Shown: positions 1-64,000, counted from the first letter of the stretch. The stretch is DNA of 64,000 nt from Rebecca billardiae RCC1528 (GCA_965240325.2 OZ251232.1:2232001-2296000); one strand, 5' to 3'. Made by a program: numbers and translations. The notes: generated by a model from the sequence alone, not told the origin.

Positions 1-187
1 CGGTCCTCAGAAACGGATAAAAAAGCGGGGGGCGGCAAACGGCGGCCGCCATACGTAACTGGCAGCGCAGCTTTCGCCTGCAGCTCTGCAGGCAGTACCG
101 GGTACTTCGACCATCCGGACGGTTGGAGCCAACCGCCTGGAGAGGAAAAGAAATCGTGCACGTAGGGAATTCGGGATTAATACAACA
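1..187 (-). repeat. 3' LTR (partial)
   Basis: Identical to 2927-3113 and preceded on the minus strand by the PPT. Confidence 0.93.
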
Positions 188-200
188 CCCCCCCTCGACA

Positions 201-2786
201 TCATGCCGAAGGCGGCAGAGGTTGTGGAACAGCATGCAGTATCGCCACGACGTGTTTGAGAAAAGTACTCGTCGCGGTAGCCTTGGTCATGATGTCGGAC
301 CGGTTGTCGTCGGTCGACACCTTCTGGATCAGCACGGCGCCGTCGGCTTGCGCGCGCCGCGTGAAATGGTACTTCACGTCAATGTGCTTGGTGCGCTTGT
401 GGTGCACCGGGTTGTTCGTCAAATCGATCGTGCCCTGGTTATCCTCGTAGATCACCGTCGTGGGCTCCACGACCGGCTCGTTCAAAAACGTGACCAGGTC
501 GCGCAGGTAGATCACCTCGCGGCAGCACTCGCTCAGCGCGATGTACTCCGCCTCGCACGTAGACAACGCGACCACGCTCTGCAGTCCGCTGTGCCACGAG
601 ATCGGGACCCCGTTGTACATAACAAGGTATCCCGTCGTAGAACGTCGATCTTCGCGATCGTTCGCCCAGTCCGAGTCCGCGTACGCCACCAAATCAGGGT
701 GTTGTGCGTGCGTCGCGTGCCGGAACAGGATGCCGCGCCGACGCGTGCCGAGCAAGTATCGGAGCGTGCGCTTCGCGGCGGTCAAGTCGTAGAGCCGGGG
801 ATTGGACATCCGGCGTGCCAGCATGTTCACGGCGTGCGCGATGTCGGGGCGACACGTCGTCATGCAGTACATGAGGGCACCGGTCATCTCCTGGTAGTGC
901 TGGCGGTCAGCGCGCAGCAGGAGGGCTTGCAGCGGGCGGGGGATCTCGCGCGTCTCGCTGCACTCGGGGGTCGGTGGGTGGCGCTCTCCACTCAGGTGGA
1001 AGCGCTCGCACACATCACCGATGTACTGGTTCAGGTGGGTAAAAAGTCCGTCCACCGTGGTCTCAAATTCGGCGCCAAGGAACTTGCTCAGGCAGTCCGC
1101 GCCCTGCATCTCGTAGTGCGTCAGCAACGCCGTCATCAGCGCGTCCAACGCGCTCTTGTCCTTCGAGATGTTCATCATCAGCAGATCGTCGACAAAGTGA
1201 CCGACGAACACGTAGCCGCCATCGACTGCCTTCGAGTAGATGCACGGCGCGCTCGGGCACGGCTCGAACCCATGTTCGAGCAAACACTTCCGCAAGTGTA
1301 GGTACCACACGCGCCCGGCCTGGCGCATGCCAGGGAGCGCCTTCACAAACTTCGCGACCACCTTCGAGCCGAGCGGCGTCGAGCTCTTCGCGGTGTAGCC
1401 AGGCGGGAGCGGTGTCATCACCTCCTCACCCTCCGGCAGGTCGCTGTTCAGGTATGCGTGCCGCACGTCGGCGGGTCGCATCTCCACGATCTTGGCGCTC
1501 GCCGCGTCCGTCATCGAGACGCCTTTGGCCTTGAGCGCGACCGCGAGCATCAGCCGCAGCTGTTCTGGTCGTATCGTCGGGGCGAACACCTCATTGAAGT
1601 CGATGCCCTCGCGCTGGCGGAACCCCTGGGTTACCAGCCGCGCCTTGAACTTGATCACTTCGCCATCGGGAAGCGTCTTCACGTCGAACACCCACTTGAC
1701 AGGAATCGTCCGCGTGTTGTCCGGCACAATCACCTCGAAGAACGTGTGTCTCACGCCGTGCGCGTCGAGGTGGTCGTGGCAGGCCTGCATCCAGAGCTTG
1801 GCCTCGGGCGACTTCATCGCCTCGTCCCACGTCGTGGGGATGGTGATCGGCACACCATTCATCCGCGCGATCGTCGTCGCAGCGAATGCCTCGAAGCTGT
1901 TCTCCTCGGTAGGTTCCTCGCCCGCGGCCTGGAACGCTGCCTCGGTCACAGCCTGCACCGTCTGCGCGGCGGGTCTGCTCCGCCTCGCTCGGTCTCGTCG
2001 CATCGGGTCGTAGTCGCGCGGCAGCTCGGGCGCCGCGGACTCACCAGCTCGTGCGTCGTCATCGCCTCCGGCGTCATCGCCGTCGGCGCTCGGTCGCGCA
2101 GCTTCGCTCGCCGCGCCACCGTCGTCATGAGCAGCAGCGCCGCCGTCATCGGCCGCGCCGTCCTCAATCTCAAAATGCTCGTCGCCCTCGCCGGTGAGCT
2201 CGCCGTCGGCGGCGTCTCCCAGCTCAGTCTCGGGCTCGGCACTGTCATCGCTGGCCGCGAATGGAGTGTGCCTCCCCTCGACCAGCGACCGCTCATCAAT
2301 GATGTACACGTCCTTTGAGTGTATCACCTGCTGCTGCCCGTCGTCGAGCAGCACCTCGCGCCCAGTCCGGCTGTCCTCTCGTGAGGATGGTCGGGGCGCT
2401 CGCAGCATCGGCCTCAGCGGATGCCGTGAAGGGTATGGATCGTCTCCATTCCCATCATCATCGAGCTCGTGCTCGACGTTGTCGATCACGAGGACCATCC
2501 AGGCCCCCGCCGCGGTGTCGTCACCGCAAGTGCCACACGCGGGCACGTCAATGCTCGCGCGGTTCGTACCGCGCGCGCAGCCGCCCTGCAGGCGGAGGAC
2601 ATTCGAGGTTGCGTAACGGGTGTCCTTCTGGTAGTCACCGAACTCGTACACCACGCCGTGCGTGGGCATCTGGTTCGTCTGCGCGCTTTCACTCGGCTGC
2701 TCGATGCAGAGCGCGCTGCACGCGAGCATCATTGCCCGCGCGTTCGTCGCGACACCCGCGACGCTGCGACCGGTCGGGTGGGCCAT
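201..2786 (-). CDS. Copia pol fragment: reverse transcriptase (RVT_2) plus RNase H
   Basis: RT motifs: KWVFDVK, KFKARLVTQGFRQREGIDF, DVRHAYLN, KALPGMRQAGRVW, FVDD. RNase H motifs: YADSDWA, STCEAEY, EDNQG, KRTKHIDVKYHF, DIMTK. The post-integrase remnant VIHSKDVYIIDE is also present. Confidence 0.95.
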   Translation of the reverse strand: MAHPTGRSVAGVATNARAMMLACSALCIEQPSESAQTNQMPTHGVVYEFGDYQKDTRYATSNVLRLQGGCARGTNRASIDVPACGTCGDDTAAGAWMVLVIDNVEHELDDDGNGDDPYPSRHPLRPMLRAPRPSSREDSRTGREVLLDDGQQQVIHSKDVYIIDERSLVEGRHTPFAASDDSAEPETELGDAADGELTGEGDEHFEIEDGAADDGGAAAHDDGGAASEAARPSADGDDAGGDDDARAGESAAPELPRDYDPMRRDRARRSRPAAQTVQAVTEAAFQAAGEEPTEENSFEAFAATTIARMNGVPITIPTTWDEAMKSPEAKLWMQACHDHLDAHGVRHTFFEVIVPDNTRTIPVKWVFDVKTLPDGEVIKFKARLVTQGFRQREGIDFNEVFAPTIRPEQLRLMLAVALKAKGVSMTDAASAKIVEMRPADVRHAYLNSDLPEGEEVMTPLPPGYTAKSSTPLGSKVVAKFVKALPGMRQAGRVWYLHLRKCLLEHGFEPCPSAPCIYSKAVDGGYVFVGHFVDDLLMMNISKDKSALDALMTALLTHYEMQGADCLSKFLGAEFETTVDGLFTHLNQYIGDVCERFHLSGERHPPTPECSETREIPRPLQALLLRADRQHYQEMTGALMYCMTTCRPDIAHAVNMLARRMSNPRLYDLTAAKRTLRYLLGTRRRGILFRHATHAQHPDLVAYADSDWANDREDRRSTTGYLVMYNGVPISWHSGLQSVVALSTCEAEYIALSECCREVIYLRDLVTFLNEPVVEPTTVIYEDNQGTIDLTNNPVHHKRTKHIDVKYHFTRRAQADGAVLIQKVSTDDNRSDIMTKATATSTFLKHVVAILHAVPQPLPPSA

Positions 2787-2926
2787 GCCCGGCGGTACGT
2801 GGGTTCACACGCGTGAGCTCATGATGTTTATTCCGCCTTACCAGTTCCCCGGTCACGCAGGGGCTTATGACAGTGTCCCTGCGGACGTCGTCAGCAGCGC
2901 CGTCCGTGCGGACGAGCGGGCGGTGT

Positions 2927-3113
2927 CGGTCCTCAGAAACGGATAAAAAAGCGGGGGGCGGCAAACGGCGGCCGCCATACGTAACTGGCAGCGCAGCTTT
3001 CGCCTGCAGCTCTGCAGGCAGTACCGGGTACTTCGACCATCCGGACGGTTGGAGCCAACCGCCTGGAGAGGAAAAGAAATCGTGCACGTAGGGAATTCGG
3101 GATTAATACAACA
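2927..3113 (-). repeat. 5' LTR (verifiable part; probably extends to about 2820)
   Basis: Identical to 1-187 and starts TGTTG. An AATAAA on the minus strand near 2827-2832 suggests the LTR continues. The inner end and the PBS were not located. Confidence 0.88.
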
Positions 3114-3272
3114 AAAGAATATATGATGCTGATTAGCTGATGATGACCTCTCTCTCTCTCCCTCTCTCTCTCGTCTCTCTTCTTTCCGTGGCTGAGGCTC
3201 TGAGTCTGAGTCTGGACGCTCACTGCGACACTGGTTAGTTAATCAGAGTCCGTGCCCTAAGCCAGGACCCGG

Positions 3273-5174
3273 CTACGCCGCAAGACGATGCTGATGCTGC
3301 ACCCGCCACGCGCGAGCGAGCACTCGCCGGTACATGTCGAAGGCGTCGCACGGGGGCCCCAGCGTCGCGCCCCCCACCCCCGCCGGCGGCCGCCAGCCCG
3401 CCGCTGCTCGCGCGGCCGCGTCCGCAGCGCACGACTCGTCGTCGAGCGCGTACACAAACAGCGGCGCGACGCGCTCGAGCTCGGTGCGCATCGCCCGGAG
3501 GAGCGGCGAGCGCACGAGGCTGGTGACCTCGCCGAGCCACGTGCTCGACACGTTCCGGGGCGAGGTGGGAGGGCCGAACGCGCTCGCGTTGAGCACCACA
3601 GCGAATCGAGAGTAGTCGAGGCCTGGCCACGAGGCAGCCTCCGCGTCGTCCTCCTCAGCAGGGGGCACCACCTGCGGATCTCCGGGGCGCGTGGGCGCGG
3701 CCGACGACAGGGGGCGCCGCCACGGCCACGACGTTGCTCTGCTCTCGTCGTACAGCCGGTGGCCGCCCTCGACGAGGATGGGCACGCAGCCACTCAGGAT
3801 CGCCGCGAAGAGGTGTGACCTGTCGAGGAGGTCGCCTGGCGGCTCAAAGCACATGTGCGAGCGCAGCAGCTGCGTGAAGAGCGTCGAGCGTGGCGGCGAG
3901 CTGAGCGGGCACCCCCGCCCGCGGCGGACGCAGCGTGCACACAGCGAGAGCCCTCTCGTGCAGTTCGCGCCGTGTCGCCTGAGCGAGAGCATCATCTTGA
4001 AGCGCACGTACTGGTTGGGCTCACCGTCCGCGTGCAGGCCACCGCCGCGCTTGATGTCGGCGGCCGCGAGGATGGCGATGTCGCGGCGCTTGAGGCTCTT
4101 CGCGGGGGAGTAGGCGCCGTGCGCCACGCCCCAGCTGCGCACTGCGCGTGAGAAGCCCACGGCCGCCGGCACCGAGACGAGCAGCGGCCCGCCAAAGTCC
4201 ACGGCCGGAGCGGCGCGTCCGTGCTGGCGGCCGGCAGCCGCCGCGCGGACCAGCGCCTCGCGGCGCTGCAGCTCGACGAGCGCGTCGTCCGACCACGCGG
4301 CTCCGAACGAGCGGCGCATCTTTAGCCCGACGCGAGAGAGGCGGTTCGCCACCACCACGACCGACTGGAACGCCGCCGGCTGCTCGCTCAGTGCCTCAAC
4401 GAAGGAGAGCAGCGGGCCGTCGAGTGAGAGCTCGACGGCCACGACGACCAGCGGCGGATGCGCGCGGCCGTCAAAGTACAGCCGCCGCACGAGCGACCAG
4501 AACGCTGCGGCCAGCTCTCGAGTGGCGCACCGGTATACTCCCCACGTGAAGCCGTGGGTGGCGAAGAGATGGAGGAAGAGCGAGGGCACCACCACGATGT
4601 TGGCGTCGCACGCGGCGGCGTCGGCAGGGTCGCACACAGCGTGCGCGCTCTGCAGGTGGCGCGCGAGGAAGATGCGCTCGTGGAGGTTCTGGTCGAAGGC
4701 CACGAGTCCCTTGTCCCATATAGAACCACTGCTCGTCTCCCGGATCGACTCGCAATGCGGGCTTGAGTGCACGCAGTAGTCAGGTGGCGCCGAGCAAGCG
4801 GGCACAAATCGTGGCGCATCCGCAGCAGCGCACGTGCGTGCGCTTTCGTTGAAGATGTGCCGCATGTTCAGCAGCGAATGGCGGAGGCGAGCGATACTGG
4901 GGCGGGCCGAGGCGTCCAGCCATGGCGGGGGCGAGCAGCCGGGGGCCAACGTGAACCGTGGGGTCGAGAGGGTCTGCTTGCACCCGTACGCAACATCGCC
5001 CTCGACGGCCGACGCCACGTCGATGCCGGCCAAGCGCAGGTCGAGGAAGTCGCTCACCGCGATCGAGGGCGCCGCTGCCTCGGTGGTATCTGCGAGGGCG
5101 ATGCTTCCCGCGAGAGCGACGAGCAAGCCGCAAAGCCTGGTGCGCAGCCGCACCGCTGAGGTTCGTGGTGCCAT
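3273..5174 (-). CDS. Exostosin-family (GT47) glycosyltransferase-like protein with signal peptide/anchor
   Basis: SHMCFEPPGDLLDRSHLFAAILSGCVPILV matches the GT47 S.FCL.P.GD...R..F.AI..GC.PV motif. N-terminus is hydrophobic (LCGLLVALAGSIALA). Confidence 0.8.
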   Translation of the reverse strand: MAPRTSAVRLRTRLCGLLVALAGSIALADTTEAAAPSIAVSDFLDLRLAGIDVASAVEGDVAYGCKQTLSTPRFTLAPGCSPPPWLDASARPSIARLRHSLLNMRHIFNESARTCAAADAPRFVPACSAPPDYCVHSSPHCESIRETSSGSIWDKGLVAFDQNLHERIFLARHLQSAHAVCDPADAAACDANIVVVPSLFLHLFATHGFTWGVYRCATRELAAAFWSLVRRLYFDGRAHPPLVVVAVELSLDGPLLSFVEALSEQPAAFQSVVVVANRLSRVGLKMRRSFGAAWSDDALVELQRREALVRAAAAGRQHGRAAPAVDFGGPLLVSVPAAVGFSRAVRSWGVAHGAYSPAKSLKRRDIAILAAADIKRGGGLHADGEPNQYVRFKMMLSLRRHGANCTRGLSLCARCVRRGRGCPLSSPPRSTLFTQLLRSHMCFEPPGDLLDRSHLFAAILSGCVPILVEGGHRLYDESRATSWPWRRPLSSAAPTRPGDPQVVPPAEEDDAEAASWPGLDYSRFAVVLNASAFGPPTSPRNVSSTWLGEVTSLVRSPLLRAMRTELERVAPLFVYALDDESCAADAAARAAAGWRPPAGVGGATLGPPCDAFDMYRRVLARAWRVQHQHRLAA

Positions 5175-5329
5175 CGAGTTATTACGATGACTACGGCGAA
5201 TTTACTTTCGGGAAGGACCCAATATGCTTCGTGTAGGGGCGTTGCGAGCCAGCTGGACAAACACGGTTCGTCGGTTCCGGTCTTCTTCAAGATCTCGCTA
5301 AGTTTATCATAGATGACTACGCCGCAGCA

Positions 5330-7409
5330 GCGCCAGCCGCCGCCAGCAAGCCAGCTGAGCAGAGCGGCAAGCGCGCACGCGGCCGCGCAGGGCACACGGG
5401 GACGACTACATCACCGCCGGATCACCCGCCAGGGCCCAGCGGCTGAGACGGCCGTCTGACATCCGGACCTGCACCCTCGCCCTCGCTCGGGGCACAGCAG
5501 GTTAGGGGGGCCAAACCGCCCATTTAAAAATGAAAAGCAAAGTCGCGTCGCATTTTCGCTCCGCCCTCGGCCTTTTAGGGTGGCGCGGAGCCTTTTTCTC
5601 GGACCTCGCTCGAAAATCGAGCTCCGACGCCTTCGGGCGCTCAGAGCTCGGTTCCGCTCCAGCACGAGCGGCCGGAGGCAGTGGACCGCCGCGCGCTCGC
5701 GACCTCTGAGACGCCGAGATGGTCTCGGGTGCGCGCGCGCGTGCCGCTGGTGGGCGCTACTGACCCGTGCCTTTGCGCCACCAGCGGCTCACCACCCGCT
5801 TCTTGGCCACCTCGCGCCGTGCGCGGCGCGCGTCGGCCGGCTTGAATTGGTGCGCTGCGTACGCCCGCTACGCTACCGCACGGTGTGGCGCATGATCAAC
5901 TCGGACCAATGAGATCGATGCTCGGACCAATCGTCCATGTATGTCTGTGAATGCCCAGCTCGCCTAACCTGCCCTACTGCGCCGGAATCGCCGTCAGCAG
6001 ACCGGCGCGAGCTCGCGCACAGCACCTCCGCGGAGCTCGCAACTGTCATGTTCCGCTTGTAGGGCCCGTGTTTGCACCTGCCGTGGCACTTGCGATGGTC
6101 AGTACGTTGGGTATGGGTCACGTGTGCCCTCTGATGGCGTCTGGGCGCCTCCCATTCGCCTCTCAGGACGTCGCGGACGTGCTCGCAGGCAGCGGTTGGC
6201 TCATTCGACAGGTCCGACGTGCACTCGACCGTGCCTGCAAGCGCGCCCCTGTGACGCTCATGCCTGCAGAAGCAGATGCAGATGGGCCCTCATGCACCCT
6301 GGTGCGCCCAAGACCGGCGGGAGCGTCAGAGACCGTCTCAATCTTGACACCTTGCACACGCCGGCGCTTGCCGTTGGGCTCCGCGCAGCCAGCCAGGAGC
6401 GCCGAACAGCGCCGGATCAGCCTCTGTAGGCCGAATATCCGCCCCTAAGCCCAGAAATAGCGCGGAACAGGGTAGTGCGTACCTATGTGGACCAATCCCA
6501 TCCAGCCTGGTTTGGTGCAGACACGCCAGCCACCGCCTGGAGCAGACGTTTGCTGCCGAATCGCATGCTCGGCACTGTGCCGCACTGCGACGACGACAGA
6601 TTTGACCTGCCTCGTAGGTCTCGGCCAGGGAGCGGTGACGGTTGGCTCGAGTGACTTTAAACCTTGACTATGACCGAGAGCACTCCCGGGCTGAGGACGT
6701 GGGGCCGGTGCTTTGGGTCTAATATGTCTGCAATACGCCGTACGCGTGGCCGTATACACAGTCTGAAAACGTATCTCGCAGCTCGAGATCAGATGAGGCT
6801 GTATTCATCAGCATGGCGCCTATATACACAGTGGGTATGTAACGATCGGTGGCTTCTAGGAAACTACATATTTGACAGCCTGCCAGTACACAGCCTATAT
6901 CGCATGTTGGGACCTGCTGCTGCTGGGGACTCAGAACGATCTCGCTGAGATGCTCTAACAAAGTGAGGTCGACATGGTCTATATGTCACATATAGGACGA
7001 CCGTTACATGCCGTTTCCAATAAGTTCAGGCTCATTCTAATAAGTAAATATGCTAGCCGTTACGCCCTATATTCAGGGTATGTGCACCTGATTTTTTTAC
7101 ATGGCCGGCCCAGACCCCTCCAGAGGGCAAATGATCCAGCCCGAAATCAGCTCTAAACACTCGCTAGGACCCGCGCTCGTGGCCGTCAGTAATGCTACAG
7201 TGCCACTTTGGCCCCCCTAAGCAGGTCCATGCGAGCCGCGCAGCGCAGGTGGATCGCGCTCCAGCAGCTCAAGGCCGCGCTCAAGCCATTCGATCGCGGT
7301 TCAGGCTATGCTCTGCCACCAGCGCCGACTTCGTGTCGACGATCGGGCACTGCCGACGACGAATCAGGAGACCTGCGCCGTCCTACCTGTGTCGTTAAAT
7401 CATGGAATG
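5330..7409. repeat. Dispersed repeat family A, copy 1 (about 5330-5502 plus 7220-7409), inverted relative to copies 2 and 3 and split by the TIR element
   Basis: 7221-7409 is the diverged reverse complement of about 8124-8315. About 5330-5500 matches about 9020-9200 in reverse. Confidence 0.8.
5503..7219. mobile_element. Non-autonomous TIR DNA transposon (about 1.7 kb) nested in a dispersed repeat
   Basis: Ends are TAGGGGGGCCAAA and TTTGGCCCCCCTA. Flanking duplication AGCAGGT at 5496-5502 and 7220-7226. Removing the element restores GGCACAGCAGGTCCATGC, the reverse complement of the uninterrupted site near 8305-8320 and 9013-9030. Confidence 0.85.
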
Positions 7410-8123
7410 CGTCGGGGCTAAGTAGTGCTGCTTTGGTTTACCCGTACGGTAACTAAGTATTAATAGCGCCGACTGCTTAATTAATAATACCTCGGTCGGC
7501 TCCCGGGCAAAGTATGATAGTCCGGCAACTACTTAGCTACCTAGCTTTCCGAGAACAGCTGACTAGCTGAGTAGTCGCGCTACTTCACTACGTAGTACTA
7601 CTACGTAGTCGACTTAAAAGGTAGCTGAGCCGTGAGCGAGCACGGGCCACTGCCCACTGTATGGCGGGCGTCAATCTCGCCTGCCTGAGCTGTGTGCGTC
7701 TCTTATTCTTAGTAAACTGTACTCGCCTGGGTAGACGCGCGGGCGCGAATCGCGAGTCGCGACGAGACTCACGTCATTCCGAGATCATCAGTTCATCAGA
7801 GCCCCGACTCCCGCCGCCGAGGCACGGACCTTGTCCTTACTCCTTTGGCACCTTTGCGCGCGCGCCGACTGCAGCCTCGACGCCGCGCCGCCGCTGCACC
7901 GAGTGCACGGCCGTCGCGCCGGCCCGGCCCGAGCTAGGCACGGCGACTACGAATAGGTGTACGTCGTAGTGGCTACGTAGTCCAACTACTTAGCTACCTC
8001 GGTCGGCACCCCGGGCAAAGTAGTCACGGCACTACGTAGCGCTACCTAGTCTCCCGTGGAACCGAGTGAACAGTAGTGATGGCTACTTACGCAACTACTT
8101 GGTGAGAAGTTGTCTACCTTACT

Positions 8124-8597
8124 CATTCTATGATTTAACGACACAGGTAGGACGACGCGGGTCTCCTGATTCGTCGGCGGCAGTGCCCGATCGTCGACAC
8201 AAAGTCGGCGTTGGTGGCAGAGCATAGCCTGCACCGCGCGATCGTAAAGCTTGAGCGCTGGCCTTGAGCTGCTGACGCGCGATCCACCCGCGCTGCGCGG
8301 CTCGCATGGACCTGCTGTGCCCCGAGCGAAGGCGAAAGTGCAGGTCCGGATGTCAGCTGGCAGTCTCAGCCGCTGGTAGCAGCAGTGGTCGAGCCTGCCC
8401 CGTGCTCCCCGGGCGGTCGCGTACGCGCTTGCTGCTCAATTGCCAGCTGGCTGGCTGGCGGCGGGCTGGCGCTGCGCGGCGTCGTCCAGGGTGCGCTTCG
8501 CCCGCTGCAGCGACGCCTCCTCGTCGTCCAAGTCGTCGCCCGGGGGCGAGTCTCGGTCATCGTGGAGGGGGGCAGCAGGGGCTGGCGTGGGTGCAGC
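8124..8597. repeat. Dispersed repeat family A, copy 2
   Basis: Direct diverged match to about 8845-9310 (GGACGACGCGGGTCT...GCATGGACCTGCTGTGCCCCGAGC...GCTGGCGTGGGTGCA). Confidence 0.85.
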
Positions 8598-8844
8598 GCA
8601 CTATACCTGCTAGTACCTATACCATGGGCCATGCCCTGCGCGGTAACGCCGCGGTTCCTCGCCGTCAGAATAAGAGATGACTCACCGTGAGTGTCAGTCT
8701 CACCGGTCACCCCGCTGCTAGCAGTACCAGTTGTTATCTATTAACTAAAGTTCTCGCTGTATATGTTTCAATTTACCCACCACAGGTCCAAGGATCCTGG
8801 GTCTTGGGTCCTTCGCGTTTGTCCAGCTGGCGCATCGCTCCGAG

Positions 8845-9310
8845 GACGACGCGGGTCTGGATCCTGATTCGTCGGCGGCAATGCCCGATCGTCGACACGA
8901 AGTCGGCGTTGGTTGGTGGCAGAGCATAGCCTGCACCGCGAATCCGCGATCGAAAAACATCGGAGCGCGGCCTTCAGTTGCTGAAGCGCGATCCACCTGC
9001 GCTGCGCGGCTCGCATGGACCTGCTGTGCCCCGAGCAAGGGCGAGGGTGCAGGTCCGGATGTCAGCTGGCAGTCTCAGCCGCTGGTAGCAGCTGGTCGAG
9101 CCTGCCCCGTGCTCCCCGTGCGGTCGCGTACGCGGCACTACGCGCTTGCCGCTCCGGAGCCAGCTGGCTGGCTGGCGGCGGCTGGCGCTGCAGCGTCGTC
9201 CAGGGTGCGCTTCGCCCGCTGCGGCGATGCCTCCTCGTCGTCCAAGTCGTCGCCCGGGGGCGAGTGTCGGTCATCGTGGAGGGGGGCAGCAGGCGCTGGC
9301 GTGGGTGCAA
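8845..9310. repeat. Dispersed repeat family A, copy 3
   Basis: Direct diverged match to copy 2. Confidence 0.85.
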
Positions 9311-9689
9311 CGGTCGGCGCCAGGCTCAACGCCTCAGCGCGCCTGGCGTTCCTTGACGGCGCCGGCTCGCCGAGGAGCGACGGCTCGATGGAGAACGAAT
9401 CCGTCGGCCCTCGGCGTCGCGCCGTTGCCCGCGCTCCCCACGCCGGGGCTTCTTCTTCCGCTTCTGAGAGTGCTGCTGCTCGTCGTTTGCCTGCGGCACC
9501 TCGGCAGCGTCCATGCTGCTGCCTGCGTGGCGGGCGGGCGCATCGGCCGGCTAAGCTAGTGCGCGCTGCGCGCTGGGCGGTCGGCGGGGGAGCACGAGTA
9601 GGCGCGCCACGGCCTCCCTTGCGCCGCCGGCTGCCACCGGCGGGGGTTCCGAGGAGAAGCGGGGCCTGCATCCGTCACGGCCGGCCTCC

Positions 9690-9766
9690 TTAAGAGACGC
9701 ACACAGCTTAGGCGAGTATACAGTTTACTAAGAATAAGAGACGCACACAGCTCAGGCAGGCGAGAT
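9690..9766 (-). repeat. Conserved motif B (CTCGCCTGCCTGAGCTGTGTGCGTCTCTTATTCTTAGTAAACTGTA), here about 1.5 tandem copies
   Basis: The same motif occurs at about 7675-7722 (+), 18150-18232 (-, degenerate), 27006-27043 (+) and 63963-63995 (+). Confidence 0.85.
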
Positions 9767-10007
9767 ACGGAACGCAGGCCCCACTTGTACAAGGGAATTC
9801 CGTGGATTCCTTGCATCGCCCCGAACCGATCCTACCCGCAAATGATACGCGCTATCATAGGACTGTATTCATATTCTTACCCCTTTTGAGTGCTCCAGTC
9901 GTTCGACGAGAGCATCTCGAAGGCTCACTCGCCACCGGTCGAAGGGGTGGGGCCGCGTGGAGGCCGGCCCGCGCGTGCCGCTGACTGCGGGGTGCGCCCA
10001 GTCGGAG

Positions 10008-10694
10008 ATGCCGAAGCCGAAGGAGGGCCGCGTGCTCTCAAGCGCGTCCAAGGCGGTGAGCGCGCAGATCCACAGCATCGGCGCGCGCCTGAAGGGCACC
10101 TACTCTTCCGCGCGCCGGCCCGGCGCCGTGCCGGCCGGCGCGGCCGCGGGCGCCGCCGACGGCGCGTTCCACTTTGAGAAGGGGGCGAAGCGCGGGGCGC
10201 GCCAGGGCGCGCGATACCACGAGCAAGGCTCTGCGGAGGAGATGGTGCGCGACCTGCCGCAGCGCCTCGCGCTCCTCGAGTCCTCCCAGATGGTGTGGGC
10301 GATCGTCCGCTTCTGGCAGGCGTGCGGGCTCGGCGAGGGCGACACGATGTCGCAGCAGCAGTACGTCGCGGTGATGGAGCGGATCGCGCGCGCGCTCGGC
10401 GTGACGGCAAACGCCACAGACGAGAGCGCCGCCGCGCACGCGCTCGCGCTCGACGACTGGGCGAGCGACATGCGCGCGGCCGGCCAGGCGACGGACGGCA
10501 GTGCCGCGATGCCGATGCACGTCTTCTGCGCGTCGCTGTTCGAGCTGGCGGACGTGTGGGTCGAGACGGCGGAGGAGGCGGACTACGTGGCGTTCCTCTC
10601 GACGCTGTACTACCGCATCACCCGGCTCAGCGCGGCGGGCATGCTCGCCGTGCGCGCGGGGCTGGATGCGCACGAGGCCGCCAACTCCGACGAG

Positions 10695-10728
<34 letters not shown>

Positions 10729-13718
10729 GCGGCGGCGACGGCGGCGACGGCGGCGGCGGCGCGAGCGACCGGGCGAGCGCCGATCGCGCGCGGATGGCCG
10801 CGCACCTCCGCGCCGTGGTCAGCACGGCGAACGACCTCGCGCGCGCGCCGCGCGAGCTGTGCACGCTCTCAGCGGTGCAAGCGATGGCGGCGGAGATTGG
10901 CGCGGACGGCGCGGCGGGTGCAGAGGCGGACGGGGCCGCGGGCGCGTCCGACGCGAGCGCCGCCGCCGTGCGCAACGACGTGCGCCAGCTCGTGCGCTGC
11001 GTGAGCACCGACTCGTGCTCGAGCGCGGCCGCGCGCGCCGCGAGCCGCACGCTCGTCCGCAGCGTAAGCTCTCTGCTCGAGCGCTTTGCTGCTGACGGGT
11101 CCGGGGGGTCCGGGGGGTCCGGGGCGCTGTTCACGGAGCAGGTGGTCGCGGCCGCGTCGATGGGCGCGGAGGCGCTGATGCGCTTCCTCGGGCGCGAGGC
11201 GCTCGAGGGCGCGCTCGACCTCTCCGCCACCCTCTCAGCCGAGCCGCGCCCCAGCGGCCACGGCCCGGGCGCAATCTCGCGTGATCTCGCCGGCCCGGCG
11301 GACGGCGTGGGACGGCGCACGCACACGCCGGACGAGATCTACGCGGCGCTCACCGACGCGATGGCCGCCGCCGCCAGCACCGGCACCCAGCTGCGGCCCG
11401 AGGAGGCGGAGCGTGGGCGCGCGCTGCGCACGCGCCTTCGGCTCCGCGCCGCCAAGCAGCGGCGCGCGAGCGTGCGGCGCAGTGGCGGCGGCGGCAGCGG
11501 CGGCGTGGCCAGCGGTGGCGTGGCCGCCACGCCGGCCGGCAGTGTGCGCGCGGCGATGAAGAGCGCGCTCGAGGCGACGGCATCCGCGCGCTCGACCCGC
11601 GCGCCACGCCCGGCCAGTGCGCCGCGCTCGCCGGCGGCCACAGCGCCGCCCGCGGGCGCCGAACCTGGCACGCTCGGCGGCGCGCGCGCCCCGGGCGCAA
11701 GCGCCACCGCCGCGAGCGGTACGCCGCCCGCCGAGAAGGCCGCGCCACGTGCTTCCGGGCGGTGGCCGCTGCCCGAGCCCGCGGCGCAGCAGCCCTCGCC
11801 CCCTTTGCAGCACCCGCCCCCGAGCGGCGAGTTGGCGCAGCCGCCCGCTCCGCAACCGGCGCGCAGCCCGGCGCGCGCGCACATCGAGCGAGCGCGCGCC
11901 TTCGCCGCCGGCTCCGGGGCGGAGGTGGAGGCGGAGGCGACGGCGGCGCAGCACGGAGCGGTGGGCAGGGCGACGGCGGACGCCGGCGCGTGGGCGGATG
12001 CGCAGCCCAGCGCGGGCGCTCCGGACAGCGTCGACGCGCGATTCGCGGGCGCCGGGGGCGGTGGTGCTGACCGCCAAGGGCCGTGCGCGGGGCACGCACC
12101 AGGCTCGGCGAGCGGCTCGCACGCGCCGGCGGCGCGCGGCACCGAGGCGGGCGCCGACGGCGCGGGCAGCGAGGGCGACGACGGCCCGAGCGCGCCCCTC
12201 GCCGACCTTGCCCTCCTCAGCGTGCCGCGGCTCCCGCGGCGCTCGACAGACCGACGCAACCCTCTCATGCTGTCGAACATTTTCGAAGATTCCGAAAAGA
12301 GCGTCTTCAGCCGCGCGCCGCAGCGCACCAGCACCGCCGTGGCCGACGAGGCGGACGCGGAGGAGCCACCGGGGGCGCAGCACGGGGCGCCGGCCGCGTG
12401 CGCGGCGGAGCACGCGGGGGCACACGGCGCGGCGGCAGTTGCGCGCTCAGCACCGCCCGAGCGCGCGCGCTCAGCGCCGCGGGCGCGCGAGGGCGGCGCC
12501 GGCGCCGCTGCGCCACCCACTTCCGCCTCGGCCGGCCCCTGGGTGCGGCCATCGTCTGCAGCGTCCGCGTGCGGCGGCTCCGGCCGCCCGCCGAGCTCGC
12601 CGAGCAAGTGCGCGTCCTCGGCGGGCAGCTCGCCGCAGCCGCCGCACGCGAGCGCGGCGCACGGCGCGGCGCGCCCGGAGCCGCGCGCCGCGTCGGCGCG
12701 CGCCGCGCGTCACTCATGGCACCCTCACACAGCCGACGACTCCGACAGCGAGCAGCCCGCGGCCGATGCGCCGAGGCCGCTGCACCGGCAAGGGAGCGTG
12801 GGCGCACGCCGCGTTTCGCCCTCGCCGATGGGCGGCGCTGGCTCGCTCCCCGCCCTCGCACGTCCGCAGAGCGCGCGCGCCGCGACGCCGGCCCCTGCGC
12901 CAGGCGTCGGCGGCGCGCCGCCGCCTTTGGCCGGCGGCCGCGCTATCTCTGTGTGGCAGTTCGGAGGCGGCGGCGGCGGGGCGCCTGCGCCAGTCCCGGG
13001 CTCCATCCCCGCCATGCGCGCGCGCCACCTCCCGACCCGGCACGGCACCACGAGCGCCGCGAGCGCCGCCCCCTCGGTGCCCCCGCCGCCCATCGCGCCG
13101 CCGAGCGCTGGCTTCAGGGGAGGAAGTCGCCCAACCTCCCCCGCGCGCGGCGCCGGTGGCGGTGGCGGCTTTGGCGGCGGCGGGGCCAGCAGCAGCAGCT
13201 TCTCCGGCCGCACCGCCGCGCACCGGTACACGGGCGACGGCGCCGCGCCGGGCTCGACAGCCGGCGCCGAGTCCATCGGCACGCGCTCACGGCGCACGAG
13301 CGAGAAGGCCGGCGACGGCCGCGCCGAGCGCGCCGCCGGCCGCGGCAGTCCGGAGGCGAGTTGGAAGGCGGTGCACGAGCAGCTGGGCGCAGAGCTGATC
13401 GGGATCTTTGGCAGCACGTCGTCGGCCGAGCCGGCGGCGGTGGACGGCGGCGGCGCGTCGGGGGGGCCGCCGTCGCCGGCCAAGATGCCGCCGCCGCCCT
13501 CCGGTGGCGCGAGGATGCAGGCACTCCCGCCGAGGCGGCCACATCGCTCGTCCGCGCCCGGCTTCACGCCTTTGGGCGCGGGCGCGGGCCGGACGCGACC
13601 CGTGAGCGCCGGGCCCGCCGCCCGCCGCGTGCATGCAGCAGCTGCTCACCAGCTGCAAGCCGCCGCCGGCCAGCAAGCGATGCCGCCGCCGCTGCCGCCG
13701 CCCGCTGCGCACGCATGA
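10008..13718 (+). CDS. Hypothetical protein with N-terminal EF-hand-like helical domain and a long disordered Ala/Pro/Ser/Gly-rich tail
   Basis: Long open frame (1253 aa in the track) with first ATG at 10008. The block FWQACG...MSQQQY...DDWASD...FCASLFELADVW...EADYVAFLSTLY resembles an EF-hand-like domain seen in algal/oomycete hypotheticals. Confidence 0.65.
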
Positions 13719-14850
13719 CAGCAGTGCAGTCGTGCTACGCGAACGGCGGGCCCGCCGAACGCAATCGCGCGGTCCGAACTCGGAGATTGGAGCCGCCTGC
13801 GCTTGCTGCTTGCTGGATATCAGAAAGGCTTGCACGCGGCAGCACGCTTGCGCCGTCGTATAGTTTTTATTGTGCCATACAATATGACGACGAGGCCCGC
13901 GGAAGTTCGAAAATAATAATAATAATATAATACACAGCGCAAGATTTCGGAAAAGATGTCGTTACGGGCCCCCCCCTGCACCCGCCCGCTCGCGGAAATT
14001 CAGCATGGCGACGCGCGGCGCGCTGAAGGGCGGGGAGCGTGCGCGCGCAGTCCCAGACTACCCCGACGAATTTCCCCGAGCGTCTCCCCATCGATCCAAG
14101 ACACCCCGCCCTGCCCACAGCTCGAGATCGGAACAGGTGCAGTTGAGGTCGCGTGCCGCGCGGGCGGCTCGGGCGCCAGTGCGCACCTTTTTTTATGGAT
14201 GGCCACAGAACACCCTTCTTCCTCGGTGAGGAGGCCATGCACGGCAGCCACAGGTGCGTATGCGTTCGACTGAAGCCTGATCCGCAGCCGGCTGCTGCTC
14301 CGAGCACGCACGCCGCTCGAGTTTGGAGCTGCGCGGCAAGCACTGGCTCCGAGGCGATGATGCCAGGCGTGTGGGGTCAGATCACTGCGATGGCGCGCGA
14401 GGAGGGCGGCGACTAGGCGTCGCCGCCCGGCGATAACGGCGGAAGTTGTTGCGGCCCCGCCTCTCGCGGCCCCGCCTGCAGCACTCCGCTTACGGCGTTC
14501 GTGTCCGCCGCCCAGATCGAGCCCTCATAGCGGATGCGGCTCGACGCCTCACACGGCGGGTGCAACCTGCAGCGCCGCCCCGCATGACCCAGCTGCCCGC
14601 GCGGCAGCTGCCGAGACCACGTGCCCGCGGCTCAACCCCTCGGTGTTGACCGCCGTCGTGTCACTACCGCCGCCTGGCCGTGCCGACTGCCCGCTGCCCT
14701 CACCCTTCCACCTCCCTGCTGCCCGTGCAAGCCGGAGCTCGCCACCAGCTGCCCGCACTCGTCGACGAGACGCCGATCGCTGGCCCGGCCCATTGCTCAT
14801 CGCCCGCCGCCCGCACGTCCGCGCCGCGGCGCCCGCCGCACGGCACGCAG

Positions 14851-15780
14851 CTCTCGGCGGCAAGCATTGCTGCCGTGGACGGCAGCGCCGACCTGCTCGC
14901 GATCCACGTTGCCGAACTGTCGGAGGCGAACGTGCGCAAGAGCTGCGAGCTGAGCGCCGTGCCGAGACTCGAGAAGCAGCTGCACGCGGAGCGCGCTGCA
15001 GCAGCCGAACGGACGGCGGCAGCCGCCGAGACGATGGCTGCACTTAGGGTGCTGCTCGGCGTGGCCGAGGCCAAGTGGCGCGCAGCCTCGGCCGATGCCG
15101 CCGCGAGCAAGCCTGCTCGGCAAACCGCTGCGTTCGCGCTTGCCGCTGCTGCTCGGCGTGAGGCGCGCGCGCACGTGGCCGAGCGCGCTGCCGCGCGCGA
15201 GGAAGGCGCGGAGGAGCTTGGGAGGCTCGAAGCGGACCTGGCTACTGCGCACGAGGTGACACGTGCGGCGTGCGGGCGCGCGTCCCATGCGCGTGCAAGC
15301 TCGAGCTCGCGCGCGAAGAACTTGGCGCCAAGCCTCCGCGCACGAGAGCGCGGCGGAGGCGGTGGCGGCGGTGCGGCGCACGAGCAGCGAGCAGCCGCGC
15401 CATCCAGTCGGACGAGCAGTGATGAAGTGCTTCAAAGCTCGGAGTCGGATTCACCGTTCACGTCGGTCACGGCCTGCCACGCAGCTGTCGGACTGAGTCC
15501 CGGTCCCGGTCATCGTCCGGCGCTGAGTCGTGACTCGGTCTCGTGGCAGCAGCCGCGCCCGGCGGCGCGCGCGGCCGGCGGGCTCGCGCGGCTCACGGGT
15601 AGTCTCAGTCGCCTGACCAAGTTAGAGTCGTGTTATCGACGAGTAGGACCGTACGTCGTGAGAGTCATCGCGGAGGCTGCTGAGTCAGCTGCGCCCGACC
15701 CGCTCCGCGCCTCCGGTCAGCCTCCGCGCCCGCGGCCGCCTCCGCCGCGGGGCCGGCCGATCGGGCGGTCAGCCGCGTAG
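14851..15780 (+). CDS. Probable terminal exon of a hypothetical coiled-coil protein; 5' exons unresolved
   Basis: Acceptor-like CACGCAG ending 14850, followed by Ala/Glu/Arg-rich helical sequence (LAIHVAELSEANVRKSCEL...LEKQLHAERAAAA). Confidence 0.35.
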   Translation, partial: LSAASIAAVDGSADLLAIHVAELSEANVRKSCELSAVPRLEKQLHAERAAAAERTAAAAETMAALRVLLGVAEAKWRAASADAAASKPARQTAAFALAAAARREARAHVAERAAAREEGAEELGRLEADLATAHEVTRAACGRASHARASSSSRAKNLAPSLRARERGGGGGGGAAHEQRAAAPSSRTSSDEVLQSSESDSPFTSVTACHAAVGLSPGPGHRPALSRDSVSWQQPRPAARAAGGLARLTGSLSRLTKLESCYRRVGPYVVRVIAEAAESAAPDPLRASGQPPRPRPPPPRGRPIGRSAA

Positions 15781-15890
15781 TCCACGACGAAACTCTCGTT
15801 CGTGACGTCCGACCGGTCGATCTGCGAGTAACCGGTACGTATAGTGTGAGCCGCCGTGCTGACTGCGTGACGCCGCGGCCGGGCCCGGGC

Positions 15891-15982
15891 GCGCGGGTGC
15901 CAGTAGCTATACTAGAGATACTAGCTAGGCCCCGGGTGCCAGTAGCTACTGGCACCCGGGCGGTAGCTACTGGCACCCGCGC
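15891..15982. repeat. Nested palindrome
   Basis: Perfect 30-bp palindrome CCCGGGTGCCAGTAGCTACTGGCACCCGGG (15931-15960) inside an outer inverted pair GCGCGGGTGCCAGTAGCTA / TAGCTACTGGCACCCGCGC. Confidence 0.9.
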
Positions 15983-16019
15983 CACCGGTGACCCGCCCTG
16001 CCTCGGCCGCGGCCGCTGC

Positions 16020-16860
16020 CATTGACCCGGCGGCGAGTGAGAGTCCCCGTCAGCTCTCATGATGGCCTCACGCGAGGATCGCGCCGGTACGGACCGCTGC
16101 GACGACTGGTGGCGCGCGCCGACTTCTGTCTGTCTCGTGCAGCGAGCGAGCCGCGGCGCCGGCGGCAGCGGCGGCAGCCGTCGCGCCGCCGACTGCTGCG
16201 CTGGCTGCTGCGGCGGCGGCGTCTGCGGCGGAGCTTCAACGGCGGCGAGCCGCGCGGCCCGCGCGGTCCGGGCACAGAGCGGCTGAGCTGTGACACGGGA
16301 TGCCGGACCGTCCCGCCGAGCGGCAACGGTCGTCACGGGCTGCACGTTGGGCTCGGACACGGCCGTGGTGAGGTTGACGAGAGCAAGTACGACCTCGCCG
16401 TTGTAGTGCATGAACTTGAGCGAGATGACCGCGCTGAACGAGCAGACCAAGTCTGTTCGGCACGCCTCGCCGCGTGCGTCGAGGCCGAGGAAGGCTGGGT
16501 TCTCAGGAACGGTACTGCAGGCGACGGTGCACACCGAGCGGACGTTCTGCTCCACCACCTCCATACCGCCGAGCGCGACGAACTCGGGCGCACACAGTGC
16601 CTCGCGCAGGAACGCAGCAGTCAAGCCGCTTGCCCCCGTGCCGGTCACGTCGCCGAGTCACGCCGCAGCCGCTCATGAATCTTGCGCACCTGCGCGACGA
16701 AGAGGGCGGCGCTGCACGCGGACATGCAGATAGCGAGGTGCGCGACGTGCAACGCGTTCATCGCCGTCGCCAGAGCGCTACCAGACCCACACATCGCCTG
16801 CCATGCCGCCTCGACCGCCTCGCGCGAGCTCCACAAACAGCGCGCTTCTGCCGCGCGAGC
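16020..16860 (-). CDS. Possible spliced hypothetical gene; boundaries uncertain
   Basis: Protein-like segments ALATAMNALHVAHLAICMSACSAALFVAQ and ALCAPEFVALGGMEVVEQNV...ISLKFMHYNGEVVLALVNL are separated by a CAG|GTGCGC donor-like site near 16690. Confidence 0.35.
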
Positions 16861-17542
16861 ACGCTCTGCTGTGTGATCTGGTTGGTGTACCGGTGAAAAT
16901 GCATCGAGGGGCCCTTCGTATGCGGCATTAGACCTCGCACGTCCTTCTCCCCGCCTTTCTTTCACGCCAAGTGTCTGCGCGCGCGGCGATCCGCGGCGGC
17001 GGGCAGATGCGGCCACATGCAGGCGAGCAGCAGAAAGGGCGCGCGTGCATGGTGAACGCGTCAGATGCAGGATACGCGATGCGCATTTTGGGCATCTACA
17101 CTCCGATCCCGCCCATCGCCACTTATTCGCCAGACCCGCATCTCCAAGGGGCTCGGCGCTGTGCGTGCCTCCGCGCGCGCGAATGTTCAAATCATGGCCG
17201 CGCGTGCAAACGGGGTGCAGGTGGACGATGGATGCGGCGGAGCGATTCCTGCGCCGCGCCGCAAATGCGGGGAACTGTATTGCGCAGCTGAATCGCACGC
17301 ACCATCGCGGCCCAGCCAAGCCGCTCGGTCCCAGGCCGACGCCAGCTGGCGACGTTCGTCGCGCGATGGGCGATTTCGACGACATCGCGACGCTCTCGAC
17401 CGAAGTCGACTCCGGCCGTCCGCCGGCCGCGTCCAACTGCCGGCGAGGGGGGGCCACTCGGCGGTTATCGATTTTTTTAATGGGTTCGCCGAATTAGCTT
17501 ACGGTCGTGGCTGGCGGGCGATCCTGCGCTGTGTATAATAAT

Positions 17543-17772
<230 letters not shown>

Positions 17773-18149
17773 CGGGCCGCCGGCCGCGCCGCTGCTGCGG
17801 GGGCCGCTGGGGCCCGGGGCGGGCGCCGGCGCGCGGGCCGCCTGCCTGTCCCGGCACCGCCCCGCCGCGCGGCGGCCGTGAGCCCCACTCCCAGCCAGCG
17901 CCGCTGCCGGCCGCTCCGGCACTCGGACTCCGGTCACAGACCGGTGGCTGCCGCGCCCTTGCCTTGGTGACGTCAGACGTACGGGCGGCGACGGCTTAGT
18001 CAGTTACTGAGTTAGGGAGATCACTAGTCCCGAATTCGGCCCGGATCGTCGGCCGCGCGTCGTCGATGAGTGAGAGGATGACATTCTCATTCTGCATTTA
18101 TTACTTGAAGCTTACTGCGCAGGTTAATCGGTACATCGGCAACTCAGAG

Positions 18150-18655
18150 TAGTTTATTACTGCTAATAAGAATAAGAGACGCACCGTCAGCTCCGTAGTC
18201 CGTGCCAGGCAGGCGAGAGTCGACGCCCGCCAACTGTCACCGCGCCCATGAAGCCGTCGCCGATGGTAGCGCCGTCGAAAGATTCGTTCAGCCGTCCGCC
18301 TGCGAGGCCTGGCCGAGGGCTGTGGCCGCCTCGCGGCGCGCCAGCGCCCGTCGTCCTCGCCCCACCGTCGGGGCCACAAAACGTCGTCGTCCGAACTCTC
18401 CCGCGGGCTGGGTGCCGATGCGAACAGCGCGCCGACAGGATGTAGTATGATGGAATGTGGAGCTCCACTGTCGGTTGGGGAAGGCGTGTATCAAGCGGCA
18501 TGACTGGGGTAGCTTATCACATAGAAGGCCTGGCCCTCAGGTGATATGTGAATGTGCCCCAATGTGGCGTGTCCGCCTCAAATAAGCTGAAAGCCCGGCG
18601 GCAGGCGGTTCCGTGTTGCCCGGAGGGTTCGCTGGCACCAGCTGCGAGGGCCGGG
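18150..18655 (-). mobile_element. Dispersed repeat family C (about 500 bp) ending in motif B; abuts the XopQ-like coding sequence
   Basis: Diverged reverse complement of about 63275-63995. Shared blocks include AAGCGGCATGACTGGGG, TAGCTTATCAC and CCATGAAGCCGTCGCCGAT. Confidence 0.8.
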
Positions 18656-21600
18656 GCGGGCACGCCTGGGCGCGCGTACGACGCGCAGCCTCACGAGTTC
18701 CGCCTGAGTGGCTTTGACGACGTCGACTCTGAACGCCTCGAGAACGGCGCGGCTCTCTTCGAGCGCACGCTGCGCGAGATGCCTCCCTGCTCGCTTACGG
18801 TCGTCTGCATCAGCAGCCTGCGCGATTTCGCCGACCAAATCCGCCTCAGCTCGAGCCTCGTGCTCAGCCGCGTGTGCGAGGTTGCGATCCAGGGCGGGCT
18901 TGAGCGTGATGCGGAGGAGAGGTGGGTTCCAGACTCGTCCGTGAACAACGGTGCGCGCACTCTGCAGCTGAGCAGCTCTTTTCCGCGCTCGCGCCCAACC
19001 AATGAACCACCAACCAACCAACCAACGACCGCCACTGACTGACACGCAACGTCGCATCTGACACCGCACACCCCGCTTCTGCCATCTTGCAGGTTTCGAC
19101 ATGGAGGGCGCGGCCGAGGTCTATGCGTTCTGCCTCACGCACGACATCCCGCTCTCCGTCGTGTCTCGTCACGCCGTGCCACTCCTCCCCATGCAGGTGC
19201 TGCCACAGCGAAGCGCCAACCAACCAACCACCACGGACGCGTGAGCCTCACTGAGCTCGCGCGTCGCAAGGCTGCAGCACTACCACACTGCTGCTACTCG
19301 TGCACAACACTGACCCGACTCGCCACCTCGCCCACGCGCGCCCGCGCCCTGCTGCCTGCTGTTCATGTAACATGTTGCTGCTGCCGTCCTTCCCGGCTGA
19401 TGATGCTGGCGCCGCACCACGCACAACGACGACTTTGCCACCACTTCCTACGCCATCGTCAAATCAACGACGTGCACGTATACAGCTCGCGCGGAGCTTC
19501 GCGACGCGCACGTCCGACGACATCATGTCGTACCTTGCGGACGCGCAGTTCCTCGGGCTCGAGGGCCTCTGGCAGAAGCTGTGCGCGGGCATGCTGCCCC
19601 CGCGATGCTCCAAGCGCTGGTACTTTGAGACCTTCTGCGGCGTGGCCGACGACAGCGCGTACGAGGCGGGCGGCTTTGAGGAGCTCGGCGACGACGCAGA
19701 CATCGAGAGCTATCTCGCGGGTTCCGTCAAGCCGTACGACGTGGTCGCGCTGATGAGCGTGCTGCCGCAGACCCGAGACTTCTTCCCGCCGCCGCAGAGC
19801 GCGACGCCTCCTCCGGCCGTCGCGCAGCCTCCCAGACCAGGGCATCTCCTGGGCAAACGGGCAGGCTCGCTGGCCGGCGCTGTCCTCCGGTCCTCCGACA
19901 GCGGCGCCATCGCCAAACCGACAAAACTCGGCGCGAGCAGCGCGCTGCGATGGTCGATGAACGATGTGCGGTCGGCGGCGGAGGTCCCTCCGCCGACAAG
20001 TCCCGGCGCTGACCGCACGCTGCGAAGGTCGATGAACGATGTGTGGGCGGCGGAGGTGCCCCCGCCCACGCCGCAGCGCCAGCGGCTGTACCTCGAGCCC
20101 GAGCACTGCATCGACGTATCCCACGTGCTCAAGCTGCTCCGCGACACGTATCACGAGGTCGTGCTGCTCGCGCATGACACGGCGGCCGCGCGGGCGGAGG
20201 CAGCTGCGGCGGCCGCACTCGACTCCGGCGTCGGCCGCGAGTCAGACGATGCTCCGTCAGCCCGGGCCTCGACATCGTCACCGACGTCGATGATGCTGGG
20301 CACGCCGGAATCCCTCGCGCAGGCGGAGACCGCGCTGCTCAAGCACGTGCAGCGGCAGCGGTGCGCGCAGCAGCAGCGCGTGGTCTCCGTACTGCAGCCC
20401 GCCGACGCGCGCCGCGAGCTGCGCGCGGAGCTGGGCACGCCGCCCCGCTTGAACAGCCGGGAGCGGTCTTTCGGCAGCAGCTCTCCCCAAAAGGCGGACA
20501 GGTTCCGCGGGCGGCACAGTACGGGCACGAGCCCGACAAGGAGCTCGCCGCTCCGCAGGGAGAGGCATCGCTCTGGCGCGCACACAGCGGGCAGCACCCC
20601 GGCGATGCGCTCACGGCTGCCTGCCCTCGAGCGGCAGTCCTCGAGCCCGGCCGGGCCGCAGCGCGACCGCAGCAGCAGCGCCGCCATCCACGAGCCGCCA
20701 TCGGCAGCCTCCTCGCTCTCAGATGCGCGGTGGTCGGAGCCGAGCGGGCGGACAAGCGGGGACAGCTCGCCCGGCCGCGCGCGCGCGCACAGCCGCCGGG
20801 GCCGGCGCACGCCGACGCAGGCGATGGCGCCGCCCTCGCCACCGGCCGGCAAGCTGCGCGCGGTGCCGGGCGGCGACGGTGCCGGTGCCGGCAAGGGCTG
20901 CGCGCCAGCAGCCCGTGAGCCGGCGCTGTGGCGCATGCCGGCCGAGCTCTCGGGCAGCGCGTGCTCGACGGGCACGCGCGACCGCCTCTCCAGCGCGGCG
21001 CAGAGCCTGGCCTCCTCCTACTCCTCGGTCGGTCTGGGTGGCACGCCCGCCACCGCCGCCACCAGGCCCGCGCTCTCGGCGCGCGCGCGCGAGCGGCGCG
21101 CCGAGCTGATTGAGTTCTTTGAGAAGATTCTCGACGAGGTGTCGCACGCGCAGCGGCGCGTGTCGATCGCGCTCGCGTTCGGCGGGATGGTGCTGCTCGC
21201 GGCGTCGTTCGGCGCGTACTGCGTCCTCGCAGTGCATGCCGCGTGGCCATCGCAGCAGCAGCAGGCCGCGGCGGCGCCATCGGCGGCGCCGAGCCAGTCG
21301 GGTGCGTGCTCCGAGGCGGCACCGTGCGACGGGTGGCGGTCGGGCTCCGCCCGCAGCGTGCTGGTGGCGCAGCTCGACGCGCTGAGCGTGTGCTACATGG
21401 CCGGGACCGTGCTAGCGCTCCTCGCGCTCCAGCCCACGCGCGCCTTTGTGCCGCCCATACGCCTCGCCGGCGCCGTGATGTGCCTTATCTACGCCTTTGC
21501 TGCAGGCTTCTCGGCCGCGCGTGTGTTCGCAGCCGCGATCGCGGGTCGCACCCAGCTCGGAGGCGCGGGCGTCCGCGACACGTCGCCGGGCGGCAGCGCG

Positions 21601-23052
21601 GCACCGGCCGCGCCCGGGATTCAGTGGGAGGACCTGTGGGTGGGCGGGGCATCCGCCGCCTGCCTCGTCTACGCCGCGCGCGCGCTGCTGCGCAGCGAGT
21701 GCGGCGCGCGCCCGCTCCTGCCGCGCGAGCAGCTCCGCGCACTGACGACTGTCCTGGGTGCGAGCACCTTTGCCGAGGTCGCGAGCGTGTTGGCGCGCCG
21801 CGCGGTGCTGGGCTGGACGCACGCGGTGGACGAGCCGCTGCTGGTGGGCACGACGTGGGCGCGCACGCTCGTCAAGGCCGGCTTCGCCGCGGTGCTCCTC
21901 AGCCCGAGCGCGCGCGCGCTCGTGCGCCGGCAGGTCGGCTACTGCTTCTGGCGCTCGGCCGCGGCGCGCGCGCCGTCCGCAGCGCGCAGGCGTCCACGCG
22001 TGTCGCCCGGACACCACGCGACGGCGGCGCTCGCGCCGCTCATTGGCTTCGGCCATGACCCCGACGCAGGCGGCACCGCGTCCTCTACGGCCGCGCTGGC
22101 CGCGCCCGAGGCCAGCTTCGTCGAGCTTACCGTACTCACTTCGTACTCACATTTCCGATCGATGGAGCTGGGCGAGGCAGCGATGGGCGCACTCCATGAC
22201 GCGTGGGCGCGCGAGGCGGCCGGGCTCGCGCCGACCGGCGGCGCGGCGGCGGCGGGCAAGGGCGCGGGCTGGAGCCCGAGCACCTCGCCGCTCCTTCGCA
22301 GCCGGCGCGCGGCGGCGCTCGACGACGTCGAGGCGGCCCTCGCCAACGGGCTGGATGTTGCCACTACCCCAGCCGCCGCCTCTGCCGCCGCGCACGGAAC
22401 AGCCGGCTGCGACGGCTTCGGCGCGGATATGTTCGTGGTGCACGCGGCGGCGGACGACGCTGCGGCGAAGGTGGAGGCGCTGCGCGCGTGGGTCGACCGC
22501 GAGCGCCGCGCGGCGCCCGAGCAGCCGCCTCTGCGCGCGTGGGTCGACACGATGTGCACGCGCCAAGCCGGCGGCGGCGGCAGCGCTGGCGGTGGCATTC
22601 GTCCAGAGCAGCGGCTTGCTCACGCGCTGGTCAGCATGCACCAGTGCCGCCGGCTGCTGCTGCTCGCGGGGCCGGCGTTCCCGGACTCGCTCGAGTGCGC
22701 CACCGCCGTGCACTCGTGGCAATGCCTCGGCCGCTCGCTCGACGACGTGAGTGTCGCGCTCGTCGTGCCTTCCGCCGAGCACGGCGGCGCGACCGCCAGA
22801 GCCGGCGGCGCGGACACGGCGTCCGCCGCGACCGCCGCCGCCGCGGCGCAGCAGATCCTCGCCGCGTTCGACACGTTTGCCGTGATGTACTGCACGCTGC
22901 CGCGCTCGGCGGAGGACGCGACGCGGCTCGTGCACGCCGTCGAGCTCGGCTCGCCCGCTGCGTACAACGAGGCGACGCGCGCGTGCGTGCCGCTCGTCGC
23001 CGCCGCGGTCGCCACCGACCAGGCCGAGCGGCGGACGGTCGGAGGTCCGTAG
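18655..23052 (+). CDS. Multidomain protein: XopQ/HopQ1-like nucleoside-hydrolase fold, about 6 TM helices and a degenerate TIR domain; 5' end missing or disrupted
   Basis: Exons about 18655-18950, 19093-19196 and 19486-23052 join in frame through GT-AG introns. They give VVCISSLRDF, VAIQGG, VNNGFDMEGAAEVY, IPLSVVSR, LEGLWQKLCAGMLP, WYFETF and KPYDVVALM. The C-terminal TIR-like region reads DMFVVH...KVEALRAW...WVDTMC...CRRLLLLAGPAF. Confidence 0.75.
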
Positions 23053-23316
23053 CCGATGGAGCGCTGCGCGCCGCAAGTAGCGCCGCTCGTGACGCGAGCC
23101 ATTGCCGCCTGCGTAGACAGGCGTGCCATTGAAGCCTTGTGAACCGCGAACGATGACGACAGCCATCGCTCGCCCGGTCGAGGGACGCGACGTCGCGGCT
23201 CGTGCTGTTGACCGTTGGTGTCGTTTATTTGGCGCCGCCCGTCGATCGATGACAATGCCGACCGGTTTGACCTGATCTTTCGTTCGCAGCAGCCGGCGGC
23301 GGAGCTCCCACGCGCG

Positions 23317-25532
23317 ATGCAGCAGGCGCGCATCAACGCCTTCTTCAAGCCCAAGCCGCTGGGCTCGGACGCGGCCGATGCGGACGCGGGGTCGCCGGTC
23401 AGCCCGGCCGGCCGGCCGCAGCGCCGCTCCTCGCAGCAGCAGCAGCAGCGCCACGTGATCAAGACGGGCGTGCCGGTCGGCGCTGTGATGCTTCAGGCGG
23501 AGAAGCAGCACGCGGCGCGCGCCGAGCAGGGCGGGTACCTCGCGGCGGGCTCGAAGCTGTCCAAGGCGTACGCGGCGCTGCCCGCCACGCGCAAGGAGGA
23601 GCTCTGCTCCGCCGCCCTCGACGCGCCGTCCATCGCGAGCGCGCTCGAGTCGGTAGCCGCCGAGCGTGCGGCCGCTGACGACTCCAAGCTCAGCTCCCCC
23701 GAGCCGGACGTGCGCGACGAGTCGACGCCGTCCTCGTCGGGGGAGGAGGACGACGTGGACTACTCGTCCCCATCCGCGCCGAACGAGCCGGCCGCCGACG
23801 CCGAGAAGCCCGCCTCGCCCGTGCCCGCGCCGCGCGCCAGTGGCGGCGGCGGCGCTCGCAGCAGCGGCGGCGCTCGCAGCGGCGGCGGCGGCGGCGGCGC
23901 TGGCCTGAGTGAGTACGAGAAGCAGCGGCTTGCGAACATCGCGAGCAACCAGGCGATGCTCGCGCGGCTCGGTCTGCTCGGCGACTCGAAGCCCAAGCTC
24001 TCGGCGGCTGCCAGCGCGCCGCCCAAGCCGCCGCGGCTGCCCAAGGTGCCGCGCAAACGCGAACGGCCAGCCGAGCCATCCAAGCGATCGTCGAGGCTGC
24101 GGGGCGCGGAGGTCGAGCTGATTAGCCTGGACACGGTGTGCAGCAGCGCGGGCGCCGCCGCCGCCCCCAACACCCACCCCCCGGGCTGGGTAGGTGCGTG
24201 TCCGGAGGGGCGGCGGGGCGCGCGCGAGGACAGGAGCGCTCTGACCTCGCGCCGCGCCGCGCCGGTCCGCGACTCCGCGCGCGCGCACGCCGCCCACGCC
24301 GCGCGCGCAGGTGAAGCTGGTCCGGCCGGAGCGGCCGTCGGTGCCGCGCGCGCCGCGTGCCACCGACCTGAGCCCGGAGCAGATCGCCGAGATCGCCGCG
24401 CAGGCGGGCAACGAGTGGTTCGACGGATTCCAGGAGTGGATGTTTGAGCTGCACTCGGCTGCGAATGCGCGCAACGTGATTGGCCAGATCTCGCGGCTGG
24501 TCTCGGGGCTGGGCGTGGAGCACAAGACGGCGGACGCCGTGTTCATGGCGGGCGAGTGCCTGGGGCTGGGCGCGGACGTGCTGGCGCTCAAGCAGCGCGC
24601 GAAGGAGTGGCTCGCGGAGGTTGGGCCGGTGAGCGAGCTGCGGGGCCCGCCGCGCGCCGTGCGCTGCGCCGCGCAGCGCCTGTGCCCCGCCCTGCCCCGC
24701 GGCCCAAGCCCACGCCGTCCGCCCGTGGCCCTCCCACGCGAGCACACGCGAGCACACGCGCACACACGCACACACGCACACACGCACTCACGCGTGCACG
24801 AGCGCACGCGCGCACGCCCCGCGCGCACGCGCGCGCGCGCCGCGCGCGCAGGACACGTCCGGCGGCTGGCTGATCTCGCACCCGCTCTCAAAGCTGTACG
24901 GTTACCAGCAGCACCTGGCGGAGGAGCGGCTGCTGCGCGAGGAGGAGGCGGCGGAGGCGGAGGGTGGCGGCGCGGCGGCGCACGCGCACGTGGCGGCCGG
25001 CGCGGCCTCGGGCTCGGCCCCTGGCGGGGCGGCGGCGGAGGTTGACGGCGCGGCGGCACACGCGCACGCGCACGCGGAGCTCGGCGCGGCCGAGGCGGCC
25101 GAGGCGGCGCCGGCTGACGCCGCAGCGCAGCGGCCGGACGAGCGGCTGGCGCCGGCACCGGCCTCGGCTGAGCCGCCGGCGGTGGCGGCGGAGATGGACG
25201 GCGCTCCGCCCACGACGGGCGGCGCCACGCCGGCGGCTGACCACCCTGTGGCAGCGGAGCAACCGGCGGCGCTGCTGCCGCGCGCTGCGGGCACCGCCTC
25301 CGCTCCCCTGGCACCAGCGGCAGAGGCGGGCAGCGCGAGCCCGTCAGCGCCTGCTGCAGCGGAGGAGGGCAGTGCGCGCGCCGCAGCGCGCGAGGCGGAT
25401 TCGCCCTTGCAGCACGCCGCGGCATCCGCGCACCCACCGGGCGCCGGTGCCGCCGCGCCGTCGGCTGGAACGGAGGGTGACGCCGCAACGACTGAGCCCG
25501 CCCCGGCGACCACTGGGGATGGCGGCTGCTGA
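23317..25532 (+). CDS. Putative nuclear protein with N-terminal PIP-box, an SEYExxRxxNIxxN helix and a conserved-looking C-terminal domain
   Basis: Exons 23317-24135, 24311-24628 and 24852-25532 (GT-AG, in frame). Motifs QARINAFF, LSEYEKQRLANIASNQAMLARLGL and DTSGGWLISHPLSKLYGYQ. Confidence 0.7.
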
Positions 25533-26085
25533 GCCCGAGCACTTTCGCCGTGACCAGCCAACGCAGTCGCAGTCGTATCCCCAGCAATGCCCAACGCAGT
25601 TCCGAGCGCTCTCCGGCGGCTCGTGCTACCGGCCTACAGTGGCTAACTACTCGCGCGCGTATGACGGCACTTTCAACTTGCCACTTGGCCCCGGGCCCGG
25701 CCCGGGCCGAGGCTACGCGGAGGCGGAGTATGGGGCGGAGCCCCGCTGGCCGCTCGCCGCTGTCGGTCACTCTGGCAGCAGGCTCCGCAGCCGAGCAGCA
25801 GGGCGATCAAGCAGGCTGCTGCATTCATCACACTGTCATGCATGTAATACGTATATGTACATGGTAACAGTGGACTACTGCTGTACGGTCTAATTTATTA
25901 ATTAGACACTCGAACTCAGACTCAGTAGTTTCCGCTGACCGGAGTCCGGACGCTGTCCGTCTCAGGAGCCTCGCATCCGACGGGGCTCCTCACTGGCGCT
26001 TTCGCCCCCAGTGGTATTTTGTAATAAGCCCACCGCCTTCTAATGGCCCTGTAACGGCCGGCGGGTCGCTCTGCGACACCGCCAA

Positions 26086-26843
26086 CAGAAAGGACAGTGG
26101 GACACAGGGGACTTTGGTCCCGCGCCCCTCTCGCGGGCTCTGGCGCGCGAACGCTTTGTCACTACTGGCCCCCCGAGCCGGAGAGCGGCGCTCCGTGCAC
26201 CAACAAAGACATCCCCAGCCGCATGTTGCCACTCGACACCTCGTCTCGCCTCGCGCGGAGCCAACTTGTGGTGTGCGGGAGCCACCCGTAGCACACTGGG
26301 CCGTGTAGCGACGCGCGTGGCGGGTCAACAGTGCATCGCGAGGGTGTCGCACGCGCAATCCGTTGAGTGCATACTCATGTCTGTCCCATGGCACGTCATG
26401 CACCGCCTGTCGACACCTCGTCTCGCTTCGCGCGGAGCCAACTTGTGGTGTGCGGGAGCTACCCGAAGCACAGGCTGTGCTGCACGCGGCGCGTCGCGAG
26501 TCGGGAGTGCATCGGCGCACACGGCGGCGCACGACGTGCCATGGGACAGACATGAGTATGTACTCAACGGATTGCGCGTGCGACACCCTCGCGATGCACT
26601 GTTGACCCGCCACGCGCGTCGCTACACGGCCCAGTGTGCTACGGGTGGCTCCCGCACACCACAAGTTGGCTCCGCGCGAGGCGAGACGAGGTGTCGAGTG
26701 GCAACATGCGGCTGGGGATGTCTTTGTTGGTGCACGGAGCGCCGCTCTCCGGCTCGGGGGGGCAGTAGTGACAAAGCGTTCGCGCGCCAGAGCCCGCGAG
26801 AGGGACGCGGACCAAAGTCCCCTGTGTCCCACTGTCCTTTCCG
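26086..26843. mobile_element. Foldback/MITE-like element with about 320-bp TIRs
   Basis: 26088-26407 is a near-perfect inverted repeat of 26523-26841. The spacer repeats an internal arm segment (26411-26470 resembles 26234-26293). No convincing TSD. Confidence 0.85.
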
Positions 26844-27138
26844 CCGCACCCCTCGCCTAGCGAGGGGTGCTCGACCGTTACGGGAGATTAGATGCACCTG
26901 TAATAAGCCCCTTGGATGATCATCGGATGATGATATATGGAATAGGGTTAAGCGACCAACTTTTGCCCTTCATAGGAGACCTGCGTCGTACTTCCACTGC
27001 CTCATGAGCTGTGTGCGTCTCTTATAATTCTTAGTCAACTGTAGGGTACCTGTGTCGTTGAATCATAGAATAATGAGAGTACGGTTACCGGCCCAAAACT
27101 GCACGGGCGCACGGCGCGCCGGTTCGCTGCAAGGCATC

Positions 27139-28917
27139 ATGGGGTTCCACCGAGCGGTGCTAGTCGTGGTGGGCGCGTGGCTCATGTCGACGGTGAGCGT
27201 CGCGCTCGGCGCCTGCGCGAACGTGCCTGCGTCGGGCGTCGTCGACATCAGCTGCGCGACGCAGTCGATCACCGTCGCTGAGCTCGCTGGGTCCGATGCA
27301 GTCGGCAATGATGCGCAGTCGAACGGCGTGCTCCGGTTTGTGAACGACCGCGAAATCACGGTCCACCTCACGGTGAACTCGCGTGACCAGAATGATGGAG
27401 CAATCAGCTGCGAGTCCGAGACAATCTTGCTGTTCCGGGACACGTCTGCTGGCTGCGACCTCTTTGACGAGACCACCGCCGAGACGGACGACACCCCGGG
27501 AGAGTGCCAGGACGAAGTTTTAATCAGACGCAGGCGCCGCCTCGGGAGTACCCACGCCGTGTGGTCGGACGGGGAGGAGCTGGCGGCAGTCGCCCCAGGC
27601 GAGACGATCTACGTCGTCATCGACATGGAGCGGCCAATCTCGAACTACAAAAAGTCTGATACCGGTGGTTTCTTTAAATGCGATGGCATCGACGATGGCG
27701 ACAACACTGGCTACGACGACAAGGTGCGCACGCTCAGCGTGTGCTGCTCGGCGGACGCGTTGGCTGATGCCCCGTCCAAGTGTGAGTTCGACTTTGCGAC
27801 CTCGAGATCGGGCGGCTCTTGCCTGGTGCCGTCCCCTTCGCCGCCGCCGTCGCCACCACCACCGTCGTTCCTTGAGCCGCCATCGCCGCCGCCATCGCCG
27901 CCGCCCCCACCTTTGCCATCGCCGCCGCCGTCACCGCAGCCACCACCTCCCCCGTCGCCCCCACCTCCTCCCCCGTCGCCCCCACCGTCACCGCCGCCGC
28001 CAAGCCCGCCGCCGTCGCCGCGTCCGCCGCCACCGCCGTCGCCGCCACCCAAGGCCATCTGCGGACCCCTGTGCTTCTTCACGGTGCGCGCAGCAGCGCG
28101 CGCTAGCTAGTGCGCTTGACGCGCGCTGGCTGGCTGGCTGGCTGGCTGGAGGAGTCCGGCTGTGCACGGCCCGCCTCGAGCCGTGCCTCACGCTGCCCTC
28201 ACTGCCGACTGTGCGGGCGGGCGTGCCTGCATGTAACCATCGCCGCTCCGCTGCGAGCGGCGCCCCGTGGTCACGCGGCCAGCCGCGCGCGCCTCTGAAC
28301 ACGTCTGTTCTCCTGCTGCTGCCTGCGTGCGCGGCTCCGCGCCGGCTGCGCTGCTGGCGATGGCGCCCAACTGCCCCCTCCGTGTGCGCTCGCCACCACG
28401 CATCTTCTCAACCTCACCTGCCCGGCTGCCCCCTGCCGGCCACGCGCGCGACCCACACATGTGCGCGCAGGCGGTGCGTACGGTGCACAGGCTAGCCACG
28501 CGGCCGGCGCGCAGCGGCTTGCGCGGCGCTAGGGGCGGTGCTGGCCGGCAGCTGGCTGCGCAGCTGGCGGCTGAGGGTGAGGTGCAGGCATCGCTGCTCG
28601 ACTCAGGAGCTGCGGGTGAGCGTCGTGCGACGATGTTTGAAGGGCAGCGGCCCGGCAGCGCCGGCGCCACTCAGCGTGCTGTAGGTGCAGCCCGCAGCAT
28701 CGCCGGTGGGTCGTCGCCGACCAGCTCAGACATCAAGCCAGTGGAGATGGACCCATCGATGGCCGGCGCAGGGGCGGCCGGCGCCGTCCTGCTTCTATCC
28801 ATGGCCGCACTTGTGGCTGTGGCCGTCGCCGCTGCTCTTGTCCGTGGCCGTGCCAGCCGACCTTGCACGCCAGCGCGGGGCACCCGAGCAGCAGTAGCCG
28901 CTAGGCCCTACTCCTAG
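27139..28917 (+). CDS. Secreted or surface protein: signal peptide, Cys-rich domain, extensin-like (SP2-5)n stalk and C-terminal TM helix
   Basis: Starts MGFHRAVLVVVGAWLMSTVSVALG. SPPP repeats at about 27830-28050. In-frame intron 28084-28470. TM segment AVLLLSMAALVAVAVAAALV. Confidence 0.75.
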
Positions 28918-29331
28918 CCTCGCAGCCAGCCTGAGTGGCAGCCAGGCCAGCGCCAGCTGGTTCGCGCGCTGTGGCGGCTAACTAACTGAACTGCCGATGA
29001 TCGCGACGATATATGACGCGCGCATGCATCCTCAACCTAATAGTAATAATAATAAAGTAGCAGCAGGTTATTATCGCGAGCCCCGCTCGCATTGGTGTTC
29101 GGTAAGAACAACCAATGCGAGCGGAGCGAGTTTTCCGGTAGGACACGCGTAGTCCGGTGATTCCTACAAGATTGATGGCCTTCCAGTAAGTATCCCACGG
29201 AATACAGTTTAGTCAGATCCCAATTGGTGCCAACGGTTTTCCGTGCAAAGTGAGGGTACCGACCGGGTGGTACCGCATCGCAAGTTTTGTTGTAAGTAAT
29301 GAACACGGACCGGTACATCAGTAAGTAAGTC

Positions 29332-29790
29332 GTGCACCCCTCCTTTCATCTGTATTCGGAGTGGTGCAGCAGACGCAGTGGTGGTGCATCAACCCTCCTT
29401 TCATCATCTGTATTATTTGGAGTGGTGCACGGAGTGTGGTGCATGCACCCCTCCTTTCATCTGTATGGTATCATCCGGAGTGGTGCAGCAGTGGTGGTGC
29501 ACCCAACAAGTGCACCCCTCCTTCATCGTCTGGAGTGGTGCAGCAGTGGTGGTGCATCAACCCTCCTTTCATCTGTATTATTTGGAGTGGTGCACGGAGT
29601 GCGGTGCTGGTGCACCCCTCCTTTCATCTGTATCATCCGTTCATCCGGAGTGGTGCAGCAGTCGTGGTGCACCCGACAAGTGCACCCCTCCTTTCATCGT
29701 CTGATGTATTCGGTTCGGAGTGGTGCAGCAGTGGTGGTGCAACTTTGGTGCAACCCTCCAGTTCACCTGTATTATTTGCCGAGTGGTGCA
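29332..29790. repeat. Minisatellite built from TGCACCCCTCCTTTCATCTGTA...GGAGTGGTGCA units, higher-order period about 170 bp
   Basis: Directly visible; for example GTGGTGGTGCATCAACCCTCCTTTCATC occurs at about 29378 and 29547. Confidence 0.9.
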
Positions 29791-30529
29791 CGGATGAGCA
29801 ACTCATTACTCGCATAGCGTGCACTGCTCTCTATCATACCTGCTCAACGGACCGGAACCGGCACGTTCCGGACCTGTGCCGCCGCGTTGACGCGGCGCCT
29901 GCTCGCGAGGCGCACGCTCCTGCGACCGCGGACACCCCAGTGGAGGCGGCGCGTGGTTAGTGCCGATGCGCATGCGGCATAGTGACGAGTGCCCCTCATA
30001 CGTGAATTCCGCCCCGGCTGTCCTTCCGACCCCCGCGCCGCGACCGCCGCTCCTCGCCCCGCGCGCGCGTTTCTGTGAAACGCTTATTAGTGTTTGCTGC
30101 CTGAGGCTGCTTCGCGCAGTGCTGCTTCCTCCTTCAGACAGCAGCTCGACGGAAGGAGGAAGCAGCAGCTTCAGAAGCTGCTGCATCGTACGTCAATCTC
30201 GCCCCTGCCGCCCGACTGATCCAAGCGCCAACCGCAGCCGCGCGCACCGCACGCGTGCGGGCGGGCCTTCAAGCCTAGTGTCGGTCTGCTTCCTCCTTCA
30301 GGCGTTGTGGTGGTGATGGTGGTGGCGGTGGTGGCGGCGGTGGAAGTAGTAGGTGGTGGTGGTCGGAACAGCTTGATGGCGGTAGACTGGCGTTGTAGTG
30401 GTAGGACAGTAGTAGCAGATGGTGGTGGTGCTGACTGCCATGAGCTCACATCATGCTCGGTCAGCTCGGTACACGACAATCGTCGCATGATGCGCATCAT
30501 GCTGTCAGCTCGGTACATCGCATGATCGA

Positions 30530-31295
30530 TGTGCATGCGCGCAGTACCATGCGATGCAGTACCATACCATACCATGCAGCACCATACCATGCGCACAGCA
30601 GTACCATACCATGCGCGCAGCAGACGCAGCACCTGCATACCATGATACAGTTTACTATGATTTAACGTGCACACTTGGTTAAGGTGTGATTAACGCCATC
30701 CAACATAGTACCATCATGCAGTACCATACCATGCAGTACCAAGTACCATGCGCACAGCAGTACCATACCATGATGCCACGGTACCATACCATGCGCACAG
30801 CAGTACCATGCCATGATGCAGTACCATACTACTGCCATGCGCACAGCAGTACCATACCATACAGTACCATGCAGTACCATACCATGCGCGCAGCAGCACC
30901 ATACCGGTACCATGCGCACAGCATCACCATGTACATACCATACAGTACCGTGCAGAACCTACCATACTACATTACCATGCAGTACCATATACCATGCTGA
31001 TGCGCGCAGCAGTAGCATATATGTACCATGCGCGCAGCAGTACCGCATACCATAGCTACAGTACGTACGCCATCATGCAGTACCATACCATGTCAGTACC
31101 AATACTACCATACCATGCGCACAGCAGCAGTACCATACCATATGTATACAGTACCATGCAGTACCATACCATGCGCGCAGCAGTACTCATACCATACACG
31201 GCCATGCTGCATTACCATACCATGCGCGCAGCAGTACCGCCATAACCATACCATGATATTAAGTTATTAACCATGCGTGCAGCAGTACCATACCA
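30530..31295. repeat. Degenerate satellite of CAGTACCATACCATGCGCACAG-type units
   Basis: Directly visible. Confidence 0.92.
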
Positions 31296-31564
31296 TCACT
31301 AGTGCGGGCACCGACCAGTGCTCCTGGGCTGGCGCCCTACTGAGTTTGCTCGCGCCGTATTTGAACTGCCGGACCCTGGCCCGTGAGAGTGACCGACCGC
31401 TGGCGGACCGACGATGTGATGGTGACCGGCACCTGCCACGTAGGCTCCTGCCCGAGCGATATCTGCAGCAGCCTCAGTGGAATTGGGGGCTGGCCAGGGT
31501 AGGGCTCAGGGAGGCTTCGGCCGCCGGCCACTGTCTGATCACCCGGAACCCGTAATAAAGGGGA

Positions 31565-31711
<147 letters not shown>

Positions 31712-33018
31712 TCCTGCATGAATAATATATCATCATTATTGACGATGCTGAATACATGCAATATATTTGATGACGATGAAGTGGCCGCAGTGCGGGCGCG
31801 GCACTACTTGGAGCGGCCAGCGGGGCGAGCCCTGCATTCCGGTAGGACCGGGGTGAATGCAGCATTGCGGGGTGCAACCCGGCAATGCCCGTCTGAATGG
31901 TATATATATATATATTGCATGTATTTACTATATATGTGCGTGGGGTTATTAATTGGCACAATAACTGATATTGTCTAAGAGGACGGTGGGAGCGCAATGC
32001 GCCGTATCAACACCTGCCTGCCATTCGGCCCGAGCCAGGCGGCCGAGCTCAAGTCCGCGGCTGCCATCTTGGCCACCCTCTTCTCGTGCCACGAGGGACT
32101 TTCGAGCCTGCTCTGTGCGCTCGCACGACGACCCCGAACAACCTACTCGCTGTGATGCTCCTGGGCCTTAGTAGGCAAATAGGCAAGGTTGGCGGCGGCT
32201 CAGGACGGCCAATTGGTGAACTGGGTTTTTTTCATCAGGCGCCGAGCGAACCGACGCAGTCCAGTGCCTCTCGCTCACTCGCAGCGAACGCCCTTCGGAA
32301 GTGCCCACTGGCATGATGGCTGCAGCTGTTTCCGGCCCGCATCTTCGCGATGCCCTCTGCACGATGGTGCTTCGTGCCTTGCTCTCGTGCGGCTTGGCGG
32401 CTCTCGAGCTGCGCCTTCCAAAATAATATATATATTATTAATATTGACGATGATGACTGGCTAGCTCTCTCGGCTCAGCTGTCAGTGTCTCACTGTCTCA
32501 CAGCAGCCAGTCTGCAGACGCGGACCGGCTGACGGTCCAAAGCGCACTAGCAGAGGCCCGGCGCCCAATGCGCCACTCAGCGGCCTGCTATCAGAGCGCG
32601 CCGTTACTCCGACTTACGACGGTGCCACTGATGATGCTGCGGCCGCCGTTGGCCGACTACATAGACATAGTACATCCCTCACAGGGCCAGGCAGCAAGCA
32701 CTACGGACTCTAGCTTAGCAGAGGCAGAGGGTGGCAGAGGCCACTACGCGGTGCCCCCCTGCTGGTCCCGCTACTGCTCGGAGACTAAATAGTAATATCA
32801 GTGTCAGTGTCGTCTGCTTTTCGTAGCTAGTCAGGAGCCCTACTTATGATTATTGCTTCACGCCTTCAGTGCGCTGCAGCTCGTCCGGGAAGTGACTGCT
32901 AGAGAGAGAGAGAGAGACGAGACTCAGCGAGGGAGGGAGAGAGAGAGAGTATAGTCGTATAGCAGCAGTATTTATTATTGATGTTAGCTGACGACAATGA
33001 TGCATGATGCGCTCGCGG

Positions 33019-33298
<280 letters not shown>

Positions 33299-33945
33299 TC
33301 AGATCTTGGCACTCAGAATGACTAGGCTGACTACAGGCAATCGCGGGCAATAAGGAGCTGTCACGTTAAGAAACTGGGCGGGCTTGCTATCTGCGGATCT
33401 GGCCTAGAAACTGAGACTCGCGATTGGTTGGTTCGCTATATACGCATAGCCGTCACACTATAAGAAACCGGGACTATGTCGTCGCGGCTGACGAGTGGTC
33501 CGCCGAGGCGCAGTGCCCGTGGGACCCGGACCGGCGGCGCGCGGCCCGACTACGAGTACAGGCCAAGGATTCCCGACTTCTCCTGATGACTGACTCCTGG
33601 CCAGTGCGCACCGCAGCATCCATGCAACATCATGCCAGATTTGCTCCAAAATGGCCCAAACTTTTTCTTCGGCCTCGCCAGCCGGGCCTAAAGACTCACC
33701 GGGGGGCTCAGCCCCCCTGCGCTGTCTCAGTGCGCCCCCCGCGCTGACTGCGCGGCGGGCGGACCTAGCTAAGAAACTGAGACTCCGTAGGCGGTCGTCG
33801 GGCTACTACCGAACGGCTAAGAAATACCCGAGACTAGCAGCCGTGAGATCTCTGACTTCTTATTGCCCGCGATTGCCTGTAGTGACTAGCTACGGCGCGC
33901 TCGGCCCTGACGGAGCGGCTAGAGTCGGGTCATCGATCGTCGAAT

Positions 33946-33979
<34 letters not shown>

Positions 33980-34147
33980 GTACTAAATAAAATGAGGAAC
34001 ACTTCATCGTCATCACGGTCTGCGCCCGTAGTCACTGCTGTTAATTAATAAATTATAATAGCTACGTACTCTCTCTCTCTCTCTATATATAGTAGTGGCT
34101 AGCGTTACCCATATCGATATTATAGAACGTATGCGGCGGCATCGGCA

Positions 34148-35305
34148 TCAGTCGTATCTCACGTGGTCGGGCGTGACGAAGAAGGCACACGCCTGCGACA
34201 TCTCCCGCGAGCCGTTGACGAGCCCATCCAGCATGCCCGCGAGCACGACGAGCCCCGACACGCCGAGCCACAGGATGGAGAGCACGCCCTGCCCGCGGCT
34301 CAGCAGCTGCGCCCCGCGCCCCGCGCCCTTGAGCGAAGTGCTGCCGCCGCGCACTGCCCAGCGCCGCTCGAACTCGTATTTGCTCAGCCGCTCCTTGGTG
34401 GGCGCGGTGAAGTACGCCTGGAACATGAGGTCGTCGACGAGCGCGACGAAGTGCAGCGCCACCGTGTCGGCGATGAGGCTGCGCCGCGCGCGCGCCGGGC
34501 GGGGCACGCGCCGCGGGCGTACGCGTCAGTCCCGGCTGGCGCGCGCGCGCGGCAGCGGGGGCTGTCGCGCGCTCACGCGCGCTCGGCGTTTCGCGCGCGC
34601 GTACTCGACGAGCGTGCGCGCCCACATGAGGTAGATCACGCCGATCACGAGCAGCGTGCCCTCGATCGCCATCTCCGAGAGCGCGACCGCGCACAGCAGC
34701 GCGCGCTGCGCGGCGCTGGTGCGGCGCACGCCCACCACCTTCGCCTCCTCCTGTCTCACGACGCCGTCGCGGCCGACGCCATAGCCGCCGGCGACGCGCA
34801 CGCGCGTGGAGGTCCACGCCATGTCGAGCGCGGCGAGCGCGGAGAACTCGGCGATGCACTGCGTGCCGAACACGTAGATCGCCGCCCACTGCAGCACCGC
34901 GGGCGTGCTGCACTGCCCCAGCTCGTCTTCGCTCAGCTTGGTGCGCGTCGCGACTGCGATGTGTGCGATGAGCACGCCGCGCACGGCGCAGGAGATGAGC
35001 CACGAGCCGAGCCCGCGGAAGCGCTTCGTCACGGTGGGCACGAGCCACGACGAGATGACGAGGAAGGAGAGCGTGGGCATCGGGCGCTCGAACACGACCT
35101 CGCTCGCGCCGCCGGCCGGCGCGCCGTGGAACGAGCCGGCGGCAAGCACCGAGGACGAGCTGCCGCGGCCGCCGCCGAGGCTGACGGGGCGCAGGCTCGT
35201 CGCGCTACCGTAGGAGCGAGCAGCGCCGAGGCGGAGCGACTCCGAACTGGACGAGCGTCGCCCGGAGCGGAGCTCGGCTGTCGGCGTGGGCTCCACGCGC
35301 GGCAT
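34148..35305 (-). CDS. Hypothetical multi-pass membrane protein
   Basis: ATG at 35305. Intron 34604-34479 (GT-AG) joins TLVD to LIADTVALHFVALVDD. Several hydrophobic helices are present. Confidence 0.7.
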
Positions 35306-35591
35306 GCCGCATGGACGCCCGCAAGCAGGATGCTCGACGGTTGAAGCGACTCGGACGGCGAGCATCGAGCGAAAAAGCGACGCACGGCACGATGGCGCCT
35401 GGCGGCGGCACGATGGCGATGGCGTCCCGCAATAGGATACCGTGACGGCCGGCGGCCGCCGTCTCTCATCAGACTATCATCCGCGGAGAGAGTACTCAAG
35501 TTCGACGTCGGCGGCGCGGCCGGCCAGCCCGGGAGGCCCGAGTGCCGCCGCGAGCCGCGCAGTCACGGGTCGGCCGCGCGCGTCGGCGGCC

Positions 35592-38309
35592 TCAGCACCA
35601 CGCCATCCACCAGATGTACATGTCCTTCAGGTTGTCGATCGACGTCGCCTCGTGGATCAGCTGCTGCACCTGGCTCGGCACGGTCGCGGCCGTGCGCGCG
35701 CCGGGCATCACGCCATCCAGCCTGTCGCGGATGCGCGTCATCGTCTGCACGGCGCCGCCGAGCCCGGCGCGGCGGCCCGCGGAGGCGTTCCACTCGACGA
35801 GCGGGTCGTGCACGAACGTGTCGAGCACGCTGAGCAGCGTCTCCGAGTGCGCGCGCGCCGTCGCGAGCGTTACCTCCGCCACCCGCCGGTACACACCCTC
35901 GGCGCCCGCGACGCCAAAGCCGTCGAGCATGTTTTGCGTGAGGCGGAACGGGACGCGCTCGGGCGTGGCGAGCGTGAGCCCCTTGTCGAAGAGGCACGAG
36001 AAGTCCACGTGCACCAGCGAGCCCGTGCGCTGGCAGACGAGCAGGTTCTCGCCGTGCCGGTCGCCCAGCCCGACGACGTAACCGACGATCGACGAAACGG
36101 CCGCGGAGCGCGCGAACCGCAGCCGCGCGCCGAGCCAGTCGGACGGGTCGGGGAAGGTCTCGGCGAACCAGCGGTGGAGCACGGCGGGGTGCTGCTCGAT
36201 CATCCGGCGCAGCCACGCCGCCTTGTCCCCCTTCGCGCCCTCATGCGCCTGCTTGATCTCTGTGTTGCTCGGCAGCGCGAAGTGCCGCCACTCGTTCGCC
36301 ACGAGCGATCGCAGCGGCGCGAGGCCGTGCACCCACTCGATCAGCCCGCACTCCTCGGAGAGCGGGAGCACGGCGTAGGTCTTGAGCCGGAGCTCGCGAC
36401 GGCGCGACTCGGCGGTGCGCTCGAAGAGCACGTTCACGCCCGCCATGAACTCCATCATCCGCGCGTCCTTGCGCAGGTCGTCCTTGGGCTTACATAGGAA
36501 GACGTGGGTAACGCCGTCCGACCCTTTGATGCCGATCTTCTTGGGTCGCTGCAGCGAGACCATCGTCTCGATCTCGCGCGCCCAGCCGACGATGGTGGGC
36601 GCGTCGGCGTCGGGCGGCGCGAACTCGTCGGCGTCCGCCTCCTCCGCCTCCGCCTCGCCGAGCGCGCCGAGCGCGCCGCCGCCGCCGCGCCGCGCCGCGC
36701 GCTCCGCGGGCGCGCGCTGCCCGTGCCACGCGCTCAGGCTTGCCTGCAGCGGCACCAGCATGGCCGCCGGGCGCAGCTTCCACAGCGCGGGGAACTCGCG
36801 GTCCATCGCGAAGCGCTTCGCCTTGTCCGACGGCAGCGCGTGGTTTGTCAGCTCGATCAGCCGCGCCACGAGCGCGTGCGCCTGCTCGACGAGGCCTCGC
36901 TGCCCGCGGTACCCAGCCGTCGCCTTGAACTGCGCGAGCAAGTTGCCCGCCTGCGCGCGCCGCGTGGCAGAGACCGAATGCGCCTGCGGCACCACCGACC
37001 AGAGCGCCTGGCGCGGGTGCGCGGCGAGCACGCGCACGATGGCGTCGTGCACGAGCGCGCGCGCCGGCAAGTGCTCGTGGCACGTCCGCGAGACGAGCTG
37101 CGAGAGGACAACGAGCCAGTAGTGCGAAGGCAGCGCGTCGAGCAGCTCGGCCAGCGCGCCGTCCGCGTCGCGCTCGAGGCCCTTCAGCGCGCCGCGCAGC
37201 GCCTTGGCGCGGACGTCGGCAAACTGCACCCAGAGAGCAAGCAGCCTCGGCAGCGCCTGTAGCAAGTGCCGCGCGGAGCGGCGGAGCGCGGCGCCGTACG
37301 CGCGCAGCGCGCCGAGCAGGTGCCCCCCGCGCAGGTACGCCTTCTCCGCGTCGAGCTGCGCGCCGTCCGCCGCCGCCGAGAGCAGCGCGCGCAGCCGCCC
37401 GTCGTGGTAGCGCGCGAGGCCCATCCACGCTCGCTCCGAGTCGGGCGCGTCGGCGACCGCCGCCTCGAGCTGCGCTTGCACCGCCTCGGGCGAGAGGTCG
37501 CCCGCCGCCTCGCCGTACCTGCAGTAGAGCAGCTGCAGCCGCGCGCGCGCGTCCGACGCGCGCGCGTCGTGCGCGCGCGCGCCCGCACCCTCGAGCGCCG
37601 CCGCGCCCGCGGGCACGCCGCCGCCGCCGAGATTGCAATCTCGGCCGCCGCCGCCGCCGCCGAGCGCGTTGATGGCTTGCCGCGCCGCGACCACGGCCTC
37701 GTGCGCGCCGCGCCCGTCGGCGAGCAGCTTGGCGGCGAGCGCGGCGGCGGCGGGGCACGCGGGCCGCAGCGTGCGCGCGAGGGCGAGGCAGTTCGCCGCC
37801 ATCCCTGGGCAGCCCTGCGCGCGCGCGAGCTTCGCGAACTGGAGCCACTCCGCCGCCATGGCGCCCTCGACCAGGGCGAGCGGCGCGGCCGCGGCCGAGA
37901 TTGCAATCTCGGCGGCGGCGGCGTGCGCGCGGGCGAGCAGGGTTCGCAGCAGGCCGAGGAGCGCGCAGCGCGCGGAGACGATGGGCTCGCGGCACACGAG
38001 CGACGGCGCGGTCCCCGCCAGCCGCACGCGCCACGCGCCGAGCAGCTCGCGCGCGCCCTCGCCCGCGTCCGCGCCGCCGCCTTCCAGCCGCGCGCGCGTG
38101 CGGCCGAGCACGCGCGCGCCGTGCTCGAGTTCAGCGAGCACGTGCGCGCGGACAAGCAGCGGCGCGGCGGCGGCGCTCGACTCCATGCCCGCCGCGGCGA
38201 GGGACGGGAGCAGCAGCTGCCGCGCGTCCGCGAGCGCGCGCGCGAGCGCGCCAGACGCCGCGCCCGCCGCCGCGCCGCCGCCGCCGTCCGCGCCGCCATC
38301 CGCGCCGCT

Positions 38310-38356
<47 letters not shown>

Positions 38357-39393
38357 TCCCGAGGATCCGCGCCGCCGCGGCGGCATCGGGCGCGTCGACG
38401 GCGGCGCGCAGCAGCAGCAGCACACGCGCGACCGCGCGCTCGAACGCGCTCTCGCGCATCTCCTCGTCGCCGAGCCCCGGCACGCCGAGCACGGCGGCGC
38501 TCCCGCCCGCGCCGCTCCCGCGCGCGCCGCCGCGGCGCTCCGCGGTCGCGTCGAGATGAGCTGCCAATGCCGGCCATTCGCCGAGGCGCCACGCGGCCTG
38601 GAGGGCGTAGCCGGAGAGCAGGCGAGCGTCTGCGGCGCTCGCGCACGCGCCCGCGGCCTCGGACGCGTGCGCGAGCATCGAGCGCAGCAGCAGCTGGCGG
38701 CGCATGCACCGCAGCGCGCCAACATGCAGCCGCGTGCGCGTGCGCGCGCCGCCGTCCGCGCCGCTGCCGTCCGCGCCGCCGGCGCCCGCGCCGCCGCCGG
38801 CCGCGCCGCCGCCGCCGGTCTCGGCGCCCGGCGCGCCCCAGCCCGAGCCGTGCGCGTGCAGCAGCTGCTCGTACCGCCCGAGCGCGCTCGCCCAGTCCGC
38901 CGCGGCCTCGTGCGCGCGCGCCTCCGCCTCCGCGTCCGCCGTGCGCTGCAGCCGCGCCACGCCGAGCAAAGAGTCAGCCTCGCCAATCTGCGTGTGTGCG
39001 CCGTGCAGCGCTCGCAGCGTCGCCTCGGCGCGCGCGCCGCCGCCGCCTCCGGCCGCGAGGTTGGCCGTCTCGTAGCGGAGCTGGAGCTCGGCGTACTTGA
39101 TCGCGCGCGCCGGCGCGCCGCAGCCCAGCGCGCCCGCCAGCAGCAGCTCGAGCGACACGCGGTCCAGCAGCTGAGCGCAGATCGCTCGGCCGAGTGGGGA
39201 CAGTGCGCCCGCGCCGCTCGCCGCGCCGAGCGCGCGGCTAAGCGCGCCCGCGGCCGATGGGCGGTTGGCCTTGGCGTGCGGGTCGCGCTTGATGTGGAGC
39301 ATGTCGGCGCGCTGCTTCCACGCCGCGAGCCGCTCGAGCAGCGTGAAGACCAGCTGGCCGCACTGCACGAGCTCGGACGAGGCCGCAGGCCCT

Positions 39394-39424
<31 letters not shown>

Positions 39425-42400
39425 GCCCGCCCGCGCCGCCCACTCGGCCGGCGGGCGGCGGCGCGCCCGCGCTCGCGCGCGTGAGCGCCGCGCCGCCGCC
39501 GGCGCTGCCGCCCGGCTCGGCGCCGCCCGCCGTGCCCGCAGGGCACGCGCCGCCGTCGGGCACCGGCGCCGCCGGCGCCGCCGCACCGCTCGGCGGCTGC
39601 TCGGCGTGCGGCGGCGGCGCGGCCGCGCAACCGCGCGCGCCGCCGGGCGCGGCCGCGGCCGCGTGCGCGCGCGCGCCCGGCTCGGCACCGACGGTGTGGA
39701 GAACGGTGAGCACCTCGGCGCGGAGCTCCTCCGCCGCGGCGGCGCACGCGTCGCAGCCGTGCGCGCGCGCGAGCACGTACAGCGCCGCGTGCGGCAGCAG
39801 CGACGCCGCGAGCTGCACGTCGTGCCGCGCGACGAGCCAACAGCCGCCTAGCATTCGGCCAAGCACACGCGCGCCGCCGCCCGCGGCGGTTCGGTGTGTG
39901 CGGTGCGCGCCCTCGGCCGGGCCGTCGGCTGGCGTCGGCGTGTGGCGCTGCTGCTGCTGCGCCGCGGTCGCGTCCTGGCACACCGCCTGCAGCAGCCGCG
40001 AGCACAGCCGCGTGAGCCAGCGCCGGAACGGCAGTCCAGGCCGATACACCGTCTGAGGCGCGGCGGCGCCGAGCGCGCGCGCGGGCGCGGAGGAGGAGGC
40101 GGACTTGGGCGCGGGCAGCGCGGGGCGGAGCGTAACGGTCGCCTCGACGTACGGGAGCAGCCACTCCTGCAGCGGCGGCGGCAGCGCGCGCCAGAACTCG
40201 CGCGCGCGCGCATGCGCCTCCTCGTCCTCGCGAGTGAGCGCGCCGCCAGCGCCCGTGCCGCGCGCGGGCCGCTCGCGACAAACCGCGTCGCGCGTGCAGC
40301 CGAGTGCAAGCAGCAACTGCTGCACTGCCGCGCTCGCCGCCTCCGCCGCCTCGCGCGCGCCCGCGCCGTGCAGCAGCGAGAGCAGGTGGCCCTCGAGCAA
40401 CGCGCGCCCGAGCGCCAGCTCCGAGTCCGAGGGCACCGCCGGCCCGGCCGCGCCAACCGGCCGGTCCGGAGCCCCGGACGGCCCGGACTGCCCAGCAGCG
40501 GACGCCGGCTCGCCGAGCGCCGCCGAGCTCAGATCGACCGCGCGATCGAGCGCGGCGTCGGCGTGTGCGCGCGTCGGCGGGCCGAGGCTCGGCGCGCCTG
40601 CGCCGGCGCTCGGCGAGCCCGCCTCCTTGCCCAGCGCGAGCTGCGAGCCCTCCAGCGCGCCCAGCTCGCCCAGGCAGCGCACGGCGAGCAGCCGCGTGCC
40701 CAGCGCGCCGCCCGCGCCCGCCGCGTGCACGAGACTCGCGCGCAGCTCAAGCGCGAGCGCGCGCAGCCGCTCCAGCTCCCGCCTTGAGGGCCGCCGGCCG
40801 TCCGGCCCGCCGGCGAGCCAGAAGCAGTGCACGTTGCCGCCGGGGCGGAGCTGCAGGCACAGCTCGCCCATCGCGTTCGCGCGCACCGCGCCCACCGCGT
40901 GCCGCGTGCCCTGCAGCAGCCACGCCACACGCTCCGCGACGCAGGTGACGCGCGCAAGACGGCGGAGCCGTCTCCGCGCGACCGTGAGCTCCGGCGTCGC
41001 GGGCAGGAAGGGCACGGACTCGCCCGCGAGCGGCGCGAGCGCGGCCGGCGGCGGCGCGCCGCCGCCCGCGTCGGCGCCGCCGCCCAGCGCCGCGCCGCGC
41101 GTGCGCGCGCGCCTCGCCCGCCCCGCCTCGAAGCCGTCCGCGTCGGCGTCGGCGTCGGCGTCGGCGGCGCCCTCCGAGTCGGAGTCTGAACCGCCGCTCT
41201 CGCCATCGGCGCCGCCGCCGCACGCGTGCGCGAACGCGCGCACCGCGGCGTTGATCACGCGGCACGCGGCGCGCGGGTGCGAGTGCAGGTGCAGCAGCGC
41301 GCTCGCGAGCAGCTGCGGCAGCGCGGCGCGGAGCGCCCCCGGCGAGAGCGCGGCGATGAGCGTGTGTGAGCCGCGCAGCGCGTCGGCCGTGAGCGCCGGC
41401 TGCCGCGCTGCCTCGTTCAGGCTCGCGAACACCTGGCCCCAGCTGACCGCGCCCCACTTGGCGCACGCGCCGCCGCCGATGATTCGGAGCAGCTCGTCAA
41501 GCGAGCGCAGCGCGCGCCGCCGCGGCTGCAGCTGCCGCGGCTGCGCGCGGTCGAACAGCGAGCGGTTGAGCACGACCAAGATTGCGAGGAGCTCGCCAGA
41601 GACATAGGCTGCAAGCGCCTGCCCGCCGCCACGCCTCAACTCCTCTGTGCCGACAGGCTGCGCGGCGGAGTGTGCGGTGCCGCCGCCGCCGCGCGCGTCG
41701 AGCGTGCCCGCGCCGCCGCCGCCGCCGCCGCCGCCCTCGTCCTCCTCCTCCCCCGGCGGCGCGCCCGCGGGGAGCCCCAGGTGCACCATGAAGTGCAGCG
41801 CGTGCCGCGCGGCCGCGCGCGCCGCCGGCCGATCCTCGCCGAGCAAGCCGACCATCTCAGCGAGAAGATCACGCCGCTCGCCCATCGCCAGCATCAGGAG
41901 ATCCGTGACGCCGAACGAGCCGTCGACCGAGGCGCGCATCAGACGGGAGAGGAAGGCGAGCGCGCGCTCGAGCTCGCGCGGGCGCGGCAGCGCCTCGGTG
42001 AAGAGCCGCGCGAGCGTGCGCGGCAGGTGCGGCGTCAGCAGCGCGCGCACGTCCGCGCAGCCGAGCCGCGCAGCGCACCATCTGAGCGTGTGCCGTGCGG
42101 CGCGCGCGCGCTCGGCGACGGCGGGCGGGACGGCGGCGGCCGCGTCGTCAGTGCCGCCGTCGGCGTTGGCGGCGCCGGCGTCGCCCTCGACTCCTCCGCC
42201 CCCGCCGCCGCCATCGCCTGCGTTCGGGTTCGGGCTCGGGTCTCCTCCGCCCCCGCCGCCGCCGGCAAGCAGCAGCGTCGGCAGCGCATGAGGCACGGCC
42301 TCCCTGAGCGCCTCCTCCTCGCCCACGCCGCTGAGCTCGGCGAGCGCGCCGAGCAGCGCGGCGTCGGCGGGGAGCGCACACACCGCGGGCGCGCACACCG

Positions 42401-44437
42401 CCGGGCCTGCTCGCCCGAGAAGCAGCGCGCGCGCGTCACCCTCCGCGTGCGCGTCCGCGAGCGCGCGCACATGCCTGTGCGCGGCCGCGCGCGCGTCCGC
42501 GGGCGCGTCGGCGCGCGCGTCGGCCACGAGCGCGCGCAGGGCGCTGCCCACCGCCTCCAGCTCGAAGGGGCGGCACGCGGCCGTGCGCCTGAGCGCGAGC
42601 GCGAGCGCGGCGCGCAGCGCGGGCGCCTCCGCCACCGACGTGCCCTCCAGAAGCGCGGCGATGTGCGCTAACAGCTCGGCCCAGCCCGCGGCGAGCCGCT
42701 CGGCGCCGGCCTCTGATTGGCTGGGACCGCCGCTGCCGCCGCCGCCGCCGCCTTCGCCGCCGCCGCAGCTCTCCACGTCGTCGTCCTCGTCCGCGCCCAC
42801 CTCCTCCTCCTCCTCCCCCCCCGCGCCCTCGCTCGGCTCGGAGGCGGAGGCCGCGTCCTCCGCCTCGCCCTCGCCCTCGCCCTCGCCCCCGCGCGCGCCG
42901 CCGCCGCCCTCGTCCTCCTCCGCGTCAAACCCCGCGGCCGCGCCGCCGTCTTCGCCGCCGCCTTCGCCGCCTTCGCGGCCGTCCGCGCCGCCGCCGCCGT
43001 CGGCGTCGGCGTCGATCAGCGCTCGCAGCGGGCGCGCCGCGCCCTGCACGAGGGCGGGGAGGCACTCGGCGAGCGCGGCGACCACCTCGGCCGCCTCCGA
43101 GCTCAGCAGGGAGACGAGGGTCCCCACGAGTGCACGCGCGCCGCCACGTCGCAACTCGAGCGGCCGCGCGGCGCGCAGCGCGTGCGCGGCCGCGTGCACG
43201 CACGGCGCGAGCACCGCCGCCGGCTGGTCGGCGCCGAGCAGCACCCAGTACGGCCGAAGGCGGCGGAGCGGCGCGGCGCGCACCTCGCCGAGCTCGCGCA
43301 CGAGCAGCAGCACAGCCGCGCGCACGCTCGGCGCGCGCGCGCGCACGAGGGACTCCAGCTGTGCCGAGTGCGCGCCGATGAGCGCCTTGCCCTCGGCGCG
43401 CTGCGCGCGGCTGCTGCGCGCGCGGCCCTCGGCGCGCGGCGCGCGGCGCAGCCGCGCGCGCAGCGCGCCCAGCGCCGCGATGGCGACCGCGTCGGCGTCG
43501 TCTGGCGGCGAGAGGTGGGGCGATGATGGCGGGTTAGGGTTAGGGTTAGGGTTAGGGTTAGGAGTAGGGGTAGGGGTAGGCGACGATGGCGGCGCGGCGC
43601 CGCCGCCTCCGCACAGCCGCGGTCCGTTGAGCGCTAGCGAGCTGAGCGCGCGCAGCTGCGCCGCCGTGTGCTCTGAGCGCGGGAGGCGCGCCGCCAGCCG
43701 CGCGCACGCGCACAGCGCGGCCGCGGGCATGCCTGGGCGGCGCGCGGCGCGCGCGCGCGCGTGCGCTTCGAACGGAAGCAGGAGCATTTGCGCGGTGGCG
43801 CGCAGCAGCTGCGCCGACGCGGCGGAGGGACGGCGGCGCGCGCACTGCCGTGCAAGCAGCTCCAGCACGTGGCTTAACGCGCCGCGAGCGCCGCCGCCGC
43901 CGCCGTCGCCGCCATCGCCGCAGCCGTGCGCGCGCGCCGCGTCGGCTGGCGCGATCGGCGGCGGCACGGCGGCCGCGTCGTTGGCGCCGCCCCGCGGCTG
44001 CGCGGCGAGCGGCGCGCGCGGCGCGGCGGCGGCGCCCGACTCTGGCGTCGGCGCGAAGCACGCCGCGAGCTCAGCCGCGTCCATGCCGCGCGCCTCCGCC
44101 TCGAGCCCCGCCGCGTACGCGCCCACAGCGCCCAGCAGCGCGCGCACGTGCGCGCGCGCCTCCGCGCGCGCGCGCGCCGGCCAGGCGGCCGCGCCGCCGC
44201 GCGGCTCGGCGGCGCGGCCGCGCCCGCCCAGGCGGAGGCGCACGCTCGGGAGAGACAGGCCCGTCGCGTCGCGCTCGTCATCGCCGCTCGCGCTCGAGCT
44301 CCCGTCCTCGTCCCCGGACAAGCCCGCCCGCTCGGCTGCGTCACCGCGCCGCCGCGCGCCGAGCCAGGAGCCGCTGCCGCCGCCGCGCCACGGCTGCTGC
44401 TGCCGCTGCTGCAGCTCGTCATCGCCCTCGTCGTCGT

Positions 44438-44499
<62 letters not shown>

Positions 44500-46194
44500 T
44501 CGCACAGATCCTCGGCGCACTCGAGCACGTCGCCCAGCTCCTCCAGCCCCGCCTCCGCCGCCGCGCCCTCCGCGCCGCGCCCGTCCCGCCCGCGGCCGCA
44601 CGGCGCGGCGACGGCGGAGGACGCGACGGCACTCAACAGTCGGAGTGCGCCGTCAGCGGCGCAGAGCGCGCGGAGCGCGCACGCGGCGCGCCGCGGCTCG
44701 TGCCACGCGCGGAGGGGCGGGAGCTCGGCCGCGTCGAGCTGCGCGCCCACCGCGCGCAGCCGCTCGAGCAGCGCCAGCCCTTCCGCCGCCGGCCCGTCCG
44801 AATCCCGCCGCGCGCGCTTGGCGCCGCGCGCGCGCTCGTGCGCGCGCGCGGCCGCGCACGCCAGCACGGCGCGAAAGCAGCGGACGGCACCGCGCCGCAC
44901 TGCGTGCTCGGCGAGTAGCGCGGCGAGGGCGTCGAGGAGCGGCGCGCCGTGCGCGGCCTCGAGCGCGGGCGCGCAGCCCAGGCACGCGAGCGTGCGCAGC
45001 AGCGCGCAGCACGCCACGCGCAGCGCGCGGCAGCGCGTGCTGACGAGCGCGGCCGCGCACGCGCGCGCCAGCCGAGGCGCGTCGCACTGCGCGGCCGCGC
45101 GCAGCGCGCCGCGCGGCGCGGCACGGACGAGGGCGCGCGAGAAGGCGGCGCTGGCGCGGTCCACGTCCAGGTCGCGAGGCCGCGCCGCCGCGCCGCCCTC
45201 GGCGCCGGGAGCCGCGCCACCGATGCCGCCGCCGCCGCCGCCGAGCACGGTGCACAGGGCTCGCAGCAGCGGCGCCACAGCCTCCGCAGGCGCCGGCGAG
45301 ACGTAGCCGAGCGCGCCGCCGAGCGCGCGCGCGCACGCGGCGGCGAGGCGCGCGTCGGCGGCGGCGAGCGGCGCGGCGAGCGCCTCGCACAGCGTCAGAC
45401 CGCCGAACGCCGGCGCCGCGCGCGCGCGCAGGCCGCCAAGCTCCGCGAGTGTGGGCGACAGCTCGGCGCACGCGCGCGCTGACTGCAACCGGAGCAGCGC
45501 GCGCCGCCCGCGCGCGCGCAGGTCGAGCGACGCGCGCGGCAGGGCGTCGAGGTGCTGGGCGTGCGCCGCGAACGCCGAGAAGTCGAACGCAGACGCCCGC
45601 GCGCCCAGCTGCGCGAGCGGCGAGCAGAGCGCTGCGCGCGGCGGCGAAGCGACGCAGCGAGGGGAGGCGACGGCGGCGCGCGGCGCGCGCGCGGTCAGGC
45701 CGCGAGGGCGCGGGCGACGGGCGCGCGCGCGGCACGCACCGGAGATGAGGTCGAGCATGTCGGCGCACAGCCCGAGCACGAGCGCGGGCATCTCGTGCCA
45801 CAGGCAGCGCGCGAGCAGCGCGATCACCGCGGGCAGGCGGCTGTGCACATCCTCGCGCTCGCAGCCAATCAGTGCGAGCACGTGCGCGAGGAGCTGGGCG
45901 CTGAGGCCCGGCGCGGCGGCGAAGACGACCATGTGCTCGCTCACCACCTGGTCGATCATCTGCAGCGCGTTCGCCGCCTTGGGCGAGCGCTGGCTCCCTG
46001 CGCGCGAGTGCGCGCGCGGCGCGGGCGACGCCAGTCCGACGTCAGCCGCCGGCGCCGCGCGGCTCGCGCAGCGGCGCGGGCGCGCTGAGCGCGGCGCGGG
46101 CGCGGCTCGCACCGCTGTCGGGATGCAGGTGCTTCGTCGCCAGCCTGAGCGTGGCCTCCGGCAAGGCCGTCGCGCCACGCCGACTCTCCGCCAT
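35592..46194 (-). CDS. ATR: ATR serine/threonine kinase (PIKK family: HEAT-like region, FAT, kinase, FATC)
   Basis: ATR-type motifs SLQRPKK, FLCKPKDDLRKDARMMEF, GLGDRHGEN, HVDFSCLFDKG and PERVPFRLT, with FATC LIHEATSIDNLKDMYIWWMAWC. Likely first exon 46194-46113, intron 46112-45998, and a probable in-frame intron near 45737-45610. Confidence 0.95.
43531..43580 (+). repeat. Interstitial telomeric repeat (TTAGGG)4 plus variants inside the ATR ORF
   Basis: Reads PTPTPTPNPNPNPNPNP on the minus strand and is flanked by a 14-bp near-direct repeat GGCGAYGATGGCGG. Confidence 0.95.
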
Positions 46195-46657
46195 CGTGCC
46201 GGCGGCCCTGCTGAGTCGCCGAGGGGGCGCCCGACCGCCTCCCTTACCGATGCGCCCGCTGTGCGTGCGGCACACCGAGCGGGGCAAACGGTCGATCGAT
46301 CCTACTTTTGCCGGCACGATGGCGATCGATGCGGTTTGCCACTGCCACCGAGGTGGCTGTGGCTGCCTGTGGCACATGCCATCTGAGTTGCTGCGTGCGA
46401 CTCATCGTTGCTCACGCCACACGGATGCGTGCACTGCTTTCTGGCCCCCCATGTGGGTACAGCAAGCATTCAGCTAGCAGCAGAGGGGTGAGCGCTGCTG
46501 GAGGGCTGAGCGGTGAGCCGAGACGGTGCCCAGAGGCGCGCGCCGACAGTGCTGCGCGAGACAGAGCTGCTGCTGGCCGTCTCAGCAACGCGGTGTGAAC
46601 GGCACGCCTGCCCAACCCCTCGTCGGAGCCACCACCCGGCCTCCGAGTGCGCTACCC

Positions 46658-47743
46658 TCACGAGGACGGCATGGACGTCGGCGACGAGGACGACTCCGCC
46701 GGTCCTTCCGCCGCCGCCGCCGGCGTCGCCGCCGCCGCCGCCGCCGAGTCGGATGACGAGGCGTCGGGCGCTCGGCTGGGCGCGGCGGCGGCGGCGGCGG
46801 CGGCGTCGTCCTCGCAGTCGTCGTCGTCCGCGCCGCCGTCCGCGCCCAGCGGCAGGAGCCGCGCGCCGACGATGCGCACGGCCGCGCCCGCCTGCCGCCT
46901 GCTCGGCTGCAGCTCGAGCGCGAGCACCCGGCAGTTGGGCACCTTGGTTTGGAGCAGCGCGGCGCGCTCGGCCGACGCCGCGAACGCGCACGCCTCGTCC
47001 ACGTGGTCGCGCAGCAGGTTGCGCATGAGGTACGAGTGCGAGACGAGCAGGACGCGCGGCTGCACCGCGCCGCTCCCCGCCGCCGGCACCGCTGCCGCCG
47101 GCGCCGCCGCCGCGAGGGTGTACAACTCTCCGAGCAGGCTGCCCAGCCGCCGCCGCTCCTCCGCGGCCGGGCCGCGCGCCCACCACAGCTCGTGCTCGAG
47201 CCGGCTCAGGTCGAGGGCGAGCGCGCCGCGGCGGAGCGCGGCGCTGACGCGCGACGCGCCGGTGGCGCTGAGCTCGCGCTGCACGTTCTGCACCAGCTCG
47301 CTCCTCGGCGTGCCCGTCGAGTCGCGCCCGAAGCCAAACGAGCCCCCGGCCTCGCGAGCGTTCGGCAGCACAAGAACAGGCGGCGGCGCGCGCACGCCCG
47401 ACGCGTCGAGGGCGACGAGCGCGGTCTGCAGCGCGCGGCAGAGCGGTGACGACGCCACCACCGCGCCGTGCTCGCCCAGCGCGACCGGCGGGCGCAGCAA
47501 CAACGCCGCCAAATTAGCGGCCTGGTCGACGCCGACGACCGTGAGGCCGTGGTCGACTTCGCGCAGCATGGCGGCCACGTTGAGCCGCTTCCACGCGGCG
47601 TTCCAGCGCGACTCGGCGTGCCGGACGACGTACACCGTCCGCGTCGCCTTCTGCGACGCCGACGCCGCCGTGCTGAAGAGTGAGGCCAGCCCGAGAAGGC
47701 CCCCCATCAGCGTGCGCCTCGTGGGCGCAGCCGCCATCGTCAT
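46658..47743 (-). CDS. Histidine phosphatase superfamily (phosphoglycerate-mutase-like) protein
   Basis: Motifs VYVVRHAES, D..LT..G..QA, SSPLCRALQT, RE and LLVSHS. N-terminal hydrophobic signal. Confidence 0.88.
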   Translation of the reverse strand: MTMAAAPTRRTLMGGLLGLASLFSTAASASQKATRTVYVVRHAESRWNAAWKRLNVAAMLREVDHGLTVVGVDQAANLAALLLRPPVALGEHGAVVASSPLCRALQTALVALDASGVRAPPPVLVLPNAREAGGSFGFGRDSTGTPRSELVQNVQRELSATGASRVSAALRRGALALDLSRLEHELWWARGPAAEERRRLGSLLGELYTLAAAAPAAAVPAAGSGAVQPRVLLVSHSYLMRNLLRDHVDEACAFAASAERAALLQTKVPNCRVLALELQPSRRQAGAAVRIVGARLLPLGADGGADDDDCEDDAAAAAAAAPSRAPDASSSDSAAAAAATPAAAAEGPAESSSSPTSMPSS

Positions 47744-48135
47744 CAAGCTTGGGGCTTGGCCGCCTCGGCGGACGGAGTTGGCGGCTTGGTCACTTCCTAC
47801 TTGGATCACCTTGGTCTCTCTCTCTCTCTCTCTCACTCTCGCTATATGCCAGTCGCGTCATCAGCAGCGCGCAGTGTAGCAGCCGTCAGCACAGCGCAGT
47901 ATCATCTGATGCTGCCAACTATAGTAGCTAGTTATATATATGATTATGCATCCGCATCGGCGACAGCGCGGCCGGGTGACGCCGCGCTGACGCCACCGGC
48001 GCGCCCAAGTGGACTGCGACGGCTGCCATCCAGCCCGCCCGGCGGCCGGCGCCGGCCCGGGGCGCCGCGCAGCACCTCACCGAGTCCCCTGACGGCGACT
48101 CATCCAGCGAGTGCGTGCGTCAGCCAGCCAGCCAG

Positions 48136-51117
48136 TCAGCGCGCGCCGGCCGCGCGCGGCTCGTCGTCAACGCGCTCGGCGCCGCCGAGAAGTGCTGCCT
48201 CCTTGTCGTCGCGCGCCGGGCGCAGCCCGCCCGCCTCCACCTCGGCGGCGGCCTCAACGGGCGAGCCTCGCAGCCGGGAGATGTTCGCGACGGCGGCGAG
48301 CAGCACCGCCACCGCCGTCCCTACCAGCACCATGCGCACGCCGCTGTACAGCGCGGCGCGCTCGCGCTCGCGCTCGGCGGCGAGCGCGGCGCTCGCCCGG
48401 TGGGGACTAGGCACGCCCGCGTCGCCGTCCAGGTCGGTGAGGTCGTCGGCGAGGGCATCGTCGATCGCGCCCTGCGGGCCGGGCGCGCCGTCCGCCTCGT
48501 CCGCGCCCTCATCCTCGTCCGCGCCGAGCGCGCCCTCCGCGCCAGTGTCAAGCCCAATACCGCTGGCAGGCGGCGACACTGAGCCGACGATCGGCGACAC
48601 GTCCGTCCAGCCGTCCTCCGCCTCGGCGGCGGCGTCGGCGGCGGCGTCGGCGTCGGCGTCGGCGGCGGCGTCCAGCTCCTCGTCGTCTGCGCCCGCGGCG
48701 GCGTCTTCGCCCGGCTCGTCCTCGCCGCCGCCGCCGCCGTCCGCGCCGCCGCCGCCGCCGCCGTCCACAAAGATGATCCGCTGTTGCGGCGAGAAGAGGA
48801 GAGCGGGCGAGAGCTCGGCGGCCAGCTCGGCGGCCGCCGCGGCGCTCGGCTGCTCGGGCGGCAGCGGCACCGGCGGCTCCTTGGGCGGCCCTGCGCCCTG
48901 CTTGGCGGCCTTCTTGTCGTAGACCCACGGCAAAGAATTAATCTCGAAAAGAATTGCGCCGAGGGTCCAGCCCGCCTTCAGCTGCTTCCCCTGCCGCGTG
49001 CGGATGATGTCCGTCGCCAGCAGCTCGCGGTCCATGTCGACGCCGAACCCGTGGTTCAGCATGGAGACGGCGAGCGCGGCCTTGAAGCACACCTCGCGCG
49101 TGAGCTGCGTCTCCCACTGCTCCTCTGCGTGCTGGAAAGCTTCTTCATAGGCTCTTCTCTCGTCGGGGTCCATGGCTGCGATGCTTGTGTTAGTCTCGCA
49201 CTTGACGCCCGGCGGCCGCTTCGCCCCGCCGGCGGCGGCGCTGTCGTCGTCCTCGGCCGCGTCGTCGTCGTCCGCGTTGGCGTCCAGCTTACCCACGTCG
49301 TCAAAGTCCTCCGCCGCGCTCTGGTTGGTGTGGTTGTGCGGAGCTCGCCAGAACGGGAGGCCGGTCTTGTCGGCGGAGTCTCGTGCCGCGCCGTGCGCCA
49401 CCGCGTCAGCGTACCCTAGCTCGCAGAACGCCCCCGCCGCCGCGCTCAGGTTGAAGAGGTTCGTCCTCTTCGGCACGCCCAGCCGGCGGAACGTGTCCAC
49501 CAGCGAGGAGCCGAGCAGACGAAACTCGCCAAAGTTCTCCTCGGGGTAAGGCAGGAGTGGCAGGTAGACGTCAGTAAACGCGCACTGGCCGTGGTGCGCC
49601 CTGTGCCGGTTAGGGTTAGGGTTAGGGTTAGGGTGCGTCGCGCGGCGCGGCGTGCGCGCGGCGGGCGAGGGGACGGCGCGCGCCGGCCGCGCGACGGGTG
49701 TGGGCGGGGCGGCGCGCGGCGCACGCCGCGCCGCGCGCGCCACGCGCCGCGCGCACCAGTCACACCACTCGTTGAAGCGGCGGTGCGTGGGGCCTTCCAT
49801 GTAGCCCCGCGGGTCGGAGATATTGCCCTGGAGGCCTATTGTCGACTTGCGCGCGGTCAGCTGCGCCAGGCACGCCTGGAAGCGCGAGGTGCCGTTGGTC
49901 GGCGGCGCGGGCACGATCGTCGCCGGCACGAGCGGGCCGAACTTGCCCGGAGGGATCACGCCGGACTCGCCCGTCACCGACTCGGTCGCGGGCGCGCCGG
50001 GCGCGCCGAGCGGAAGGCACGCATCTCGTACGACGCACGGCGCGCCCCCGCGCGCCGCCGCGTCGAAGCAGCCCTGGTGCGCCGCGAGCTCGTTCCACAT
50101 CCGCTGCTGCACGCTGTACGCGCCGTAGTGCAGGAACGAGCGCGCGTACACATTCCAGTGCTTCAGCCCGCCCACCTGCACCTTGAATAAATTCTCGATA
50201 AAATCGTGGCCGGGATTAATAAAGGCGATTTGGGTGGAGGCGCCGCCCATCTCGATCGTGCCCACCGCGCGCGTCGGCCGCGCCGTGCCCGCGCCCGTGC
50301 CGTCCTCGAGCAGGTGCCCTGCACGGCGCACGCGCGACGGCGCACGCGCACGCGCACGCGGCCGCGCCGATCGACGCCATTAATAAATAGATCATACGAC
50401 ACAACGGTTGGCGCGCGCGCGCTGTCTGCGAGCGCGCGCGGCGCGCCGGGGCGCGCGGCACCGCGGCGGCGGCGCGCGCGCGCGCGCACCGAGCGCGAAG
50501 TTGATCCCGGCCCACGCGTACGCCGCCTCCTCCTCGCCGGAGATCACGCGCGCCGCGTCGGCCTCGACAAAGTAGAACGGGTTCTGGTCCGAGCGGAGTA
50601 GGTCACGCATCGCGTCGACGATCGCGCGGCGCGGCGTGTGCGCGAGCGAGCGCATGCCCGCCATCGCCTTGACCCAGATCGGGTATCGGTGCCAGTGCGG
50701 CTCGTAGTGCCGCAGCAGCGACTTGGCGTGCTCGAGCAGCGGCAGCAGCGTCGCGGCCGCCTTCTGCGGGTCGTCAGGATAGGACGAGAGACCCGGCTTG
50801 CGGCGCTTGGTCCAGAGCTCCGAGGTGAGCGGGTGCGAGATGGGCGGCGGGAGGGTGGAGAAGACGCGCGGCTGCCACTCGTACACGTGCAGCCGCGAGC
50901 CCGTCGAGCCCGCGTCGATCAGCAGCCCAAAGTCGACGAGGTGGAGCGCCTTGGGCGGAATCACGTGGCTCGCGTTGGCCGCGTACGCGTCCACGCCCTG
51001 CGCGGGCTGCAGCCCGGGCGCGGGCGGCTTGTCCTTGTGCTTCTTGTGGTGGTGCTGGCCCGCCGACGCCGCCGCGAGCGCGCACGCCAGCAGCAGCGCC
51101 ACGGCCGGCGACCACAT
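48136..51117 (-). CDS. GDA1/CD39-family apyrase (NTPDase) with signal peptide and C-terminal TM
   Basis: ACR1 IDAGSTGSRLHVY, ACR2 AMAGMR, ACR3 ISGEEEAAYAWAGINF, ACR4 EMGGASTQI, ACR5 WTLG. Introns 50489-50319 and 49756-49601. Confidence 0.92.
49608..49634 (+). repeat. Interstitial (TTAGGG)4 at the 3' end of an apyrase intron
   Basis: The sense strand reads (CCCTAA)4-CCGGCACAG followed by the exon. Confidence 0.95.
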
Positions 51118-51660
51118 CCTCGGGCTGACCGTCGCACGCCGGCTTGCCCCCCGACGGCGAGCCTGCCCAGCAACGCTGCTCACCGAAGGAATTCGAGCCC
51201 TGGACGCTCTTGAATCCGGCCTCGACTTTGTAGTCCGGTTGTGCCAACCGCCACACGGGACTACACTTGCGCCTGCGACCACGATGACGATGGCGCCCGC
51301 CCGCCCGACGCCCGGCGTCGGGAAGTGAAAGGTCAATGCTACATCACCGCCAGCCAATATTCATCACGAGGCACGGGCTGCATGCTGCCGGGTGCTGCCG
51401 TGCAGCTCGCGGGGCCCCGGCGCTGGCCCGGCGCCCGCCCGCGCCGGCAGGCCGCCGGCGCGGCGCCCCACCGTCCCGCTCGACATGACGGCGCCGGCCG
51501 CGCGGCGACACCGCGCCTGCGCCCGAAGGCGTAGTGAGTATACAGGCAGCGCCAACGCATGGCGTGGGGCTTCCAGACCGCCGGCCGACGAGCACGGCCG
51601 CCAGCGACGCAGGCACGCGCCCGTCCGTGTCGTCGCCTCCCGCGCCGCCTCCGCCGCGCC

Positions 51661-54600
51661 TCACTTGTACGGCTGGATGATGACAAAGAGAACGTGCTGG
51701 TACGCCGTCGCGATGGAGATCGAGACGAGTAGCAGCGGGAAGCCGTACTGCAAGAAGTAGATACCCTTGATCGGGTTGGCGGGCGCGTACCGCTCGGAGA
51801 CCGCCATCGAGACGAGGTTCGCCGACGAGCCCATAATGGAGCCGATCCCGCCGACACACGCGCCGACCGACAAGGCCCAGGCGAGCGGCTCGATCGGGAT
51901 CTCCAGGTCGTCCGCGTTCATCAGCGAGATGATGATGAAGGTGATCGTCGTCGTGTACGGCAGCGACTCGAGGAACGCCGAGCCGATCGCCGACACCCAC
52001 AGGAAGAGCACCATCGCGACGGCCTGGCGCGCGGCGCGCGGCGCGCGTCGCGCGGCGCGGGCGGTCAGGCGCCGGGCTGGCGCGAGCGCGGCGCCGCGGC
52101 CACGACGGCCGTGCGGCGGGCGAGGGGCGCGCGCGGGCGTGCGCGCACCAGTCGGCTCTCGATCGGCACGGTGCGGATGATGTCGGACATGTGCCCGCCG
52201 ATGAAGCGGATCAGGCCTGCGCGCGCGCGCGCACGCACGCAACGGGTGGGGGCGTGAGAGGCGCGCGCCGCGCCGTGCGCCGTCCAAGCGACAGACATGA
52301 ACGCGGCGGCGGACGCGCGCGCGCCGCTGGCCCGCGGGCGGTGGCGCGGTCGCGCACCGATCTCCGCGAGCGACTCGACGAAGACGAAGAGCCCGGCGAA
52401 GAAGAGCAGCGTGTCCCACTCCACCGCCGCGATCGCGTGCCGGATGTCGTGCCGAGAAGTCGCGATGCTCGCGCCCAGCATCCCGAGGAGACAGAACCAC
52501 GACGGCTCGTGGCCGTGAAGCTCAAAGAGGAAAAGTCCGAGAAAGATCCCGCCGAAGATGAAGGCGAGGTAGAAGAGGGAGCGCTCGTCGTGGATCTTGT
52601 TCTCCGCGCGCATCATCTCCATGTCCAGCACCACGCGCTCCTTCGGGAACGTGTGCCGGAAGCGCAGGTACTGGATGAAGACAGCCAGGGGCATGATCAC
52701 TACTACCAGCGGGCCGTTAAATATGATAAAGTCGTTGAAGCGCAGTGAGAGCTTGTTGCCGATCACGACGTTGGGCGGGTCGCCGATGAGCGTGGCGGTG
52801 CCGCCGATCGTCGCCGCGATCGTCTCGGTCAGGTAGAACGGCATCGGGTTCATCCCCATCTGCTCGCACAGCTTGATCGTCACGGGCCCGATCAGCAGCA
52901 CGCACGTGACGTTGTCGAGGAACGCCGAGAGGAAGCCGGTCAGGTTGGCTAGCAGGAAGAACAACACGACGGTGTTGCCCTTGGCGAAGTCGACGACGCG
53001 GACGGAGATCCACTGGAAGAAGCCGGTGAGCGAGAGCAGGTGCACGTTCACCATCATCGCGAACAGCAGCATCAGCGTGCCCGCGTCGATCATCGCCACG
53101 ACCGTGTGCACGGACGGCACCTCGTGCACGAGTGAGAGCAGGCCGAGCGCGAGGAAGCTTCCGACAAACGTCGTGTAGCAGCGGTGGATGACCTCGGAGA
53201 TGATGCCGGCGAAGACGACGACGAAGAGCGTGCCGGCGAGGATGATGCGGTGCCGCCCGATCGGCCCGAGCTGGATCGCCTGCGCGAGCACCGACAGCGG
53301 GTCGACCGAGTCGGTCGAGAAGACGACGCGAAAGTGCTCGCCGTGCGCAAAGCTGTCGGCGCACGGTGTCTCGAGCACGTCGACGCTCTCGAGGACCTCG
53401 ACCTGCTGGGTCTCGCGCAGGCCGTACTTCTGCGACATGCACAGCGTCTCGCGCCCCGCGCGCGACGCGTACAGCGACCAGCGCACCCACGTCGCGCCGC
53501 TCAGCGTCGTCTCCGACTCGACGTCCCCGAGCCCGCGCTTCACCAGCAGCCGCCTCCGGTGCTCGGCCGCGCCGCCGCAGTCCTGCACCGTGCACGCGGC
53601 GACGAGCTTGATGTCGATCACGTCCATCGGCTGGTGCGGGTCGAGCGGCAGCACGAGCGGGTGCCCGCGCTCCGTCGCGAGCAGCGGCGACGTGATGTAC
53701 GTGTTGAACTTGGTCAGCTTGGACGTGAGCACGTCGCGCCTCTGCTCGTGGGGATGCCAGAAGACCATCACCAGAACGGCGAACAGCGCGCACGCGCACA
53801 GGAGGACGCCTGGCGCGACGTCCTTGCGGGAGAGCTTGATCACCTGCTCGGGCTTCTCGATGGTCTTCACCTCGACCGTGTGCCCCTCCGGCGGCGCCGC
53901 CGAGATCGGCACCTCGACGATCTGCACCATCGAGCCGCGCTTCTGCCGCAGCCAGCCCGGCTGCTGCGGCATCCCTACCTCGACATCAATCTGAAGGTCG
54001 ACGCCGTCGTCCGCGGGGAAGAGGCCGCAGCACAGGCCCGAGGCGGTGGTGGTCGCCTTGCGCTCGCGCACCATCTCGATGTTCTGCGCGAACGTCAGGT
54101 TCGTCTTGTCGATCGAGCCGTCGATCGTCTGCGCGGCGGCGGCGCGCGCGGCGGGCGCGGCGCGCGCGCGGCGGCGGCGGCGCCGGGCGGCGCGCGCGAG
54201 GGCGGCGGTGAGTTGAGGCCGAGAGAGGGCCGGGCGCAAGGGCGGCCGCGCCGCGCGAGCGCGCGGCGGCGGGCGGCGCCGCGCGCACCTCGAGCAAGTC
54301 GTCCTTCGAGCGCAGCACCTGCGCCTTGTTCGCAAAGTCGCGGTTGGACATCATGCATGCGATCGCGTGCGCGACTGAGTTGGTCTCACGCTCCGCGTCG
54401 GGCGGGCCGAGCACGACGAAGATGAAGCGGACCGGCGGCGGGCGCACGTTCTCGGCGTGCTCGGTGAAGTCGTCGCCCAGGTCCGCCGCCTCCTTCAGCC
54501 GGACGAACGCCGCCACCTGGTGCTCGACGATGCCCAGCGTGCCCGCGAGCACGTCGCACGCCTCGTCGTCGTTTGCCGGCGGCGCGGGCGGCGGCGGGTT

Positions 54601-55902
54601 GTCCGCCTTCGACTGCGAGCGCATGATGCCGAGCATGCCCGAGCGCTGCTTGCCCACGTCGGGCGGCGCGAGGCCGGAGCGCTGCTTGCCCACGTCCGGC
54701 GGCCCCTCCTTCCCGTTCCCGTGGCTCGAGCCCTCGCCGTGGCCGCCGCCGCCGTCGTGCTCCGACGCCGGCGGCGTGATCGCCGACGTGACTGACGTCT
54801 CGGTCGGGTGGCGCGAGCGGCCCGCGTTGAGCGCGTCCTCGAGCAGGCCCTTCTTGCGCCGCTCGACGGCGTGCACGTGCTGCGCCTGGATCACCTGCAT
54901 CACCTGGTCGTGCTGCTCCTCGCTCAGCCCGCCGCCGGCGATCAGGTCCGCCACGATCGCGCTCGCGATGAAGTGGAGCGCCTGCGAGCTCTTGTCGGCG
55001 ATCGTGTCGGGCAACTCGAGGTCGAGCAGCACCGTGCCGCGCATCAGCAGCTTGCGCAGCACGATGAAGTCGTGGAACTTGACGGTGGAGAGGTGGGCCT
55101 TGCCCACCGCCATCTCGCCGTCCTTCTTCTCCTGCACCGTGTGCTCCAGCCCGTCCTTCCAGTGCGCCACCTCGCGCCACTCGACCTTGTCGTCGGCCGT
55201 GATCTTACGCAGCGCGTCCATCTCGACAAAGATCGGCTTGCAGCTCGCGCCGGCCTCGGAGGTGCCGCCGATGTCGTTGATCGAGGGCTTGGGCGCGCTG
55301 ACGGCCGCGCGGTACGACTTGGACGTCTGCCAGTCGAGGAAGTCCGCCTGGAACGCGTGCCCCGGGAAGAGCGTCGCCGAGCCGTACGTTTTGGCCGGGT
55401 TGGCGCGCATCACGAGCACGGCGGGCAGCGGGTTGCCCGCGGCGGACTTGAGCTCGAGCGTCGACTTCTTCGCCTCGGTGCGCATGCCCACGCCAAACAG
55501 CTGCCGGCAGTGCACGTCGTCGCGCTCGCCCTTGAACTTGGGGTCGAGCAGGTCGACGACCTTGTTGCCGATCGACGCGTCAGGCCCGAGCGTGCGGTAC
55601 ACCTCCTTGTTGATGTACACGATCTTGCCGTCCTCGAGTGAGTAGCAGATGATCATCATCGGCGCCTCGTCGGCGGCCATCTGCATGTCCACGGGCGTGG
55701 TCGCGCCCTCGCCGCCCCCCTGGCTCGTGCGCGAGAACGGCGCGAGGCTGCGCGCGAGCTCGTCGCCCTTGTCGCTGCCGATCGTGCCGCGGAAGGCGAT
55801 GCCGAGGTCGCGCACCGAGAAGGTGCGCGGGCGGGCGATCCCGCCGGGCCCGTTCCCACCGATCATCCCATCCGAGCGCCGCCGCCCGGTGCGCATGGAC
55901 AT
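51661..55902 (-). CDS. Chimeric transporter: PAS-like domain, SLC4/Band-3 cytoplasmic domain and OCA2/P-protein (CitMHS/ArsB) membrane domain
   Basis: Exons 55902-54289, 54128-52358, 52216-52149 and 52023-51661 (GT-AG, in frame). Band3-cyto motifs: IFVEMD, EWREVAHW, GTVLLDL, AFVRL, PVRFIFVVLGP. P-protein motifs: SAFLDNVT, ATLIGDPPN, VEWDTLLFFAGLF, ALSVGACVGG. Confidence 0.88.
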
Positions 55903-56152
55903 GGTGGCCCCGCGAACGGCGCGAGCGTGCCGGCTGGGGCTCGCGAGCTTGCCGCCACCGGGTGACGATCGGTATGTGGCTCGGAGAGCGGGGGGGGGCC
56001 GCGCGGCGGTTCATAACCACCGCAGTGGCATGGCGGGCGCTGCTGATTGGCGGAGCTCACCGCATATTCATAGGACCCGACTGATACTGCGTTGGCGGTA
56101 AGGCGCCGCGTTCCTATACGACAAGCAAATGTGAGCTCTGAGAAGGGTAAAC

Positions 56153-57283
56153 CAAGGGCGGTACAGTAAGGGCTGTCAACTCCCAGTGGCGGCAGCGCCA
56201 GAGGTTGGTTCCCGCTTCGCTGCTGCGCGGCCTCGCTCCAGCGACTAACTCTCGTGGGCGCCCGCCCCGGGGGGCGAGTGGGGCGCGCACGGCGCGAGCT
56301 CCTGCGGCCGTGTACGCGCGCGCGGAGGCGGCGCGCGCGGCTGGGCAGGTGCTAGGGAGCGCATGTCGCCCTCCCACGCCGCGCGCCTTGCTCGCCGCCG
56401 CTTTCGCCGCGCCTCAGGCCAGCGCGCACGCGTGCGCCGCCTCCAGAGCCAGCCTCGGGCCGCGGCAGCCGGCCGCGCGCGTGTGGTGCGCGGTCTGGTC
56501 GGCGCGAGTCGGTCGGGGCCATCGGGCGAGGTTCGCATACTATAGACGCGCGCTCTGCCGCCGCGCGCCGCCGCGCACGGTTGTCATGGGTCGACACGCA
56601 AGCATCTTAGGTCTGACACGAACTGCAGCACGAATGCGAAAATGCTCATGTTTGGACGCTCATGGAGACGCTGAAGAGCACAACAGACGAGCGCAGGCGA
56701 TGGAGAGCGGGGCAATGCACTCATTGGACGCCGTACACGCACCCAATGCGGCCGCCTATCACGCGCATGGGCGCTCACTGTCGCGTGTTCGAGCTCATTT
56801 CTGCTTGTCGTGCATTCATCGATCAGCTTCCTTCAACAGCTTCACGGGATAGTACCGGGCCCATGCGCGGCGGCGCGCGGCGGCAGAGCGCGCGTCTATA
56901 GTATGCGAACCTCGCCCGATGGCCCCGACCGACTCGCGCCGACCAGACCGCGCACCACACGCGCGCGGCCGGCTGCCGCGGCCCGAGGCTGGCTCTGGAG
57001 GCGGCGCACGCGTGCGCGCTGGCCTGAGGCGCGGCGAAAGCGGCGGCGAGCAAGGCGCGCGGCGTGGGAGGGCGACATGCACTCCCTAGCACCTGCCCAG
57101 CCGCGCGCGCCGCCTCCGCGCGCGCGTACACGGCCACAGGAGCTCGCGCCGTGCGCGCCCCACTCGCCCCCCGGGGCGGGCGCCCACGAGAGTTAGTCGC
57201 TGGAGCGAGGCCGCGCAGCAGCGAAGCGGGAACCAACCTCTGGCGCTGCCGCCACTGGGAGTTGACAGCCCTTACCGCCCTTG
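56153..57283. mobile_element. Foldback non-autonomous DNA transposon with about 425-bp TIRs and a 7-bp TSD (P/Galileo-like structure)
   Basis: 56153-56580 is inverted to 56861-57283. Ends are CAAGGG and CCCTTG. GGTAAAC is duplicated at 56146-56152 and 57284-57290. Confidence 0.92.
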
Positions 57284-57492
57284 GGTAAACTCTCCTACTT
57301 TTTGGAGGAACGTTCGGCTGGTTTCCTACCCCTCCTCTAGTGATCGCCGCAACGGCCCCGCGCTCGTAACTACCCGTAAATAAGCGGTCGTCGATTTTGT
57401 CCGCGCGGAAAAAACAGCAAACGCCAAGCCGGTCCCGAAAAAAAGCGACAGGCGTGACTACGTGATTTTGAAATTCGCACACGCTGGCAGCC

Positions 57493-58406
57493 ATGGCACC
57501 GCCCTGGTTCAAGCCGCCTGCCTCGCCGCCGACACGCACAGCGCTGGCGCGGCTCGCGCCGCTGGCGCCGCGCTTCGCGGAGGTCTGCGTCTATTACATG
57601 GCGTACAAACTCGTCGTGCGCATCCTCGTCGGCTGTCGCACGGATGAACGAGGCTGGGGCCGCCCAGAGACGTGCGCGCTCGGCGCGAGCGTCGCGGCCG
57701 CCGCCGCAACGCTCGGCGCGAGCGTCGCGGCCACCTGCGCGCGTGCGCGCGGGCGCACCGCGCGCCCACTCGCGCGCCTGCGTTCGCCACCCCTCGCCAC
57801 CCCGCGCGGCGCAGCTACATCTGCGCGTTCGTGCACCAGGTGACCGTGGTCGCCGCGAGCGCCGTGGCTGTGTGGCAAAACCGCGATGCGCTGGAGTCGT
57901 GGCTCACGGGCGGCTGGGGCGTGGGCGCGCACACGATCGAGCTCGCGCTGATGCTGGCGAACTGCGCCGAGATGCTCACCGACTGCGCCTTCTACGCCCG
58001 CTACCCCGGCTTCGGCCTCTCCTACTGGCTGCACCACTGCGCGACGTTTGGCGCTACCGCCGCGTTCCTCGCTCTCCCGACCGCGCCGATCGGGTACTGC
58101 ACGGCGTACGCGGGGCTGATGGAGCTGGGCGGCGCGGTGCTCAACTTTGCGAACATCGCGGAGCACCCGCTCGCGTTCACCCTCCGCGTCTTCGTCTACT
58201 CCGCCTCGCGCCTCGGCGCGGCGGCGCTGCTCGTCGCGTGCACGGCGGAGGCAGTGGGTGGCCACATCGGCGTGCCACTGGCTGCGCTCGCCCCGGTGTG
58301 GGTGCTCATGGCGCTCAACCTCGCGTGGGTGGCCGACATGGTGAAGCGGTTCGTCACGCGGCAGCCGGGCGATCCGTGGACCGTGCCCGCGGAGAAGCGC
58401 GCGTAG
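57493..58406 (+). CDS. TLC (TRAM/LAG1/CLN8)-domain-like membrane protein
   Basis: Intron 57672-57814 joins RPET to YICAFVHQ. YWLHH di-histidine, LMELG, and several TM helices. Confidence 0.65.
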
Positions 58407-58868
58407 GCGAGGCGGCGTGCTCGGCCGCGCGCAGCGACGCGCGGCAAGCGCTGCCGCCGCTGCGCCGCCGGGGCGGCCGGGCGCCAGGCCGCCAGACTGC
58501 GGCTACCGCGGCGCGGCGCTGGTCGCTGGCCTCCAGGGTGACGGTGGAGGGCAGGCTCAACGGAGGCGTAGCCCGCGCCGAGGGTGTGGACGCGGAGGTG
58601 GCGGCCGATCTGACAGGTGTCAGGCGTGGTCGCTGGTTGGTGTCAGACGTCGTCGGATCATCCGGGCGCCGCCGTCGTGTGCGCCCGTGACCAACACAAG
58701 CCGCTGAAATGAGAAATCGAATAAACAATCATCGCGTTGTCAAAATCGCATCCACATTCACGGCTCGAGATTTTCTTTTGGCGCTTTTTCAGAGATGCGC
58801 AATGATGAAGTCGTCGCGAAGGCGCGATCGGCAGCACTGCAGAACCACCGCCGTCCCGTCGGGTCGTG

Positions 58869-60842
58869 ATGATGTGGGCCGCGCTGATTCTCGCGGCGCC
58901 GGCGGCACTGCCCGGCGTCGGCACGGCGGCGCGCCCCTTCGGCGTGCGCCCCGCCGCCTCGCCGCGCATGAGCACGGCCGAGCAGGCCTCCGCCGCCGCC
59001 GCCGTCGACGCGCCGACCAACGTGCCCGCGTGGCTCGAGACATATCGGACCACGCCGGCCGAGGAGAGCTACACGGTGGAGTGCGCCGCGCTGCCGGCCG
59101 ACTTGAAAGGCACGCTGTACCGCAACGGCCCGTCCAAGTTCGAGATCGGCGACTCGCCCGTCGTCCACCCGTTCGACGGCGACGGCATGCTCGCCGCGCT
59201 CACGTTTGACGGCGAGGGGCGCGTGCACTTCCGTAACCGGTTCGTGCGCACGCGCGGCTTCGTGCTCGAGGAGCGCGAGGGCAAGCGGCTGTTCGCCAAC
59301 GCGTTCGGCAACCCGCTGCCGGCCTGGTCCGGGGGCTTGTCGGTGCGTGGGCACCGCCGGCGCCCCGCCGTCCTGCGACGCGCGCGCGCGTCGGCCGCTC
59401 ACGCGGGCCTCTCGCGCCCCGCCGCCGCGCGCAGCCCAAGAACGTGGCGAACACGAACGTGCTGTACTGGGGCGGCAGGCTGCTCGCGCTGTGGGAGGCC
59501 GGCAAGCCGCACCTGATGGACGAGGTCTCGCTCGCCACCTCGCGCGAGTCCGACGTGGGCGGCGTGCTGAAGGCGGGCGAGCCCTTCTCGGCACACCCGC
59601 GGTACGACGCTCGAACGGGGCGGCTGGTGAACTTCGCGTACAAGCCGAACCCGCTGACCGGCACGGAGGTGAGCTTCTACGAGTTCGACGCCGACTTCCG
59701 CCCGGTCGACCCGGACCGGCCGAGGCTCCGGCACACGCTACCCGGTTTCGTTCTGATGCACGACTTTGTCATTACGGAGAATTACTACGTCGTGTCCGCG
59801 CCGCCGACCAAGTTCAGCGGGGGGCAGGACGCGCTGCTCGGGCGCGCGTCGGCAGGTGCGCGGCGCGGGGCGGGGTCGGCGGCTGGGGCGCGCCCGACGC
59901 CGCGCGGCCGCTGCTTTGGCTTTGCCGCATGCTCACACGAGCGCCCGCCCGGACGCTCGCCCGCCCGGCCCGCCGCCGCGCCCGCGCTCGCGGCGCGCAG
60001 CGGCATGCATTGAGTTCGACTGGAGCAAGCCGAGCATCATGTACCTCGTGCCGCGCGCGGGCGGCGCGCCCATCCCCGTCGAGGTCGACCCGCACTTCAA
60101 CTTCCACTTCGCCAACGCGTTCGAGGACGAGGCGGGCCGCGTCGTCGTCGACACGATCCGCGCGACTGATTTTCTGCTTGGCGCCGGCGGCTCGGATTCG
60201 CGGCCGGTGTGGGAGACGACGGACTACGAGCGCGACGTGCCGAAGAGCACGCTCTGCCGGTACACGCTGGACCCGGCCTCGCGCACCGGCTCGGCCGCCA
60301 CCGAGCTCTGCCCGCGCTACGTCGACTTCCCGACGATCGACCGGCGCTGCTCCGGCCGGCCCTACCGGTGGGCGTACTGCGCGACCGGCGCGGCGGCGGG
60401 CGCGGCGGCGCCGTTCCAGGGGTGCCTCAAGCTGGACACGCAGCGCGGGGAGCACGAGATCTGGCTGGGCCCGCCCGAGCTCTGCGTGGGCGAGTGGGTC
60501 CTCGCGCCGCGCGCCGGCGCGCGCCCGGACAGTCCGGAGGATGACGGCTACCTGCTGACGCTCGCACACGACACGCGGCGCAACAAGGCGTCTCTGCTTG
60601 TCCTCGACGCGTCGCGCGTCTCGGCGGGGCCGGTGGCCACGGTCGAGCTCGACTCGTTCCTCTCGACCGGGCTGCACGGCACCTTCGTCCCCGAGCTCGT
60701 GCCGAGCGCGGAGAAGATCGAGAGCGCGACGAAGCTGATGAACATGTACGCGCGCAAGTCGCGAGAGTGGAACCAGGTGGACGGCTCGTTCACCGGACTC
60801 GGCTTCAAGCAGCTCTTCCAGAAAGGCGTGGACGGCCGGTGA
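58869..60842 (+). CDS. Carotenoid/apocarotenoid cleavage dioxygenase (RPE65 family), probably plastid-targeted
   Basis: Motifs GTLYRNGP, HPFDGDGM, KNVANT and ALWEAG. Four Fe-ligand His in FSAHP, MHDF, FHFAN and GLHG. Introns 59343-59434 and 59856-60000. Signal peptide plus transit-like leader. Confidence 0.93.
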
Positions 60843-61359
60843 CGAGCGGCCCGGGTGCCGCGAGACCCGCGCGGGGCAGCGCGGTCGCGCGCCACGGCGG
60901 GACGAGCCTGTCGGCGATCAGAGTCGGGCTGGCGCGCAGCCCGTTGCCGACGGCGACGGCGCAGCGTTCATGCCGAATGCGGGCCGCAGTCCCACACGGG
61001 CGTGCAGACAAATCAACGATGCGCGGTGTCGCAGCCATGAGCACTGACGCGCCGCCGGCCATAGACTGTGTCAAGAACTCAAGTAGCTTAGACTGTAGAC
61101 ACGTAGCACGCAGGCCACGAACGTGTTTTGAGCACGCGGCGGGCGCGCGGCCATGGCTGCCCAGTGAGCTGCCAATAAAGCCCGCTTGATTGGCGCTTGC
61201 CGCCATCGCCACCAACACTCTAACTCTCAGTGCGCTCAGTCCGGGCGGCGGCGCAGGCCGGCGGCCGCCCGGCCGGGCGGCGGCGGCACCAACGATCACC
61301 GCGTGCATCTTCGCTTGGCGCCCTTTGGAACGTCCAAGGCGGCTGTGAAGGGCGGCGCG

Positions 61360-61872
61360 ATGGGGGTGGTGGTGGTGGCGCTGCTGTGCGCCGCGCACGT
61401 TGGCATCCGCGACGGGCCCACACTGCACAGACCATCCGCGGTGGGCGTGCGCCACGCGCACGCACGCCGACGAGTGCTGCCCGCCATGTCGGCGTTCGCA
61501 TCCAACGCGACGGACAGCGTCAGCGAGCTCGACGAGCCACGAGCGTGGGGGCTCCAGCTGAAAGGGGACAAGCAGCACGCGGACGGGCGCGACCAGCTGC
61601 CGTACACGCTCACCTGCATCGGCCCGCCCGAGCGCGATCTGGGCACGTTCCGCCTCGACCCGCTCACGCACTGCGGCGATTCCTTGTGGGTGAACGAGAA
61701 GCAGTACGTGGTCAAGAAGGTGACGTTCTGCTACAAGCTGAGCAACGGCCGGTACAAAATGGTGAGCAAGGCGGCCAAGTGCAAGGAGAAGAAGCGCCTC
61801 TCTCTGGAGAAGGCCCTCGAGCAGATGTACAAGGCGGACTCCGTGCCGGGGATCGAGCTCGACGACGAGTAG
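61360..61872 (+). CDS. Conserved plastid/cyanobacterial-type hypothetical protein (DUF6464-like) with bipartite leader
   Basis: LGTFRLDPLTHCGDSL...YVVKKVTFCYKLSNGRYK resembles the plant/cyanobacterial family with a Y.L..G.Y motif. Hydrophobic N-terminus. Confidence 0.65.
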   Translation: MGVVVVALLCAAHVGIRDGPTLHRPSAVGVRHAHARRRVLPAMSAFASNATDSVSELDEPRAWGLQLKGDKQHADGRDQLPYTLTCIGPPERDLGTFRLDPLTHCGDSLWVNEKQYVVKKVTFCYKLSNGRYKMVSKAAKCKEKKRLSLEKALEQMYKADSVPGIELDDE

Positions 61873-62084
61873 CGTTTTCAGCAGTCAGAGTGTGCAGCAC
61901 ACTGCAGTTAGTGCCAGTTAGAATTACACAGGCCTGGCGTCATCGCGGTCAGGGGCAGCTCGCGAGACTCTCTGAGACTGCATTCTGATGCGCCTCGTCC
62001 TGGGACGACCGGCGGCTTTAATTCAGCGCAGCGGTGCCGCGTCGTGCGATAGAGTCATCCGGTCGCCACTCGGTCCGCGCCGTC

Positions 62085-63000
62085 CTATGTTCGAATCAAG
62101 GCCTATATGGCCGGCCATGACCGCGATGATATTGGCCGCTAGGCGGCCATGGCCGATGGAAAGCGGCCAACCAGCCATCACTGGCCGATGGGTATTGGCC
62201 GATGGCGGTCCGGCGGCCGGACCGCCGGAGGCCGCGCCGGACGGCACTCGGGTGACTCGCACTGCCACGGCGCCGGCGCGTGGCCTCGCGGCGCGTGCGC
62301 ACGCCGCCACGCGGGCTGCAGGCTGCAGCACTGTCCGACTCTGCACGGTCGTAGTCCGAGAGGGCGGCCCCGGGGCTCGGCCGAGCCCCAGTGGCGGTCT
62401 CTGACCGAGCGTGGCAGGTGGGTCGTGTGTGTGTGTGTTAATATAATCTGATATAAGCTTAGATAGATATATTCAGACTACTACGGCATGTCTATTGGAG
62501 CTATCTGCGCGCCGGCCCGGCGAGTGAAGGACGCGAGGTGCAGGCGGCGAGCCCGGTGAGACTCCGAGGGCGAGTCAGCGGCCGCACCCGCGCCCGCGAC
62601 CCCTACTTCTGCCACGGCTGGCGCTTGCACTGCCACGGCAGCGCCGTCGTCTGCCGACGCGGCGACTGCGGCAGCCTCGCGGCGAGCGGACGAGCTGTGG
62701 CTGCCGCAGCACAGTATTCGGCTGCAAGCACCTTCTGCGACGAGATCATGCCCATACAGAGTCGACGAGCCGACCTCGTTGGGGTCGACCATACGACGTT
62801 GACTTTCTGCCCGACGAGTGGTGAATAATATTGCGCCGAAAAAGAAAATAAATTATGAATATGTAATGAATACAGCGCATCGTCATCCTTATTTATTCAT
62901 TTATTCGTCGTAGTCGGCCACTGGCCGATGAACGGGCGAAAGTGGGCATCTCGTGGCCGACGGGTTGGCCGACGCCCGTCGAGGCTTGATTCGCACACAG
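62085..63000. mobile_element. Non-autonomous DNA transposon with 8-bp TSD and TGGCCGA subterminal repeats (hAT-like organisation)
   Basis: GCGCCGTC at 62077-62084 and 63001-63008. Imperfect TIRs CTATGTTCGAATCAAG and CTTGATTCGCACACAG. TGGCCGA clusters near both ends. Confidence 0.8.
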
Positions 63001-63274
63001 GCGCCGTCTAGTCACTCACTCAAGGACATTTCTGGACAAGGGCCGCGTGGGCACTCGGCCACTCTCACTTCTCAGTCACCGCTCGTCACTGACGTTACGG
63101 CGGACGTAGTATAGCTAGGCAGTATGACTATGATGGCGCGCGCACGCGCGCGCGCGCTCTCTCTCTCCGTCTCTCTCTTCCTCTCCCTATGCTGGCCAGC
63201 ACAAGCGGCGGCGTGGCACCTGCAGCTTGCCGGCCCCAGCCCGCAAGCGCGAACTGAGCCGGACGCCCTCGCGC

Positions 63275-63995
63275 GGCTGCCCGGCCCTCGCAGCTGGTGA
63301 GCCAGCAAACCCTCCGCGGGCAACACCAGAACCCTGCCGCCGGCTTTGAGGCCGACACGCCACACTGACACTGGGGCACATATCACCCGAGGGCCAGGCC
63401 TTCTGTGTGATAAGCTACCCCAGTCATGCCGCTTGATACATCGTCACCGATCACGCCTTCCCCAACCGACAGTGGGGAGCGCCCTCCACATTCCATAGTC
63501 CATATATACTTAATAGTACATCCTGTCGGCGCGCTGTGTAAGTGTGAGCTGTCACATTGATGGCGCCCAGTCGGAGAGTGGCTGGACCGCGACGCGACGT
63601 TTTGGCGCAGTCCGGTTTTGTCGTGCCATTGTGGACGACGGTGGGGCGCCAGGACCGCGAGGACGACGGGCGCTCGGGCGCGCCGCGACTGCGAGGCGGC
63701 CGCAGCCCTCTCCCCAATTCCGACGGCGCTACCATCGCCATCGGGCGGTGATCGGCGACGGCTTCATGGGCGGTGACAGTTGGCGGGCCGGTCCGAATCT
63801 CGTCAGACTGCCTACTGCAGAGTACTAGCTGATGTGTGCTGATGCCAATCGGGGCGTCCGAATTTTTTTTATATATATATATATATATAAATAAATAAAT
63901 AAATAAATAAAATCGATGATCGATATTATTCGATGACGATCCGTGAGAGTAATAAACTGCTACTGTGTGCGTCTCTTATTCTTAGTAAACTGTAC
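63275..63995 (+). mobile_element. Dispersed repeat family C copy ending in motif B, interrupted by an AT-rich tract
   Basis: Inverted diverged match to 18150-18655. CTGTGTGCGTCTCTTATTCTTAGTAAACTGTAC at about 63963-63995. Confidence 0.8.
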
Positions 63996-64000
63996 CGTCC

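Follow-up and report, generated by a model that had tools for sequence, protein, structure and literature searches.

We analysed a stretch of 64,000 nucleotides (hereafter, the window) from Rebecca billardiae RCC1528 (GCA_965240325.2 OZ251232.1:2232001-2296000), and found on its plus strand a gene with three recognizable exons, A, B and C, which is abutted on its 5' side by one copy of a dispersed repeat (Table 1). The exons were scored with a hydrolase profile built from 41 relatives (hmmsearch), and by this sequence comparison the matches are far above chance. The GT-AG sites are canonical, the intron phases agree at both splice junctions, and homologue alignments run through exons A, B and C in order and without gaps (tblastn); across the intron 1 junction, the homologue HSPs continue with one residue between them. 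The three-exon splicing proposed in an earlier sequence-only reading of this DNA was thus borne out by the splice sites, the matching phases and the ordered profile matches; all of the peptides quoted there are present in their frames, and the spliced junction matches exactly. The 5' bound of exon A is the onset of homology (tblastn HSPs begin at 18629-18653), and a splice site there is unproven. Exon C encodes, in order, the end of the hydrolase domain, a linker, a block of putative transmembrane (TM) segments and a C-terminal domain. In its frame, between about 19500 and 23050, GC3 stays within 0.82-0.95 without interruption, and GC2 usually has the lowest value. Homologue HSPs cover exon C over its full length except for the linker, which is coding by GC3 (0.85-0.90), is unconserved in sequence and has no homologue HSPs (tblastn). 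The open frame of the window copy comprises 1188 codons.

Table 1. Features of the locus and of the second repeat copy (positions counted from the first nucleotide of the window)
Feature	Position	Strand	Description	Evidence
Dispersed repeat, copy 1	18206..18655	+	directly upstream of the gene	blastn
Exon A	18642..18950	+	hydrolase domain, profile positions 70-174	hmmsearch E 2e-35; donor GT at 18951
Intron 1	18951..19092	+	142 nt, GT..AG, phase 1	sequence
Exon B	19093..19196	+	hydrolase domain, profile positions 174-212	hmmsearch E 1e-15; tblastn 54-71% identity
Intron 2	19197..19485	+	289 nt, GT..AG, phase 0	sequence; collinear homologue HSPs
Exon C	19486..23052	+	single long coding exon, ends at TAG stop	ORF 19300..23052, GC3, HSPs
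XopQ-like hydrolase, C-terminal part	19486..20181	+	profile positions 207-333	hmmsearch E 1e-43 (positions 207-312); PDB matches; conserved 20050-20181
Tandem duplication	19918..20069	+	about 75 nt, 80% identity, within the inserted loop of the hydrolase	blastn self-hit
Linker	20182..21159	+	Ser/Pro/Arg/Ala-rich, low complexity, about 330 codons	translation, GC3
TM block	21160..21924	+	six hydrophobic putative transmembrane segments	Kyte-Doolittle peaks; 48-member average
C-terminal alpha/beta domain	22426..23040	+	TIR-like predicted fold, then helical extension	alignments A1, A2; AF2; Foldseek
Dispersed repeat, copy 2	63280..63810	-	no hydrolase-family homology nearby	blastn

The hydrolase domain had been likened to the bacterial effectors XopQ and HopQ1, and the PDB searches agree, placing it closer to XopQ than to ordinary IU nucleoside hydrolases. 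XopQ chains were the sole matches of the window exons (E 2e-4 and 0.64, collinear): exon A matched residues 134-207 of a XopQ chain, and the hydrolase part of exon C matched XopQ 4kl0/4p5f at E 2e-4, and also 7jlu_B. Searches with exon B and with 20032-20199 gave chance-level matches only. A complete relative (P0001) matched XopQ at E 1e-25 and the canonical hydrolase 6ba0 at E 6e-4; its match to 4kl0, 4p5f and 7jlu_B spans about 290 residues and includes the non-canonical Asp motif. A Pfam scan of the separate window exon pieces gave no match at E up to 1; IU_nuc_hydro was found in seven of eight long relatives, and the PF01156 scores of P0001, P0010, P0034, P0072, P0093, P0039 and P0047 were 38.9-49.5 bits (cut-off 34.2). 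Among the hydrolase positions conserved in at least 85% of the family, the window copy retains 52 of the 54 that it covers, including the Asp equivalent to XopQ D399 (92% in the family column; PDB and family alignments). Its C-terminal part carries an inserted loop with a tandem duplication (19918-19997 against 19993-20069, blastn). A 2026 preprint reports XopQ to be a specific 2'cADPR hydrolase, which produces ADPR and does not cleave 2',3'-cNMP (10.64898/2026.06.15.732069), in contradiction to the 2',3'-cNMP degradation given for XopQ in the sequence-only reading. According to this preprint, D120 and D399 are both required, and mutation of D120 abolishes hydrolysis; TIR immunity of plants and bacteria is disabled by XopQ through the cleavage of 2'cADPR, and this activity has been reported for bacterial XopQ homologues only (10.64898/2026.06.15.732069).

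Positions 1-69 of the hydrolase profile, which make up the N-terminal third of the domain and hold the Asp cluster on which catalysis by XopQ depends, gave no profile or tblastn signal on either strand of the whole 64 kb, nor does any window sequence align to one of the 19 conserved positions that precede profile position 70. In relatives, the Asp columns of this segment are 94-100% conserved, and the Diacronema lutheri paralogue locus (L002) contains the N-terminal part of the hydrolase. As far as these searches reach, the Ca2+- and ribose-binding N-terminal Asp cluster appears to be absent from the window copy. Exon B, with 34 codons, still scores 1e-15 at the thresholds used for positions 1-69; very short or diverged 5' exons may slip past a profile search. 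Judging from its GC3 phase, the next gene on the upstream side runs on the minus strand, and only about 16650-18640 is thereby left for any 5' exon. Three candidates for the missing N-terminus were rejected: 15885-15974 (plus strand), which scores 1.8 bits, has the wrong GC3 phase and lies within a tandem repeat; about 6400-6640 (minus strand), with E 0.04-0.9 and an ORF unlike any hydrolase; and an Asp-rich motif near 17372 (plus strand), which is unscored by the profile. P0036 was also discarded as a naturally truncated relative, its contig (L005) encoding the N-terminal part in another frame.

The two copies of the dispersed repeat share 72-74% identity (blastn). In their alignment (A4), similarity fades just beyond 18655, and the hydrolase homology sets in at 18641-18653, within about 15 bp of the repeat end (about 18655). 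The upstream copy has no Rfam or tRNA match, and family-profile hmmsearch and homologue tblastn of the whole window found no family match around the distant copy. From this junction, the absence of positions 1-69 and an Ala at the presumed Glu position of the C-terminal domain (see below), the window copy is most likely truncated and either non-catalytic or decaying. The start of the hydrolase was probably lost to the repeated DNA element, and enzyme activity would be unlikely. What remains of the gene is very well preserved, with intact splice sites and all 1188 codons open; such retention fits a working gene equally with a recent truncation. A rather doubtful alternative is an intact, working gene whose 5' end is a short or strongly diverged exon, or a new N-terminus derived from the repeat, beyond the detection of our searches; the protein would then act like the complete members or as their regulatory variant. 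The conserved residues retained in the hydrolase and in the C-terminal domain, the intact GT-AG sites and the long open frame with strong GC3 agree with this alternative, and the Glu is also absent from about half of the complete members, so that its loss is no defect by itself. However, positions 1-69 leave no signal in 64 kb where a 34-codon exon is readily detected, the exon-A frame closes shortly upstream with no ATG between, and an intron supporting an upstream coding exon is neither predicted by the tools nor common to relatives; furthermore, a hydrolase fold that lacks the first beta-alpha-beta units would probably not form. We prefer the recent truncation.

Hydropathy in the window copy and in the average of 48 members shows six peaks, as well as a marginal seventh. 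In the 48-member average, the six segments lie at 21172-21225, 21385-21423, 21463-21516, 21634-21678, 21748-21804 and 21856-21891, with hydrophobic segments at matching places in the 48 relatives; the even TM count assumed in the sequence-only reading is thus probable. In P0001, the N-terminus lacks a hydrophobic segment (Kyte-Doolittle). From these two observations, both soluble domains should lie on the cytosolic side.

The C-terminal domain is conserved in 73 relatives, and the window copy keeps 14 of the 15 positions with at least 85% conservation. Two independent AF2 models of the domain (pLDDT 75 and 88) were compared with PDB structures using Foldseek; TIR domains made up 48 of the 50 best matches of the first model and all 20 best matches of the second, and the best viral match was again a TIR protein. 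The best match was RUN1 (7rts, E 6e-4), the sole one below 1e-3, and RPS4 matched with a TM-score of 0.47-0.49; the TM-scores to TIR domains were 0.3-0.49, i.e., below 0.5. Pfam detected no TIR domain in the window pieces, and TIR_2 in one relative only (E 0.14); the PADLOC TIR models matched none of 20 family members. A PDB profile search with the alignment of the C-terminal domain (A1) gave nothing relevant and no TIR match at the sequence level, and one with an alignment of the TM block and the C-terminal domain (A3) gave nothing. Thus, the TIR domain that had been claimed here was weakly supported by the nearest solved folds, and was not recognized by Pfam or PADLOC; at the level of the predicted fold, the domain may be TIR-like. 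The predicted strand-helix order fits what we take to be beta-A to alpha-D of TIR domains. The column of the putative catalytic Glu, where the third helix (alpha-C) begins, was placed by the predicted helix order and the motif as we assume it to be, not by a residue-level structural alignment; it holds Ala in the window copy and Glu in 40 of 66 members (61%). Since no more than 61% of the members have the Glu, a uniformly catalytic TIR domain is less likely. The most strongly conserved residues of the domain are a Trp (98%), an Asp (99%) and an Asn (97%), none of which is in the presumed Glu column.

These features could also be explained if the C-terminal domain were a lineage-specific alpha/beta domain, perhaps HET-like or an adaptor, the hydrolase served ordinary nucleoside metabolism or binding at a membrane, and the link between XopQ and TIR were coincidental. 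The lack of a TIR match at the sequence level, the marginal Foldseek E-values with low TM-scores, and a conservation centred off the presumed catalytic Glu would all suit this explanation. The conserved blocks of the domain resemble what we presume to be the HET blocks, which is a lead only; a Pfam match to HET (PF06985) was found neither in the window nor in 18 relatives, at E up to 1. On the other hand, the leading Foldseek matches are nearly all TIR domains and not other flavodoxin-like folds, and the viral one is a TIR protein too; the predicted order of secondary structure fits, and a Glu begins the third helix in most members. Moreover, the domain is joined to a XopQ-type hydrolase, whose sole reported substrate is 2'cADPR. 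We consider the non-TIR explanation improbable.

The sequence-only reading had suggested that the same architecture be sought in haptophyte proteins, and of 158 retrieved proteins, 41 have both domains; the hydrolase N-terminus is complete in 26 of the 41. A homologous-protein search was dominated by low-complexity words and did not list the window's own protein among its matches. Carriers of the fusion include D. lutheri, Pavlovales sp. CCMP2436 and a complete MMETSP transcript ORF (P0010, labelled 'type:complete'), and a transcript-like contig of 4041 nt (L001) has one ORF of 1283 aa with the whole fusion. A scan of metagenomes gave two distant loci only, and a tblastx synteny comparison with L002 gave GC-rich noise only. 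As judged from these sequences, the fusion of a XopQ-type hydrolase and a TIR-like domain is real as a family. The continuous frame with its GC3, together with the relatives in which one transcript-like contig spans the entire fusion, upholds the view that the gene encodes a single protein. It is hardly credible that a GC-rich composition produced the long frame by chance, and that separate genes for the hydrolase and for the TM block and C-terminal domain merely look fused: chance long ORFs do exist locally, such as an antisense ORF at 22147..25770 (1207 aa), and the linker of 330 codons has no homologue match, but GC3 persists at 0.80-0.90 across the linker in the same frame, relatives carry both domains in uninterrupted single ORFs of transcript-sized contigs and of the complete MMETSP entry, and the D. 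lutheri paralogue shares the long last exon. We found no published description of the XopQ-like/TM/TIR-like architecture, in line with the sequence-only reading, which knew of no described protein of this kind.

Our preferred reading, with a probability of about 0.55, is that the window gene belongs to a pavlovophyte multigene family with XopQ-like, six-TM and TIR-like parts, and that this copy is most likely a recently 5'-truncated paralogue, non-catalytic or decaying. The family would consist of pavlovophyte (haptophyte) membrane proteins of about 900-1500 residues, in which a XopQ/HopQ1-like nucleoside hydrolase is followed by a disordered linker, six TM segments and a TIR-like domain. In complete members, the TIR-like domain may make or relay an NAD-derived ribose-nucleotide signal at the membrane, and the XopQ-type domain may bind or cleave this signal (of 2'cADPR type), thereby terminating or sensing it within the same protein; the TM block would be an anchor or effector. 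In the window copy, which may be expressed, the hydrolase homology begins right beside a dispersed repeat, the Asp cluster would have been lost, and the Glu position of the TIR-like domain is occupied by Ala. For this gene, the role of eraser or sensor of TIR-type signals put forward in the sequence-only reading is doubtful, because the hydrolase N-terminus with its Asp cluster is missing.

XopQ/HopQ1 and the HopQ1-like proteins (HLPs) constitute a clan of their own within the IU nucleoside-hydrolase superfamily (PF01156), and algal HLPs, including those of haptophytes, have been reported (PMC6019455). The hydrolase domain of the present family is like that of XopQ/HopQ1 and HLPs, including the non-canonical Asp motif, and the D399-equivalent Asp is kept in the window copy, whereas the segment matching D120 is not present there. 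Unlike XopQ, which is a soluble secreted bacterial effector, the algal domain is the N-terminus of a six-TM eukaryotic protein with a TIR-like C-terminus. TIR domains (plant TIR-NLR, SARM1, bacterial Thoeris ThsB and SPARTA) are the nearest solved folds of the algal C-terminal domain in both models; the predicted strand-helix order fits, and 61% of members have a Glu where the third helix begins. However, the algal domain falls outside TIR sequence profiles, reaches TM-scores of 0.3-0.49 only, is prolonged by a helical stretch of about 75 residues and has Ala for Glu in the window copy, and its most conserved residues lie elsewhere. In another haptophyte, Gephyrocapsa huxleyi, virus-responsive multi-TM and TIR genes were found, whose proteins likewise have several N-terminal TM helices and then an intracellular TIR domain (PMC12489294). 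Those TIR domains differ in that they are recognizable by Pfam and have the conserved Glu, and no hydrolase domain was reported in them (PMC12489294); the likeness is drawn from their description. The HET domain (PF06985) is reported as a remote relative of TIR with cell-death or adaptor functions, which occurs in fungi, stramenopiles and Haptophyceae (PMC4986451).

A more specific and still tentative possibility is that, in complete members, a 2'cADPR hydrolase domain of XopQ type is natively combined in one membrane protein with a TIR-like domain that makes the signal and with six TM segments as effector or anchor, the window copy being a truncated, non-catalytic offshoot. If this is true, haptophytes would possess cyclic ADPR signalling of the TIR type in which the terminator or sensor is part of the protein itself, and the bacterial effectors XopQ and HopQ1 would be related, as secreted forms, to a cellular protein that regulates TIR signals. 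A natural eukaryotic fusion with a TIR-like domain would, by the association of the domains, provide independent evidence for a part of this hydrolase clan in TIR-signal metabolism. Since its hydrolase domain is truncated, the window copy is a poor representative of the family; the family itself provides a concrete set of genes for the study of expression, structure and distribution. Furthermore, the fusion would indicate TIR-type signalling in haptophytes, a group from which TM-TIR genes responding to viruses have already been described.

The window, a stretch of eukaryotic DNA, has a very high GC content (0.53-0.82 per 2 kb), and chance ORFs of great length are frequent in it. An open frame is therefore weak proof by itself, and we relied on codon-position GC and homology instead. 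One such ORF, of 1207 aa, runs antisense to the 3' end of the gene and to the next gene; because the GC3 phase marks the plus strand as coding, it is an artefact of GC richness. The plus-strand frame of every exon is backed by GC3 periodicity, and GC3 remains at 0.82-0.95, unbroken, from about 19500 to the TAG stop (23050-23052). Both introns are canonical (GT..AG), and their phases reproduce the exon junctions of the sequence-only reading, whose quoted peptides all occur in the translation of the window. With exon C as the query, 198 relatives were found (E < 1e-3) among 1.84 billion cluster representatives, many of them of 900-1300 residues and matching over three to five stretches. In tblastn, these relatives aligned to the window in one collinear series, which comprised exons A and B, the beginning of exon C, a short segment at 20050-20181, the TM block and the domain at the C-terminus. 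A profile made from 41 relatives matched exons A, B and C, each searched singly, with E of 2e-35, 1e-15 and 1e-43, respectively.

Features of the gene and its surroundings (window coordinates)
Feature	Position	Strand	Remarks
Regions of extreme GC	10001-14000, 38001-46000		GC 0.77-0.82; several frames with ORFs >1200 aa
Upstream neighbour gene	14797-15435, 15665-16648	-	exons by GC3 phase; no Pfam match
Adjoining microsatellites	17543-17770		ATG-type (period 6, 14 copies) and (AT)73, between neighbour and gene
Dispersed repeat, copy	18206-18655	+	450 bp, immediately 5' of exon A
Dispersed repeat, second copy	63280-63810	-	72-74% identity
Dispersed repeat, fragment	7662-7714
Exons A, B, C	18642-18950, 19093-19196, 19486-23052	+
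Introns	18951-19092, 19197-19485	+
Tandem duplication	19918-20069		in frame, about 75 nt, 80% identity
Six hydrophobic segments	21160-21924		by hydropathy
Antisense ORF	22147-25770	-	1207 aa
Downstream gene	23215-25045	+	starts about 270 bp past the stop, with a probable ATG near 23319; GC3 very strong in one frame and then in the next (ORFs 23215..24447, 24311..25045); no Pfam match

The fusion noticed from the sequence alone recurs elsewhere. Both end domains are present in 41 of the 158 retrieved proteins, 26 of the 41 having a complete hydrolase N-terminus. Family members with a named source come from Diacronema lutheri (several paralogues) and Pavlovales sp. CCMP2436. The 4041-nt contig of one relative (L001) has a single 1283-aa ORF with short flanks, and another relative (P0010) is an MMETSP ORF marked complete. 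The product of the window gene itself was not found in the protein collections searched. In D. lutheri JAGTXO010000010.1 (locus L002:6001-7077, the gene of KAG8465511.1), the family profile and tblastx are continuous over about 6270-6725 and the deposited exons are 6270-6425 and 6630-6713; the deposited model thus seems to treat a piece of the exon for the hydrolase as intron, which may be why its product has no Pfam match. In a transcript-like JGI 3300016802 contig (L005:1-500), profile positions 4-60 and 48-331 lie in different frames, a pattern suggestive of a frameshift, a misassembly or an unspliced intron, so that the ORF called from it (P0036) looks falsely truncated. Literature searches gave no description of a hydrolase-TM-TIR-like fusion, in keeping with the earlier statement that none was known. 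Virus-responsive multi-TM/TIR genes have been reported in another haptophyte (PMC12489294), and HET, a remote TIR relative, is recorded in Haptophyceae (PMC4986451).

Although Pfam matched none of the exon pieces of the window, IU_nuc_hydro was found at the N-terminus of seven of eight long relatives. In the PDB, exon A and the first part of exon C match XopQ chains only, at successive positions (134-207 and 244-336). The complete relative P0001 matched XopQ (4kl0, 4p5f, 7jlu_B) with E of 1e-25 over residues 16-306, but the canonical hydrolase 6ba0 with only 6e-4. By these sequence matches the family belongs with the HopQ1-like proteins, as had been proposed for the window gene from its motifs. 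HopQ1-like proteins are known from algae, haptophytes included, in a report that mentions no further domains (PMC6019455). The tandem duplication in exon C falls within a loop that is inserted into the hydrolase domain and that P0001 lacks. The same XopQ-like domain is joined to WD40 beta-propellers in two proteins from JGI contigs (P0114, 1652 aa; P0131, 750 aa), a second, receptor-like architecture in environmental eukaryotic sequences.

The TM block, read earlier as about six helices, has six hydrophobic segments, and a profile averaged over 48 relatives has six at the same places and a marginal seventh. The block is homologous family-wide (25-28% identity, E down to 4e-16), with no relative in Pfam or PDB. 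The C-terminal domain is common to 73 relatives, with conserved Trp (98%), Asp (99%) and Asn (97%). AF2 models of the window domain (pLDDT 75) and, independently, of relative P0061 (pLDDT 88) each find almost nothing but TIR domains in PDB, including RUN1, RPV1, RPS4, RPP1, SARM1, ThsB and SPARTA, with marginal statistics (best E 6e-4 and 0.037, TM 0.3-0.49). Among viral proteins, the best match is to a TIR/WD40 protein from Tetraselmis virus 1. Where the third helix begins, which we take to be the position of the TIR catalytic Glu, 61% of members have Glu and the window has Ala; of the complete members, the Glu occurs in only 13 of the 24 that could be scored. None of the sequence methods (Pfam, PADLOC, PDB sequence and profile searches) calls the domain TIR. 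Because these methods are silent, the fold statistics marginal and the Glu patchy, we term the domain TIR-like in predicted fold only and assign no TIR-family membership. The TIR likeness of the sequence-only reading is seen, weakly, at the level of predicted fold and in no call by sequence.

The window copy is truncated. An Asp-rich motif near the N-terminus is 94-100% conserved in relatives, and profile positions 1-69 have no match on either strand of the whole 64 kb; beyond position 70, 52 of the 54 covered positions with at least 85% conservation are identical in the window. Since the upstream neighbour is a divergent minus-strand gene, any 5' exon would be confined to about 16650-18640, a stretch that contains (ATG)n and (AT)73 microsatellites and has little coding signal. 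The frame of exon A is closed on its upstream side. The dispersed repeat in this stretch, which may be a mobile element or a shared regulatory module, is about 450-530 bp long, and a core of about 60 bp is nearly identical. It had no match to Rfam, tRNA or Pfam, and the similarity between its copies ends within about 15 bp of the start of hydrolase homology (18641-18653). At the D. lutheri paralogue locus, profile positions 22-173 lie in one exon. The simplest reading is that, in the window copy, the repeat took the place of the 5' portion of the corresponding exon. XopQ activity needs D120, of the N-terminal cluster, and D399 (10.64898/2026.06.15.732069); the window gene has retained the counterpart of D399, whereas the region of D120 is missing. 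With the Asp cluster and the Glu absent, the window copy most likely represents a paralogue of recent truncation that has no catalytic role.

The sequence data show the architecture and the truncation, and any mechanism is inferred from them. The sequence-only reading named a reported 2',3'-cNMP activity of XopQ; however, the same preprint reports that 2',3'-cNMPs are uncleaved, and that XopQ instead cleaves the TIR product 2'cADPR to ADPR (10.64898/2026.06.15.732069). In complete members of the family, the XopQ-type and TIR-like domains would lie on one side of the membrane. This arrangement suggests a self-contained module, which would make or relay a TIR-type nucleotide signal and then end or sense it.
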